Shown here in pieces: positions 1 to 64,000 of a stretch of 64,000 nt of DNA. Position numbers and translations under genes: made by a program. The notes under the pieces were generated by a model. The model was not told where the DNA came from, searched no databases, and was given only the letters and a program-made list of their open reading frames with translations. The DNA comes from Rhizophagus irregularis (taxonomy: Eukaryota): assembly GCF_026210795.1 (NCBI RefSeq), contig NC_089432.1, positions 4,960,001 through 5,024,000 on the forward strand. Direction: 5' to 3'. Every line of letters starts with the position of its first letter. The stretch's first letter is position 1.

Positions 1-933
1 ACTGTAGAAAGTTATTTAGAACTTATATATGGGCCTTTAATACCTGAGAATGAAGAAGAGAATGCTGAAGATAATATAAGTGATTCAAGTTCTGTTAGTA
101 GTGATGATGATATTCCAACTGCTGGAAATCAACATTGGCAACATACACAAAGCCAGAGTCAAGGACGAGGATGAGGACGAGAACAAGGACGAGGTCGTGG
201 TCGTGGTCTTGGTCGTGGTCGTGGTCGTGGTTGCGGCCATAGTCATGGTGGACATGGTCATATTTTGCAAAGACCAAATAATGAAGTTGAAGACATAAAT
301 CAAGTCGAATATCTTCCTCCGGTGAATAATCTTGAAGGTATTCTCAAGAAAGTTCGTGCAGCTATTTACCTTTCTTTAGAGACACATTGGAATGTGCCAA
401 GCGAATTATCATTGGTTGCAACAATATTAGATCCCAGAATGAAAAGCTTCCTATATGTGGAAGACTTACATCGTGAGGAACAAAAAACACAAGCTGAATC
501 TCTTTTAAGTAACCTCTATACTCAGCTCAAGCATGATTTGGAACTTCCAGAGGAAGTTAGATCACCCATTTTGGATGATGATGATGATATATTTGAAAGG
601 ATGTGGGCCAGTAACCAACAGTTAACACAAACAGGTAATAATGATAATAATGAAATTATGTGTTACTTGCGGTGTCCTGATGAACCGAAAAGTACAGATC
701 CTTTGGTATGGTGGAGGGATCATAGATCAAGTTATCCCATTCTATCAAAATTAGCTCAAAAATATCTCTCAATTCCCTCTACATCTGTACCAAGCGAACG
801 GCTCTTCTCTGACGCTGGTAATCACGTTTCTGCAAAAAGAACACGATTGGCTCCCGATTTAGTTGATCGAATTTTATTTTTAAAACGTAATAGTACATAT
901 TTTCCCATATTTCCACCTTTAGAGAACAAATGA
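1..933 (+). pseudogene. 3' part of hAT (ZBED1/Ac-like) transposase with C-terminal dimerisation domain; in-frame TGA at 172-174
   Basis: Frame 1 is open from base 1 except one TGA inside a GRGRGR tract; C-terminus PLVWWRDH..YPILSKLAQKYLSIPSTSVPSERLFS..RTRL is the hAT dimerisation motif including the catalytic Glu (SERLFS). Confidence 0.9.
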
Positions 934-1097
934 TTGATTTTAGTATAATATAATTAGGAAAACTTAGTATAAATAACATATATAATATGAACAATGTATA
1001 TACTATATGAATAATATAAATAAAATTTCATTGCGTTTATGGTCTAATCACAAAAGGTGCCAATTCGGGCAAATTTTTAGTTAATAAACTTCCGAAC

Positions 1098-1267
1098 GAA
1101 ACGAATGAAACCGGATATAATAAATCTGGATGAAACGAATGAAACCGGATATAATAAATCTGGATGAAACGAATGAAACCGGATATAATAAATCCGGATG
1201 AAACGAATGAAACCGGATATAATAAATCTGGATGAACGAATGAAACCGGATATAATAAATTCGGATG
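1098..1267. repeat. 34-bp subterminal tandem repeat, about 5 copies
   Basis: Unit GAAACGAATGAAACCGGATATAATAAATCTGGAT repeated head-to-tail with no spacers. Confidence 0.9.
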
Positions 1268-1414
1268 AAGCCGAAGCAACTGAATCTCTCCGGTGTTAAA
1301 TCTGAATCGGGAGAATCTGGATTTAAATCCGAATGTCGAAGGTCGGATCCAAACCCTACTCAAGGCAGATTTATTCATTGATACTGTCAATCGAATAATC
1401 ATGTGACCGACGAT

Positions 1415-1575
1415 CATGTTACGAATGTTGCAAATGTTACGAATGTTTAATATGTTAAACATGTTTAACATATGCAACATATTTAACATATATAACATAT
1501 GCAACATATAACACATATTTAACATATTACATTTGTTAAATATATAGCATTTATTTAATATGTTTAACATGATTA
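1415..1575. repeat. 9-bp-period repeats switching orientation around a 24-bp perfect palindrome
   Basis: ATGTT-type units on the left, AACAT-type units on the right; ATATGTTAAACATGTTTAACATAT at 1450-1473 is self-complementary. Confidence 0.7.
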
Positions 1576-2370
1576 GCATAGTTATTTTTGTTATAAATAT
1601 ATGTGTTCCAAGCCAATGTAAAAGACAGATAATTCTGTTATATTTTAATAAAAGCATTTATTAAATAAATTATCTCATTTTTTTATTTTTATAGTTTGTT
1701 ATATTTGTGAGTCATATTTGCGTCTGAGTGTATATGCCCGTGTGTGCAATACCGTATTCGCATTTGACTGAAATTTCATTTTATTTTATTGTGTAACCTT
1801 CGTAAATTGATCGACAGTGATATATTTACTAATATTTACATATAGCTATTTTCACTTTGCGTTCATTAATATTATTTAATATTTATTTTATTCAATTATC
1901 CTTCTGCTTACCATACACCCATACGCTTATTTTTATAAGCATACAAGAACTGGCTTAACAATACCCATGGAATAACAAGTATTTATCAATTTATCTCTAA
2001 CCACTCTTCATTATTTGTAAAAAAAAGTTCCTATCTTATCCTATTTTAAAAAGGTCTAAAAAGGTTAGATTATAAGCTTTAATCATTAGCAACGCTCGTA
2101 CTAAACCCAATCCAAATTTCAAAATTAACAACCTTAGGTTGTACACACAAAAGAAACTTTTTATTTAACCAAAAGAATTTTTTATTATGTTAAATAAAAA
2201 AAATTTTTTATACAAAATTTAAAATCTATGAATCTAAGTCGCCGCAGATCAATCTAATCTAGTTTAATACTGTAACACTTGTTATAAGAATGATTATTAA
2301 ACTTTAATAAAGTACTATATTCCATTAAAATGATATCGACAGAAAATTTGATTGATTGCATAAGAATTAA

Positions 2371-4681
2371 CTATGAAATTATTGAACTTTTTTGAAGTAC
2401 TTTTAATCTATTTTGTGCTTTTTGATATCCTTGTTTAGCAGATTTTTTATACCAATAAACCGCTTTATCTATATCTTTTTTAATTCCTCTTCCATATTCA
2501 TACATAATACCAAGATTATATGGTGCTACTTTATTACCTAAATCTGCAGATTTTTGAAATAATTCAAATGCTTTTTGATTATTAACGTTAGTACCAATAC
2601 CACAAATATAACAAAACCCTAACATTGTTATTCCATCTAAATCTCCTCCTTTAGCTGATTTCTCAAATAATTTAAAAGATTTATTATAATCTTTTTCAAC
2701 ACCTACTCCATCTTTATAACAAATACCTAAATTATATATAGCTATTATATTTTCATTATTTGCAGCTTTTTCATACCAATAAAAAGCCATTTTTAAATCT
2801 TTTTTAATACCTATTCCATCTTCATAACAACAACCAAGAAATATTTGTCCTGCAGTATAATCTTTATTAGCAACTTTTACAAAATATTCAAAAGCTAATT
2901 TTTCATTTTTTAAAGTTCCACGTCCATATAAATAACAAATACCAACATAATATTGAGCCAAAATTTGATTTTTTTTTGATGCATTAATGAATAAATTGAA
3001 TGCTTTCTCATGATTTTCATTTGTTTCAATTCCAAGATAATTAAAATATCCAAATAAAAATAAAGAATTTGAATTATTTTGATTACTGGTATTATTATTA
3101 TTTGATAATAACCAATTATAAATTTCTTTTGAATTGATATTATGATTATTAAAAAAGCTAATGGTTTGTTGTTTTACTAATTTTGATACAATTCCTTTAT
3201 TTAATAATTTAAAAATAAAATCATTAATTTCAGTAACTAGTCCATTATAAACTTTTTCAGATGATGATTTTATATTATTAATTTCTTTTGAATCTATATT
3301 ATCAAAATTTTCCATAAGTTCAGATAATTCTCCATGTGGACCTGGATTATTATTACTGCTTAAAGGAACCTCATTAAGTTCTTGTTTGCCTGATGATTGT
3401 TGATCTTCTATTATTGCATCAATTTTTGTAACGATCGCTTTCAACCAATCAACAACTTGAAATATGGTAGGACGATTATCTGGCTCACCATCCCAACATT
3501 CTGAAAAAATAATTTAAGATTAACTTTTACTAAATATAAATAATTAAATTTCAAAATTTTTACTTACTAGTATAAATATTTATATAATTTTCAGATGTTT
3601 CAGGAACAATAGATTCTCTAAGACCTTGACTAATTTCTAAAGCCAAACCAACATCATATTGTTCACCTTCATTATAGAAAGGAGGTTGACCACTAGACAA
3701 TTCCCATAATAATACGCCAATACTATAAATATCACTTTTTTCATTTAATGAATACATTGGCATTTTTTGATTATTATGACTATTTCTTCGAGTGTTAAAA
3801 CATTTTGGGTCAACATAAGGAACCATTCCAAATAATTTAGATTGAAAATTGGATGATGCTCCAATTCTTTTTGATAATCCAAAATCTGCTAATTTGATTG
3901 TTTTTTGATGAACTAATATATTATTGGAATGCTATTTAATTAAAAAAAAAATTAAATGAGATGAATAAATGAAAAATAATATAGTTAATAACTAAATAAT
4001 CATTATAAATGATTTTATAAATTACTGTACCAAATCACGATGAACAATCCCCTCATTATGTAAGCATGATACGGCGCAAGCTAATTGGTACGCCATATTA
4101 TATCTGTCATCCCAAGTAAGGTTATTATAATTATTTTTTAAATAGCTTCGAAGATTACCACTATCTGCATACTCCATTACTAACCAATAATTTTGTAGGT
4201 GCTTATTTTGATTTTCTAATAAAAGAATTACATAATTTTGTAAATAGAGATTTTTAATAATTTAACGTTAATTATTACAAGATATCTTTATAATACCTAG
4301 CTCATATTTTGTTATTCCATAGCAACGAATGATATTATCATGAAAATCGACTTTACGTTGAATTTTTAACTAAATAAATATAAATTTTTATGAATAAAAT
4401 GAAAAGTCATAAAATGGATTAAAAAATTTAATTACCTCACGAACAATTTCTTTAACAGTGACATTATTAAGATTAAAAAAAGATTTTAATGCAAAACATT
4501 TTTCTAGGTTTTTCAAATTTGCACGATACACTTTTCCGAAACCTCCAGTACCAATTTCTTGAAAGTTTCTAAAATCGTTATATTCGTAATAATTTAAGAG
4601 TTCTTTATCAATAGCTTCTTCAATCCATTTAATCCATTCATTTGTATTCTCAGTATTATGCATTTTAATGTTATCAAACAT
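2371..4681 (-). CDS. Kinase (TKL-like) plus Sel1-like repeat protein, copy K1, 5 exons, apparently intact
   Basis: Exons approx 4681-4436, 4369-4297, 4215-4031, 3931-3568, 3500-2371 with GT-AG introns; motifs [30 protein letters not shown]-terminal Sel1 repeats ([17 protein letters not shown]). Confidence 0.9.
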
Positions 4682-6888
4682 AGTGAATTTAACAGATAAT
4701 ATTAATGATAATGAATTGAAAGGTCAAAGTTTTATAAAATTTTTAATTAACTGAAATTATTCTATTTTAAGTATGTTATGCAAGATCTTCTTTGGATTAT
4801 AGTCACACTGTGTCACCAGTATCACCAACAGAAACAGTTGTCAGTCGGGACGATATATCAGCCGGTAAATTTTTTCTCAGAAAAAAATTATCACGTGATT
4901 ATCATCTGCATGTGTAGCCATGAACCCCTTCACTGGTTGAAAAGACGAAGATTTAACTAGCCGGTTAAAGAGTTGAAATGCATTAAAAAAGGAAAAGTCA
5001 AATTCTGAGACAATGGGAAAATAGATTATGTAAGCATGACAAAGCAATGATCTGCATCCAAAAAAAGGAAACCCGATGAGAACAAAATTTTATCGTTTAA
5101 CGTATTTGTTTCGTACGCTTCGTAGTGCTAAATATAGTTCCGAGACCAAACATATTAAAGGACATTTTATAATTTTTTTCATTTTTTTCATTTTTTTTAA
5201 AAAAAAATAGAATCTTAAAAAAAATTAGATTTTGAATTGCCATAGAATTACGACACATAACAATTTGATTAGTAAATTCATATTGCTAAATAAATTATTT
5301 AAAAATGGTATATTTTTTGTAATATGTAAAGTATAATTATAAGATAAAAAAATTGGTCATTCTATTATAATTATCATAATAAAAAATTGATTTAAATAAA
5401 TATGTTAATCATTATATATTGAAATGTTTGGAGGATACATACTGTAATTGAACGAGAAAGTTTAATACCTTTCATTACAGGTTTTATAAAATAACAATTT
5501 TGTTTCTACATTGTTAACGAGATATTTAATATTTTCAATTGCAGAAATTTTGCTTACAATGATAATTTTATTATTCCTGAAAATATAAATAATTATAAAT
5601 TTACATAAATTAAATAAATGGTTATCGTTATTGTAGCAAAATAATCAGAAGGTGATGATAGGCCAAATATGGGAACGATAAAAGTTTAAATAAATATAAT
5701 AAACCACTCAACCAATTAGGTTCCCTACCTTTTTTGCCAAACCTAGGGATTGAAAAGGAAAAATAATGATTATCGCCAGCAGGTTATTTCCTCATAGCTA
5801 AGAACGATTTTGAAATATTTTTTTTTCAGTCTTATCACTTGTAAAACATGTAAAGCGTTATTTTCTATTTCTTTGTCAACCGGCTCGTTCACCAAGTATT
5901 TCTTGGTTTTACAAAATTCCTTTCCACCAAGAAATACTGTATATAATATTTTATTGCGGGGACAAATAGCTTATTTTAACTATGTCACGTTCTCGTTCTT
6001 AAATTTCTCGTTATGAGTTTATCCGTTGAACGCAGTAATCCTTATGAATGACACTCTTATCACATGATTTAAGGTGATAATGGTTATTACGTATATTGTT
6101 ATTCGTCCATTTTTACTACATTTAAGCTTAAGGATCGCTTCACACACGCAGTCATTTCGATTTAAGTATTTTAGCTGGTAAAGTAATATCCATAAAAAAA
6201 TATCTGATGAGAAATAGAGTAGCAAGAGCAAGGGTAAAATTATTTACTTTTATTACATTCACATATGCGTACCGTATAGTAGTTATCGTTATGGCTTGAC
6301 GTTAATATATAATCCCGATTTACTGAATTCTACTATAAAAATCCTTTGGAATATTATTAATTTTTTTTCATACATTGAAACAATGACTTAATTAATAGCA
6401 AGGACAGGGATAAATATTAAAACATTTAGTCGTCATTTATTTTATTTTACCTTATTTTTTTTTGTATTAGTTATGTGAAAACCTTAATCTTGGCAAAAAC
6501 AACAGGTGATTTCATCGAAAAAAAAAATAATTCATTACTAAAAAAAAAATTAAAAAATTTAATACATATTAAACCAAAATATTCATGTTAAAAGTTTAAA
6601 AGTTTCAATAATAAAAGCTGCCATAGAATCTAATGATTTAGAAGAATATAGAAAGATTACTGAAGAATATGGTCAATTTACATACCTAAAAGAAGATGTA
6701 AAAAAAGGAACTGAAGAGAAGACCTAAAGAAATATCGGGTGAAGATATAACGGTGATCTGCTCATTATGTTGGCAAAAATCATATTATACTCAACGTAAA
6801 AATACAATATAAACATGAGCTCCATGTAAAATTTATGCCGTATAACCTACCAATGATACAAGTAACTCTTTGAACAATATTAACTCCA

Positions 6889-6916
6889 GACTTAATAACG
6901 GTTTCACGTTCTCTAG
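6889..6916 (+). mobile_element. Possible Helitron-like 3' terminus
   Basis: GACTTAATAACGGTTTCACGTTCTCTAG: short hairpin followed by CTAG; related copies on the minus strand at ~34809 and ~61372. Confidence 0.4.
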
Positions 6917-7472
6917 CCTAATTAATTTCATTTGCAAATTTATTATTTTTTTTAAAATGATTTTTTTGGTAATTATTATTTTTTTCTTTTTTTGTAATAT
7001 TACATACAATATACCTAAAATATACTTGAAGGCGATATTTTAATTTCCTCGTGCAAATAAATGATCGACAGAGTCCAGCTTATACAAAACTGCCTTATAT
7101 ATTGTACTATACCTACAAGATCTGGTTGATCAATATAATAATTGGTCAATATAAATAATCGGATTTTTTTATTGTGATAAACTTTTGGCACAGCGTACAG
7201 TATTGCGGCTAACTCCGAGCAATAAACAATAATCCGAGTTTGTATACCCTTCCTTTTTTGGATAATGCATTATGTTAATTATGATTCTGGAGAGATGCGT
7301 AGAAACGATCTCTTGTTACCTATTTATATATTACGCAGATATTAGTGGCGTTGTACAACTATTATTATAGAACAGAATTGCATAAATAGGCTTTTTTTTT
7401 CGTTATCGTACAAAATATAACTTTTACAATTTAATCCTATCGTTTATAAAATTTTTCTTATTATTATTCATT

Positions 7473-9017
7473 ATGTCTAATAATACAACAATACAAGATA
7501 CCGAAAATACAAATGAATCGAACGCTTGGATTGAAGAAGTTATTGATAAAGATCACTTAAATTATTACGATTACAACCAATTTAGTAACATTCAAGAAAT
7601 TGGTTCCGGAGATTTTGGAAAAGTGTACCGTGCAAATTTGAAAAATTTAGAAAAATTTTTTACGTTAAAATCTTTTTTTAATCTTGACAATATCACTATG
7701 AAAGAGATTGTTCGTGAGGTAATTAATATTAAATATATATATTTTTTTTACAATCCATGATTTTTATTGTTTTTTAAAAATTTAAAATTTAAAATTTATT
7801 TAGTTAAAAATTCAGCATGAAGTTGGTTTTCATGATAATATCATTCGTTACCATGGAATATCAAAATTTGAATCAGGTATTATAAATTACTTTAAAAAGT
7901 GTAATATTCTAAGTTTTATTTATAAAATCTCATTTCAATAACTGTTTTTTTTCTTAGAAGATAATGAACATCATATTAATTATATCCTGGTAATGGAATA
8001 CGCAGACAGTGGTAGCCTTCGAAACTATTTGAAGAATAATTTCGGTAAGCTTACTTGGAATGATAAGCATCATATGGCTTATCAGTTAGCTTGCGCTGTA
8101 TCATGCCTACATAATAAGGGAATTTCCCATTGTGACTTGGTAAACATATTTATTATAATGATAACGTTTATATTTTTATTTATTTATTAAAATATTTGTT
8201 TTTTTTAATAGCATTCTGGCAACATATTAGTTCATCAAAATATGATCAAATTGGATTTTGGGTTATCGAAAAGAATTGGAGCATCAATTAATTTTCAATC
8301 CAAAGAGATGATTCCTTATGTTGATCCAAAAATCTATAATAATAACAATAACCAAATAACACAAATGTTAACATTAAATGAAAAGAGTGATATTTACAGT
8401 ATTGGTGTGTTACTATGGGAAATTTCTAGTGGGTTACCTCCTTTTTATGCTAAAGATAATCAATATGATGTTAATTTAACTTTGGAGATTGCACAAGGTC
8501 TTAGAGAAGAAGTTGCTTTTGACACACCTGAAGATTACATAAAAATTTATACTAGTAAGTTTTAATTAATTTAATTATAATTTAATTATTACTTAACTAA
8601 TTTTGAATTATTTTTTCTTTTTAGAATGTTGGGGTGAACCAGATAATCGTCCTACTATATATCAAGTAGTTGATTGGTTAAAAGCAATTATTACAAAATC
8701 AAAATTAAAAGATTCTCAATTCTCAAACAATCAAAAATTTAATTCAAAATCAAAAGAAGAATTATTTCAATTTATCAAAAATTTTGATAAAATAAATATA
8801 AAAGAAATTGATCCTATAACAATAACAAATAAAAGAGAGAAACTTTTATTTGAAAAAGGTTATGATATAATAGTTGATGAAATAAATGATTATTTAATTA
8901 AATTAGCAAATAAAGGAATTGAATGGATATTATTAAGACAAGAAGTTATTAAATATTTTAATAATCATAATATAAATTTAAAAGAAATTTATAATTGGTT
9001 ATTAAATAATCAAGATG

Positions 9018-9049
<32 letters not shown>

Positions 9050-9739
9050 TCAAATATAATTTTTTTATTTGGATATTTTATATTTTTTGAAATTGAAACA
9101 AAACTTAATATTGAAAAAGCATTTAATTTATTTTTAATTGCATCAAAAAAGAATCATATATTTTCACAATATTTAGTTGGAAGTTGTTATAAATATGGTA
9201 ATGGTACTATAAAAAATGAAAAATTAGCTTTTGAATATTTTGAAAAATTGGCTAATAAAAATTTTACTTATGGTCAAGTTGAAATTGGTTTTATTTATAA
9301 AAATGGTATAGGTGTTAAAAAAAATTCAAAAAAAGCTTTTTATTGGTATGAAAAAGCTGCAAATAATGGTAATTTAACAGCTTTAAATACTCTTGGTCTT
9401 TATTATAAAAATGGTATTGAAGTTGAAAAAAATTATATTAAAGCTTTTGAATTATTTAAAAAATCTGCTAAAGATGTTTATCCAAATGGTTTAAATTCTT
9501 TAGGTTGTTGTTATGAATTAGGTATTGGAACTAATATTAATATGAAAAAAGCATTTGAATTATATCAAAAATCTGCAAATTTGGGTGATAAGGGTGCTCA
9601 ATATAATCTTGCTATGATGTATGAAAATGGAAAAGGTATTTTAAAAGATATAGATAAAGCTATTTATTGGTATGAAAAATCTGCTAAACAAGGTGATCAA
9701 GATGCACAATATGAATTGGATAAACTTAAAAATCAATAA
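7473..9739 (+). CDS. Kinase plus Sel1-like repeat protein, copy K2, divergent catalytic motifs
   Basis: Exons approx 7473-7718, 7804-7876, 7958-8139, 8212-8554, 8625-9739; frame stays open; GSGDFG, HCDLHSGN, KLDFG; poly-Asn tract from (AAT)10 at 9020-9049. Confidence 0.85.
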
Positions 9740-10095
9740 TTTATAAAAAAATTCAATATTGTAAAATTGTAATAATGTAATCAAACTAAATGTAATTCTA
9801 CTACAAATAGAATATAATGTTTTAAGATAAAATGAATAAATTAAATATCATAGATATGAAAATGTTTGAATCAATTTAGAATTTTTTTTTTCCTAAAAAA
9901 GTTTAAACTCAAAATATGATACAAAATTTCAGGAAATCTATATTTTCATCGCTTTCCATTTGGATTGTTTTATTATCTTTTTTTTTACTTTTATAAACCT
10001 ATAACTTGGTCTTATTTTTTTTTGACTTCATTTCAACTTTTTTATCTTTTGCTGTTCCTAGTGCATTTAAAATAGTATATTACTTAAATTACATA

Positions 10096-13000
10096 CCCTA
10101 TAAGAAAAAAATGTCCATAAGATGTACATAAAACAACTGATAAATAAGAGTCATTAATTAAACATAATTTAACCACCTTATGTATATAATTCAAACATCA
10201 AATACCTATATTTTAAACATAAAACATACATAAAAATGAGCCCATTTTGAACGAAATATGGTCATAATTTTGTCCATTTTATATCCGTTTTATATGCATA
10301 TTCTGTCCACTTTATGTACTAACTTTGTCATAATTTATCAATTTTATATTTATTATATGATCATATTTTATAAATTATTTATTCATTAAACATAATTAAA
10401 TGTTCAATTATTTATTTATCAAATGTATAATAAAATGTTGCTACTTACAAATATATTAAATTACAAACTATTCCACTATTTCTTTTGCTTGTTTACTTCA
10501 GTTGATCTTGGCGGATTTAACATTTTTTTTTGGTGTTTGTTCTATTTTAACCAATTTAGTATTATTCCTCTTACATCACATCACAACTGGAACCTACAAA
10601 AGAGAACAAATGAAACGTTAGAGAATGTTCATTAAAGGAGATGAATTCAAATAAAATAGTTCTTAATTCTCTCATCAAGATCTGAAATCTGAAATCTACA
10701 CGTCTAAAAAAAAGAGAAAATAAAAGTTAGAAAAGTTTCTAATTAATTAAATAAAAATGAAATTATGCATTGGAATATACGAAACTTATATTTTAAACAT
10801 CTCATGTGTTCCAGACTTGAAACCTACAAAAGAGAATAAATGTTAGAAAACACTTCTGATTAAACACAAAAAAATAAAGTTTTGCAATGAGTATTGCGAA
10901 ACTTACCATTTCCATTCTCCTATTAATCAAAAAGTCCAAAGCTTACAAAAAGATAATAGTTTCTTTAAAAAAAGAATATGTTTTAAAGTCTGAATTAAAA
11001 CTTTGAATCTAAACACCCAAATTGAAGGCGAAACCTACAGCAAAAGAAAATAAAATGAAATGTTAACAAAGAAGAAAGAAAAAATGGAATATTAATAATG
11101 CTTACTCACGTCCCAAGTAAATAAAATCTTTTCATTTTCATATACCTTCCAAATGTCCAGTTCCTATAAAAGAAAATAAATTGAACATTAGTAATATTTA
11201 CTAATGTTCTTAATTAAAAAAACTCCTCCTCTCACTTACTTTTTTAAATACTTTCTAAAGTATTTGTTGGTTGAATCCCTACAATAAAAAAAAAAGGAAA
11301 TAAAATGTTAATACTTCCAAGGGTCAATCAATCTCAAAGTGTTGGAGAGTAACTACGAAAATAAAAAAAATATTTTTTATGTAAAAAAAAGATCGGATAT
11401 CTGATGATCTAATGATATTACATCAAATATCTGGATTAATTAGATTCAGATCACACTTCTAGTCCGAAGAGAGACTTAAAAAATTTTTTATTGCTAGTAT
11501 TTCACATGAATCGTTCAGAAAGACAAAAAAATTCACCTAAAAAATATAAGAAAAACAAACAGTTAGTGATATTTATTAACTCACGTCCAGAAAACTGAAA
11601 AACTGCCTAAAAGGGAAAAAAATCGAAAACTTACGAAAATGTTGCACTATGAAACTACAAAAGAATCACCTAGAAAAAAAAATAGAAATGTTAAAAATGT
11701 TTGTCTAAAAAAAGGTAAAAGCACCCATAAGAAGAAGTTTCTTTAATAAAAGTATAAAGGGGAAAAGAAAGAAGGGAGAGAGAAAGAAATAAGAAAAGAG
11801 AAGGAAGGAAGAACAAAGGGAAAAAGAAAGGAAAACGTGTCTGTAGTCTATTCTAAATTATGTATCAGTACATGTGATATCTAACTTTTTTTAGTTGTAC
11901 ACAGTAGCTTGTGTAATGGAAAAGTTAGAAATAATATATGTAATTATATATACTGTATATAAAAAAAAAAATCACGTGGCATAGTGATTGATTAAACTTT
12001 TTAGATTTCAAGTTAAAACTCTTTTAAAAGTTTGATCGAACTGTTGAAACTTTCTTTTAATCATTTTTAATTTTCTTTTAAAGGTTTTGATCAAACTATC
12101 GAAACTTCTTTTTTTTGAAAAGTTTTGAGCTTTCAAATTTTTTTTAATTTTTTCTTTTTAATTAATTAATTATTTTTTTGATCAAACTGTTCTTTTTTAA
12201 AAATTTATTCAAAATTTCAAAAATTTTTATTCTTCTTTAAATATTATTAACATTTTACATTCTTTTAAGTGGTTCTTTATTCCATCTTTTAATAAACATT
12301 ACTGACTTTTTTTTTTCTTTTAAGACAGTTGGATAATTATATATATATATTCTTTATTTCTTTGAATTTCAGTGAGTTCTTCTTTATTTTTCTTTAAATA
12401 CTTTTAACAAAATGGTATTAATATTTTATCTTTTTTTTCCTTTTTTTAGATGGATTTATTATATCGAATGTCAATGAGATACCTGCTGGTAAGCGAAATT
12501 AATAGTAGGACTACTACTAGAAAGTAAGAGCCAGAGGAATGGCTGGAAGGAAGTAAGAGAGAGAAAGTAGGTGATATAATGTTACAGGGGAGCAAGTCCA
12601 TTTACTATTCTTTATCTGCGAACGAATTTAACAGAACAATCAGGTGATATTGTTGTCTAAATCAGGTTCCCACCTTGTTATAGTTGTGTCACCAGGGGCG
12701 CTATGTCAACGGAAATTTAGTACGTTGATCGCTTAAAAATCCGCGGCTATCCAATTATAACAAGAGGATTAATAGTTTTTAGATAATTTTATTTCAATAT
12801 AAATTTAAAATTAAATTCTACAACACATTTTATTTTAAAATACTTCTAGAATGAGCAAATTTTTCTTTTCTATAATTAATATGAATAATAACATAATTTG
12901 TCCATTAAGTTATATTTACGAATGTTGGTAAATGTACAAATAACGTATATAAGATATATAATATAATTTATGTATATTTTTAATGTACAAGTAATGTATA

Positions 13001-13195
13001 CAAAATGGCAAATCTATTTTTTTATGCATTAACATACATAATTTGTAAATTATTTGTGCTATTTAATGTACATTTTATGAACTCCAAAAAGATACAATCT
13101 TAAAATATGAGCAAATAATAGACAAATAATGGACATATATGACGTTATATGGTCAAATTATGTATAACTTATGAACAATTCATTTTTACATGCGC
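10096..13195. mobile_element. Degraded CCC-terminated (CMC/EnSpm-like) non-autonomous element
   Basis: Starts CCCTATAAGAAAAAAATGTCC, similar to the TIR of the 13425 and 28410 MITEs; TGTCCA/TGTACA-type repeats near both ends; right terminus eroded and uncertain. Confidence 0.35.
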
Positions 13196-13424
13196 ATGTA
13201 ATTCTACTAAAGTACCAAATTTATGTCAATATAATTTTTAAAAAAGCAAACATTATTATCTTTTTTTTCAACATTTAAGGTAAATAAGCAAGCAAAGTAC
13301 TTAAGCAGATTATATCAACATAGATAAACCCCATAAAGTTAGGTTTAGAAATTTTGAACATTGTTTAAATTAAACTTAAGTATATCTAACGTACCTACTT
13401 ATTCGAAACACAGCAGCCGCACAT

Positions 13425-13665
13425 CCCTATAAAAAATGTTTGTTCGATAAATATTCGGAATGGGGTCAATTTTCTGGACACTCGCTCGCTATTATACCAT
13501 ATTTGTTACAATTTAATACAAGATGTAGGGGATTGAGAATTTTTAACCTCATAAAAAACGTACAATATCATGATGAATGTCCAATAAATGTCAAGTAAAT
13601 GTTCGGAACGGGGTCGATTTCCGAACAAAAAACTGAACAATGTTTGGAAAACATTTTTTATAGGG
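13425..13665. mobile_element. MITE with 17-bp TIR CCCTATAAAAAATGTTT
   Basis: Perfect TIRs at both ends; 3-bp flanks CAT/CGT (one transition apart). Confidence 0.75.
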
Positions 13666-14109
13666 CGTACAATGTAAAATCTATCCACTGAAATAAACGT
13701 AATCTTATGTGTTCTTACATCATTGAAGCTAGTATTGTTTCTAGCGCAATTTTATTACTAAATCTGAAAAAGCAAAATGAAATTATTTTCAATATTTATT
13801 TGAATACTAAGTTTAGTTACACGTAATTTTAATGATTTTTTTTTTTTTTAAAAAAAAAGTGATAATTTACATAATAATCTTTCTATTTTCTACGCGTTAA
13901 TATTTTACATTAATTTCATCTTGGTATAAACGATTCTTTGATTAAAAATCTGCTAAACAATACTTTTCACAGATGAGTTGCTAAATATTAAAAATTTAAA
14001 TTACCTCGTTGATAACTTTTGATGATGTCATTATTACGGTCCTGCGGTTGATGGACAAATTGTTTGTTTGGTGGTACGCGGCAATAATCGGAGAATAATT
14101 TGCACAAAA

Positions 14110-16323
14110 GGAAAAAAAAAAACAACTCTTTCCCGTGGGAACCAAAATTCTTAGAATTCCGCAGTAAGACTAGTAAAATATTAATAAAAATTTAAATTTT
14201 TTGCTTTTTCTTACAAAAAATTATAATAAAATGGAGTCATACCGGGGACAAGAGGAGTTCGAAGAACAGCTCTTAAGAGATGTCAAGACTTTTGTAACAA
14301 AAAACTTCAAAGAAGCTCAGTTACGACAAAAAGAGGAGCTGGACGATACCTTCGATAAAATTTTTTTCAGGACGCTTAAAACCCACAGGCTACTAGTCAA
14401 AATTAGTGAGATAACAGGTATAAAGGGTGAAAATGTTGAAATAATAGCAAGAAGTATAATGAGGTTTGCATATAGAATACAAAATAACGACGTTCAAAAT
14501 ATTGGAAAACAAAATTCTCGCCTTCGTTCATGGCTGCGCCAAGCGCAGCAAAAAAAAAATCTGACACATGATACAATGCTAAATGCAGAAATTGATAGCG
14601 AGTTAAAACACCAATCAAACACGTCCAAGAACAAGGAAAAAAGCAAAAAAAAGAAAAACGTAAAAAAAATTAAAAATAGAATAGTTCAGGAGATTGTACT
14701 TCCAACAAAAGCCGATCAGGTCCCAGGTTAGGAGGCGCAAGGAACTCGGTCACGTGACATGCTTTTTTATGATATTCCAGTACGCTATAGCGAGACAGAA
14801 GTATGCAACGCAATTAAACAATTAGGAACGGTGCATAGAATTACAATAAAAAAACATTATAAATATCAATCGATGAAAGCCGAGATTTCATTATTAGAAG
14901 AATACGAAGATTCGTTCGTGAAAGGAGCGTGGAAAGAAAAGATACTGATTGGAAGCAACGAAAAAAATAAAAAAGTCATTGATGTCCGTTGGTTCCATGG
15001 AGACAAGACAGTAAAAGACATAAAGGAAAAATGCAAGTGGAAAGCCTACAAAGTGATTCAAACGAATTACTACCAAGACATAGCGAGAAATAACTTCACC
15101 TTCGAATTTGGAAAAACAGCGTGTTTTGGAAATAAGACGGTTTTCTTAGCATATTTCAAAAATAAAGAACAACTCGAAGCAGCGATCGCCATGGATAAAA
15201 GTATGGATAACAAATGGGTAATACATGGAAGACGCAATGAGAGTATGGTGAAAATAGCCTCAAAAGAGGTGACAGTCAGATCTCTCATAAGCACATCCCC
15301 GGGAAAAACTAACAAAGTAATATCTATTAACAACCATGGATCAACATCAGCTACGCCTAATACTGTCATCCATACAACCACAGAAGAAGTAGTAGATACT
15401 GTTAACAAATACAGGAAGAATTTGCTGGATGAAACCGAAACACCTATTCATCCATCAGTAACGCCTACGATAAAAGGTTACACTTCACCGGAGAATGTGG
15501 TTAAGATTATTAAAGAATATAGAGGAGAAGTATTTACAGAACATGAAAAAGCACTGATTCAAGAAGAAATTCTTAAAGACTTATCGGAGAAAGAGGAGAA
15601 AGAGGCAATGATTGAAAGAAGAAGAGAAGAGCTTACATTAGAGTTTAAAGCGTACGCTCAAAGAATGGAAGAAAGAAGGGAAAAAAAAGAGGAAGAAAAA
15701 GGAAAACCGATAAGTAAAATCGTTACGCCTGTGGAATTACATGAATTTGCCAAAGTCAACGCTGATTGTACAGAAAGACTACAAAAGGAGAGTGATCGTC
15801 CATATACGCTCTCAAACAATAATCCCTTTTTAAAGGAAGAAGAAGACAAGTCACCTTTATCAGAGTCTTCGGACGATGATGAATGTTTAAAAGATGTCAA
15901 AAAGCGTATAAAGAAGAAACAAGGCGCAAGAAGTAGTGATTCGGAAGAAGATTCAACCATAGATAGCTTGAGCGAAGTCGAAAGGAAGACGGAACTCCAA
16001 CCTGAAACTAAACCCGATACTGATAAAATAAATAAAACACCCCTGGAAGGTTTTAGTAGAGGGTTAAAAAAGGGTAGGAGTAGAATTAAAAAAAAGTAGA
16101 TTAGGATAGTTTTCATACAGATGTAATAATTTTATTTTAGTTTATCTTTGGTTATGTTTATCCGCGCCTTGGTTAGATAACCCATGGCTTTGGTATGGAG
16201 GGGTTCAAGATTGTATGATCTTGAATTTCAAGTATTGTTGTTATAAATTATTATGTATTTGTGATGCGTTACTTTTACTATTAAAATTACTATATACGTT
16301 TACCAAAAAAAAAAAAAAAAAAA
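14110..16323 (+). mobile_element. Non-autonomous ORF1-only non-LTR retroposon, family A copy A1
   Basis: 16-bp TSD AATAATTTGCACAAAA (14094-14109, 16324-16339); poly(A) at ~16305-16325 after ATTAAA; the paralogous K5 promoter (~29445-29465) shows the empty site; no RT. Confidence 0.9.
14231..16099 (+). pseudogene. ORF1/Gag-like protein (helical N-terminus, two RRM-like segments, charged C-terminus) with one in-frame TAG at 14729-14731
   Basis: ORFs 14201-14731 and 14759-16099 share a frame; SRDMLFYDIP..AIKQLGTVHRI resembles the start of an RRM; homologous to the ORFs in A2 and A3. Confidence 0.7.
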
Positions 16324-16437
16324 AATAATTTGCACAAAATACTTAATTGGGGTTATTTTCGTTTCTGTGCGCAATACAACCTTGACCATTCAATTTTATC
16401 ATTTTTTACCCTTTTTCTGTTAATATTATTATTAAAT

Positions 16438-18754
16438 ATGTCTGATAATAAACAAATGAAAAATACAGAAAATACAAATGAATGGATTAACTGGATTGAA
16501 GAAGCTGTTGATAAAGAACATTTAAATTATTATCAATACAACCAATTTACTAACATTCAAGAAATTGGTACCGGAGGTTTCGGAAAAGTGTACCGTGCAA
16601 ATTGGAAAAATACAAAAAAACAATTAGCGTTAAAATCTTTTTTTAATCTTAATCACGTCACCATGAAAGAAATCGTTAGTGAGGTAATTTTATATAATAC
16701 ATTTTTTTTTTTTTACAATATTTTATTTTATCTAGCCTATATTATATTTATTTTTAATATTTGAATTTATTTAGTTAAAAATTCAACGTAAAGTTGATTT
16801 TCATAATAATATAATTCGCTGCTGTGGGATAACAAAATTTGAATCAGGTATTAATGAGATACTTTAATAAATAAAATATTCCAAATTTTATTCATAGAAT
16901 TACATCTCATTAATTATTTCTTTTTTTTTAGAAAATCAAATTAGCAATAATTATATGTTGGTAATGGAATACGCCGACGGTGGTAGTCTTTGAAACTATT
17001 TGGAAAAAAACTTTAGTAAGCTCACATGGGACGATAAATTAAATATGGCGTACCAATTAGCTTACGCTGTATCATGCTTGCATAATGAAGGAATCATCCA
17101 TCGTGACTTGGTAATTTACAAATCATTTATAATAATTTAGTTATAATAATATTATATTTCATTATTTATCTCATTTGCTTTTTCTAATTAATAGCATTCT
17201 GGCAATATATTAGTTCATCAAAACACGATCAAATTGGCAGATTTTGGGTTATCAAAAAGAATTGGAGAATCATCCAATTTCCAATCCAAATTATTTGGGA
17301 TGGTTCCATATGTTGATCCGAAAAGCTTTAACAAACGAAGAAATAATAATAATCAAATGTTTTCATTAAACGAAAAAAGTGATGTTTACAGTCTTGGCGT
17401 ATTATTATGGGAAATATCTAGTGGGAAACCTCCTTTTTATACTGAAGGTGAACAATATGATGTCAGTTTAATTTTGGATATTTCACAAGGTCATAGAGAA
17501 ACGGTTATTCCTGATACGCCCGATGATTATGTAGAAATTTATACTAGTAAGTAAAATTAATTTAAGTTTAACTAGAGTATTATTTTAATTAATCTGAAAA
17601 TTATATTTTTATTTGTTTTAGAATGTTGGGATGGTGAGCCTGATAATCGTCCTATCATATATCAAGTAGTTGATTTGTTAAAAGCAATGATTACAAAAAC
17701 AGATATAATAACGGAAAATCCTCAATTATCAAATGAACAAGAATTTAATGAGGTCTCCATAAGTACCAATAAATCGGAATCACAAGGAGATTTATCTTAA
17801 TTTATTCATTATTTTAATAAAATGAATACAAAAGAAATTGAAGATATCATGGCTGTACCAAATGAGCAAGAGAAACTTTCAGCTAAAAAAGTTTTTAACA
17901 GAGTAGTTGATGAAACAAATGATCTAATTTTTAAATTAGCAAATAAAGGAATTGAATGGAAATTAATAAAAAAGGAAGTTATTGAATATTTTAATAATTA
18001 TAATACAAATTCACAAGAAATTTATAATTGGTTATCAAATAATCAAAATAATTCAAATTCAATTTTTTTACTTGGATATTTTAATTATTTTGAAATTGAG
18101 ACAAGTGAAAATAATGAGAAAGCATTTAAATTATTTATTAATGCATCAGAAAAAAATCATATATTAGCACAATTTTTTGTTGGTGAATGTTATAAAAATG
18201 GAAATGGAACTATAAAAAATGAAAAATTAACTTTGGAATATTTTGAAAAAGTGGCTGATAGAAATTATGCAATTGGACAATTAGAAGCTGGTTATTTTTA
18301 TAAAAATGGAATAGGTATTAAAAAAGATTTAAAAAAGGCTTTTTATTGGTATAAAAAAGCTGCAAATAATGGAAATATAATAGCCATGCATAATTTAGGT
18401 AATTGTTATTTACATGGAGAGGGTGCTGAAAAAGATTATAATAAAGCTTTTGAATTGTTCAAGAAATCAGCTGAAGAAAATTATTTTCGTGGAATAACAA
18501 TGTTAGGATATTGTTATGAAAGAGGTATTGGAACTAAAATTGATAAGCAAAAAGCATTTGAATCATATCAAAAATCGGCAAATTTAGGAAGTTTAGTAGC
18601 ACAATATAATGTTGGTATTATGTATGAAAGTGGAAAAGGAATTACAAAAGATATAAATAAAGCGATTTATTGGTATGAACAATCTGCCAAACAAGGATAT
18701 CAAGATGCACAAAATAAATTAGAAATACTTCAAAAAAAAATCAATAATTTATAA
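16438..18754 (+). pseudogene. Kinase plus Sel1 repeat gene K3, nonsense-disrupted
   Basis: Same exon structure as paralogs but TGA at 16991-16993 (CGA in paralogs) and TAA at 17798-17800 (CAA in paralogs). Confidence 0.88.
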
Positions 18755-18779
18755 TAAATTTTCTCTAAATATGATACTT

Positions 18780-19790
18780 TTTATCATTAAATAGTAAATC
18801 GTAAATCATTACATTATTTTTCTTTTATTTATTCAAATAGCGTAAGATATAATAAAAAAAAGAGTCATTATTATAATTTAATAATTATTCCTATTGACAG
18901 TATATTTTTTTTTATCATCAAGTTAGCTTGAATACTATATTTACTTGTATGGGATGTATTTAGATCCGATTTTCTGCAAAAAATAATTTTATTATTAGTG
19001 TAAGTTTCAATAATAAATTTTTAAACTTTACAAACTTCACAGAAGATACTACTTAATATTTTTCACTATCAGATGTTTTACAAATATTTTTTTGTTTTAT
19101 TATTCACAGTTTTCAAATTGTTTCTCATTTCTTCGCTTACGGGAAACAAGTTCATTTGAATGTTTTATACAAAGTTGATCATCCACTTGCGATTAAACTG
19201 TCAATAAAGAGACTTTAGGACTCTGTCTTGTACTTTTTAAGTGCTAACTTTCAAAACTTTTTCGTTGGAATTTTATAAAAGACACAAGACCCATTATTTC
19301 GCTTGCAAAAATCTCTTGCCATTGCAATTGAGAAGTTAAACCTAAAGTCAGATCTGTTAAACTTAGTTGAGAAAGAGTTATTAAGCCAGGACCCAGAAAT
19401 ATATATATATAGGGGTCAGGTGAAAAAAATTTTTTACTATGAGCTGTACGCATTTTTTCAGGGCCGGAATTATGATAATGTCAGTCGGTTACTATAATAG
19501 GAAATAAAATTCTGACTGGAATTATCAAAAACTATCATTTTTTTAGTTCAAAATACGTAAACTGAATGTAACATCGGTATCTATTTGTCGATCACATAAA
19601 ATTAAATCACATGACAAATCAATTTGCCAATCTATGTTTCCGTTTATTATGTCTAGATAGACGTGATTGCATCACATATCAAAAAGAACTTTTTACTTTT
19701 TAGACATATGCAACCTCATACAGCCTTTAGAAAAAGACTACACCATTCAAGGCCATCCATGCTAACAATTTATTCAACGAATGGAGAGCC
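18780..19790 (+). repeat. Downstream block duplicated at ~25510-26520
   Basis: Near-identical ~1 kb sequence after K3 and after K4, including the same truncated MITE; part of the tandem duplication unit. Confidence 0.85.
19387..19452 (+). mobile_element. Left-end fragment of the CAGGACCCAG MITE family (second copy at ~26111)
   Basis: Matches the first ~65 bp of the intact element at 41359-41910. Confidence 0.75.
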
Positions 19791-19967
19791 AAACCATATT
19801 TTCTACTCATAAATATTTACATCTTGATAAACGATTCTTTGATTAAAAATTTGCTAAACAATATTTTTCACAGATGAGTTACTAAAAATTAAAAAATTAA
19901 TTTACCTCGTTGTTGTTATAAATATAAAAATTATATTTATTTTAATAGGTATTCTCATGTCATTACT

Positions 19968-20226
19968 ACTATTAAACTACCCCCTAAAAAATTCCAAAAT
20001 AATCATGGCTAAAAAATTAAAAGAATTTCGTGCGACAATATGACTAGTTTGCACGAACATGTGAAAGTAAACAGTGACGAATAAGGAGGTGATAAAGTGA
20101 ATAAGATCTTGCCTACTAAAAAAACTAACAACTAAGTCCCTCAGATAAATAGGGGTGTCGGGGTGGGTGTGACAATGTGATGAATTAAAAGTATGTCACG
20201 TGATTGCGGAATTTTTCGGGCTAATC
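19968..20226. mobile_element. Mutator-like MITE (9-bp TSD) in the K4 promoter
   Basis: TSD GTCATTACT at 19959-19967 and 20227-20235; imperfect terminal inverted repeats; core homologous to 52573-52811. Confidence 0.7.
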
Positions 20227-20425
20227 GTCATTACTGTGGTACTGCGGTGATGTACAAATGGTGGTACACTAGTACCTGGTGACACTGTTCGGAGAATAAA
20301 GTCCATAAAATGCTTAAAATGGAGAGTTATTTTCGTTGCAGTGCGCAATAAAATTTTACAACCTTGACAACCTTGACCGTTCAATTTATATTTTTTAAAC
20401 TTTTTCCGTCAATATTATTATAAAT

Positions 20426-22691
20426 ATGTCCGATAATAAGCAAATGAAAAATACCGAAAATACAAATGAATGGATTAATTGGATCGAAGAAGCTATTGAT
20501 AAAGAACATTTGAATCATTATGAATATAACCAATTTACTAACATTCAAGAAATTGGTGCCGGAGGTTTCGGGAAAGTGTACCGCGCAAATTGGAAAAATA
20601 CAAAAAAACAATTAGCGTTAAAAACTTTTTTTAATCTTAATTATGTCACCATGAAAGAAATTGTTCGTGAGGTAATTTACTGTATATATAATATAAGATG
20701 TTTTTTAGCCTATATTATTATATTTTAATATTTGAATTTATGTTAGTTAAAAATTCAACGTAAAGTTGATTTCCACGATAATATTATTCGTAGCCATGGA
20801 ATAACAAAATTTGAATCAGGTATCATAAAGAGATTTTAATAAGTATTATATCTAAATTTTATTCACAAAATTTCATTCCAATTTTTTTTTTCAGACAACA
20901 AAATTGGTAATAATAATTATATAATGGTAATTGAATACGCTAACGGTGGTAGTCTTCGAAATTATTTGGAAAAAAACTTTAGTAGGCTTACATGGGACGA
21001 TAAATTAAATATGGCGTACCAATTAGCTTATGCTGTATCATGCTTGCATAATGAAGGAATCATCCATCGTGACTTGGTAATTTATTTATTATTAATTAAC
21101 CATTGTTCGTAATACTGTATTTGTATTTATTTATTTAATGTATTGTTTTAATAGCATTCCGGCAATATATTAGTTCATCAAAACATGATCAAATTGGCGG
21201 ATTTTGGGTTATCGAAAAGAATTGGAGAATCATCCAATTTCCAATCTAAATTATTCGGGATGGTTCCCTATGTTGATCCTAAAAGCTTTAACAAACGAAG
21301 AAATAATAATAGCCAAATATTTTCATTAAATGAAAAAAGCGATGTTTACAGTCTTGGCGTATTATTATGGGAATTATCTAGTGGGAAACCTCCTTTTTAT
21401 ACTGAAGGTGAACAATATGATGTTAGTTTAATTTTGGAAATTTCACAAGGTCTTAGAGAAACAGTTGTTCCTGACACGCCCGAAGAATATGTAAAAATTT
21501 ATACTAGTAAGTAAAATCTTAAATTTGTTATAATTTAAATATTGTTTAATTAATTATATTTGTGCTTTAGAATGTTGGGAGGGTGAGCCAGATAATCGTC
21601 CCACTACATATCAAGTAGTTGATTTGTTAAAAGCAATGATTACAAAAACAGATATAATTACGGAAAATCCTCCACTATTAAACGAGCAAGAATTTAGCGA
21701 GATTCATTTAAATACCAATAATTTGGAATCACAAGGAGAATTATCCCAACTTATTCAAAATTTCGATAAAATGAACACAAAAGAAATTGATAATAGAGCA
21801 GTATCAAATAAGCAAGTAAAACTTCCAACTGAAAAAGATTTTAACAGAATAGTTGATGAAACAAATGATTTAATTTTTAAGTTATATAATAAAGAAATTG
21901 AATGGTATTTAGTAAAAGAGCAAGTTATTGAATATTTTAATAAATATAATACAAATTCACAAGAAATTTATAATTGGTTATCAAATAATCAAAATAATTC
22001 AATTTCAATTTTTTTACTTGGATATTTTAATTATCTTGGAATTAAGACAAGCCGAAATTATGAGAAAGCATTTAAATTATTTATTAATGCATCAGAAAAA
22101 TATCATATATTAGCACAATCTTTTGTTGGTGAATGTTATCGATATGGACATGGAACTAAAAAAAATGAAAAATTAGCTTTTGAATATTATAAAAAAGTGG
22201 CTAATATTAATTTCACACGTGGACAACTTAGAATTGGTTATTGTTATGAAAATGGAATGGGTACTGAAAAAGATTTAAAAAAGGCTTCTTATTGGTATGA
22301 AAAAGCTGCAAATAATGGAAATATAATAGCAATGCATAATTTAGGTGGATATTATTTAAGGGGAGATGGTGTTGAAAAAGATTATAAGAAAGCTTTTGAA
22401 TTGTTTAAGCAATCAGCCGAAGGAGGACATTCAGGTGGAATTGTAATGTTAGGATATTGTTATGAAAAGGGTGTTGGAACTAAAATTGATAAGCAAAAAG
22501 CATTTTATTTATGTCAAAAATCAGCAGATTTAGGTTATGTGTCAGCACAATATAATCTTGGTGCTATGTATGAAAATGGAAATGGAATTACAAAAGATAT
22601 AAATAAAGCGATTTATTGGTATGAAAAATCTGCCAAACAAGGATATCAAAAAGCACGAAATAGATTAGAAATACTTCAAAAAAATAAATAA
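20426..22691 (+). CDS. Kinase plus Sel1-like repeat protein, copy K4, apparently intact
   Basis: Five exons as in paralogs; GAGGFG, ALK, HRDLHSGN, ADFGLS; no internal stops seen; Sel1 repeats in the last exon. Confidence 0.9.
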
Positions 22692-23499
22692 TTTATAATA
22701 GTAAATTACACTCCTGCGCAAAAAGTTTAGGACCACTCTATTTTTAATTATATTAAATAAAATTTTATTCTTAGTTTTTTTTAAAAAAAATTCTTTACAT
22801 TGTAATTTCTTGAATAAATATAAAAATTATCATATTGATATTTATAAATCATATAATACAAGATTTTTTTCTCAATGACGAATTTTTAACTTTTCAGTAG
22901 AGTGATTACAAAAAAATAAGTAATATAAGATTATATTTCAAATTTCGTAAAAATCGAATCAAGAAAGATCGACAATATACAGTATATATGAAAATCATTA
23001 TTTCGATAAAAAAACAACATTTTGGTAAAGAGCAGTTTATTGACAAAACGCGTAAATCAAAAAATAAGAAATACTTTAATCTACAAAGTCTTCAAAGTCA
23101 TATTTGTTTTAGGGTAATACAATAGATTACTATAATATTGTTGATTACGGTAGTGTTTCGTAGTATTATTTTTATTATCTTTGATGTTGTAGTAGTAATT
23201 AAAGGAGTTGTGGTGGGTTTTTATATAACATTACCGAAGACCATACGAATAGTAGTAGTTATGCGGATAGTTTAGTGAACCTATTTGGGTGAGCAGGATG
23301 GTAGATAGTTCTTTTGAACATAAAATCTTAAGTCCCTAATAATATTATAGTATTAGTTCGATCGTGTTCTTTACTAAATGTTATATAATGTAGATCTTTT
23401 CCTTTTTTGTAATTTTTCTTATTTCTAAATAAAGTTGACTTCGTTAAAAAAAAAAAATATATATAAATTGTTGATCCTTAATTTCTTGATAACTAACGT

Positions 23500-25410
23500 T
23501 TTTAATACATGGGATAACTTGCCACCGGGATAGTGAAAGAGTACAACAACACAACCGATTATATAATACTTTTTATTATAAGGATGAGGAAGTTTTGTTA
23601 AGAAAAATATTACGGAGTTCTTTGAACAGTATGCTTCAAGCGAGCGCAGCAACGATATAAAATCATGTGATCTGGAAGAGAAGATACGCAAATTGAAAAC
23701 TAAGGTAACCGACAAGGAACAAATAATATTGAAAGAGAGCAAGAGATAACAAGAAAGATGAATTTTTAGTGCATCAAATAGTACAAATGACAAAATTAGT
23801 GGAAAGTAAAAAGTTACGGAAATGGAAATTACAAAATTGGAAAATAGTAACAGGGAGTTAGAAGTTGATGTAACAGTCAAAGAACGAACAAATTTAGAGA
23901 AAGAAGAAGAAATTCGAGAACTAGAAAAGAAGAAGGAAATAGACACGAGTTTATCTAACAAAAAAGTTAAGGATAGCTTCAAGTCAACAATTTTGAACGA
24001 ATAAGCTGGAAATATTTTTGTTGAATACGTCGAGGAATCACATGTTGATGTGAAAAAAAGTGAGTCAACATTGTGCTCACTTGAAATTTTTCGTTAGGAA
24101 AGCCACTCGTGGAACGGTAGCTAATTGGGATAGTGTCCATATGATAATCATTTGTATGTATTTTAAAATGAATATCATTGGTGCCGATATTTCGATCGGC
24201 AAGTTTAAAAAGGAAACTTTTAGATCTGCGGATTTCGTATATCTTGTTACAACCAGCCCGATTAGGACTGGTTACATGAAATTTGTTGAACGAGATACGG
24301 AAGGTTTTTCATTATTTACTCTCATCTCTCTCGGAGGACTAAAGGTAAAGAAGAGACCACCGAGTGGTCCTCTCCCCTCAGGTTAAAGGGTTTTTCCAAA
24401 AAAAATTTATTTACTGCGGAATTTTAACAAAAAAACGGAAAGGGGAGAGAGTTTTTTTCTCGATTTTCATGGGTATTGGTCGGATGAAGAGAATTTATTA
24501 TCAAAGTATAGGTCACGTGGAGAGAATGAGCATAAAACGAAGTTATAAATATAAGTCGGTCAAGGCTTAAACTTCGCTTCACAATAATCTATGAAGGACC
24601 AATATCACAATTAACAAGAACGGTCATCAGCATTTTTTCCGGATGTTTGATTCTAAGTTAACACCACGGGAGATAAATAAAAAATTTTGTTGGCAAGCAT
24701 GTAAACAAATTTCTATGGGAAATGAGATAACGGATGGTGAAATTGTGAAAGAATACAACAAGAAATACGGAGGCTTTTTCGGAAAAGTTAGGATCAACAA
24801 ATTGAAATATATCTTAATATACTTTAACAACGAAAATGATATGATGAACGCGATATACAAATCAGGGATGGAAGATGAGTTAGGAAAAGGATTACAATTG
24901 ATCAAGATGAGCTTATAGGTAAGGACGGTAATTTCAGGTCTCGGAGGATCCACAAAACGAAGCCAGACAACAAGGTATCTGACAAGTCGAAAGATGAACA
25001 AACTCAAGATACAAGGAATAGGTTACGGGGTCCGAAGGAACTTGGAAATGACAAGGTTATAACTTTTAATAAATTGAGTGAGGTTTTTAGTGATAGAATA
25101 GATGAATTAACGATAATCAAAGGATATCAACGGATAAGTTATTAAAAGAAAAGAAAGATGAAAAGGTTATAAATGAAACAAAAAGCGTGTTGCGACAGGT
25201 CAGGTTACTAGGGGGATTGTGAGAGTGATAATGAATAAAATCTTTTAATGATAGATTATAGTACTATATTAGACGAGATTCAAATTAGCTTAGGTCTTCT
25301 ATAGTATAGATTCAAATTTTGTATTAGATACTTTATTAACATAATGTATGTATGTACGTTGACTTTGTGGTTGATTACTTTGGTAATTTTTTATGTTTAC
25401 TTAAAAAATT
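23500..25410 (+). mobile_element. Degraded family A retroposon, copy A3
   Basis: Peptides SIKRSYKYKSVKA and WQACKQ..KKYGGFF..KYILIYFNNENDMMNAIYKS match A2/A1; 3' end TATGTTTACT(A)n resembles the A1 end; boundaries approximate. Confidence 0.7.
24000..24460 (-). mobile_element. 5' fragment of a family B retroposon (B3) inside A3
   Basis: Minus strand begins GAAAAAAACTCTCTCCCC and encodes KFHVTSPNRAGCNKIYEIRRSKSFLFKL..IHTNDYHM, clearly homologous to the ORF at 47933-48616. Confidence 0.8.
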
Positions 25411-25739
25411 ATAATATATATTTTTTTTGAATATATAAATAAGAATAAAACTTTAATTAATATAATCAAAAATAAAATGGTCCTAAACTTTTTGCCCGGG
25501 AGTGTATTTCTAATCATTAAATCAAATCATAAATCAATTAAATAGTACACTACATTATTTTTTTTAATTTAAAAATAGCGTAAGATATAATAAATAAATC
25601 TTTAATAATCATTCTTATCGACAGTATATTTTTTATCATCAAGTTAACTTGAATATATATACTTGTATAGGAAGTATTTGGATCAGATTTTCTGCAAAAA
25701 GTTATTTTAATATTAGTGTAAGTTTCAATAATAAATTTT

Positions 25740-28015
25740 AAACAAACTTCACAGAAGATACTTAATATTTTTCACTATCAGATGTTTTACAAATATTTTT
25801 TGTTTCATTATTCACAGTTTTCAGATTGTTTCTTATTCCTTCGTTCACAGAAAATAACGAAGTTCATTTGAATGGTTTATACAAAGTTGATCATCCGCGA
25901 TTAAACTGTCAATAAAGAGACTTACTACTCTGTCTTGTACTTTCTAAGTGCTTCTAAAGTTAACTTTCAAAACTTTTTCAATGGAATTTTATAGTCCACA
26001 AAAGACACAAGACCCATTATTTCGCTTGCAAAAATCTCTTGCCATTGCAATTGAGAAGTTTAAACATAAAGTCAGATCTGTTAAACTTAGTTGAGAAAGA
26101 TTTATTAAGCCAGGACCCAGAAATATATATATATAGGGGTCAGGTGAAAAAAATTTTTTACTATGAGCTGTATGCATTTTTTCAGGGCCAGAATTATGAT
26201 AATGTCAGTCGGTTACTATAATAGGAAATAAAATTCTGACTGGAATTATCAAAAACTATCATTTTTTTAGTTCAAAATACGCAAACTCAAACCTAATTTG
26301 AATTTAACATCGTTATCTATTTGTCGATCACATTAAATTAATCACATGACAAATCAATTAGCCAATCTATGTTTCCGTTTATTAAGTCTAGATAGACGTG
26401 ATTGCATCAGAACTTTTTAGACATTCCTCTTCGAATGCAACCTCATACAATCTTTGAAAAAGGACTACACCATTCAAGGCCATCCATGCTAACAAGTTAT
26501 TCAACGAATGGAGAGCAATATCAACAAAAACTATGACATGGTACAAGTTAAGATGCCTATAAAGCAAACAATCATAGAACACTCTTTACATGCCCTAAAA
26601 GTTCGATGTATTTTAAAAAATTTACTATTTCAAAATTAATTAATCCCAAAACTCGAAAAAACAGTTAAAGAGATGTGAAAGACATAATCATTGTATCTTT
26701 AAGACGCAAAAAACCAAACCAATTACTGACTTGAAGATGTTTTTACAAGTCGCAATCTTTTCTTCGTCCTATATTCTATTTGAAATACAAATTAAATTCA
26801 ATACCTACACCATCAGAGTATAATTCTTACACCTTATTTCTTTCGCCAACAACACACGTAACCAAATAGAAAGAGCTAGATCAATCTTAGACAGATCGAT
26901 CGTACGTATTTTCAACCTCAAGTTTGCCCAATTTATCCTCAACACCCAAACAAACGAAAACATTCCTATTCCTAATTGAACTCCTTCACCACAAGCTGTC
27001 CGATTAGACAATTTACCTTTTGTTCCTCAAGAACCACTATTATGCACCATTAGCTTCCACTTGATTTTCCCATATCAGATAATGAAGCCGCTTATAAAAG
27101 AGCCAAAAACCAAAGAAGCCCAAGACGACGCAGTAACAAAAAAAAAATAGCTGACAAAAGACAGGGAAGATTCTGAGTGGTTTGGGCACGCACCATTTCG
27201 CCTTTAGAAATCTAAAGTTGAGAATTTAACGCAATTTCAAAACTTTTGCCATAATACAAATCTTCGAATATCTAATACTGAAATAAAAATTTCAAAACGC
27301 AAGATCAAAAACTGGTCTGATTTCAACTTTGCTTACAATCTAACGGCAGAAATAGAATATTGTTCAAACACCTCAGATGATATGAAATTGCTTGAATTTA
27401 GAACAATTAAACGCAATATAAAACGGACAGTGTCCAACTTAGGGATTGGAATCGAAAATCGAATCTTTTCAAGATTTTTCTTATAGACGACCAACCTAAC
27501 TTTGAATCAGTTTCTAATTTCAGCAAAAATAATCAGCACTTGGCCGTCATGAAAAATTACTTTGGAGTCAGGTTAACTTATATGTAAAAAATTGCTGAGA
27601 ATCGATTCTCGAGAATCGACTTTACTAATCGATTCCAATCCCTATTTCAAAGAAGATTTGCCTTTCGATGCTCTGATGACCATCGACATCCTTCTTCATG
27701 TCAATCTTAAATTTTTTATTTTATTTTACGTATTCATTTTAGTCATCATTAACACTAATCGTAGACAACCCATACTGCATTTTTAATTTAAAACAACTTA
27801 GAATAGTGTGACCTGACAGGATTTACGTAAGGCATTCCTTTTTTAGGTTTGAAAGAAAAATCCAGGCTTTGATAATATAGCCACCTAAGACGGCACTTCC
27901 TTATGGAGGCTTTGTAGGTTATCAAAACTAGAAGTAGATACGAGTCATTAATATAACTTAGATAGTTTGATTTCTCTTATACTTAGTTTCGATAATAATA
28001 AATAAATAATATCAA
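25740..28015 (+). mobile_element. Degraded retroposon-like insertion with TAA/TAAA tail, possibly a distant family B relative
   Basis: Absent downstream of K5; broken coding-like sequence (AIHANKLFNEW, compare B2 SYANLLYYRW); stem-loop-rich end at 27815-27930 and ATAATAATAAATAAATAAT tail. Confidence 0.35.
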
Positions 28016-28125
28016 TAATATTTTTAATTTTTATCAGTTAATTTTCGATGATAATATTTACCACTTATTTACCAAAGTATTACGAATTCGAAAAAGTGAC
28101 ATCAATAATTTCATGAGATCGTCTG

Positions 28126-28150
28126 AATATATATATATATATATATATAT
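28126..28150. repeat. (AT)n microsatellite
   Basis: About 12 AT units. Confidence 0.9.
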
Positions 28151-28409
28151 CACATCGTCAGTTTTATTCTAGCAAATCACAGGTTTCTGCAATGTATTTC
28201 TCTTTTAAATTATAATTTTTTCAAAATTCATATGAAGATTTGATTCATTTTTCCGAAAATTTAATTAATTAAGAATAAAAAAAAGATTTAAAATTTTTAT
28301 ATGAAAGTAATATTTTTATAAAATATAAAAATATTATAAATCACGTTCCATCACACACTACTATCTGAAGTAAAAAGAAGTCGTCGCTAACGTACAATGT
28401 AAAATCCAA

Positions 28410-28515
28410 CCCTATAAAAAATTTTCAGAAAAATGATCACGTGTCTTGGTTTCTTCAGAATAAAAACTAGAAAAATGATTATTTATCGAAGTTTTTTCCA
28501 GAATTTTTTATAGGG
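28410..28515. mobile_element. 106-bp MITE with CCCTATAAAAAATT TIR and 3-bp TSD CAA
   Basis: TIRs at both ends; the paralogous empty site is visible at ~39035-39060. Confidence 0.8.
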
Positions 28516-28575
28516 CAAAATCGACTAACTGAAATAAACGTAATCTTATGTGATTTTATATTATTGAAGCTACTA

Positions 28576-28947
28576 CAGTCAACTCTTAATATAACGAAGT
28601 TGGCGTCCGGCCTTCGTTATAGGAATATTCGTTAATATGATGGGAAAATCTGGTATAACCCGGAAAATTTTTGTATATTATGGTATATTGTCGTATAATA
28701 ATTGTATTTTATAATGCAAAAACGCAAGTTACACAAAATATCTTCGTTATATTTCGTTATAAAAAAAAATTCGTTATTAAAAGGGGCATTTTTCATATAC
28801 GGTTTATAAAATTTACTTCGTTAAACGGTATACGGCATTTAATAGTAAAATTCGGTATAATGAGATTTTTTTCATCTGTACCACACTGAAGATCCGTTAT
28901 ATTGTAAAATTCGTTATATCAAAATTCGTTATAAGAAGAGTTGACTG
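28576..28947. mobile_element. Tc1/mariner-pogo-type MITE (TA TSD)
   Basis: TA|CAGTCAACTCTT...TATAACGAA and TTCGTTATAAGAAGAGTTGACTG|TA; many internal TTCGTTAT repeats; empty paralogous site at ~13725. Confidence 0.88.
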
Positions 28948-29261
28948 TAGTATTGTTTCTAGCTTAGATTTATTACTAAATATCTATGAAAAAGTAAAAC
29001 ACAATTATTTTTCAATATATATTTGAACACTGAGATTAATTACACGCAAAGAAAAAAAAAAAGATAATTTAAATAATAATAAAAAAAAATATTTATCTAT
29101 TTTCTACTCGTAAATGTTTTAATTTAATTCACATCTTGGTAAACGATTCTTTGATTAAAAATCTGCCAAACAATATTTTTTTTCAAAGACGAGTTACTAT
29201 AAAATATTAAAATTTAATTTACTTCGTTTATAATTTTGTTAAAATTTTTTTTTTTCTGTAA

Positions 29262-29385
29262 CCGACAAAAATTTCGCGATCATGTGATCGAGGTTAAATG
29301 TGTCAATTTTTATTCACTTTTTATTTGTCACCGGATATTTTTACGTGTTGCCGTGCCAAAAATCACGTGATCACAAAATTTTAGT
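29262..29385. mobile_element. Small inverted-repeat element in the K5 promoter, related to the 19968/52573 family
   Basis: AAAAATTTCGCGATCATGTGAT and ATCACGTGATCACAAAATTTT are near-complementary; the core resembles the reverse complement of the 52573 element; no clear TSD. Confidence 0.5.
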
Positions 29386-29388
29386 TTT

Positions 29389-29406
29389 GCGGTACTGCAG
29401 TTGATG
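29389..29406 (+). promoter_or_regulatory. Conserved upstream box GCGGTACTGCRG(T)TGATG of the kinase-Sel1 genes
   Basis: GC-rich box in an AT-rich background, also at ~7200, ~14037, ~20236, ~40270 and ~62027, roughly 180-270 bp before each ATG once the A1 insertion is removed. Confidence 0.55.
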
Positions 29407-29568
29407 TACAAATTGGTGAGTGACACTGTGCGACAATAATCGGAGAATAAATTGCATAAAATACTTAAATTGGAGTTATTTTCGTTGCAGTGCGCAATAA
29501 AATTTTACAACCTTGACCGTTCAATTTTATCATTATTTAACCTTTTTCTGTCTATATTATTATTAAAT

Positions 29569-32044
29569 ATGTCTGATAATAAACAAATACAAAATAGTGA
29601 AAATACAAATGAATGGATTAATTGGATTGAAGAAGCTATTGATAAAGAACATTTAAATTATTATGAATATAACCAATTTACTGACATTCAAGAAATTGGT
29701 GCTGGAGGTTTTGGAAGAGTGTACCGTGCAAATTGGAAAAATACCAAAAAACAATTAGCGTTAAAATCTTTTTTTAATCTTAATAATATCACCATGAAAG
29801 AAATTGTTTGTGAGGTAATTAATTATATAATACATTTTTTTTTTACAATATTTTTTTTTATCCAGCATATATTATATTTATTTTTAATATTTGAATTTAT
29901 TTAGTTAAAAATTCAACGTAAAGTTGATTTTCATGATAATATAATTCGTTGCTGTGGAATAACAAAATTTGAATCAGGTATTAATAAGAAAGATACTTTA
30001 ATAAATAAAATATTCCAAATTTTATTCATAAAATTACATTTCATTAATTGTTTCCTTTTTTTTTTAGAAAATCAAATTAGCAATAATTATATGTTGGTAA
30101 TGGAATACGCCGACGGTGGTAGTCTTCGAAACTATTTGAAAAAAAACTTTAGTAAACTCACTTGGGACGACAAATTCAATATGGCGTACCAATTAGCTTA
30201 CGCTGTATCATGCTTGCATAATGAAGGGATCATCCATCGTGACTTGGTAAATTTATTTATTATTATTTAATCATTGCTCGTAACACTATAGTATTTGCAT
30301 TTACTCATTTAATATATGTTTTTTAATAGCATTCTGGCAATATATTAGTTCATCAAAACACGATCAAATTGGCAGATTTTGGACTATCAAAAAGAATCGG
30401 AGCTTCATCCAATTTTCAATCCAAATTATTTGGAATGGTTCCTTATGTTGATCCTAAAAGCTTTAGCAGACGAAGTAATAATAATAACCAAATGTATACA
30501 TTAAATGAAAAAAGTGATGTTTACAGTGTTGGCGTATTATTATGGGAAGTATCAAGCGGACGACCTCCTTTTTATGCTGAAGGTGAAGAATATGATGTTA
30601 GTTTAATTTTGGAAATTTCACAAGGTCTTAGAGAAACGGTTGTCCCTGATACACCTGATGAATATGTAAAAATTTATACTAGTAAGTAAAATTTTAAATT
30701 TATTTTAACTTAAATATTTTCTAATTAATAAATTATATTTGTGTTTTAGAATGTTGGGATGGTGAACCTGATAATCGTCCTACCATATATCAAGTAGTTG
30801 ATTTACTAAAAGCAATAATTACAAAAACAGATATAATAATGGAAAATCATCAATTATTGAATGAAAAAGAACTGAATGAGGTTCCTTTAAGTACCAATAA
30901 TTCAGAATCACGAGGAGAATTATCCCAACTTATTCAAAATTTTAATGAAATGAATACAAAAGAAATAGATAATATAATAATGGAAAATCCCCAATTATTG
31001 AATGAGCAAGAACTTAATGAGGTTCCTTTAAGTACCAATAATTCAGAATCACGAGGAGAATTATCCCAACTTATTCAAAATTTTAATGAAATGAATACAA
31101 AAGAAATTGATAATATAGCAGTAGTAAATGAACAAGAGAAATTTTCAACTGAAAAAGATGTTAACAGAATAGTTGGTGAAACAAATGATTTAATTTTTAA
31201 ACTATATAATAAAGGAATTGAATGGAAATTAATAAAAGAGCAAGTTATTGAATATTTTCATAATTATAATACAAATTCACAAGAAATTTATAATTGGTTA
31301 TCAAATAATCAAAATAATTCAAATTCAATTTTTTTACTTGGATATTTTAATTATTTTGGAATTGAGATAAATAAAAATAATGAGAAAGCATTTAAATTAT
31401 TTATTAATGCATCAGAAAAAGATCATATATTAGCACAATTTTTTGTTGGTGAATGTTATTTTTATGGACATGGAACTATAAAAAATGAAAAATTAGCTTT
31501 TGAATATTGTGAAAAAGTGGCTGATAGAAATTATGCAACTGGACAATTAGAAGCTGGTTATAGTTATGAAAATGGAATAGGCATTGAAAAAGATTTAAAA
31601 AAGGCTTTTTATTGGTATGAAAAAGCTGCAAATAATGGAAATATAATAGCTAAGCATAATCTTGGTGATTGTTACTTAAATGGAAATGGTGTTAAAAAAG
31701 ATCATAATAAAGCTTTTGAATTGTTCAAGCAATCAGCTAATGGAGGATATTCAAGTGGAATCTTAATGTTAGGATATTGTTATGAAGAAGGTATTGGAAC
31801 TAAAATTGATATGCAAAAAGCATTTGAGTTATATCAAAAATCAGCAAATTTAGGAAATGAGATAGCACAATATAATATTGGTACTATGTATGAAAATGGA
31901 AATGGAATTACAAAAAATAAAGATAAAGCGATTTATTGGTATGAAAAATCTGCCAAACGAGGATATCAAGATGCACAAAATAGATTAAAAATACTACAAA
32001 AAGAATCAACAATTCATAAAATAAAATCTTTATTTTTTAAATGA
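29569..32044 (+). CDS. Kinase plus Sel1-like repeat protein, copy K5, intact, with a 47-aa internal duplication
   Basis: Five exons; canonical family motifs; 141-bp tandem duplication at ~30839-31120. Confidence 0.9.
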
Positions 32045-33118
32045 TAAAATGTAAATCAATTTTTTTTAATTTTTAATTAAAAATCATTCTTATCGCAAGT
32101 ATTTTATTTTTATTTTCAAGTTAACTGAATATATATATTTTTCTTTTAAATTAAAACGCCCGTTCTAGGATTACAAAATCCATGAGGATTTGATTCATTT
32201 TTCCGAAATATTTTTGAAATGATTGTATATATGAAAGAAAGATAATGGTAATTAAAGCAGTACTTTTTATATTCAAAGAAAAAAAATAATAATTTAAAAC
32301 TTTATGTAAAAGAAATTTTTACAATATATAAAAATATTATAAACCACGTGTACAAAGTATTTTTCACATAATGGTAAACTTGAAATTAAGAATTAATGAA
32401 TGTGACAAAACAAAAAAAAACCAAAAAAAAAAATCCACTGCTTTCGCACTTTATGATAATAGTAACTAACTACGACTCCGAAAAGCCAGAAAAGTTTTAT
32501 AACACCCTTAATACTTTTTTTTAATCACTCAAACCCTTTTACTACTATTGTATTTTCATTACAAAAAATTCTTAGTAGAGTTTAAGGAACAATAACAAGT
32601 AACAACTCACAAACATGAAAAGTTTTGTATGATGAATAAATTTAAATTTTGAAATATAAATTGTAATGTCAAATTTACGTAACATAATATTTGAAATATA
32701 AACTGTAACAACGGTAGTGTTATTTGTGTTATTTACATAATATTTATATCTAATCAATTTGGAATATAAACAATTATTAATCACTTCAATATATTTGTGG
32801 CAATTATTTATAACGTTTTTCTAACGTTTCTTTACTAGTTCTGAATACAGCGGTAAAATCTTGATAAAGTTACAAGTCTTCAAGAATTAAATACTACCTT
32901 AAAAAATTATCAGTTTAAAATATTGAAAATAAATCCCTGAACACAAAAAAATTATTAGGGAAGATACTCATTTTTTACTTACAAATTGCAAGTTACAGGA
33001 TATTGATCATATTGGCAAAAGGTTCTGAGTGAATGGAGTTCTCTCCTTCCACCATGTAAGTCATTATTTTGATAGAATTTAAATTTTTTTTTTTTTTAAA
33101 GAAAAATATAAATTTTGA

Positions 33119-33350
33119 TAAGGCCATACAAACTTGATTTTATGGTTTTCATGATATAAAAATTTCATCAATAACCCGGCAACCCGGCTTTTAATTTTTT
33201 TTTTCAAAAATTTTATATGCGAAATTTTTTTTCAATATTTAAAAAATTCTCACCCGGCATAGCAATAATATAAAAATTTTTTTTTTAAGACTTAACAAAA
33301 CTGACCCGGCCGGACTATGAAAACCATTTTTACCACTTTGTGTCGCCTAA
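33119..33350. mobile_element. Possible MITE with ACCCGGC internal repeats
   Basis: TAAGGCCATACAAACT versus ACTTTGTGTCGCCTAA form an imperfect TIR pair; four ACCCGGC copies inside; no clean TSD. Confidence 0.4.
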
Positions 33351-34808
33351 TTGCAATTAATAAAAAAATTTTTTATTAAATATTTGTATTTCTTTTAATT
33401 AAATATAAATTTACATTTTCATTACTTTCCTTCCCATTCATATATTACTAATATAACCACTTTATAATATATAAATGAACGTGCAAAATGTCATAGGAAA
33501 TTGAACTAAAGGAAAGTTAATTTGCAATTGAGCAAATATATTTTTTTTATTTCTTGTTTCAAAAAGCAATTAGTCTGGGTTAACGAAATTTTGTCAGAAA
33601 TCATATTGGTCCAAAATTTTTTTTCTTAAATAAAAGAAGTTATTTGATTATTAATTATTAAGTAGATGTCATTATTGCTAGGGTATCCAGGCTCGTGCAA
33701 TGCAAAATAAAAATGCTAAAATAATATAAATTACGCAAGATTTATTTTATCTTAAAACTAGCTGAAATCTGTTGTGTTGCAACAGAAATAATAGAGTTCA
33801 AATCAACATGATGAAATTTCTGATATAATTTAGGAAAATTAGTTATTATCTGTTATATAATATTAATTTAAGAGTTTTTATTTATTTATAATTTGTTGAA
33901 TGATAAATAAATTCTTGATTAAAATTTAATATAAAATAATTATAATAATAAAAAATATTAAAAATAAGTATTAATTGTACTAATTGTTTAAAAAGTATAT
34001 ATAATTTAGAAAATTAATTTTTTGGCTGGATATTTTTTAAAAATCATATTTATTCTAACTAAAAAAAATCATATAAAATATATTTATTCAATAAAATAAA
34101 ATATCTATAACGATTACATCGGTACCGACCCAATCCAAACCTAAAGGGCAGAAGAACAAAAATAAATTAATAAACTGGGAATGGATAAACCAAACTTTTT
34201 CGTTAGATATCCTGAAATGAAAAATTTAGTATTTTTTATTTTTATGGATTAGCTTTTACATTTAACCTAACAATAATTTCCGATTTGATCAAATAAACAC
34301 TCGTATATTATTAGTGCAGTATATTGTTAGTGCAGATAAAATTAACCTTTAAATCTTGTTTTTTTTCCATTTTTAATTTATTCTTTTCTCTTTTTCGTAA
34401 TAAAAAGGAGTTGGCTTAAAATAATTCAAAATAAAAATGGAAATCACTCACCATTGTTGCTTTATCTTTTTTTCACTTAAAAAAAAAATATTCATCTCAA
34501 AAATCATCATCTTTTTGCAAAAGAAAATTCTCAATATTTCATATATTTCATTTTCATTTTAATTAATTACTTATATTAATATTTTTATTAATGTTATAAT
34601 AGTCGTTATGGACAATTATAACATGAACCATAGAGAAATACAACATTCAAGTAAAGGTATAAAGCGTAAAATTTCCTGATATGGAATTTCTATAGATTCA
34701 AATTAAAAATATAATATATTTTAAAGTATTAAATAGTAATGAATTTTATTATATAAAATGATCAATATTAAACTTGAAGCGTGATTTTATATTTCAAAAT
34801 CTTACTAA

Positions 34809-34835
34809 CTAGGAAACGGAAACCGCTGTTAAGTC
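34809..34835 (-). mobile_element. Possible Helitron-like 3' terminus
   Basis: Reverse complement GACTTAACAGCGGTTTCCGTTTCCTAG followed by T. Confidence 0.4.
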
Positions 34836-35409
34836 CTAATTGCCATTTAATTACTAATATTTACTGAGGAATGGTCGTAAAAAGTTTAGCTTTCAATAAG
34901 CACGCAAATAGACTAGTAACCTGCACTTCAGTAGTCTTGTACGGCCATCATCCAAGAGATATTGGAATTTTTTAATTGCAGATTAATAAATAACGAAAAT
35001 TCAATATATGATATGAACATTTTTCCTGTATTAAAAATATCATCAATATTTGAACGTCTGATTGTAAAAATTTTCAGGACGATTTGGAAAGTAACATCAT
35101 ACGAATAAGAAAGGTTATTGGCTCAACCGTGTTGAACTTCATAATAATGATAATAATGATAATATTAATCGTTTACAGCTCTTTTGTCCAAATTGGAATT
35201 TGGAACGTATGGTAATCACAGCATGTAATTGTCATTTAATCTATTGAAGATTTTCTCAAGCGAAAATCCCGGTATTATTTGATTGTGAATAATCAAAATA
35301 CAAATATTTAAATGGAGCATCTCTTTTTTCTTTCTTTTTTTTAAAAAAAATTAATTAGTTAATAATATAAACCAAAGTTTATTTAATATCTATTTTGTAA
35401 TAAGTGAAA

Positions 35410-36480
35410 ATGACAGATTCAGCCGCGCTGTAATGGATCGTTCGGTTATTACTTATGATGATTATTCAAAGAGAGGATACGATGGATGCTCTCAATCGGA
35501 TCAAAATGTTCTTTATCGATCTCATTTAATTGGCGGTAAGTTCCAACATTTAATGAAGGTGCGTGTTAATTCAGGTTCATTAAATTTTGACACTCTAAGT
35601 GCAAGTTCTTTTAAAAAATGATGATATACCATTAGGTCAAAAAATAACAAACTATCATCGTCAACATAATATTTTTGAAGACAAACAAATGTGCATGATC
35701 GTTAAAGCAATGAACGGAAAACTGTAGAAATTGAAGTCGAGTCAATTGATACAATTGATCAATTGAAAGACAAAATTTATGAAGGATGTATACCAGATCA
35801 GCAAAGATTAATCTAAGCTGGTAGGCAACTTGAAGATTCCCGTACTTTGGCGGATTACAAAATAAATGATAGGTCCACGTTACCTTTAAAATTAAGATTA
35901 AGTGGAGGTGGTTGTCTTCCCACCTTTTTTATTCGTCCGAATATGCTTGCCCCAAGATTTTACGCAAATTGATGATAAAGGTTTAACTTTTATGCGAGGA
36001 AATTTTGAATATAAGCGACCTTGTGGTTGGAAAAGAATTGCTCTCAATGTATGAAGATAACATTTGGCTTGGAGTTGATGAAGAAAAGCAATCTATAACA
36101 AGATCAGTACAAAATGAATGGTTAGGTATTCTTTGATATGCATGTATTTTATTTATTTATTTAATATCTTTATGTGTTAATATAATATTTTATAAATTTA
36201 ATAGTTTATCCTGGAACTGCTAGAAATAACTGCAAATCGATTGCTGAAGATTAGTATCGCTTGTGTAAGGGTAAACGATTTGCATTTGGACATTGAACTT
36301 ATTCTACTTCAGATATTGATGTTGCATATTTATACGCTACTAAATTTACTCATGAAGGAAATAATTATAAATCGTGTTTCAAAATAGGATTAATCCAAAC
36401 GGCTTAGACAAAGTTTCGAAGGAAGAAACTGGAGTTGGTGAATATTGGATTTCACCTGTAATAGCGATTATTGAGATAGT
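35410..36480 (+). pseudogene. Ubiquitin-like domain fused to an ADP-ribosyltransferase (PARP/NEURL4-type)-like domain, disrupted
   Basis: Across frameshifts and stops: [45 protein letters not shown], then YKRPCGWKRIALNV..WLG..NEW [intron] YPGT..SIAE..KGKRFAFG..YST..A..YA..VFQNRINP..GEYW. Confidence 0.75.
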
Positions 36481-37039
36481 TTTGAATAAATCATGAAAAA
36501 AAAAAAATAGATTGCATTACTTTTTAACATTATTCAAATGTAAAAGAGCTTTTTGGAGCGTAATTTCAGTACCGCTGTGGAAAATAAATTGATTTCCATT
36601 GTTTAATAAGCAAAGTCATTCAGGGGGTTGAAACTATTTACATTTCAATTTTTATGACTATGGATAAATACTCATGAAATAAGTATTTTTCATAGTATTA
36701 ATTCTCGATATCATATAAATTTGAATGTCTTATTTTTTATTATAAATGAACAGACATTCCATATATTTTACATTTTATAATCCTAACTCCCCTTTAAACA
36801 TGAAACTCTTAATGACGAAAGTATAAAAATCAGATTAACATAAATTGTTACTATAATAGTAATATTCTAATTTTGGAATTTTTTTTATCCTCATTGATAC
36901 GTATAATACAAATAACGTTGTCAATAGCGCCAAATAATTTTTTAAAAACTCGGAAGCGATTTAATAATTTAAATATCTGATGAAGATTCTGATAAATATT
37001 CTAATTTGGAAAGCATCAGCCATAAAATTCTTACTGTGA

Positions 37040-37560
37040 TAAAGTTATACTAGTGGAAATAACTGAATGATATGATAAGTTTATCAAAGACACAATTTAT
37101 AGTCTGATGACCGGTTTTATAATTTCAAAATTCTTGAGTAGGTACCATTTTGATCGATTTGAAGACATAAAACAAATTGGTGATGATGGATTTGCAAAGT
37201 ATATTCTGCAACATGGAATGACGGTAAATCAGAATATTATAACAACATGATGATAGTTAGAAAAACAAGAGCCTCGTCCTATGAAAGTTAAATGGATCAC
37301 AAAATATGTCATAAATGAGACATGTTTAATTAATAAGATAAACATATATTTATTATTAATGACATAGTAATTTGCTTAATTTTGATGTAAATGAAATCTT
37401 TAAAATATATTGGGAACATTTACAACGACTGTTAGATCATTACGGTTTCATGGAATAACCAAATATGATTATTTTAGAATTTGCTAATAAAAGAAATTTA
37501 AGAAGTGATCTTTCAAGTAATTTCAATAAAATTTCATGGAAAACCAAAATTAATTATTTC
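37040..37560 (+). pseudogene. Remnant of a different kinase subfamily
   Basis: Broken peptides YTSGN, FLE*VPF/DRFEDIKQIGDDGFAK, YSATW, LNGSQNMS, FHGIT, IILEFANKRNLRSDLSSNFNKISWKTKI. Confidence 0.7.
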
Positions 37561-38389
37561 AGTTGTGTAGATTATTTCCTGTTAATCCATCTATTATTAC
37601 TTCATACTTTGATGATGGGTACTATTGACAATATCATTTCAATATTTAATCTTATAATTAATAATTTTATTATCAATAGGTAATACAAATAATAGAATAT
37701 GTTTTATTTTGAATTCTTAAATTTTACATTAATTTTATTCCCGTTTATTCATGATAAATAACAGATGAATATCAATATTAATGAGAATGGGTTTGATTGT
37801 TATTTACATTTTTCTTCATTTATTATTACTTTTTTAGAATTATTATTTAAATTTATGTGTACAAATTGCAATCCTTATGACTTGAAAACAATAAATAAAA
37901 TGCTAAAACCTGACCTTTATGTTAATCATAGAATAAGATATTTATTAAAATACAAAAAAAAATGTAAACATCCTAAATGTAATCATAATCATAACCACTT
38001 GTTGTACGAACCAGGATTTACATACATATTTGAATCCCAACGCTAATTTGAGATTGATTTATTCTGCTCTTCAAAGTTCAAAGTTAAAGACACTTAATAA
38101 TCTTCGTTTTTTATCAAATTACGATAATTGCATTTGCTTCATCTAACTGAGGTGAATCCAATTTTCAAAATTTTATATTCCTGCGACCATTAGGTTATGA
38201 TAGAATTTTAGACATTAAAAATAACATATACTTAAGATTAAGCACCTCTATAACAAAAAAAGGGTATTTAATAACGGCCAAATACGGTATATTACGAATT
38301 TTAATCGATCGATTTAGTATGACGATTTAAATAACATGAGACGATATAAAGTATATAACGATTTAAATAATGCGGAAAATAAATTACCA

Positions 38390-38545
38390 AATCATGATGC
38401 ACTATTCCCTCATTATGTAAACATAACACAACGTGAGCCAACAGATACGATAAATCACATTTATCATTTTAAGTAAAGTTTTTAAAATTCTTCAATTAGT
38501 CTTGAAGGGTACCTCTATCAGCCAGCATATTCTATTACTAATAAA
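38390..38545 (-). pseudogene. Kinase exon-3 remnant
   Basis: Reverse complement gives LLVIEYA..DRGTLQD and [13 protein letters not shown], matching exon 3 of the array genes. Confidence 0.6.
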
Positions 38546-40452
38546 TAAATAATTAAAAATTATTAAAATTTAAATAATATATAAATATACCTTATTCAAG
38601 AATGCTTTCTGAATTTTCATTTTTGGATAAGTCTGGATAATTCTCAACTGTAAATATTCATAATAAACTTTTGTGGTAAGATTATGCACTAAATTTTTAT
38701 CTTTAAAATATAAATGCGCTGTTTTTAGTACATTTAAAAATGTAGAAAATACAGTAGATAACGTTATATTAATTAAATTATATAATTTTATTAGAATACG
38801 TACCAAATTATGTTAATGTAAGTGCATCATTACATTTAAGTAATCGTAGTACGGTACCTAAGCAGATTATTAAAAGAAAACTACTTAAGTATAATTTAAA
38901 CAATTTAAACAAACGTTTACTAAATTTAAGTATATAAGTATATTTAACGTACTTACTTGGCTGAAACATAGCCGCACTAATCTATCATTATTAATCCATC
39001 ACTACTACCTTGAAATAAAAAGAAGTCATCTCTAACGTACAATGTAAATTCAAAATCGACTCAATGAGATAAGTGTGTTTCTATATTATTGAATCTAGTA
39101 TTGTTTCTAGCTTGGATTTTGTTTATGAAATATAAAAGTAATTATTATTCAATATTGTTTGAATACTAAGATTAATTACACACAATTTTAATACTTTTTT
39201 TTAAAAAAAAATTACTAAATTAAATCACGAATAAAAAAAAATTTTATGCGTAAATTTTTCTATTTTCTACTCGTAAATGTTTTTTAATTTAATTCACATC
39301 TTATTTTGGCAGATTTTTAATCGAATCGTTTTTACCAATATTTTTCCAGCAGGCTCGTCTTTCTTTTAAATATTTTATTTTATATAATTATAAATTATTA
39401 AAACTTATGTCAAGAAAATGGAGTCAACAAAAAAAATTACAATAAAATAATAATTAATGAACAATTAAAAAAATAGTAGCAAAAAAAGTACACTTTTTTA
39501 TTAGTTTATTCAACAAAATGTATAATAATAATAATAAATAATCAAAAGTAAAAAAAAATAAAAAATTAATTAAAAAAGATTGATTTTCGAAAAAAAAAAG
39601 ATTATATAAATAGGTATTGAGATAAAAAACAAAAATGAAAAAAAATAATTGAAAAAAATTAAGCCAAATAATTAAAAAATACTTTTTTCGGGTTGAAAAA
39701 AAAGAACCAAAAAAAAAAATAGAAAAATAAATTATAAAAAAAGAACAATATTAAGATAAGTATTAATTATACTAAAAATATTTTATTTATTCCTGATCAC
39801 CAAAAGGTGAAAAAGCAAAATAATTTTTTAAAAAATTATTAAGGAAAAAAAGATATTCAGCAATGTCAATACGATCACTGATCCAAACCTAAAGTGGAAA
39901 AGAACAAAAAAAAGGGAATCTTTAAAGAAAAAAGAAAAATAATTAAATAATTAAAAATCCGGTTTAAAAAACCGTGAAAGAAAAAAAAAATATTATAAAG
40001 AACCCAGACTTAAAAGAACCGGAAGAAAGGGAAAAAATTTTTTAAAAAATTCTGGCCGCCGTCATCTTGGTTTAACCGTTACAAAAAAAAAAAATTCCAG
40101 TTTAATAGGAAATGAATAAATTCAGTTTAACCATCATTTAAAAGTAAAAAACCAAAGGGAAAAACATAATTATGACCTTCGACAGCAATCTAACCATAAT
40201 AAACACAGAACAGATCAGGCGCAGATACATCACGGGGTTCCATGTTACACAATTCAATTATTTATATTTTAGTTATCATGTCATTTATTGCGGTACTGCG
40301 GTTAATAGAGATTGTGTGACAATAACTAGAGAAAATACTTATAATGGGGTTATTTCCGTTATTCCGTTAACGTGCTCAATAAAACTTTACAGCTTTTTTA
40401 CTATTTTATTTTTGCATTTTTTAAACTTTTTCTGTCAATATAATGATTCAGT

Positions 40453-42407
40453 ATGTCTGATAATACTAAAAAGGTGCAAAATACCGAAAATACAAATGAA
40501 TGGATTAATTGGATTGAAGAAGCTGTTGAGGTAAAGAACATTTAAATTTTTATGAATAACCAATTTACTAACATTCAAGAAATTAGTGCTGGTGGTTTCT
40601 GGAAAGTGTACCGTGCAAATTGGAAAAATACAGTAAAACAATTAGTGTTAATCACGTCATCATGAAAGAAATTGTTTGTGAGATAATTTATTATATATAA
40701 TACAATTTTTTTTTTGACAATGTTTTTATTAGCCTATATTATATTTATTAATTAACGTAAAGTTGATTTTTATAATAATATTATTCGTTGCCATGGAATA
40801 ATAAAATTTGAATCAGGTATTACCGTAGTATAATACTTTAATAAATAATATATTTCAAATTTATTCATTTCAATAATTATTTCTTTTTTTTTTAGAAAAT
40901 CAAATTAGTTATAATTATATGATGGTAGTGGAATACTCTGACGGCGATAGTCTTCGAAATTATTTAAAGGAAAATTTTAATAAACTTACCTGGGACGATA
41001 ATACCTTATGGCGTACCAGTTGGCTTGCGCTGTATCATGTTTACATAATGAGAAGATTATCCATCGTGATTTGGTAATTATTATTTTAATCGTTGTTGGA
41101 AATTCAATGCTTTCATTTACTCATTTAGTATATACTCTTTAATAGCACTCCGGCAATATATTAGTCCATACAAATTGGCGGATCAAAAAGAATCGGAGCA
41201 TCATCCAACTTTCAATCTAAATTATTTGGGATGACCTTTATGTTGATCCGGAAAATTTTAGCAGGAAAAGAAATAATAATGACCAAAGTATTCATTAAAT
41301 GAAAAAAGTGATGTTTACAGTGTTGGAGTATTATTATGGGAAATATCTAGTGGTCAACCAGGACCCAGAAATATATATATAGGGGTCAGGTGGCGAAAAA
41401 TTTTTTTACTATGAGCTGTACGCAGAGACTTTTTATATGAGTAGTACGCATAATTGACACCTGATATTGAAAATCCTGCAAAAATACGCAAATAAAATTT
41501 CAGACATTAAGTTATTAATTATTTTATCATGGCTTCTCTATTATTTATAAAACCAAATACTAATGTGAAAAAATAGAATTTACCATTTTTTCAATAATAT
41601 TTTTCTAAAATTTCACTTTTAACCATTAGAAATTTCTTTCAATTAATACTAAATATTACAATGCAGTTAATTAAATAAGTACGTACAATAAAAATATTTT
41701 ATATATAAGATTAGCCAAATTTAGGCCAAAAATACGCAAACTAATTTTTTACATATAAAAATTTTGATAAAAAATACGCAATCTTGATGACCTAACTATA
41801 GATGAAAAATTCTAAAATTGTACGCAAATCAAAACTTTACTCCGTCTAATTCCACTATGATGGCGACGCATCTGTGTACCCTACCCCTGTATATATATTT
41901 CTGGGTCCTGGTCAACCTTCTTTTTATGCTAAAGGTGAACATTATGATGTTGGTTTAATTTTGGAGATTTCGCAAGGTCTTAGAAAGACGGTTGTTCCTG
42001 ATACACCCGAATATTATTAGAAATTTATAATAGTAAGTAAAATATCAAATTTAAATAATTTAAATATAACCAGAGTATTATCATAATTAATCTTAAATTA
42101 TAATTTATTTGTTTAGAATGCTGGGATGGTGAACCTACGGAAAATCCTCAATTATCAAATGGGCAAGAACTTAATGAGGTTCCTTTAAGTACCAATATTT
42201 CAGAATTACAAGGAGAATTGTCTCAACTTATTCAAAATTTTAATAAAATGAATACAATAAAATTAATAATATAGCAATATCCTTAACTGAAAAAGATTTT
42301 AACTGAATAGTTGATGGAACAAATGATATAATTCTTAAATTATTAAATAAAGGAATTAAATTTAAATTAGCAAAGGAACAAGTCATTAAATATTTTAGTA
42401 ATTATAC
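40453..42407 (+). pseudogene. Kinase-Sel1 gene K6, frameshifted, MITE-interrupted and truncated before the Sel1 repeats
   Basis: Colinear with paralogs but with indels, stops, a mutated first donor (GAG|AT), a MITE in exon 4 and loss of homology after ~42407. Confidence 0.88.
41359..41910. mobile_element. 552-bp MITE in K6 exon 4
   Basis: TIR CAGGACCCAGAAATATATATA(T/C)AGGGGT; flanked by GTCAAC twice; removal restores AGTGGTCAACCT as in paralogs. Confidence 0.9.
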
Positions 42408-42719
42408 TGTATGTAATTATTTATTATTTGAATACTAAAAATATAAAAGCTTGCATAATTTTGTTTTTACAATAATACCCAAAACCTTAAAGATAAACAT
42501 TGATTTTTTCACATAGTAGTAATATACCATTATTATCAAATACTATAACGATAATATATAAATCTTTCCATTTTCTGCTTGTACTAAGTCTAATGTTTAA
42601 AATCTACTAAGTATACCTATCCTATCCATTACCTACTTAATTAAAACCAAGCAATCTGATTGCTGAGTATATCTTTACTGAGTCCGGTCTGATGATCTTT
42701 CTGAGTCCAGGCATGTAAA

Positions 42720-45700
42720 TTTTTAGCACAGTCATGTGAATTTTGATGCAGACCGAATTTAAACTTTGATAAACTTCGCTACCATCGGATGAATTACAGC
42801 TGTTTTCATAAGACCTGGGACAAACCAAATTTTTGAACCCGATCTGCCAATCTGCTGATCCGGTATTTTTAGCTGGGCACGTGATCCTGATTTGATAGTT
42901 TGGTTTGTAAAATAAATAACTGAACCAGATCGGTAAAAAAAAAACTCTTTCCCACAAAAATCTGGAACAAAATTTCATGAAGTTGGACGTTTTATTTTTA
43001 TTACAAAAAACTTTTTTTCCATTTATTTTTCTAACCCTTTTCTTGGAAAGAGTATTAAGATATACTTTATTTACTTTTAAAAGATACACCCAACATTTTT
43101 AAATAGTTTTTCATCATATTTTCTTCCTGTTGCTTTTCGTATAAAAAATAAGGAACAATATTAGGTTCACAACAGTATTCACAAATATCCCTTCTTTCCT
43201 TATAATATTATGGAAACCTCTCAAAAGGACTTATGTACGGAGAACACTAAACCCAAAGGACCTCAAGAAGGCTCCAAAGCTATCGTTCATTTATACCACC
43301 CTTGCAATACTTACACCTTTTCTTTTTACACTAAAAGACTCAACCTCAACCCCTATGTGGTGTTGGACACACGTGGTAGTGGCACCCTATATAATACCAA
43401 AAAAGCTAGATACTTCCTAATGGAGTTAGACAAAGATGCTGATTTCAATTAAATAAGGAAAAATTTTTTCAACATTTACACCAATGATATTGATATGACG
43501 CATGATCATCATAGGATCTTCAATTCAAGTAGTAAAAAACTCAACATATATCAATTACCTAATAGGGACATACCTCACATTCACCTTTGCTATTAATTGC
43601 CAATTTTCATTTGACATTGTTAAAAAATATTTCAAACGTTTATGCCAATTACTTTTGGACAAATTTATGTCCATAAAAAATAGATTATCTTCAACATCTT
43701 CTAAAAATAGACAGACTAAAACTTTTATCTGGTTCAGTTCCAGGTCCCATGTGATTTACCTGGGATTTTATTTTCCTTGTGGAAACAATAACTACTATGG
43801 CAATATAGATTACTGCTTCCAACCCACTGCCTTCATTATGTCACAAAACTGCTGGAAGTGTAATGCACATCTCTGCCTATCTTAACGGTCACTTTTGACG
43901 AACAGCTTGAAGAAAAATTTCCAAAAAATCCACACGTTTATAAAGATTTAACCAACAATGGAATCCCCGAGCAAAAAAAGTTCACTTAACACGCTTAGGT
44001 GTATTATATGAAGTTATCATTAAAAGATATTGTGATTACAAAGGAAAAAAAGATAAAGACCTTAAGATGGTCATAGAACCTATTACCATTCTTACCAAAA
44101 AAGGCATCCCTATGACTCAGCCTTATTATAAAGAATATAGAAACCTAACATTTGATATTGTTCGATTCTCACAGCAAATTAAACATTGGAATCATTTGAA
44201 ACAAAAGACTATAAAAATGGAATGCTGTACAATATACACCAAACCATTTTTACTGAAAGAACAAACAAGGCATTGTCCAGAATCAGTCGTCTTCAAACAA
44301 TTATGTCACTGTGTTGATAAAGCTCTGATACATCCATCATACAAAGGTAGAATTGACAAAGAAAAAGTTATACTATGACATACTAAGAATTGGTTACAAA
44401 GAATTAAAAAATGCAACAAATTCAAGAAAAAGCTACCACCTTTACCTACTGATTTTACGGGTGATACCCGTAAATATTACTTTGATACATACAACATTAA
44501 CCTCTTCAACTACAAAGTTAGATGCTGATTTGATGTGTCTAATATTCCCCAATATAACTACGGTTATGAAAAAGCTCAACTCCTTTACAAAAATTTTTTA
44601 AACAGATGTTTTCACCCGCTTATCATAGAAAAGTCACCTCAATATGATGCAGAAAACAATATTTTTTTCATTTCAGATTACTATTGCGAAATCATCAATG
44701 ATGATTCAACTTTCTTTAATAGAACTACACCACCTCTGGATTATCCTCTTCCCAATAACAGAAGACCTAAACGTCCTCTTAGAAAGAAATGAACTTAAAC
44801 ATTAGAATGCCTGCCCACACCTGGGCAGGATCATTGATCGTATTTATACAATAATATATACCCTTAAAATAATCACAGACCTAACATAATATATCATTTT
44901 GGATATAACAGTATTTACATACAATAGCTAGTTAATAGTTAAAAGAAAAATACGAATGACTTGACTTGAATTCCCTTTTGTTCTTTTTTTTGTTCGTCTC
45001 CTTTCATTGTCCATTTGATTTATTAGTATAGTCCTAGTTTTTCAAATAGTTTGACCAAAGGGTGAGGTCCCATAGGGGATGAAGTTCTGAATCCTATACA
45101 CGTATATTAGTAGATAGACATGCAAATGAATTCTCACTTATATTTGTAGTAGTTTTGGTACTACCACTCTTGTAGTAATAAAATAAAATAAAATAAAATA
45201 AATGAACCAGATTAGTGGGTTAGTGGTAAGGATGGTCACCAGTTCTAGAAAACTGAGATCTTACTGGTCCTACACCCAAAAAAGACAGACTGGTCCATTT
45301 CATATGAGACTGTGGTCTTTCGATCCTAGGTTAATTCAGGCCAGATACATAGTGTCAGCCGGAATTACTAAATGTGACAAGCACGTGATCCCGAATAAAT
45401 AGTTTAGCTACCAGGCAAAAATTTTTTTACTGGTTCTGTGATTGTAACACAAAATTTTTGTGTTACACTTACTTGTAATTCTGACTGGCACTATAAATTC
45501 AGCCTGAATTAACAGCAAGACTGATGAAAAGACTGAAAGACCACAGTCTGGTCTTAAGACTGGCAGTCCTGGAACTGAATAGAACCAGTAGGACCAATGA
45601 CTATCTTTAGTTAGCAGTTGGGTTCAAAAATTTATTTTGTCCCAGTTCTTATGAAAACAGCTGTAACTGTGCTGAGTCCTGTGATTTTGATCAATCAGAT

Positions 45701-46046
45701 CGAACTAAATTTATTTTTTTTCTTGTACATATTTAATAATTATTAGTTTAGATTTTTTTATACAATAAAATGATTAAAAACTTTAACAAAAATTAATTGC
45801 ATCTTAATTTATTGAAGCAAGAAGTTCCTAGCAATTTATACTATATCCTTATTAAAACCATTATTTCATTAAATATTTAAAAGTAAAAAAATTTTTTTAT
45901 AATAACTCTCATTATAAAGTGAAAGTAAAAAAAAAGTCATGTAAATCAAGCTCTATAATCAATTGGTGAATTGGATTTTAAGTGAATCACTGGATCGCAA
46001 GGTCTGATAATCTGGACCCAAATTTACATGACTGTGCTAAAAAATA
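42720..46046. mobile_element. Degenerate inverted-repeat element hosting B1
   Basis: TTTTTAGCACAGTCATGTGAATTT pairs with AAATTTACATGACTGTGCTAAAAA; inner pair at 42790-42840 and 45620-45670; TSD unclear. Confidence 0.55.
42931..45202 (+). mobile_element. Family B non-autonomous retroposon, copy B1 (degraded ORF)
   Basis: TSD TGAACCAGAT (42921-42930, 45203-45212); 5' GGT(A)10CTCTTTCCC; (TAAAA)n tail; ORF fragments 43210-44792 homologous to B2. Confidence 0.8.
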
Positions 46047-46098
46047 AATGTAATCTAGTAAATGTGTTTTCATATTATCAAAGCTAGTATTAGATCAA

Positions 46099-49048
46099 GT
46101 TTATTTATTTATTTATTTTATTACTAAAAGAGTAGTAGAACCAGACTATTACAAATAAAAGAAAAAAGAATTCGAAAAAAAACTTAAACCTAATATGTGT
46201 ATATAGAACTTTGTTCTTCATCCCCTACGGGACCTCACTCTTTGATCTGTACTATTTGATAAAGTAGGACTATGCTAATTAATCAAATGGAAACCATAAA
46301 AAAACCATCCAAAAAACTAGCTACTATTTACAAAAAAGAAAAATTAAAAGGGCAAGTATATGTAGTCTAACTCTATCCTACAGCAATCAAAATTAATAAA
46401 AAATTAAGATCCGTATTTTCCTTTCAACTAAGGTTACCACCTGTGAATACTGTAAGAGGTGAAGTGGTTTACACTATTTTAAGTTGTGTTATTCGTATGA
46501 TAACGTAATACGTATACTTTTTGTCAAAATGACAAAATACTAATTAAATTTATTTTGACAGACGTAATGTATTTTGATAGATGTAATTAATTCATAGTAA
46601 TTTTATAATAAATAGTGAATTGGTCCATTCACCAAAATATAATGTAATTAATTAGCGGAGAAGTATAGTAATATGAACTAAAATGTAGACTAAACTACTA
46701 GATAAGGGTATCGTACTCCTGATATAAGAATACTAATATATATAATATATAAATTTTAATCATGCTTAAAACCTGAAGATCCAATTGCCAGGGAGTCAAT
46801 ATCTGTAACTGGTGTGAGACAGAGTCATTTCATTTTGTAATTCTGAAATGAGAAATAATGATTCTTATTGTGAACATCGTCATGTTTATTAGGTTGATAT
46901 TCAATAGCTGCTGTATCATCAGATACTATGGCGAATGTGTGGGTAGGATATTTCATAGTTCTTTGAGTTCGAAGATTATTTTTCTTGAGAAAATTGGTGA
47001 GTTTTTTATCTAAGGAAGCTCAACTTAGGCCTTGTTGATGTCTATTGTCTCTGTTTACCAAGTAATTAGGTATATAACTATGAAAACTTTCTGATGCATG
47101 CGTTAGAGATGCGATGTTATTAACATGAGCATTATAATGCTTTGGAGTCATTCCATGATATGTTGCTTCTGCTTCCAACTTTAGTCTGTTGATTCTATGT
47201 TGTTGACTTTTTTCTACAATATGTGACGGTACATAAATTCCCATAATGTCAAAACGGTATATTGGAGTTCTTGTGATATATTTGCCTCTTGTATTATAGC
47301 GTGAAGTCTTATCTTCAGATGGATAAAAAGATTCATCAACATTGTACATATAAGTAAACCACTCACAAGATTCAGGAACCACATAACGATCGTTCACATA
47401 AATCAGATCTTTTGGTATAATATCATGGTATTTTGTAGGTATGAATACATCCAGAATCGGGTTGTAATCAACAGGTGGTACTGAAGGACTAAAAAGCATT
47501 GACGCTTGATTGAGTTTCATCATGATTTGTTTCTTATAATTTGAATCTATCACAAAATAAGGAACCAAAAATGGATAATCGTCAGCGTTCAGAATCAAAT
47601 GAGATTGTTTGTACAATAAATATCGAATGAGTACTTTGACATATTGAGATTTCAAGAATAAAAAATGATATTTGCACACCATCGCCAAATAATCCTGATT
47701 TTTAGCCTTACGATTGAATGGTAATCGCATTTTATTAAATACACGACGGCAAGTGCATTTAAAACATATATTTTGCTGTTTTTGCGTCCGTAAATTATGA
47801 TTTAAGGTGTATTGGAAGTTGGACAAAGTTTTTTGATACATATGTCTATTGCCCAGTTTCGTGATAAAAGAGAATCTCTAGCATGAATATTACTATTATA
47901 GGAAATACCCAGTTGTCTAGAGGTAATACGTTTTAATTTATCATCAAGCCATCTGTAATATAATAAATTTGCATAAGAGGCCTTGTTATTAACGAAATCT
48001 GTTGGTACATGTTCCGATTTCTGTTCATTTTTAGGTTTGATATTCTGGAAACATTGTGTTTTTGCAAAAATATGTTGATAAGTGACGCATGCGCTTCTAT
48101 ATTGTGATATGACAAACGGAGTAGAAACATCACACTGTATATCTTTGTGAAAATGTTTAGAGTTATTGATATGAGGGCAAGAATTGAATATGCCAAATAA
48201 AAGTGACATTTCTTATAAGTGAAATTAAAAAAAGATTTTGTAGAATAATTTCTATTGGTTGTACTAGAAGTACGTGAGCTTATTATTTTAATTCTATCCA
48301 ATAATTTGTTACGTAAGAAATTAAAATATTTATCTTGTATATGACGAGGAATAACTCTTTGTGAAGAAAAAAAATGCGTAAGCATACAGCTAATTTGATA
48401 TTTGTGGCTGGAAAATGAACTTGTGTTGATATAATAAATCAGTTTAGTCTTCATATGATAATCATTTGTGTGTATCTTCAAATGAATTTCATTGGCGTTT
48501 TGATTCTGATGATTAGCAAGCTCAAAAAAGAAACTCCTAGATCGGCGGATTTCATAAATCTTGTTATAACCAGATTGGTTTGGCGTAGTCACGTGAAATT
48601 TTTTCAGGGAGACCAAGAGAGTATTTTTTTCTGGTCCTTAGGTAATTTTTTTGAAAAAAAATTATTATTTTGTTGAATAGAGTTATTATTAACTGGAAAA
48701 TAATCATCAATATCCAGGGCAAAAATATCCTTTGTTGTGAGAACATTTGACATGTCGTCTTCAGGTGGGTGGTATTGATAGTCATCTACTGACGGTGAAG
48801 GTTCACCTAGTTGAATAAAAGAGTGTGAATAACTAGACCAGTCTATTTTGACATAATTTGAAGAAGTCATATTCCTTTAGGTATGGAAATAATAAGAACA
48901 GAAAAACCTCGTATTGCGACCAGCGGCGCCCAGTTGGGCCTCCTCCCCTTTGAAGTTTTCTTAGAAAACTATAAAAATGAACACAACGCTATATTACTGC
49001 AAAAAATTATCAAAAATAAAAAAGGGAAAGAGTTTTTTTTTTTCCTAT
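46099..49048 (-). mobile_element. Family B non-autonomous retroposon, copy B2 (frameshifted ORF ~48870-46830)
   Basis: TSD TAGTATTA(G/A)ATCAA (46085-46098, 49049-49062); 5' GG(A)11CTCTTTCCC; (TAAA)n tail; overlapping ORFs 48604-48870, 47933-48616, 47802-48209, 47020-47841. Confidence 0.82.
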
Positions 49049-49447
49049 TAGTATTAAATCAAATTAACGTTGTGACACGCCCCATAGGATATTAAAATAA
49101 AATATCATATGTTGCCACCGACGTGTTAAGTTCGAATAATATCTATGCTTGGTTTAAGAATAAAATTAGTTACAAAACATTAATAAACCATTAATTAAAA
49201 ATAATTAATGTGGCACTTTTTGCTCATAAGAAAAAGGCTAAAAGAATGTGTTAGTTTATTATTAAGGACGAACTAAAATTTTTATTTTCCAAAAATTGAA
49301 CTGCGGAATTTCCTATCGAAATCCACTTGTATTTATACATTTTTAAGAAAAATATTTCTCATATTTTCTATCTTTTCTAATAAAATTTGAAGATCTATTA
49401 TCATATGTCTATCTCGTTACACTAAACTAAACTATAAATATAATTTT

Positions 49448-49505
49448 ATCGGCTAATTATTTACCCATCGGTTAATTATTTATCCTTCGGCTAATTATTT
49501 ATCCT
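49448..49505. repeat. 19-bp tandem repeat, 3 copies
   Basis: (A/T)TCGG(C/T)TAATTATTTA(C/T)CC units. Confidence 0.8.
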
Positions 49506-49921
49506 TATTCTATTTTATTGTATTTTTCAATTATTACAACGTCTATGAAATTGTAACTGTTACGCAAAATCTTGCTCACATGATTTCTGATGTCATATGA
49601 CTATCTGATATACAGTACATTTGTGTATATGTCGATTTCTGATTATATTGATATACAACTGCAGATTTTTTTTTTTTTTTAAATAGTAATGCACTTTATT
49701 AAGATATTTAGGATTTAAAATAAATCCATAACTGTATACAAAAGCACTTAGAGCAAAAAAAGTTCGAGACCTTCTAAATCCTATAACTGAGTTAACCTAT
49801 CTAAAATTCTAATATAAAATCTAAACTAATACATTGTGTTCGATTCTATAATTATTTTGTTTAATTACGTTACTATTCTAAAGTTTATATGATGTTTTTG
49901 GATTTTTTGCTATTTTCTATG

Positions 49922-51119
49922 TAAAGCTCCGAACGGTTCCGGTTTGAACCGGGAACCGATCCGGAACCGGCAAAAAATTCGGTTCGGTTCTCGGTTCTGT
50001 TTTGGACTTGGAACCGTCCGGTTCGGTTCGGTTCTATCCGAAATTAAGAAAAAATGCGAAAAAACGAATATACGACTATCCAGTGATCGTACAAGGACGA
50101 GCCATAGCTCGTTGGAATCCTCTCATCGAGACGCGTCGAATGGTGGTAAAATCAAGTCTCTAGCATCGATAGATCACGAGATAGCACATGGTGAGTGTTT
50201 CTTAAAAAATTTGCATTAGAAAACGATCCATTGATGCTAGAGACATGAATTTACCACCATTCGACGCATCTCGACGTGACGAATCTAATGAGCTATAATT
50301 CGTCCTTTTACAATCACTGGATGGTCGTGTATTCGTTTTTTCGCATTTTTTTTTAAATTTTCGAATGTCAAAAATTAAAATTCTGATACAAGCGATTAAA
50401 CGCCATCTATTGATCACACAAAGACGAATATTAGCTCATTGGATTCGTCTCACTGAGACGAGTCGAATGGTGGTAAAATGATGTCACTAGCATCGATAGA
50501 TCGTTTTCTAATGCGAATTGTTTAAGAAACACTCACCATGGGCTATCTCACGATCTATCGATGCTAGAGACTTGATTTTACCACCATTCGACTCGTGTCA
50601 GTGAGACGAATCCAATGAGCTAAAATCGTCTTTGTGTGATCAATAGATGGCGTTTAATCGCTTGTATCGGAATTTTAATTTTTGACGTTCAAAAATTTAA
50701 AAAAAAATGCGAAAAAACGAATATACGACCATCCAGTGATTGCAAAAAGACGAATTATAGCTCATTAGATTCGTCTCGTTGAGATGCGTCGAATGGTGGT
50801 AAATTCATGTCTCTAGCATCAATGGATCGTTTTCTAATACAAATTTTTTAAGAAACACTCGCCATGTTCTATCTCGTGATCTATCGATGCTAGAGACTTG
50901 ATTTTACCACCATTCGACGCGTCTCGATGAGAGGATTCCAACGAGATATGGCTCGTCCTTGTACGATCTCTGGATGGTCGTGTATTCATTTTTTCGCATT
51001 TTTCTTAATTTCGGATAGAACCGAACTGAACCGGACGGTTCCGGTTCGGTTCCATTTCGGTTTTCGGTTCTACCCGAACTGCAAAAAAACCGAACCGAAC
51101 CGACCCGTTCGGAGCTTTA
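49922..51119. mobile_element. hAT-type foldback MITE, almost wholly palindromic
   Basis: TIR TAAAGCTCCGAACGG; 8-bp TSD TTTCTATG (49914-49921, 51120-51127); GAACCG/CGGTTC subterminal repeats; inner arms ~50025-50500 and ~50550-51030 are reverse complements. Confidence 0.92.
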
Positions 51120-52572
51120 TTTCTATGTTTTGAGGCTTTAACTATTTTCTAAAATATTATTAAACTATTCGTGAAAAAAAGAAAAATACAAAACCTAAAT
51201 GATGAAATAAATCATAAAAAGCATTTAAAATAAAGTTAAAAAATTTTTTTAAAAATCTTCAAAAGAAAAAAACTATACTTTTCATGGAAAATATCATAGT
51301 CATCTTGGATCAAATACTCTATTGACCTTCGATTGCTCGATCAAGTTCCAGTATTGCTTTTCCTAAAAAAAAAATTTTTAATTTATTAAAATTTTTTGGA
51401 ATAATTTGTTCATTCTTTATCAGAATTTCCCTTTCTCCCTGCTTTTGCACAACACGCTTTTTGTTTTTATTAGTCTTTTCTTCATTGTCATCATCCGATA
51501 TTTCCACCGCTTTCTTTTTCCCTTTATTTGATGGCAAGGTTGGCATTTTTTCCAATTCTTCAAGTCTTCCTTTAAAGGTACTGTTTAAATTATCCAATTC
51601 TTCGTGTTCTTTTAAAGTTCTTGGAATTGTTGAAATATGATCGGTTGGTGGCTTGGCGCTTCAACAAATTCATCCTTCTTTTTTTGTTGAGGAGTTTTGA
51701 ATCTGTTGATTCCAAAACGTTTCTTGTATGTTCCATTTTCACCAATCAATTTATCCTGACTTTTTATCTTCAACCCATCTTTCATCCATTGTCGATTTGT
51801 AAATTGCCTTTAATAAGTCATTTTCATTGTTAAAATATATCAAAATATATTTAATTTTGTTTATTTTGATTATTTTTGAAAAATGGCCTCCGTATTTTTG
51901 ATTCATTGTCTTCAAATTCTCATATTTTGGCATCCCTGGTAAATCATTAAATTTTTTATATGCTTGCCATTCATATCTTTTCTTTATGTCTGTAGGGCTC
52001 ATTTTTTGCATCAAACATCCTAAAAAAAATAGTACTGATTGTTTTTTTTGATTGCTATATTGGATCCTCCTTTCATGAATTTTCATCCATTTCATTTGTT
52101 AGGCGAATTCGTGCTCAAACAGTTTTATATTTATAGTTCCATTCGACCTCTAATCTCTCTATATAGCCTACATTTTTTAAACTTTTGTATATTACCTCGT
52201 CCTTCCAATAAGCCAGAAAGTCATAAAATTTTAAGTCACGTGATCATTCGGCAAAATGTTCTTTCAAGTAATCATCGTCGGAAGTTATTTTAACTGGAAT
52301 TTAAGTGATCTTCCCCTTTTTTATTTCTTGTGTAGATGATTTCTTTTTTTTGGATTTTCTGCACTGATCGTGGCTTTTTGTCTTACTTTTCTGCTTGCTT
52401 GATGCGGTAATCTTGCTCGTTGTCTCTATTTCTTCTAATTTTGTCACGTCATTTTCTAAGGATTTTATTCGTTCCTCTGCAATCTTTTTTTCCTTTTCTA
52501 AAATGTCTATCTTTTCTTTATCTTCCCTACTTTTGACTTTCAGAAGTTCTAATTCATCCTTCATTTTCGTTA

Positions 52573-52811
52573 TATAACTACCCCAGCCACACCGGCAAAA
52601 TTTTGCACACAGGGCCGCATTATGGCGTTATGCACTAACACGTGAAAATAAACAGTGACGAATAAGTTGTGATGAATAAGGTTTTACCTGCTCGAAAAAA
52701 ACTAAGTCCCTCAGATAAATATAAACAGTGAAACTCGGATGGAGTGTGACGATGTGATGAATAAAAAGTGATCACGTGACTGTGCAAAAATTGCCGGTGC
52801 GACTGGGCTAG
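52573..52811. mobile_element. Mutator-like MITE (9-bp TSD) interrupting the A2 ORF
   Basis: TSD TTTTCGTTA (52564-52572, 52812-52820); ~33-bp imperfect TIR; removing 248 bp fuses ORFs in frame (AAVDVTK-MKDELE). Confidence 0.88.
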
Positions 52812-54110
52812 TTTTCGTTACATCTACTGCTGCGCCTTCTTTTACTGCGCCTTCTATGGAAATTCCCAGGAGTATTTTTTCTAAAATTCTTTTGATGGTT
52901 TCGCCGCCTAGTTTCATTGTAAAAACAGCGAAATCTATTAGAATATTTTCATTCATATGCATATGCCTGTCATTCCTTTCATCTCTTATTCCTATTTTTA
53001 TGTTGCCTGGTGGAAATAATATATCTTCATCCAAATATTTCTTTTCATATTCTTCCAAACTTATACGCTTGTAATATGTTATACACCTTGCAAAGTCGTA
53101 TATGTATTCTATCCCAAAACCTGTAAAGCCTCTATAGTATTCGTTCATGTATTGTTTGAGAGTCTCTTCCATTTTTGTTATGTAAAATATGTATTTATTA
53201 TATGTTTTGCTAATAAAATTTAAAATTTTTCTTTCGTAAAAATTTGGTCCGAAAGATCGTCAGGAAGAGTTTCCACAACTGCAGATTTGTGTACATTAGA
53301 TTAACTTAATAAATGATATTGGTTTTATTTACATATGTAGGAGCAGTAATCCCGCAGACCCGCACCCATAATAAAAATAGTTTACTATTTTTAGCATCAC
53401 AATTTGGGGAAAGTTTACTTTATTTTTATCATTTATTAGTTGCGCGTTTTTTTCAAGTTTTTTTTATTTCTATAAGTAAAAATGTAATAATTTTATAACA
53501 CATGATTTAATACTTTTATTTTCATGTTTTGATCTATTTATATTATAATATATTTTTTTCTTTATTAAATATAAAATATTACAATGAAACTAATTAAATA
53601 AAAGGTATTTTTCGTTAGAAATATTTGAAATATTTATAAAAAAATATTTTTATTAAAAAAACATAATATATTACACATAAAATATATAAAATATTCAAAT
53701 GAAGAAAGAAAAAAATAAAAAAAACAAAGACTTAGAATATTTTATTTTTTTATTTTTTAACAAGAAAAAAAACAAAAAAAAACTCGGTTAACGCACATAA
53801 CTTAAATAAATATTTTAAAAAGATCACGGGTGCAGGGTTACGTAGTAGTAGTGTAGTTATTTTTATCATTGTTTATATTATTCTATATTATTTATTTTCT
53901 TTATTTGTAATATTTATATTATATATGATTTTTATTAAGAGTCATTGTAGGATAATTAGCTCAATAGTTATTCACTGATAGAATATGTCATTTGTGTTCT
54001 ATTAAAAAGTGGCTTATAATAAGGAAATATCACTATTGTAATCACTTAGTTACACTACGATGAAACAATAACAATCAAATAGATATGATGTCAATACTAT
54101 ATCCACAGAT

Positions 54111-54395
54111 TAGATGTCATTTGATATCAGAAGAAAAAAAAGATGGAGAAATAGATATAAATATACCTTCTGCCAACTCGTTGATATAAGTCATATAGGT
54201 TATAATAAGATATATGAAGTTATATTAAGTCATATTCCCTTAAGTAATATACTTCCATCACCTTTTATCACTTTTTACTGTTTTGTTGTAAACTCATAAC
54301 CTTACGTTTATTTAATAAAATCGGTAAACTTCAGTTTATTTTAACTTGTTGTTTCTGTGTATTATTATAAGATTCGTCTTATAACCGTCGTGTGC
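54111..54395 (+). pseudogene. Degraded family B ORF fragment
   Basis: ISHIGYNKIYEV matches B2 NQSGYNKIYEI; cut by the element starting at 54396. Confidence 0.4.
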
Positions 54396-54614
54396 CAGTG
54401 TTCGGCAAATGACTTGAAATGAACAAATGACTCAAATGACAAGTCATTTGTCATTTGTCATTTGCAACTCAAATGACCTGTCATTTGAGTCATTTGAAAA
54501 ATATTAAATATTCTGAGAATTTTTACTAATTATTTTGTTTATTTTAATTAAGAAAACAAAAATATTAAAACAAAATTGGTTTAATATATATAATCAAAAA
54601 AGTTCCAATAGTAG

Positions 54615-57600
54615 CTAGGGGATAGGTAAATAAACGGGGGGGCCAACTCAAGGTTACACAGGCTGATCAGTGATCGGACAGAACTGAAGCCTTATAAAAC
54701 TGGTTACACAAGCGAAGCCTCGATATTAAAAATTTAGTTTTTTTAGTTTTTCTCGCCACATATACATAGAAAAGCAGCCGATCTCAAAAACTAAGACCAT
54801 TTATGCTAGCTCTAAATAAACGAATTGTTTTTATCAAAATCGAACCACTGTAGCTTTGCAAGGGTTACTTTTTTTCTTGTTAATTTATAAAAACATATTG
54901 AAAAGTTATCATTTTATCGTTTCATGCTTTTATTGCGTGAATTTTGGCTTTAACAAGTACTTTATTCTGTAAATTTTGGCTTCGCTATATTACTATTCTA
55001 CAAAAATTTGTCCTTTTGATATGGCTTCATTGGAGAAGGGAGTTTCTTTTTTAAGGTGATCCAAAATTAAAAATATTAAACTTTTTTTTTTCTTGTACCT
55101 TGCTTTGTCCCCAAAGGCCCAAAGTAACCACTGTAACTCACTTACTAAAAACATTTTTGAAAATTCTTCTTCAGCGCCATCCAATTTTGCCCAGATTTGA
55201 AGCTGTACTAATGCAAGAATAGGATCCTTTGGAACGTTAGATTTTTTCATCAATGTATGTGTATTTTTAGTTTTGGAGGTTTTGGATGAATTTTGAATAT
55301 CATTTCGCATGGCTTTCAGGTTTTCTCTAAGACTTGAGGTGCCTTTCTCAGGAATGAGATCATTGAATTTTCGCCAAGACTTTTGCCTACTCTTCATATA
55401 GATAGAAATAATTCGTTCGTAAAGAAAATTTTTAGCGTCATCTTTTAATTCCTGTTTTTCAGGTTCATGTATAGAGAGCATTTGACTGGAAATATTAAGA
55501 AGTGCGTTAAAAGCTCCTAACAATAGTGAGTTGCACATTAAACTATTATTTATATAATGCAGAATATTGGGACCAAGTTCTTTGTGCTTTTCAAATAACA
55601 ATATTATTAATGACTCCATTTTGTACATGAATTTTAAAAAATCTTGGCCTGGAACTACATTTGTCGTCTGTGATCGAACATCTTTTTCATAGACAACTTG
55701 TTCTGAGCTTAGAATCATGAGGTGAGCACGAATGATATCAAATTTGGGATGTGATCTTATTATTTTATCACTTTTTGTTAATTTATATATAACCCATCCA
55801 ATGATGTAAGAAAACTTTAATGCTTCAGCTGGTTCTAAAACAAGAATTTTTTCAGGTTCCAGATAAGAATCAGCCAAAAAATGAGTGTGTATACTATTTG
55901 GTGTTGTTTTCTTACTAAAAGTGAGTTTGATTACATTTTGTAAAAGTAAGTATGCAATAAGCCTTTGAGTTGGAGAATCATTTAAATTAGTTATAGAAAG
56001 AAAGTCTTGATACCAAATCCCTGAACATTGATAATTATTAAGATAAATTTCAAGGTGAGAACTCCAACTGGCTAACCATTGAATTCCTGTTTTTTTTGGA
56101 ATAGCTTCACTCGCCATTTTTTTAATAATGTCTTGCCATTTATGTAGTAATTTATCAATAGAATCCTGGTAAAGTATAGTTTCTATAAGATTACATCGTT
56201 CCTTTTGAAAGAAAGCAATTCTAACATTTTCTTGATTAACGTGTTCATCATGTGATTCTAACGGAATCTCAATTCTCCCCATAATCAAATTGTCTGCGAG
56301 AAGGTTTTTAAAGACATTACTAGAAAGAGATGATAATTGTGCCAAACGGATAAAGTGCTTCTGATCGGTAATATTTTCATCATTTTTTACTGAAATTTTT
56401 TTATCTTTTCGATAGTCTCTAATTGTTAAATAATATTTTAGATAATATTTGTATGAATAGGGACAATGGCGTACAAGTAAGGACATTTGTTAAATAAAAT
56501 TATAATATATACCTTCTTTCTAATGTAGTAATGCCAGCTCTAGTACTATCAGCTTTTCCATAATTAATACTTTTTACTTCAGATGAAACTAATGCTGTCA
56601 CTTGATATTTATTTAGAGCATGTCCATAAGATTTGAGAGTATGTGTTGAGGAGTCCCCACCAAGTTCACGAATATTACCAAAAAGCCCTTCAAGCATATC
56701 TTGTGAAATGCGTCTTGGTTGAATCATTGAACCTGGATACTTTTTCAAAAAATAGTTAATCATTCCAAGAAATCCATTAATAGATAAAATCAAATCAAAT
56801 TGGCATTGTGATGAAATCCATTCTTTAGGATCTTTTTTTTGTTTATTACCATCTACAAACCAATTATATATTTCTTTTAAAGTATTAATACGTGGATCTT
56901 CTAAAGATTGAAAACTGATTTTACTATGCATAATTTGACGATATTTTCGTGAATATTTACTAAATTCCTATAAAAAAAGTAAATATTTTAAAAATTATAA
57001 AATTATATTAATTGTAATAATTATTTTGTACTTACTCTTGTTCCTTCTGAGATTTTTTTAAGTTCATCAATAGATGCCAATGCATCTTCAACTTCTTTTG
57101 ATATAGTATGTTCTGCAAGATCAACACGCATCTTGCTCCATGAAGTTAACCATATATGACGTTTTGTAAGTTTTGTAGCTTGAGCTGTTGCATGTTTAAT
57201 TGTATGATCATATACGCCTTTTATGTGCTTCCAACTAATCTCCTTTCCATTAAACATTATTTCTCTGGAATTTTTTTCATCTATATGGCTTTTTGATAAG
57301 TTATTTCTTAATTTCTTAAATACATGTGTAGGATCACTAATAAAGAACCAATCTTCTCCAGTAATAGGATTTATTGTTTTATAATTTGTTGAAAGTCATT
57401 CAATATCATGAACAGGTCGAAGAAATTCACTAATATGATGATTAAAAACTTGCCATTCTTCAATAGGTTTATTTTTTGATCCAGGAATTTCTACAGTAAA
57501 TATTGATGTAATAGAATCAAAATTTGTAATTTTTCCTAAATACCATTGATTATCTTTTGGATTTTTAAATTCACAAAATTCATTAATATTCCATTCTGAT

Positions 57601-60241
57601 TTTAAAGGTGTTTGTGGACGAATAAAAGCTCGATCAATTGTAATTTTTGTAAAACTATCCCAATCAAGCTGACGTACAGTAAACTTTGTCTTTTCAAAAT
57701 TGCTATCTACAATTTCTGCTACATGATAAGATTTTTTGTCTTTTCTGAAATTAACTTCTACAAGATCACCAGATGACCACTTTGATGCATACCAATCAAA
57801 CCTTTTGATATGGTTTCTATTTTCACCTGCTCCATCACAAATTGAACCAATTGTATGTATACCTATACATTCTAATTTTGCTGCAAGACTAAAAATCAAT
57901 GTGTTTAAGTTATGTGCTGTCATATTATTAATGCCATAATATGATATAGGAAAAGAAAAATTATGAGTTATTGAATGCCAAACAAATTGGTGAACTTGAG
58001 TTGCAAGTTTGCGATCCTGTTTTTCAGATATAGAATTAGATAGGGAATTCTTTTCTTTTAATATTTCATGTTGACATTGTATGGCAAATTCTTGATATTC
58101 TTGCATTTCATTTTCAAAATCCAAATAGCCGACATAACAATTTTCACGTTGACTCCAAAGAAGACCTATAATTTCAAATAATTTATTTCAAAGTTAGTTA
58201 TATGTATTTGTTTAAAAACAGTTAAAAATAAATAAATAACCTTTTTGAATTTTAAATTAATCATGTGAAAAAAACCCTATTCGTCCATATCCCCAAACTT
58301 TATTTGTTGTTAAACTTGCTAACATTTGATGAGCAATTTTGTCTTGCCATCCCGAACATTGTTCATTTTCATTTATGTAACTTTTAAGTGTGGAGATTGA
58401 TGGTAAATGCATAATTGTTTTCATTGCATTATAAGCCGCATATCCAGATTTACTATATACAGATATAGCCCAGCGCAAAAACCTGCAATAAAGAAATATT
58501 AAATTTTTTTTTTGCAAATGAATTACCATTATTTGTTTTACTTACATTGGATGATATCTTGTTCCATTCAGCTTTTTTGCTTGAATGTGAATAAGTTCTT
58601 GAAAAATAGGATGCAAGTTTGAAATATCTACATTTTTGCTAGCAATATTTTCAGAAACAGTATGAACAACATTTGCAATTTTAGTTGACACTTGTATTTC
58701 TTCTTTTTCTATTTTTTCTTGCAATCGTTCTTTTATATTTGAGATTGTTTAATTTTCAATTTAATAATTTTTCGTTGTTCATTAACTTTTTCTGCAAGAA
58801 CATCTTTAGATGCATGTATGACTTTCATAGAATTTATGCCAGCCAAATATCTTCGACGAATTTGCTGCATTGTTTTTTGTAATTTTTTACAATTCTTACA
58901 CATATCATTATTATTTTCTGCCACAAGTATGCAGTCTATACGTCAGTATGCTTCACCTGGTTGACCTTGTTTTTCCAAAAAAGCAAAAGGAACGTGCTCT
59001 TTATTGCTAGTTTGTGCATTATTAATAAGCTGAGTTCCTCGAATGTATACTACATCACTAAAACCTTAAATTTCAAAATATTTGTTTAAAAAAATATATA
59101 TACATATATAAAATTATATAGTAATAACTTTTAAATTACCATTAGTGTTTTGTCCATAACAAATTCTAAGAGAAAAAATATATTGTGTAAGGATTTTTAT
59201 TTCGTCAAGAGATCTTTTCATTGGTTTGGCAGGAAAAGGAAGATGTGCTTCTTGTAATATTTTATCAAAAACACAAACTTCATATCCAAGTAAAACACCT
59301 TTAGCTATAATTATCATTTTCTTCTCTAATTGTCCCTCTCTTCCAAAAAAATGAAACTCAAGACCATCAGTAATTTTTTGTACTATAGTTCCCAAAAATA
59401 TTCCCTCTAGAAAAATCTTTTTTTGAATTAACGAAAAAATTTCCTCAAGACTTGTATACGTAGATGTTTTCCAGTATGAAGAATAATTTGATTCACCAAG
59501 AATTGATGCAATTGATGGGCTATTAGGATTTGGTTCCAAAAAAATAGTTGCAAAAGCTGACCTATGTCCTTTAAATAATCTTAAATTTTTTAGTGCAGTT
59601 ATCCATTTAGAGAAAGTATCATACTTTCGATCATTCTTAACACTGTATATATAAGCTTTTTTTTCCTTTGCGTCAAACATTATCACGCCCTCAAAGTATT
59701 TATCCAATGCCGGGAAAAAATAAACGGTTTTTCCTTTGAGATCAGGCCTGATATGCACAAGTTCTTGCAGTGTTTCTATCTTTTTTTGCTTTTTTACTGG
59801 TGGGGAATCACTGGTACCCTTAAAAGATCGTTTTTCTTGATTCTGTTAGTCATAGAAATATAAAAATATTACAATTTATTTCAAAAAAAAATAGTAACAG
59901 CGTTAGTTTCTTTTTGCAATTCACCATTTCTCCAAGTTATCTCTAATATTTGTCTAATTAAAAGGTATCTAGTTCACCGATCCAGTTTTTTTAAAGAACT
60001 AAAAGACGAACTGCAATAAAATTTATACTGGAGATAGTCACGCGTTACATCGTTTTCGGGGTGGTTTTTTTTTGAATAATCATTAATTGGTATTCGTGGC
60101 TTTTACTTAAGTAAAGTAGCGTTTTACAAAGATTATCATATAATTTTATATGTTTTTCATATGAGGCTTCAGTTCTGTCCAATCACTGATCAGCCTGTGT
60201 AACCTTGAGTTGGCCCCCCCGTTTATTTACCTATCCCTTAG
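54615..60241 (-). mobile_element. Full-length P-superfamily DNA transposon
   Basis: ~80-bp nearly perfect TIRs (CTA(G/A)GGGATAGGTAAATAAACGGGGGGGCCAACTCAAGG...); 7-bp TSD ATAGTAG (54608-54614, 60242-60248); encodes a P/THAP9-type transposase. Confidence 0.88.
54993..59927 (-). pseudogene. Multi-exon P-element/THAP9-like transposase with several nonsense mutations
   Basis: Motifs LPSISTL, FFSHD*FKIQKGLLW..YVGYLDF, ICDGAGENR, FISDPTHVFKKLRNNL, WSKMRVDLA, RISQDMLEGLFGNIR; stops at ~58944, 58257, 57396 and a frameshift near 58750; probable ATG at 59927 followed by an intron ending CTAACAG at 59843. Confidence 0.85.
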
Positions 60242-61371
60242 ATAGTAGTAAAGATTTTTTAATCACGTGATTTTGTTATTATTTTACAGGTTATTATTTG
60301 TTAATAATATTATTATAGACAGGATTATTTCACTTATAATTATTTCACTAATGATCATTTTATCCACACAGATAAAAGTTAATTGATTTTGCAATAAAAT
60401 ATTTAATTGTAACACATGTAGTGGATCCCATTTTTCACCATTTTTATATATAATTGTTGTCTTTATTTAATCATAAGATGGCCATAATATTTATTTATGC
60501 ATATAATTATATAATAAAATTATATATAATAAATAACATATCAGATATTATCACTTTAATAATTATGGTTGTGTTATTTATTATTTTCAGATTACAGTAA
60601 AAAATAAATAATTTGGTGAAATTGATTCTGTTTGTGATTATTTCGATTACGTCCTTCCTTTTTTGTACATCACGTGATTATGAATTGTCCAATAATCTTT
60701 AAATATTTTAATGACAAATGACCAAATGACAAAGGACGCAAATGACAGTCAAATGATACCCAATCATTTGGCATTTGTCATTTCGCGAATAATTCAAATG
60801 CCAAATGCCAAATGATGGGGTGTCATTTGACCAAATGACTCCTAATCCGAAAAATGGTCAAATGACCAGGTCATTTCCGAACACTGTGACGTGTGCTATT
60901 ATTAATCGTATTTTATAGTTGTTTACCTTGCCGATTCTTAATGAACAATACCGGAATACCAGGATAGGTAGTATTGAGTAAGAATCCCGTTGGTAATTTA
61001 CGATATAAAACTGCTAGCTATATGACTCTTATTTACTGATATAACCGGTAACATAACTAATTATTTGAATACTGAGGATAATGAATCTTACTTAATGTTG
61101 ATTCTTTTTTTTAAAAAGAATAAATGCATTTATATAATAATTCAATTAATAAAAAAATTAATAAAAAAATTCCATCATAAATCTCTTTTTTATAATTCAC
61201 AATTTGTTCGTTAGATTTTTAACAAAGATTCGTTTACTAATATCTTTCACTGATGAGTTACTAGATATTTAAATTTTAATTCACATGAATTAAATAACTT
61301 TATATCATTAATAATAACCCGGAAAAATTATGTATAGTTCGAAATTTTTTTTTGAAATTTTAATACTATTA

Positions 61372-61397
61372 CTAGGAAACGAAATTGTTATTAAGTC
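61372..61397 (-). mobile_element. Possible Helitron-like 3' terminus
   Basis: Reverse complement GACTTAATAACAATTTCGTTTCCTAG followed by T; homologous to 34809 and 6889. Confidence 0.35.
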
Positions 61398-62234
61398 CGA
61401 AGTGCTGTTTAAAGTTTTATTATTGTATATCGTCACAAAGTCACGTGCTAGACGAACTTCCCGAGTCCGGTGTAGGCCGTAAAGACGTTGCCACCATAAA
61501 TAAATTTTATTATTTGATAAAAATTATAACAAATCCCGAGTTTCATAATAAAATATACTATTAAAATGAAAATTTCAAGAAAGAAAATAATTCGTAAGTC
61601 TAATTTCTAAAAAATTATTAATTACTATATTTAAGAAAGAAAATAACCAATTAAACCAATGATTCCCTTTTTAAACTCCCAAAAAAAAAACCAATTAAAA
61701 CAATATCTGCTTATTTCGAAATCTCATAAATTATTCGTTCCATCCGATTATGGTGTAGATCATTTCCGGTAATCACGCCACAGTTAATAACCAATAAAAA
61801 TCCAAGAATAGTTAGACGTCATTACGGACGCAGTACATTTAAAATACTTCAAATTTTTATACACTTAAAAACTAAATATAACACTGCGCCAAAAACTAAT
61901 AATTTTACTAGGTAATTTGGAAATTACTAGTTTAAAATAGTTAAAATTGTTAATATTTAATGAGTGACACGCTCCAGGGGATTACTCATTTATTTCCAAC
62001 TCCCTATGAAAAATTAATATAATTACTGCGGTACTGCGGCTAATATAGTAGACTTGATGGTCAGAAAAATTTTTTGTTTGGTGATACCTAGCAACATTGT
62101 GCGACAAATAATCGGAAAATAAATTGCATAAAATACTTAAAATGGAATTATTTTTGTACGCAATAAATTTTACAACTTTGACCGTTCAATCTTATTGTTT
62201 TTAAAAACTATTCTGTCTATTATTATTATTTAAT

Positions 62235-64000
62235 ATGTCTGATAATAAGCAAATGCAAAATACCGAAAATACAAATGAATGGATTAATTGGATTGAAGAA
62301 GCTATTGTTAAAGAACATTTAAAATATTACGAATACAAAGAATTTAGTAACTTTCAAGAAATTGGTACCGGAGGTTTTGGAAAAGTGTATCGTGCAAAGT
62401 GGAAAAACTTAGAAAAAAGTTTTGCCTTGAAATCTTTTTTTAGTCTTAATAATATCACTATGAAAGAAATTGTTCGTGAGGTAATTTAATATTATAATTA
62501 ATTTTTTTTTTTTACTCTATAATTTTTTAGTATTATTATATTTATTTTAAAAACTTGAATTTATTTAGTTAAAAATTCAACGTGAAGTTGATTTTCATGA
62601 TAATATTATTCGTTGCCATGGAATAACAAAATTTGAATCGGGTATTTATATAAAGATACTTTAGTAATAAATATAATCTTTTAAGATTTTATTCACAAAA
62701 TTGCATTTCAATAATGATATTTTTTTTTTTAGAAAATCATCTTAATAATAATTATATGTTGGTAATAGAATACGCTGACGGTGGCAGTCTTCGAAATTAT
62801 TTAAAGGAAAATTTCGGTGAACTTACCTGGGACGATAAGTACCTTATGGCGTATCAGTTAGCTTGCGCAGTATCATGCTTGCATGATGAGAAGATTATTC
62901 ATCGTGACTTGGTAATTATTATTTTAGTCATTTTTAGGTAATTCAATGTTTGTATTTATTCATTTAGCACGCACTCTTTAATAGCACTCTGGCAATATAT
63001 TAGTCCATAAAAACACGATCAAATTAGCGGATTTTGGTCTATCAAAAAGAATTGGAGCATCGTCCAACTTTCAATCTAAATTATTTGGGATGGTTCCTTA
63101 TGTTGATCCAAAAAGTTTTAGCAGACGAAGAAATAATAATCAAATGTTTACATTAAATGAAAAAAGTGATGTTTACAGTGTTGGCGTATTATTATGGGAA
63201 ATTTCTAGTGGACAACCTCCTTTTTATGCTGAAGATGAACATTATGACGTTGGATTAATTTATGACATTTCACAAGGTCATAGAGAAACGGTTGTTCCCG
63301 ACACCCCCGAAGATTATATAAAAATTTATACTAGTAAGTAAAATTAATTTAAATCTAACTAGAGCTATTATTTTAATAAATTTTAAATTATATTTTTAAT
63401 TGTTTTAGAATGTTGGGACGGTGAGCCTGATAATCGACCTACTATTTATCAAGTAGTTGATTGGTTAAAAGCAAAGATTACAAAAACAGATATAATAACG
63501 GAAAATCCTCAATTATCAGATGAACAAGAACTTAATGAGGTTCCTTTAAGCACCAATAATTCAGAATCACAAGGAGATTTATCTCAACTTATCCAAAATT
63601 TTAATAAAATGAATACAAAAGAAATTGATAATATAGTAGTATCAAGTGAGCAAGAGATACTTTTAAATGAAAAGGATTTAAAGGATTTTAACAGAAAAGA
63701 TTTTAGCATTATAGTTGATGAAATAAATGATTTAATTTATAAATTATGTAATAAAGGAATTGAATGGAAATTAGTAAGAGAGCAAGTTATTGAATATTTT
63801 AATAATTATAATACAAATTCACAAGAAATTAATAATTGGTTATTAAATAATCAAAATAATTCAAATTCCATTTTTTTACTTGGATATTTTAATTTTTATG
63901 TAATTGAGACAAGCCGAAATTATGAGAAAGCATTTAAATTATTTATTAATTCATCAGAAAAAAATCATATATTAGCACAATCTTTTGTTGGTGGATGTTA
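62235..64000 (+). CDS. Kinase plus Sel1-like repeat protein, copy K7 (continues beyond the window)
   Basis: Exons as in paralogs; GTGGFG, ALK, HRDLHSGN, ADFGLS; no stop seen up to the window end. Confidence 0.85.

What the first reader, a model, noticed from the sequence alone, without database searches (positions are those of the whole stretch)
57400..57780. Tandem Agenet/Tudor-like module inserted inside the catalytic core of a P-type transposase
Seen: between ICDGAGENR and NPITGEDWFFISDPTHVFKKLRNN lies ~125 aa made of two similar halves, WSSGDLVEV..SYHVAEIV..KFTV..IDRAFIRP and WNINEFCEF..NQWYLGKIT..IFTV..EFLRP. Established: this linker is short in Drosophila P and THAP9, and the pattern G(D)xVEV..W/Y.A.I..V..IRP, repeated twice, typifies Agenet/Tudor methyl-lysine/arginine readers. 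Inference: a chromatin reader built into the transposase could steer integration or excision. I do not know of this architecture being described.
Basis: partly seen in the sequence, partly recalled or inferred. Interest (0 to 1): 0.85.

Follow-up and report, generated by a model that had tools for sequence, protein, structure and literature searches.

The report
Tandem Tudor inside fungal P transposase
A family of cut-and-paste jumping genes in mycorrhizal fungi carries a predicted pair of Tudor domains (a fold often used to read chromatin) inserted into the catalytic core of its transposase; it likely helps grip DNA or chromatin during jumping, but it lacks the usual methyl-reading pocket.

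Summary
Confirmed. The stretch lies in a dead 5.6-kb P-superfamily transposon (54615-60241; 78-bp terminal inverted repeats; 7-bp target duplication confirmed by empty sites). Its closest named protein is from Rhizophagus irregularis (98%). Between the second catalytic Asp and the DPxH motif lie 167 residues, against 36 in Drosophila P. About 130 of them fold (AlphaFold pLDDT 88) into two Tudor barrels whose best structural matches are plant tandem Agenet domains (Z 11.4). The insert is a family trait across Glomeromycota, sits inside one exon, stays in a spliced contig of a related copy and is under moderate purifying selection (dN/dS 0.50, core 0.15). The methyl-reader idea is weak: of three cage positions per barrel, at most one or two are aromatic, and not across the family. 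The transposase shows no THAP match; its N-terminal domain is predicted RAMA-like. Five of eight element ends lie 18-31 bp from a CACGTG motif, hinting at steered insertion. Best reading: a cage-less DNA/chromatin tether. Reader capture by transposons is known, but my searches found no Tudor inside a DNA transposase's RNase H fold.

The parts
54615..60241 (-). Whole P-superfamily element, 5627 bp, defective copy
   Evidence: TIRs and TSD; tblastn of full-length homologs spans 59839-54999
54608..54614 (+). Left 7-bp target site duplication (ATAGTAG)
   Evidence: empty-site contigs carry one copy (table 7 compared)
60242..60248 (+). Right 7-bp target site duplication (ATAGTAG)
54615..54692 (+). 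Left terminal inverted repeat, about 78 bp, begins CTAGGGG
   Evidence: 2 mismatches to the right TIR in 78 bp; same terminus in 7 metagenome loci
60164..60241 (-). Right terminal inverted repeat
54993..59927 (-). Transposase pseudogene, 7 inferred exons (GT-AG introns 59924-59843, 59139-59065, 58545-58483, 58240-58166, 57035-56968, 56512-56419); broken by stops at 58945-58943, 58259-58257 and 57398-57396 and a frameshift near 58757
   Evidence: introns 1 and 5 seen removed in contigs of run X6, the other four inferred from sequence and homologs
59480..59782 (-). Predicted RAMA-like N-terminal domain, in place of THAP
   Evidence: homolog P0003 residues 22-122 match the MPND RAMA domain 7ydt (Z 8.7, 88 of 92 residues) and CcrM 6pbd (Z 7.6); no Pfam hit; boundaries transferred by alignment
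58260..58262 (-). First catalytic Asp (SHD), inferred equivalent of Drosophila D230
   Evidence: D in 29 of 32 rows; codon
57834..57836 (-). Second catalytic Asp (ICDG), inferred equivalent of D303
   Evidence: D in 46 of 51 rows; Pfam TNP-like_RNaseH_N ends just after it
57606..57788 (-). Tudor/Agenet module 1 (the one kept in single-module Entrophospora copies; conserved basic K16, K25, K35, R53)
57399..57605 (-). Tudor/Agenet module 2 (cage positions S/N, Y/H, I)
57324..57335 (-). DPTH motif at the end of RNase H strand beta5; start of the GTP-binding-type insertion domain
   Evidence: aligned to Drosophila DTPH; Pfam TNP-like_GBD
56689..56700 (-). QDMLE: D528-equivalent and catalytic Glu (E531-equivalent)
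57036..58165 (-). Single exon holding the second Asp, both Tudor modules, DPxH and the first half of the GBD
60263..60270 (+). TCACGTGA in the right flank, CACGTG 22 bp outside the TIR

Best explanation
This is a Glomeromycota family of P-superfamily cut-and-paste transposons whose transposase carries a predicted tandem Tudor/Agenet pair inserted in the RNase H core, where it likely acts as a cage-less tether that grips DNA, nucleosomes or a chromatin-bound host protein. Shown: the DD-E triad, the DPxH motif, a GTP-binding-type insertion domain, TIRs and a 7-bp TSD; the insert between the second Asp and strand beta5, a second insertion besides the usual one after beta5; its retention across five Glomerales/Diversisporales genera as a pair and in Entrophospora as one module; purifying selection. 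Predicted: the two-barrel fold and an N-terminal RAMA-like DNA/nucleosome-binding domain replacing THAP. Inferred: the enzyme excises and inserts like Drosophila P, and the Tudor pair (with conserved basic residues on module 1), possibly with the RAMA-like domain, biases target capture toward open, factor-bound DNA such as the flanks of CACGTG sites. This window's copy is dead.
For: P membership: Pfam TNP-like RNaseH_N, GBD and RNaseH_C; family profile hits 6p5a at E 1.6e-4; TSD and empty sites. Fold; 8 of the 9 non-family hits of the insert among 1.84 billion representatives carry Tudor/Agenet Pfam matches. Retention: 20 of 28 held proteins with both anchors span at least 140 aa and 5 span 91-139; 9 of 9 metagenome loci spanning both anchors hold both modules, 4 of them with no stop in the matched exon. 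dN/dS 0.50 (bootstrap 0.38-0.60). Cage absent family-wide while K16, K25, K35 and R53 are 77-89% conserved. RAMA-like domain; the MPND RAMA domain binds dsDNA, histones and nucleosomes (PMC9963953, passages). CACGTG lies 18-31 bp from 5 of 8 ends with at least 40 bp of flank, against a window background of 1.2%.
Against: No binding was tested. The AF2 model of full-length P0003 did not resolve the RNase H core (pLDDT under 50, pTM 0.32), so the Tudor pair's position relative to target DNA is unknown. The insert evolves three times faster than the core. Its net charge is near neutral (-4 to +5), weak support for DNA binding. The basic residues were not tested against a background and the homologs are close (29-99% identity). 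The CACGTG link was noticed after the fact, rests on 6-7 sites and one window's background, and could reflect general insertion into open DNA. In L007 the two 7-bp flanks match at only 4 of 7 positions.
Confidence: 0.5

Rival explanations
1. The pair is a methyl-lysine or methyl-arginine reader, using a reduced cage (F14 plus Y/H22 in module 1, or Y/H83 plus E110 in module 2) to steer insertion by histone marks.
For: Top structural matches are H3K9me2-binding tandem Agenet domains, SGF29 and UHRF1. Position 83 is Y or F in 23 of 35 rows and H in 12; E110 (25 of 33) sits roughly where AGDP1's cage-capping Glu lies (the mapping is my inference). The window's own module 1 has F14, H22 and W43.
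Against: AGDP1/ADCP1 use three aromatics in barrel 2 (Y122/W127/F144; Y301/W306/F323). Here those positions are aromatic in 0 of 41, 23 of 35 and 0 of 33 rows, and in module 1 in 17 of 41, 11 of 44 and 1 of 44. One large subfamily has I/E/L in module 1. The large acidic surface described for AGDP1 is not suggested by net charge.
Confidence: 0.2
2. The insert is a tolerated passenger: captured once in a permissive loop and kept only because it must fold so as not to disturb the catalytic core.
For: dN/dS 0.50 against 0.15-0.16 for the core; most invariant residues are hydrophobic-core or structural; module 2 is missing in Entrophospora copies.
Against: No lineage that cleanly lacks both modules was found: the 3 of 28 short spans are automated gene models that look like splices around lesions (inference, their DNA was not checked). 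A neutral 130-aa insert would be expected to be deleted somewhere over the age of the phylum (inference).
Confidence: 0.17
3. The pair works inside the transpososome, binding the element's own ends or another subunit, taking over part of the role of the missing THAP domain, with no effect on target choice.
For: No THAP match; TIRs are long (78 bp) and strongly conserved among divergent copies; some Tudor/SH3-like barrels bind nucleic acids (e.g. 6kco PWWP-ssDNA; the integrase CTD is recalled).
Against: A RAMA-like domain and an inferred HTH region are already available for end binding; no sequence-specific contact was tested.
Confidence: 0.13

Closest known systems
Drosophila P element transposase (PDB 6p5a) and THAP-type P transposases
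   Same: DD-E RNase H split by a GBD-type insertion after beta5; DPxH; RxxQDxxE; 4 of 8 GTP-site residues identical in P0003 (K385, V401, S409, D528) and K400 replaced by R.
   Different: An extra ~130-aa tandem Tudor before beta5; no THAP match, a RAMA-like domain predicted instead; much longer protein (full-length homologs 1,200-1,375 aa against 751); F443/D444/N447 not kept; 7-bp rather than 8-bp TSD; TIR starts CT (P's CA start is recalled).
Galileo and 1360 (P superfamily)
   Same: 7-bp TSD (PMC3698922 passages); flanks loosely fit NTANTAN (Galileo's GTANTAC consensus is recalled).
   Different: Insect elements; no Tudor insert is known to me; transposase relationship was not tested.
Plant tandem Agenet readers AGDP1/ADCP1 and AGDP3; FMRP/FXR; SGF29; UHRF1 tandem Tudor
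   Same: Tandem barrel fold (Z 11.4, rmsd 3.0 over 118 residues to 7yta) with a Pro-rich linker between the barrels.
   Different: The three-aromatic cage is not conserved; at most 24% identity; embedded in an enzyme's catalytic fold.
Reader-carrying transposons: chromoviruses, PHD/Chromo-TE fusions, Ectocarpus Gypsy-10_Ec32 (Tudor)
   Same: A Royal-family domain fused to a mobile element's enzyme, thought to aid targeting.

Membership tests
P superfamily transposon | Split RNase H with DD-E triad and D(2)H motif | tested here: met
   (the D(2)H label is recalled)
P superfamily transposon | GTP-binding-type insertion domain after beta5 | tested here: met
   Pfam TNP-like_GBD E 3.5e-9; 4 of 8 GTP-site residues identical, 1 conservative, 3 changed; GTP use itself not tested
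P superfamily transposon | TIRs and a 7-8-bp TSD | tested here: met
   78-bp TIR, 7-bp TSD, empty sites with one copy; L007's flanks match at 4 of 7
P superfamily transposon (animal type) | N-terminal THAP zinc finger | tested here: not met
   No THAP Pfam hit in full-length homologs or the window's N-terminal frame; RAMA-like fold predicted there. So it is filed as a P-superfamily variant, not a THAP-type P element.
Tudor/Agenet (Royal family) fold | SH3-like beta-barrel, in tandem | tested here: met
   (prediction, not an experimental structure)
Pfam Agenet PF05641 | Score above the curated cut-off | tested here: inconclusive
   25.8 bits against 27 for the window's insert; only 2 of 13 alignment members hit at E up to 0.5
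Tandem Agenet / Tudor methyl-lysine readers | Three- or four-residue aromatic cage | tested here: not met
   module 2: 0/41, 23/35, 0/33 aromatic; module 1: 17/41, 11/44, 1/44 (cage definitions); mapped by sequence alignment, not by model coordinates
Tandem Agenet / Tudor methyl-lysine readers | Methylation-dependent peptide binding | not testable with these tools
   needs peptide arrays or ITC
RAMA domain | Fold shared by MPND and the CcrM C-terminal domain | tested here: inconclusive
   Z 8.7 and 7.6 from the full-length model, both known RAMA structures on the same range; no Pfam or Atlas hit; the domain was not folded alone
Kolobok or PIF/Harbinger (considered because of the GGG-rich ends) | 4-bp TTAA or 3-bp TWA target duplication (recalled) | tested here: not met
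   the TSD is 7 bp and CTAG belongs to the TIR

The most novel reading that the evidence does not exclude
A chromatin-guided P element: the transposase has traded THAP for a RAMA-like DNA/nucleosome sensor and grafted a tandem Tudor into its catalytic fold, and these tether integration 20-30 bp beside CACGTG sites held open or occupied by a host bHLH factor, making it a promoter-targeted DNA transposon in arbuscular mycorrhizal fungi.
Probability: 0.2. Interest if true: 0.85.

Novelty: new variant of a known kind. Interest (0 to 1): 0.62.

Why it matters
A 2025 paper called a Gypsy retroelement the first reported transposon with a Tudor domain (PMC12477816, passage). This family adds a DNA transposase with a Tudor pair inside the RNase H fold, at a site other than the usual insertion point. 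It shows a loop of the P-type catalytic core that tolerates a whole domain, a possible graft site for targeting modules. It also offers a testable route to how DNA transposons choose sites in the repeat-rich, mostly unclassified mobile DNA of Rhizophagus (two-thirds unclassified per PMC11075540).

Tried and rejected
No own genome is held, so copy number and genome-wide insertion sites were not counted. A pairwise comparison of the halves was not significant. Single-sequence PDB searches with the insert or P0001 gave only chance hits. I first read CTAG as a 4-bp TSD (Kolobok-like) and rejected this once the 7-bp ATAGTAG duplication and empty sites were seen. TIR-pattern scans of viral and prokaryotic contigs gave 8 loci; the 6 displayed are chance matches without the TIR, and L020 and L022 did not match the display pattern. 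The full-length AF2 model failed on the RNase H core and did not retrieve 6p5a. The Atlas gave Tudor/Agenet leads at 0.85-0.91 with a low recognition score for the insert and nothing for the N-terminal domain. No RNA holder was listed as RNA on record; two poly-A raw runs gave only 6 and 7 reads from about a quarter of each run, which says nothing firm about expression. No close cellular donor of the Tudor pair was found. The three word-indexed homolog searches reached only one P transposase outside Glomeromycota-named records, so the sister group is unknown. The tree is only the quick one, 20 of 55 rows were left out for low coverage, and its root is unsure. A DOI recalled for the P structure paper was wrong and nothing from it was used. 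No earlier findings came back. No complex prediction was run.
Full report
Observation. The second catalytic Asp and the DPxH Asp are 167 residues apart. In Drosophila P they are 36 apart (D303 from PMC7776569 passages; D339 counted from the 6p5a alignment), and in a THAP-type P transposase found in passing, 42. The halves are not significantly alike as single sequences (277 of 5000 shuffles) but are as profiles (HHalign 91.8%, E 7.5e-7).

The element. It runs 54615-60241, with 78-bp TIRs beginning CTAGGGG (CTAAGGG on the right) and the 7-mer ATAGTAG on both sides. Seven contigs of run X1 join sequence matching the left flank (27 of 30 letters) directly to position 60242, so empty sites hold one copy of the 7-mer. 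Seven-bp duplications are known for the P-superfamily members Galileo and 1360 (PMC3698922 passages). The same terminus occurs in 7 of 14 metagenome loci. In L007, the only locus with both ends, the two flanks agree at 4 of 7 positions, which may be an assembly chimera. The gene has seven inferred exons and is broken by three stops and a frameshift. Pfam gives the three TNP-like P domains; the family profile finds Drosophila P transposase (E 1.6e-4). The triad is conserved (29 of 32, 46 of 51, 25 of 29 rows). Of the eight GTP-site residues listed in PMC7776569 section 8, four are identical in P0003, one is conservative and three differ.

Family. All named homologs are Glomeromycota: Rhizophagus (98% over 250 aa to an R. 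irregularis protein), Diversispora, Glomus, Gigaspora, Dentiscutata, Entrophospora. UniRef's automatic name for three of the 39 hits is already 'Agenet domain-containing protein'. Of the 93 proteins held, 28 have both anchor motifs: 20 span at least 140 aa, 5 span 91-139 (three Entrophospora single-module proteins among them) and 3 are shorter, probably gene models spliced around lesions (not checked on DNA). All 9 metagenome loci that span both anchors hold both modules, 4 with no stop in the matched exon; half of the search patterns came from the insert, which biases this count. In a quick tree of 36 rows (20 of 55 left out, one outgroup added) the single-module clade sits among two-module lineages, suggesting loss, but the root is unsure.

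Not spliced out. The insert lies inside one exon, 58165-57036. A 2.8-kb contig of run X6 covers 57035-57881 and continues into sequence matching the next exon, so the downstream intron is removed while the insert is kept; another X6 contig shows intron 1 removed. No joint with canonical intron ends was listed inside the insert (15 of 17 joints were shown). X6 is only guessed to be RNA, and that copy carries indels. Pooled pairwise dN/dS over 9 sequences is 0.50 for the insert (bootstrap 0.38-0.60) and 0.16 and 0.15 for the flanking core; pairs are not independent and dead copies push the values up.

Fold. AF2 with a 50-row alignment gives two barrels at mean pLDDT 87.7. Foldseek's best hits are plant tandem Agenet domains (7yta E 4.7e-6; 6ie6), SGF29, FMRP and UHRF1; VIA ranks 7yta first (Z 11.4, rmsd 3.0, 118 residues). 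Of 29 phmmer hits among 1.84 billion representatives, 9 lie outside the family and 8 of these carry Tudor/Agenet Pfam matches. Because the GBD follows beta5 and begins at the DPxH His, the pair lies before beta5: a second insertion at a different site. That the second Asp ends beta4 is recalled general knowledge.

Reader or not. AGDP1 and ADCP1 bind H3K9me2 with three aromatics in barrel 2 (PMC6208443 and PMC6318295 passages). Mapped through alignments to SPF30 and to canonical Tudor repeats, the matching positions are aromatic in 0 of 41, 23 of 35 and 0 of 33 rows in module 2, and 17 of 41, 11 of 44 and 1 of 44 in module 1. The best-kept non-core residues include K16, K25, K35 and R53 in module 1 (77-89%), while the net charge is near zero. 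A classical methyl cage is therefore not what the family conserves.

Surroundings. The full-length model of P0003 left the RNase H core unresolved, but its N-terminal domain matched both solved RAMA domains named in PMC9963953, MPND (Z 8.7) and CcrM (Z 7.6). That paper reports sequence-independent dsDNA, histone and nucleosome binding and no 6mA preference in its hands. No THAP was detected. CACGTG lies 18, 21, 22, 22 and 31 bp outside 5 of the 8 ends with at least 40 bp of flank, against 1.2% expected from this window; binomial P is 1.5e-8, about 6e-5 after allowing for 4096 hexamers. All five CACGTG in 41.7 kb of the loci are in flanks. The motif was noticed after the fact, the sample is small and the link to the Tudor pair is untested.

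Mechanism. Most likely (0.5) the pair is a cage-less tether to DNA, nucleosomes or a chromatin-bound protein during target capture. Rivals: a methyl reader with a reduced cage (0.2), a tolerated passenger (0.17), an end-binding or subunit contact (0.13). The cut-and-paste chemistry is inferred from P; every step involving the Tudor pair is inferred.

Prior art. Reader capture by transposons is known, mostly PHD and Chromo domains (bioRxiv 2021.11.30.470311, passages; its supplement listing 823 fusions could not be seen), and a C-terminal Tudor in a Gypsy element was called the first in a TE (PMC12477816, passages). A fungal survey lists P elements as single occurrences and has no mention of Tudor (PMC5751038, passages); a Rhizophagus TE curation has none in its main text either (PMC11075540, passages). 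Searches for transposase+Tudor+Rhizophagus, transposase+Agenet, DNA transposon+Tudor domain+chromatin reader and P element+Tudor+Glomeromycot gave no description of this architecture in their listings. Repbase and subscription journals were not searchable.

Verdict. A real, family-wide and apparently undescribed architecture; a new variant of known kinds. Interest 0.62.

Noticed in passing
window 59480-59782 (-); P0003 22-122: The N-terminal domain is predicted RAMA-like (MPND, CcrM) in place of THAP; it may be as unusual as the Tudor insert.
   Followed up: partly
window about 59170-59460 (-); P0003 131-228: A second confident alpha/beta domain matches Mediator subunit folds (7emf_Q Z 8.9, 5n9j, 7ui9); role unknown.
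   Followed up: no
window 54996-56420 (-): A C-terminal region of about 470 aa, conserved in full-length homologs, has no Pfam match.
   Followed up: no
window 60264; L007 49 and 5495; L012 242; L014 64: CACGTG sits 18-31 bp outside element ends; TCACGTGA occurs 9 times in the window, far above my estimate of about 0.4 from base composition.
   Followed up: partly
window about 54396-54614 and 60249-60888: The P element is inserted in another high-copy repeat with inverted CAGTGTTCGG ends and many AAATGAC/GTCATTT subterminal repeats, possibly a non-autonomous hAT-like element.
   Followed up: partly
window 60184-60241: TIR depth in run X1 is more than ten times that of the element body, suggesting many non-autonomous copies sharing the TIR (depth is only a rough guide).
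   Followed up: no
window 175-930 (+): hAT transposase fragment (Dimer_Tnp_hAT E 6e-22).
   Followed up: no
window 2374-3513 (-), 8597-9736, 17801-18751, 21534-22688, 30725-32041, 63387-63998 (+): Repeated genes with a kinase-like tail and Sel1 repeats (Sel1 confirmed for two).
   Followed up: no
window 14177-16096 (+), 47023-48637 (-): Long open frames with no Pfam match, possibly mobile-element remnants.
   Followed up: no
P0051, P0057: Unnamed metagenome proteins with repeated Agenet- or PTM/DIR17-type Tudor modules resemble the insert; the Atlas's top leads are bacterial Tudor/Agenet clusters. A donor cannot be named.
   Followed up: no
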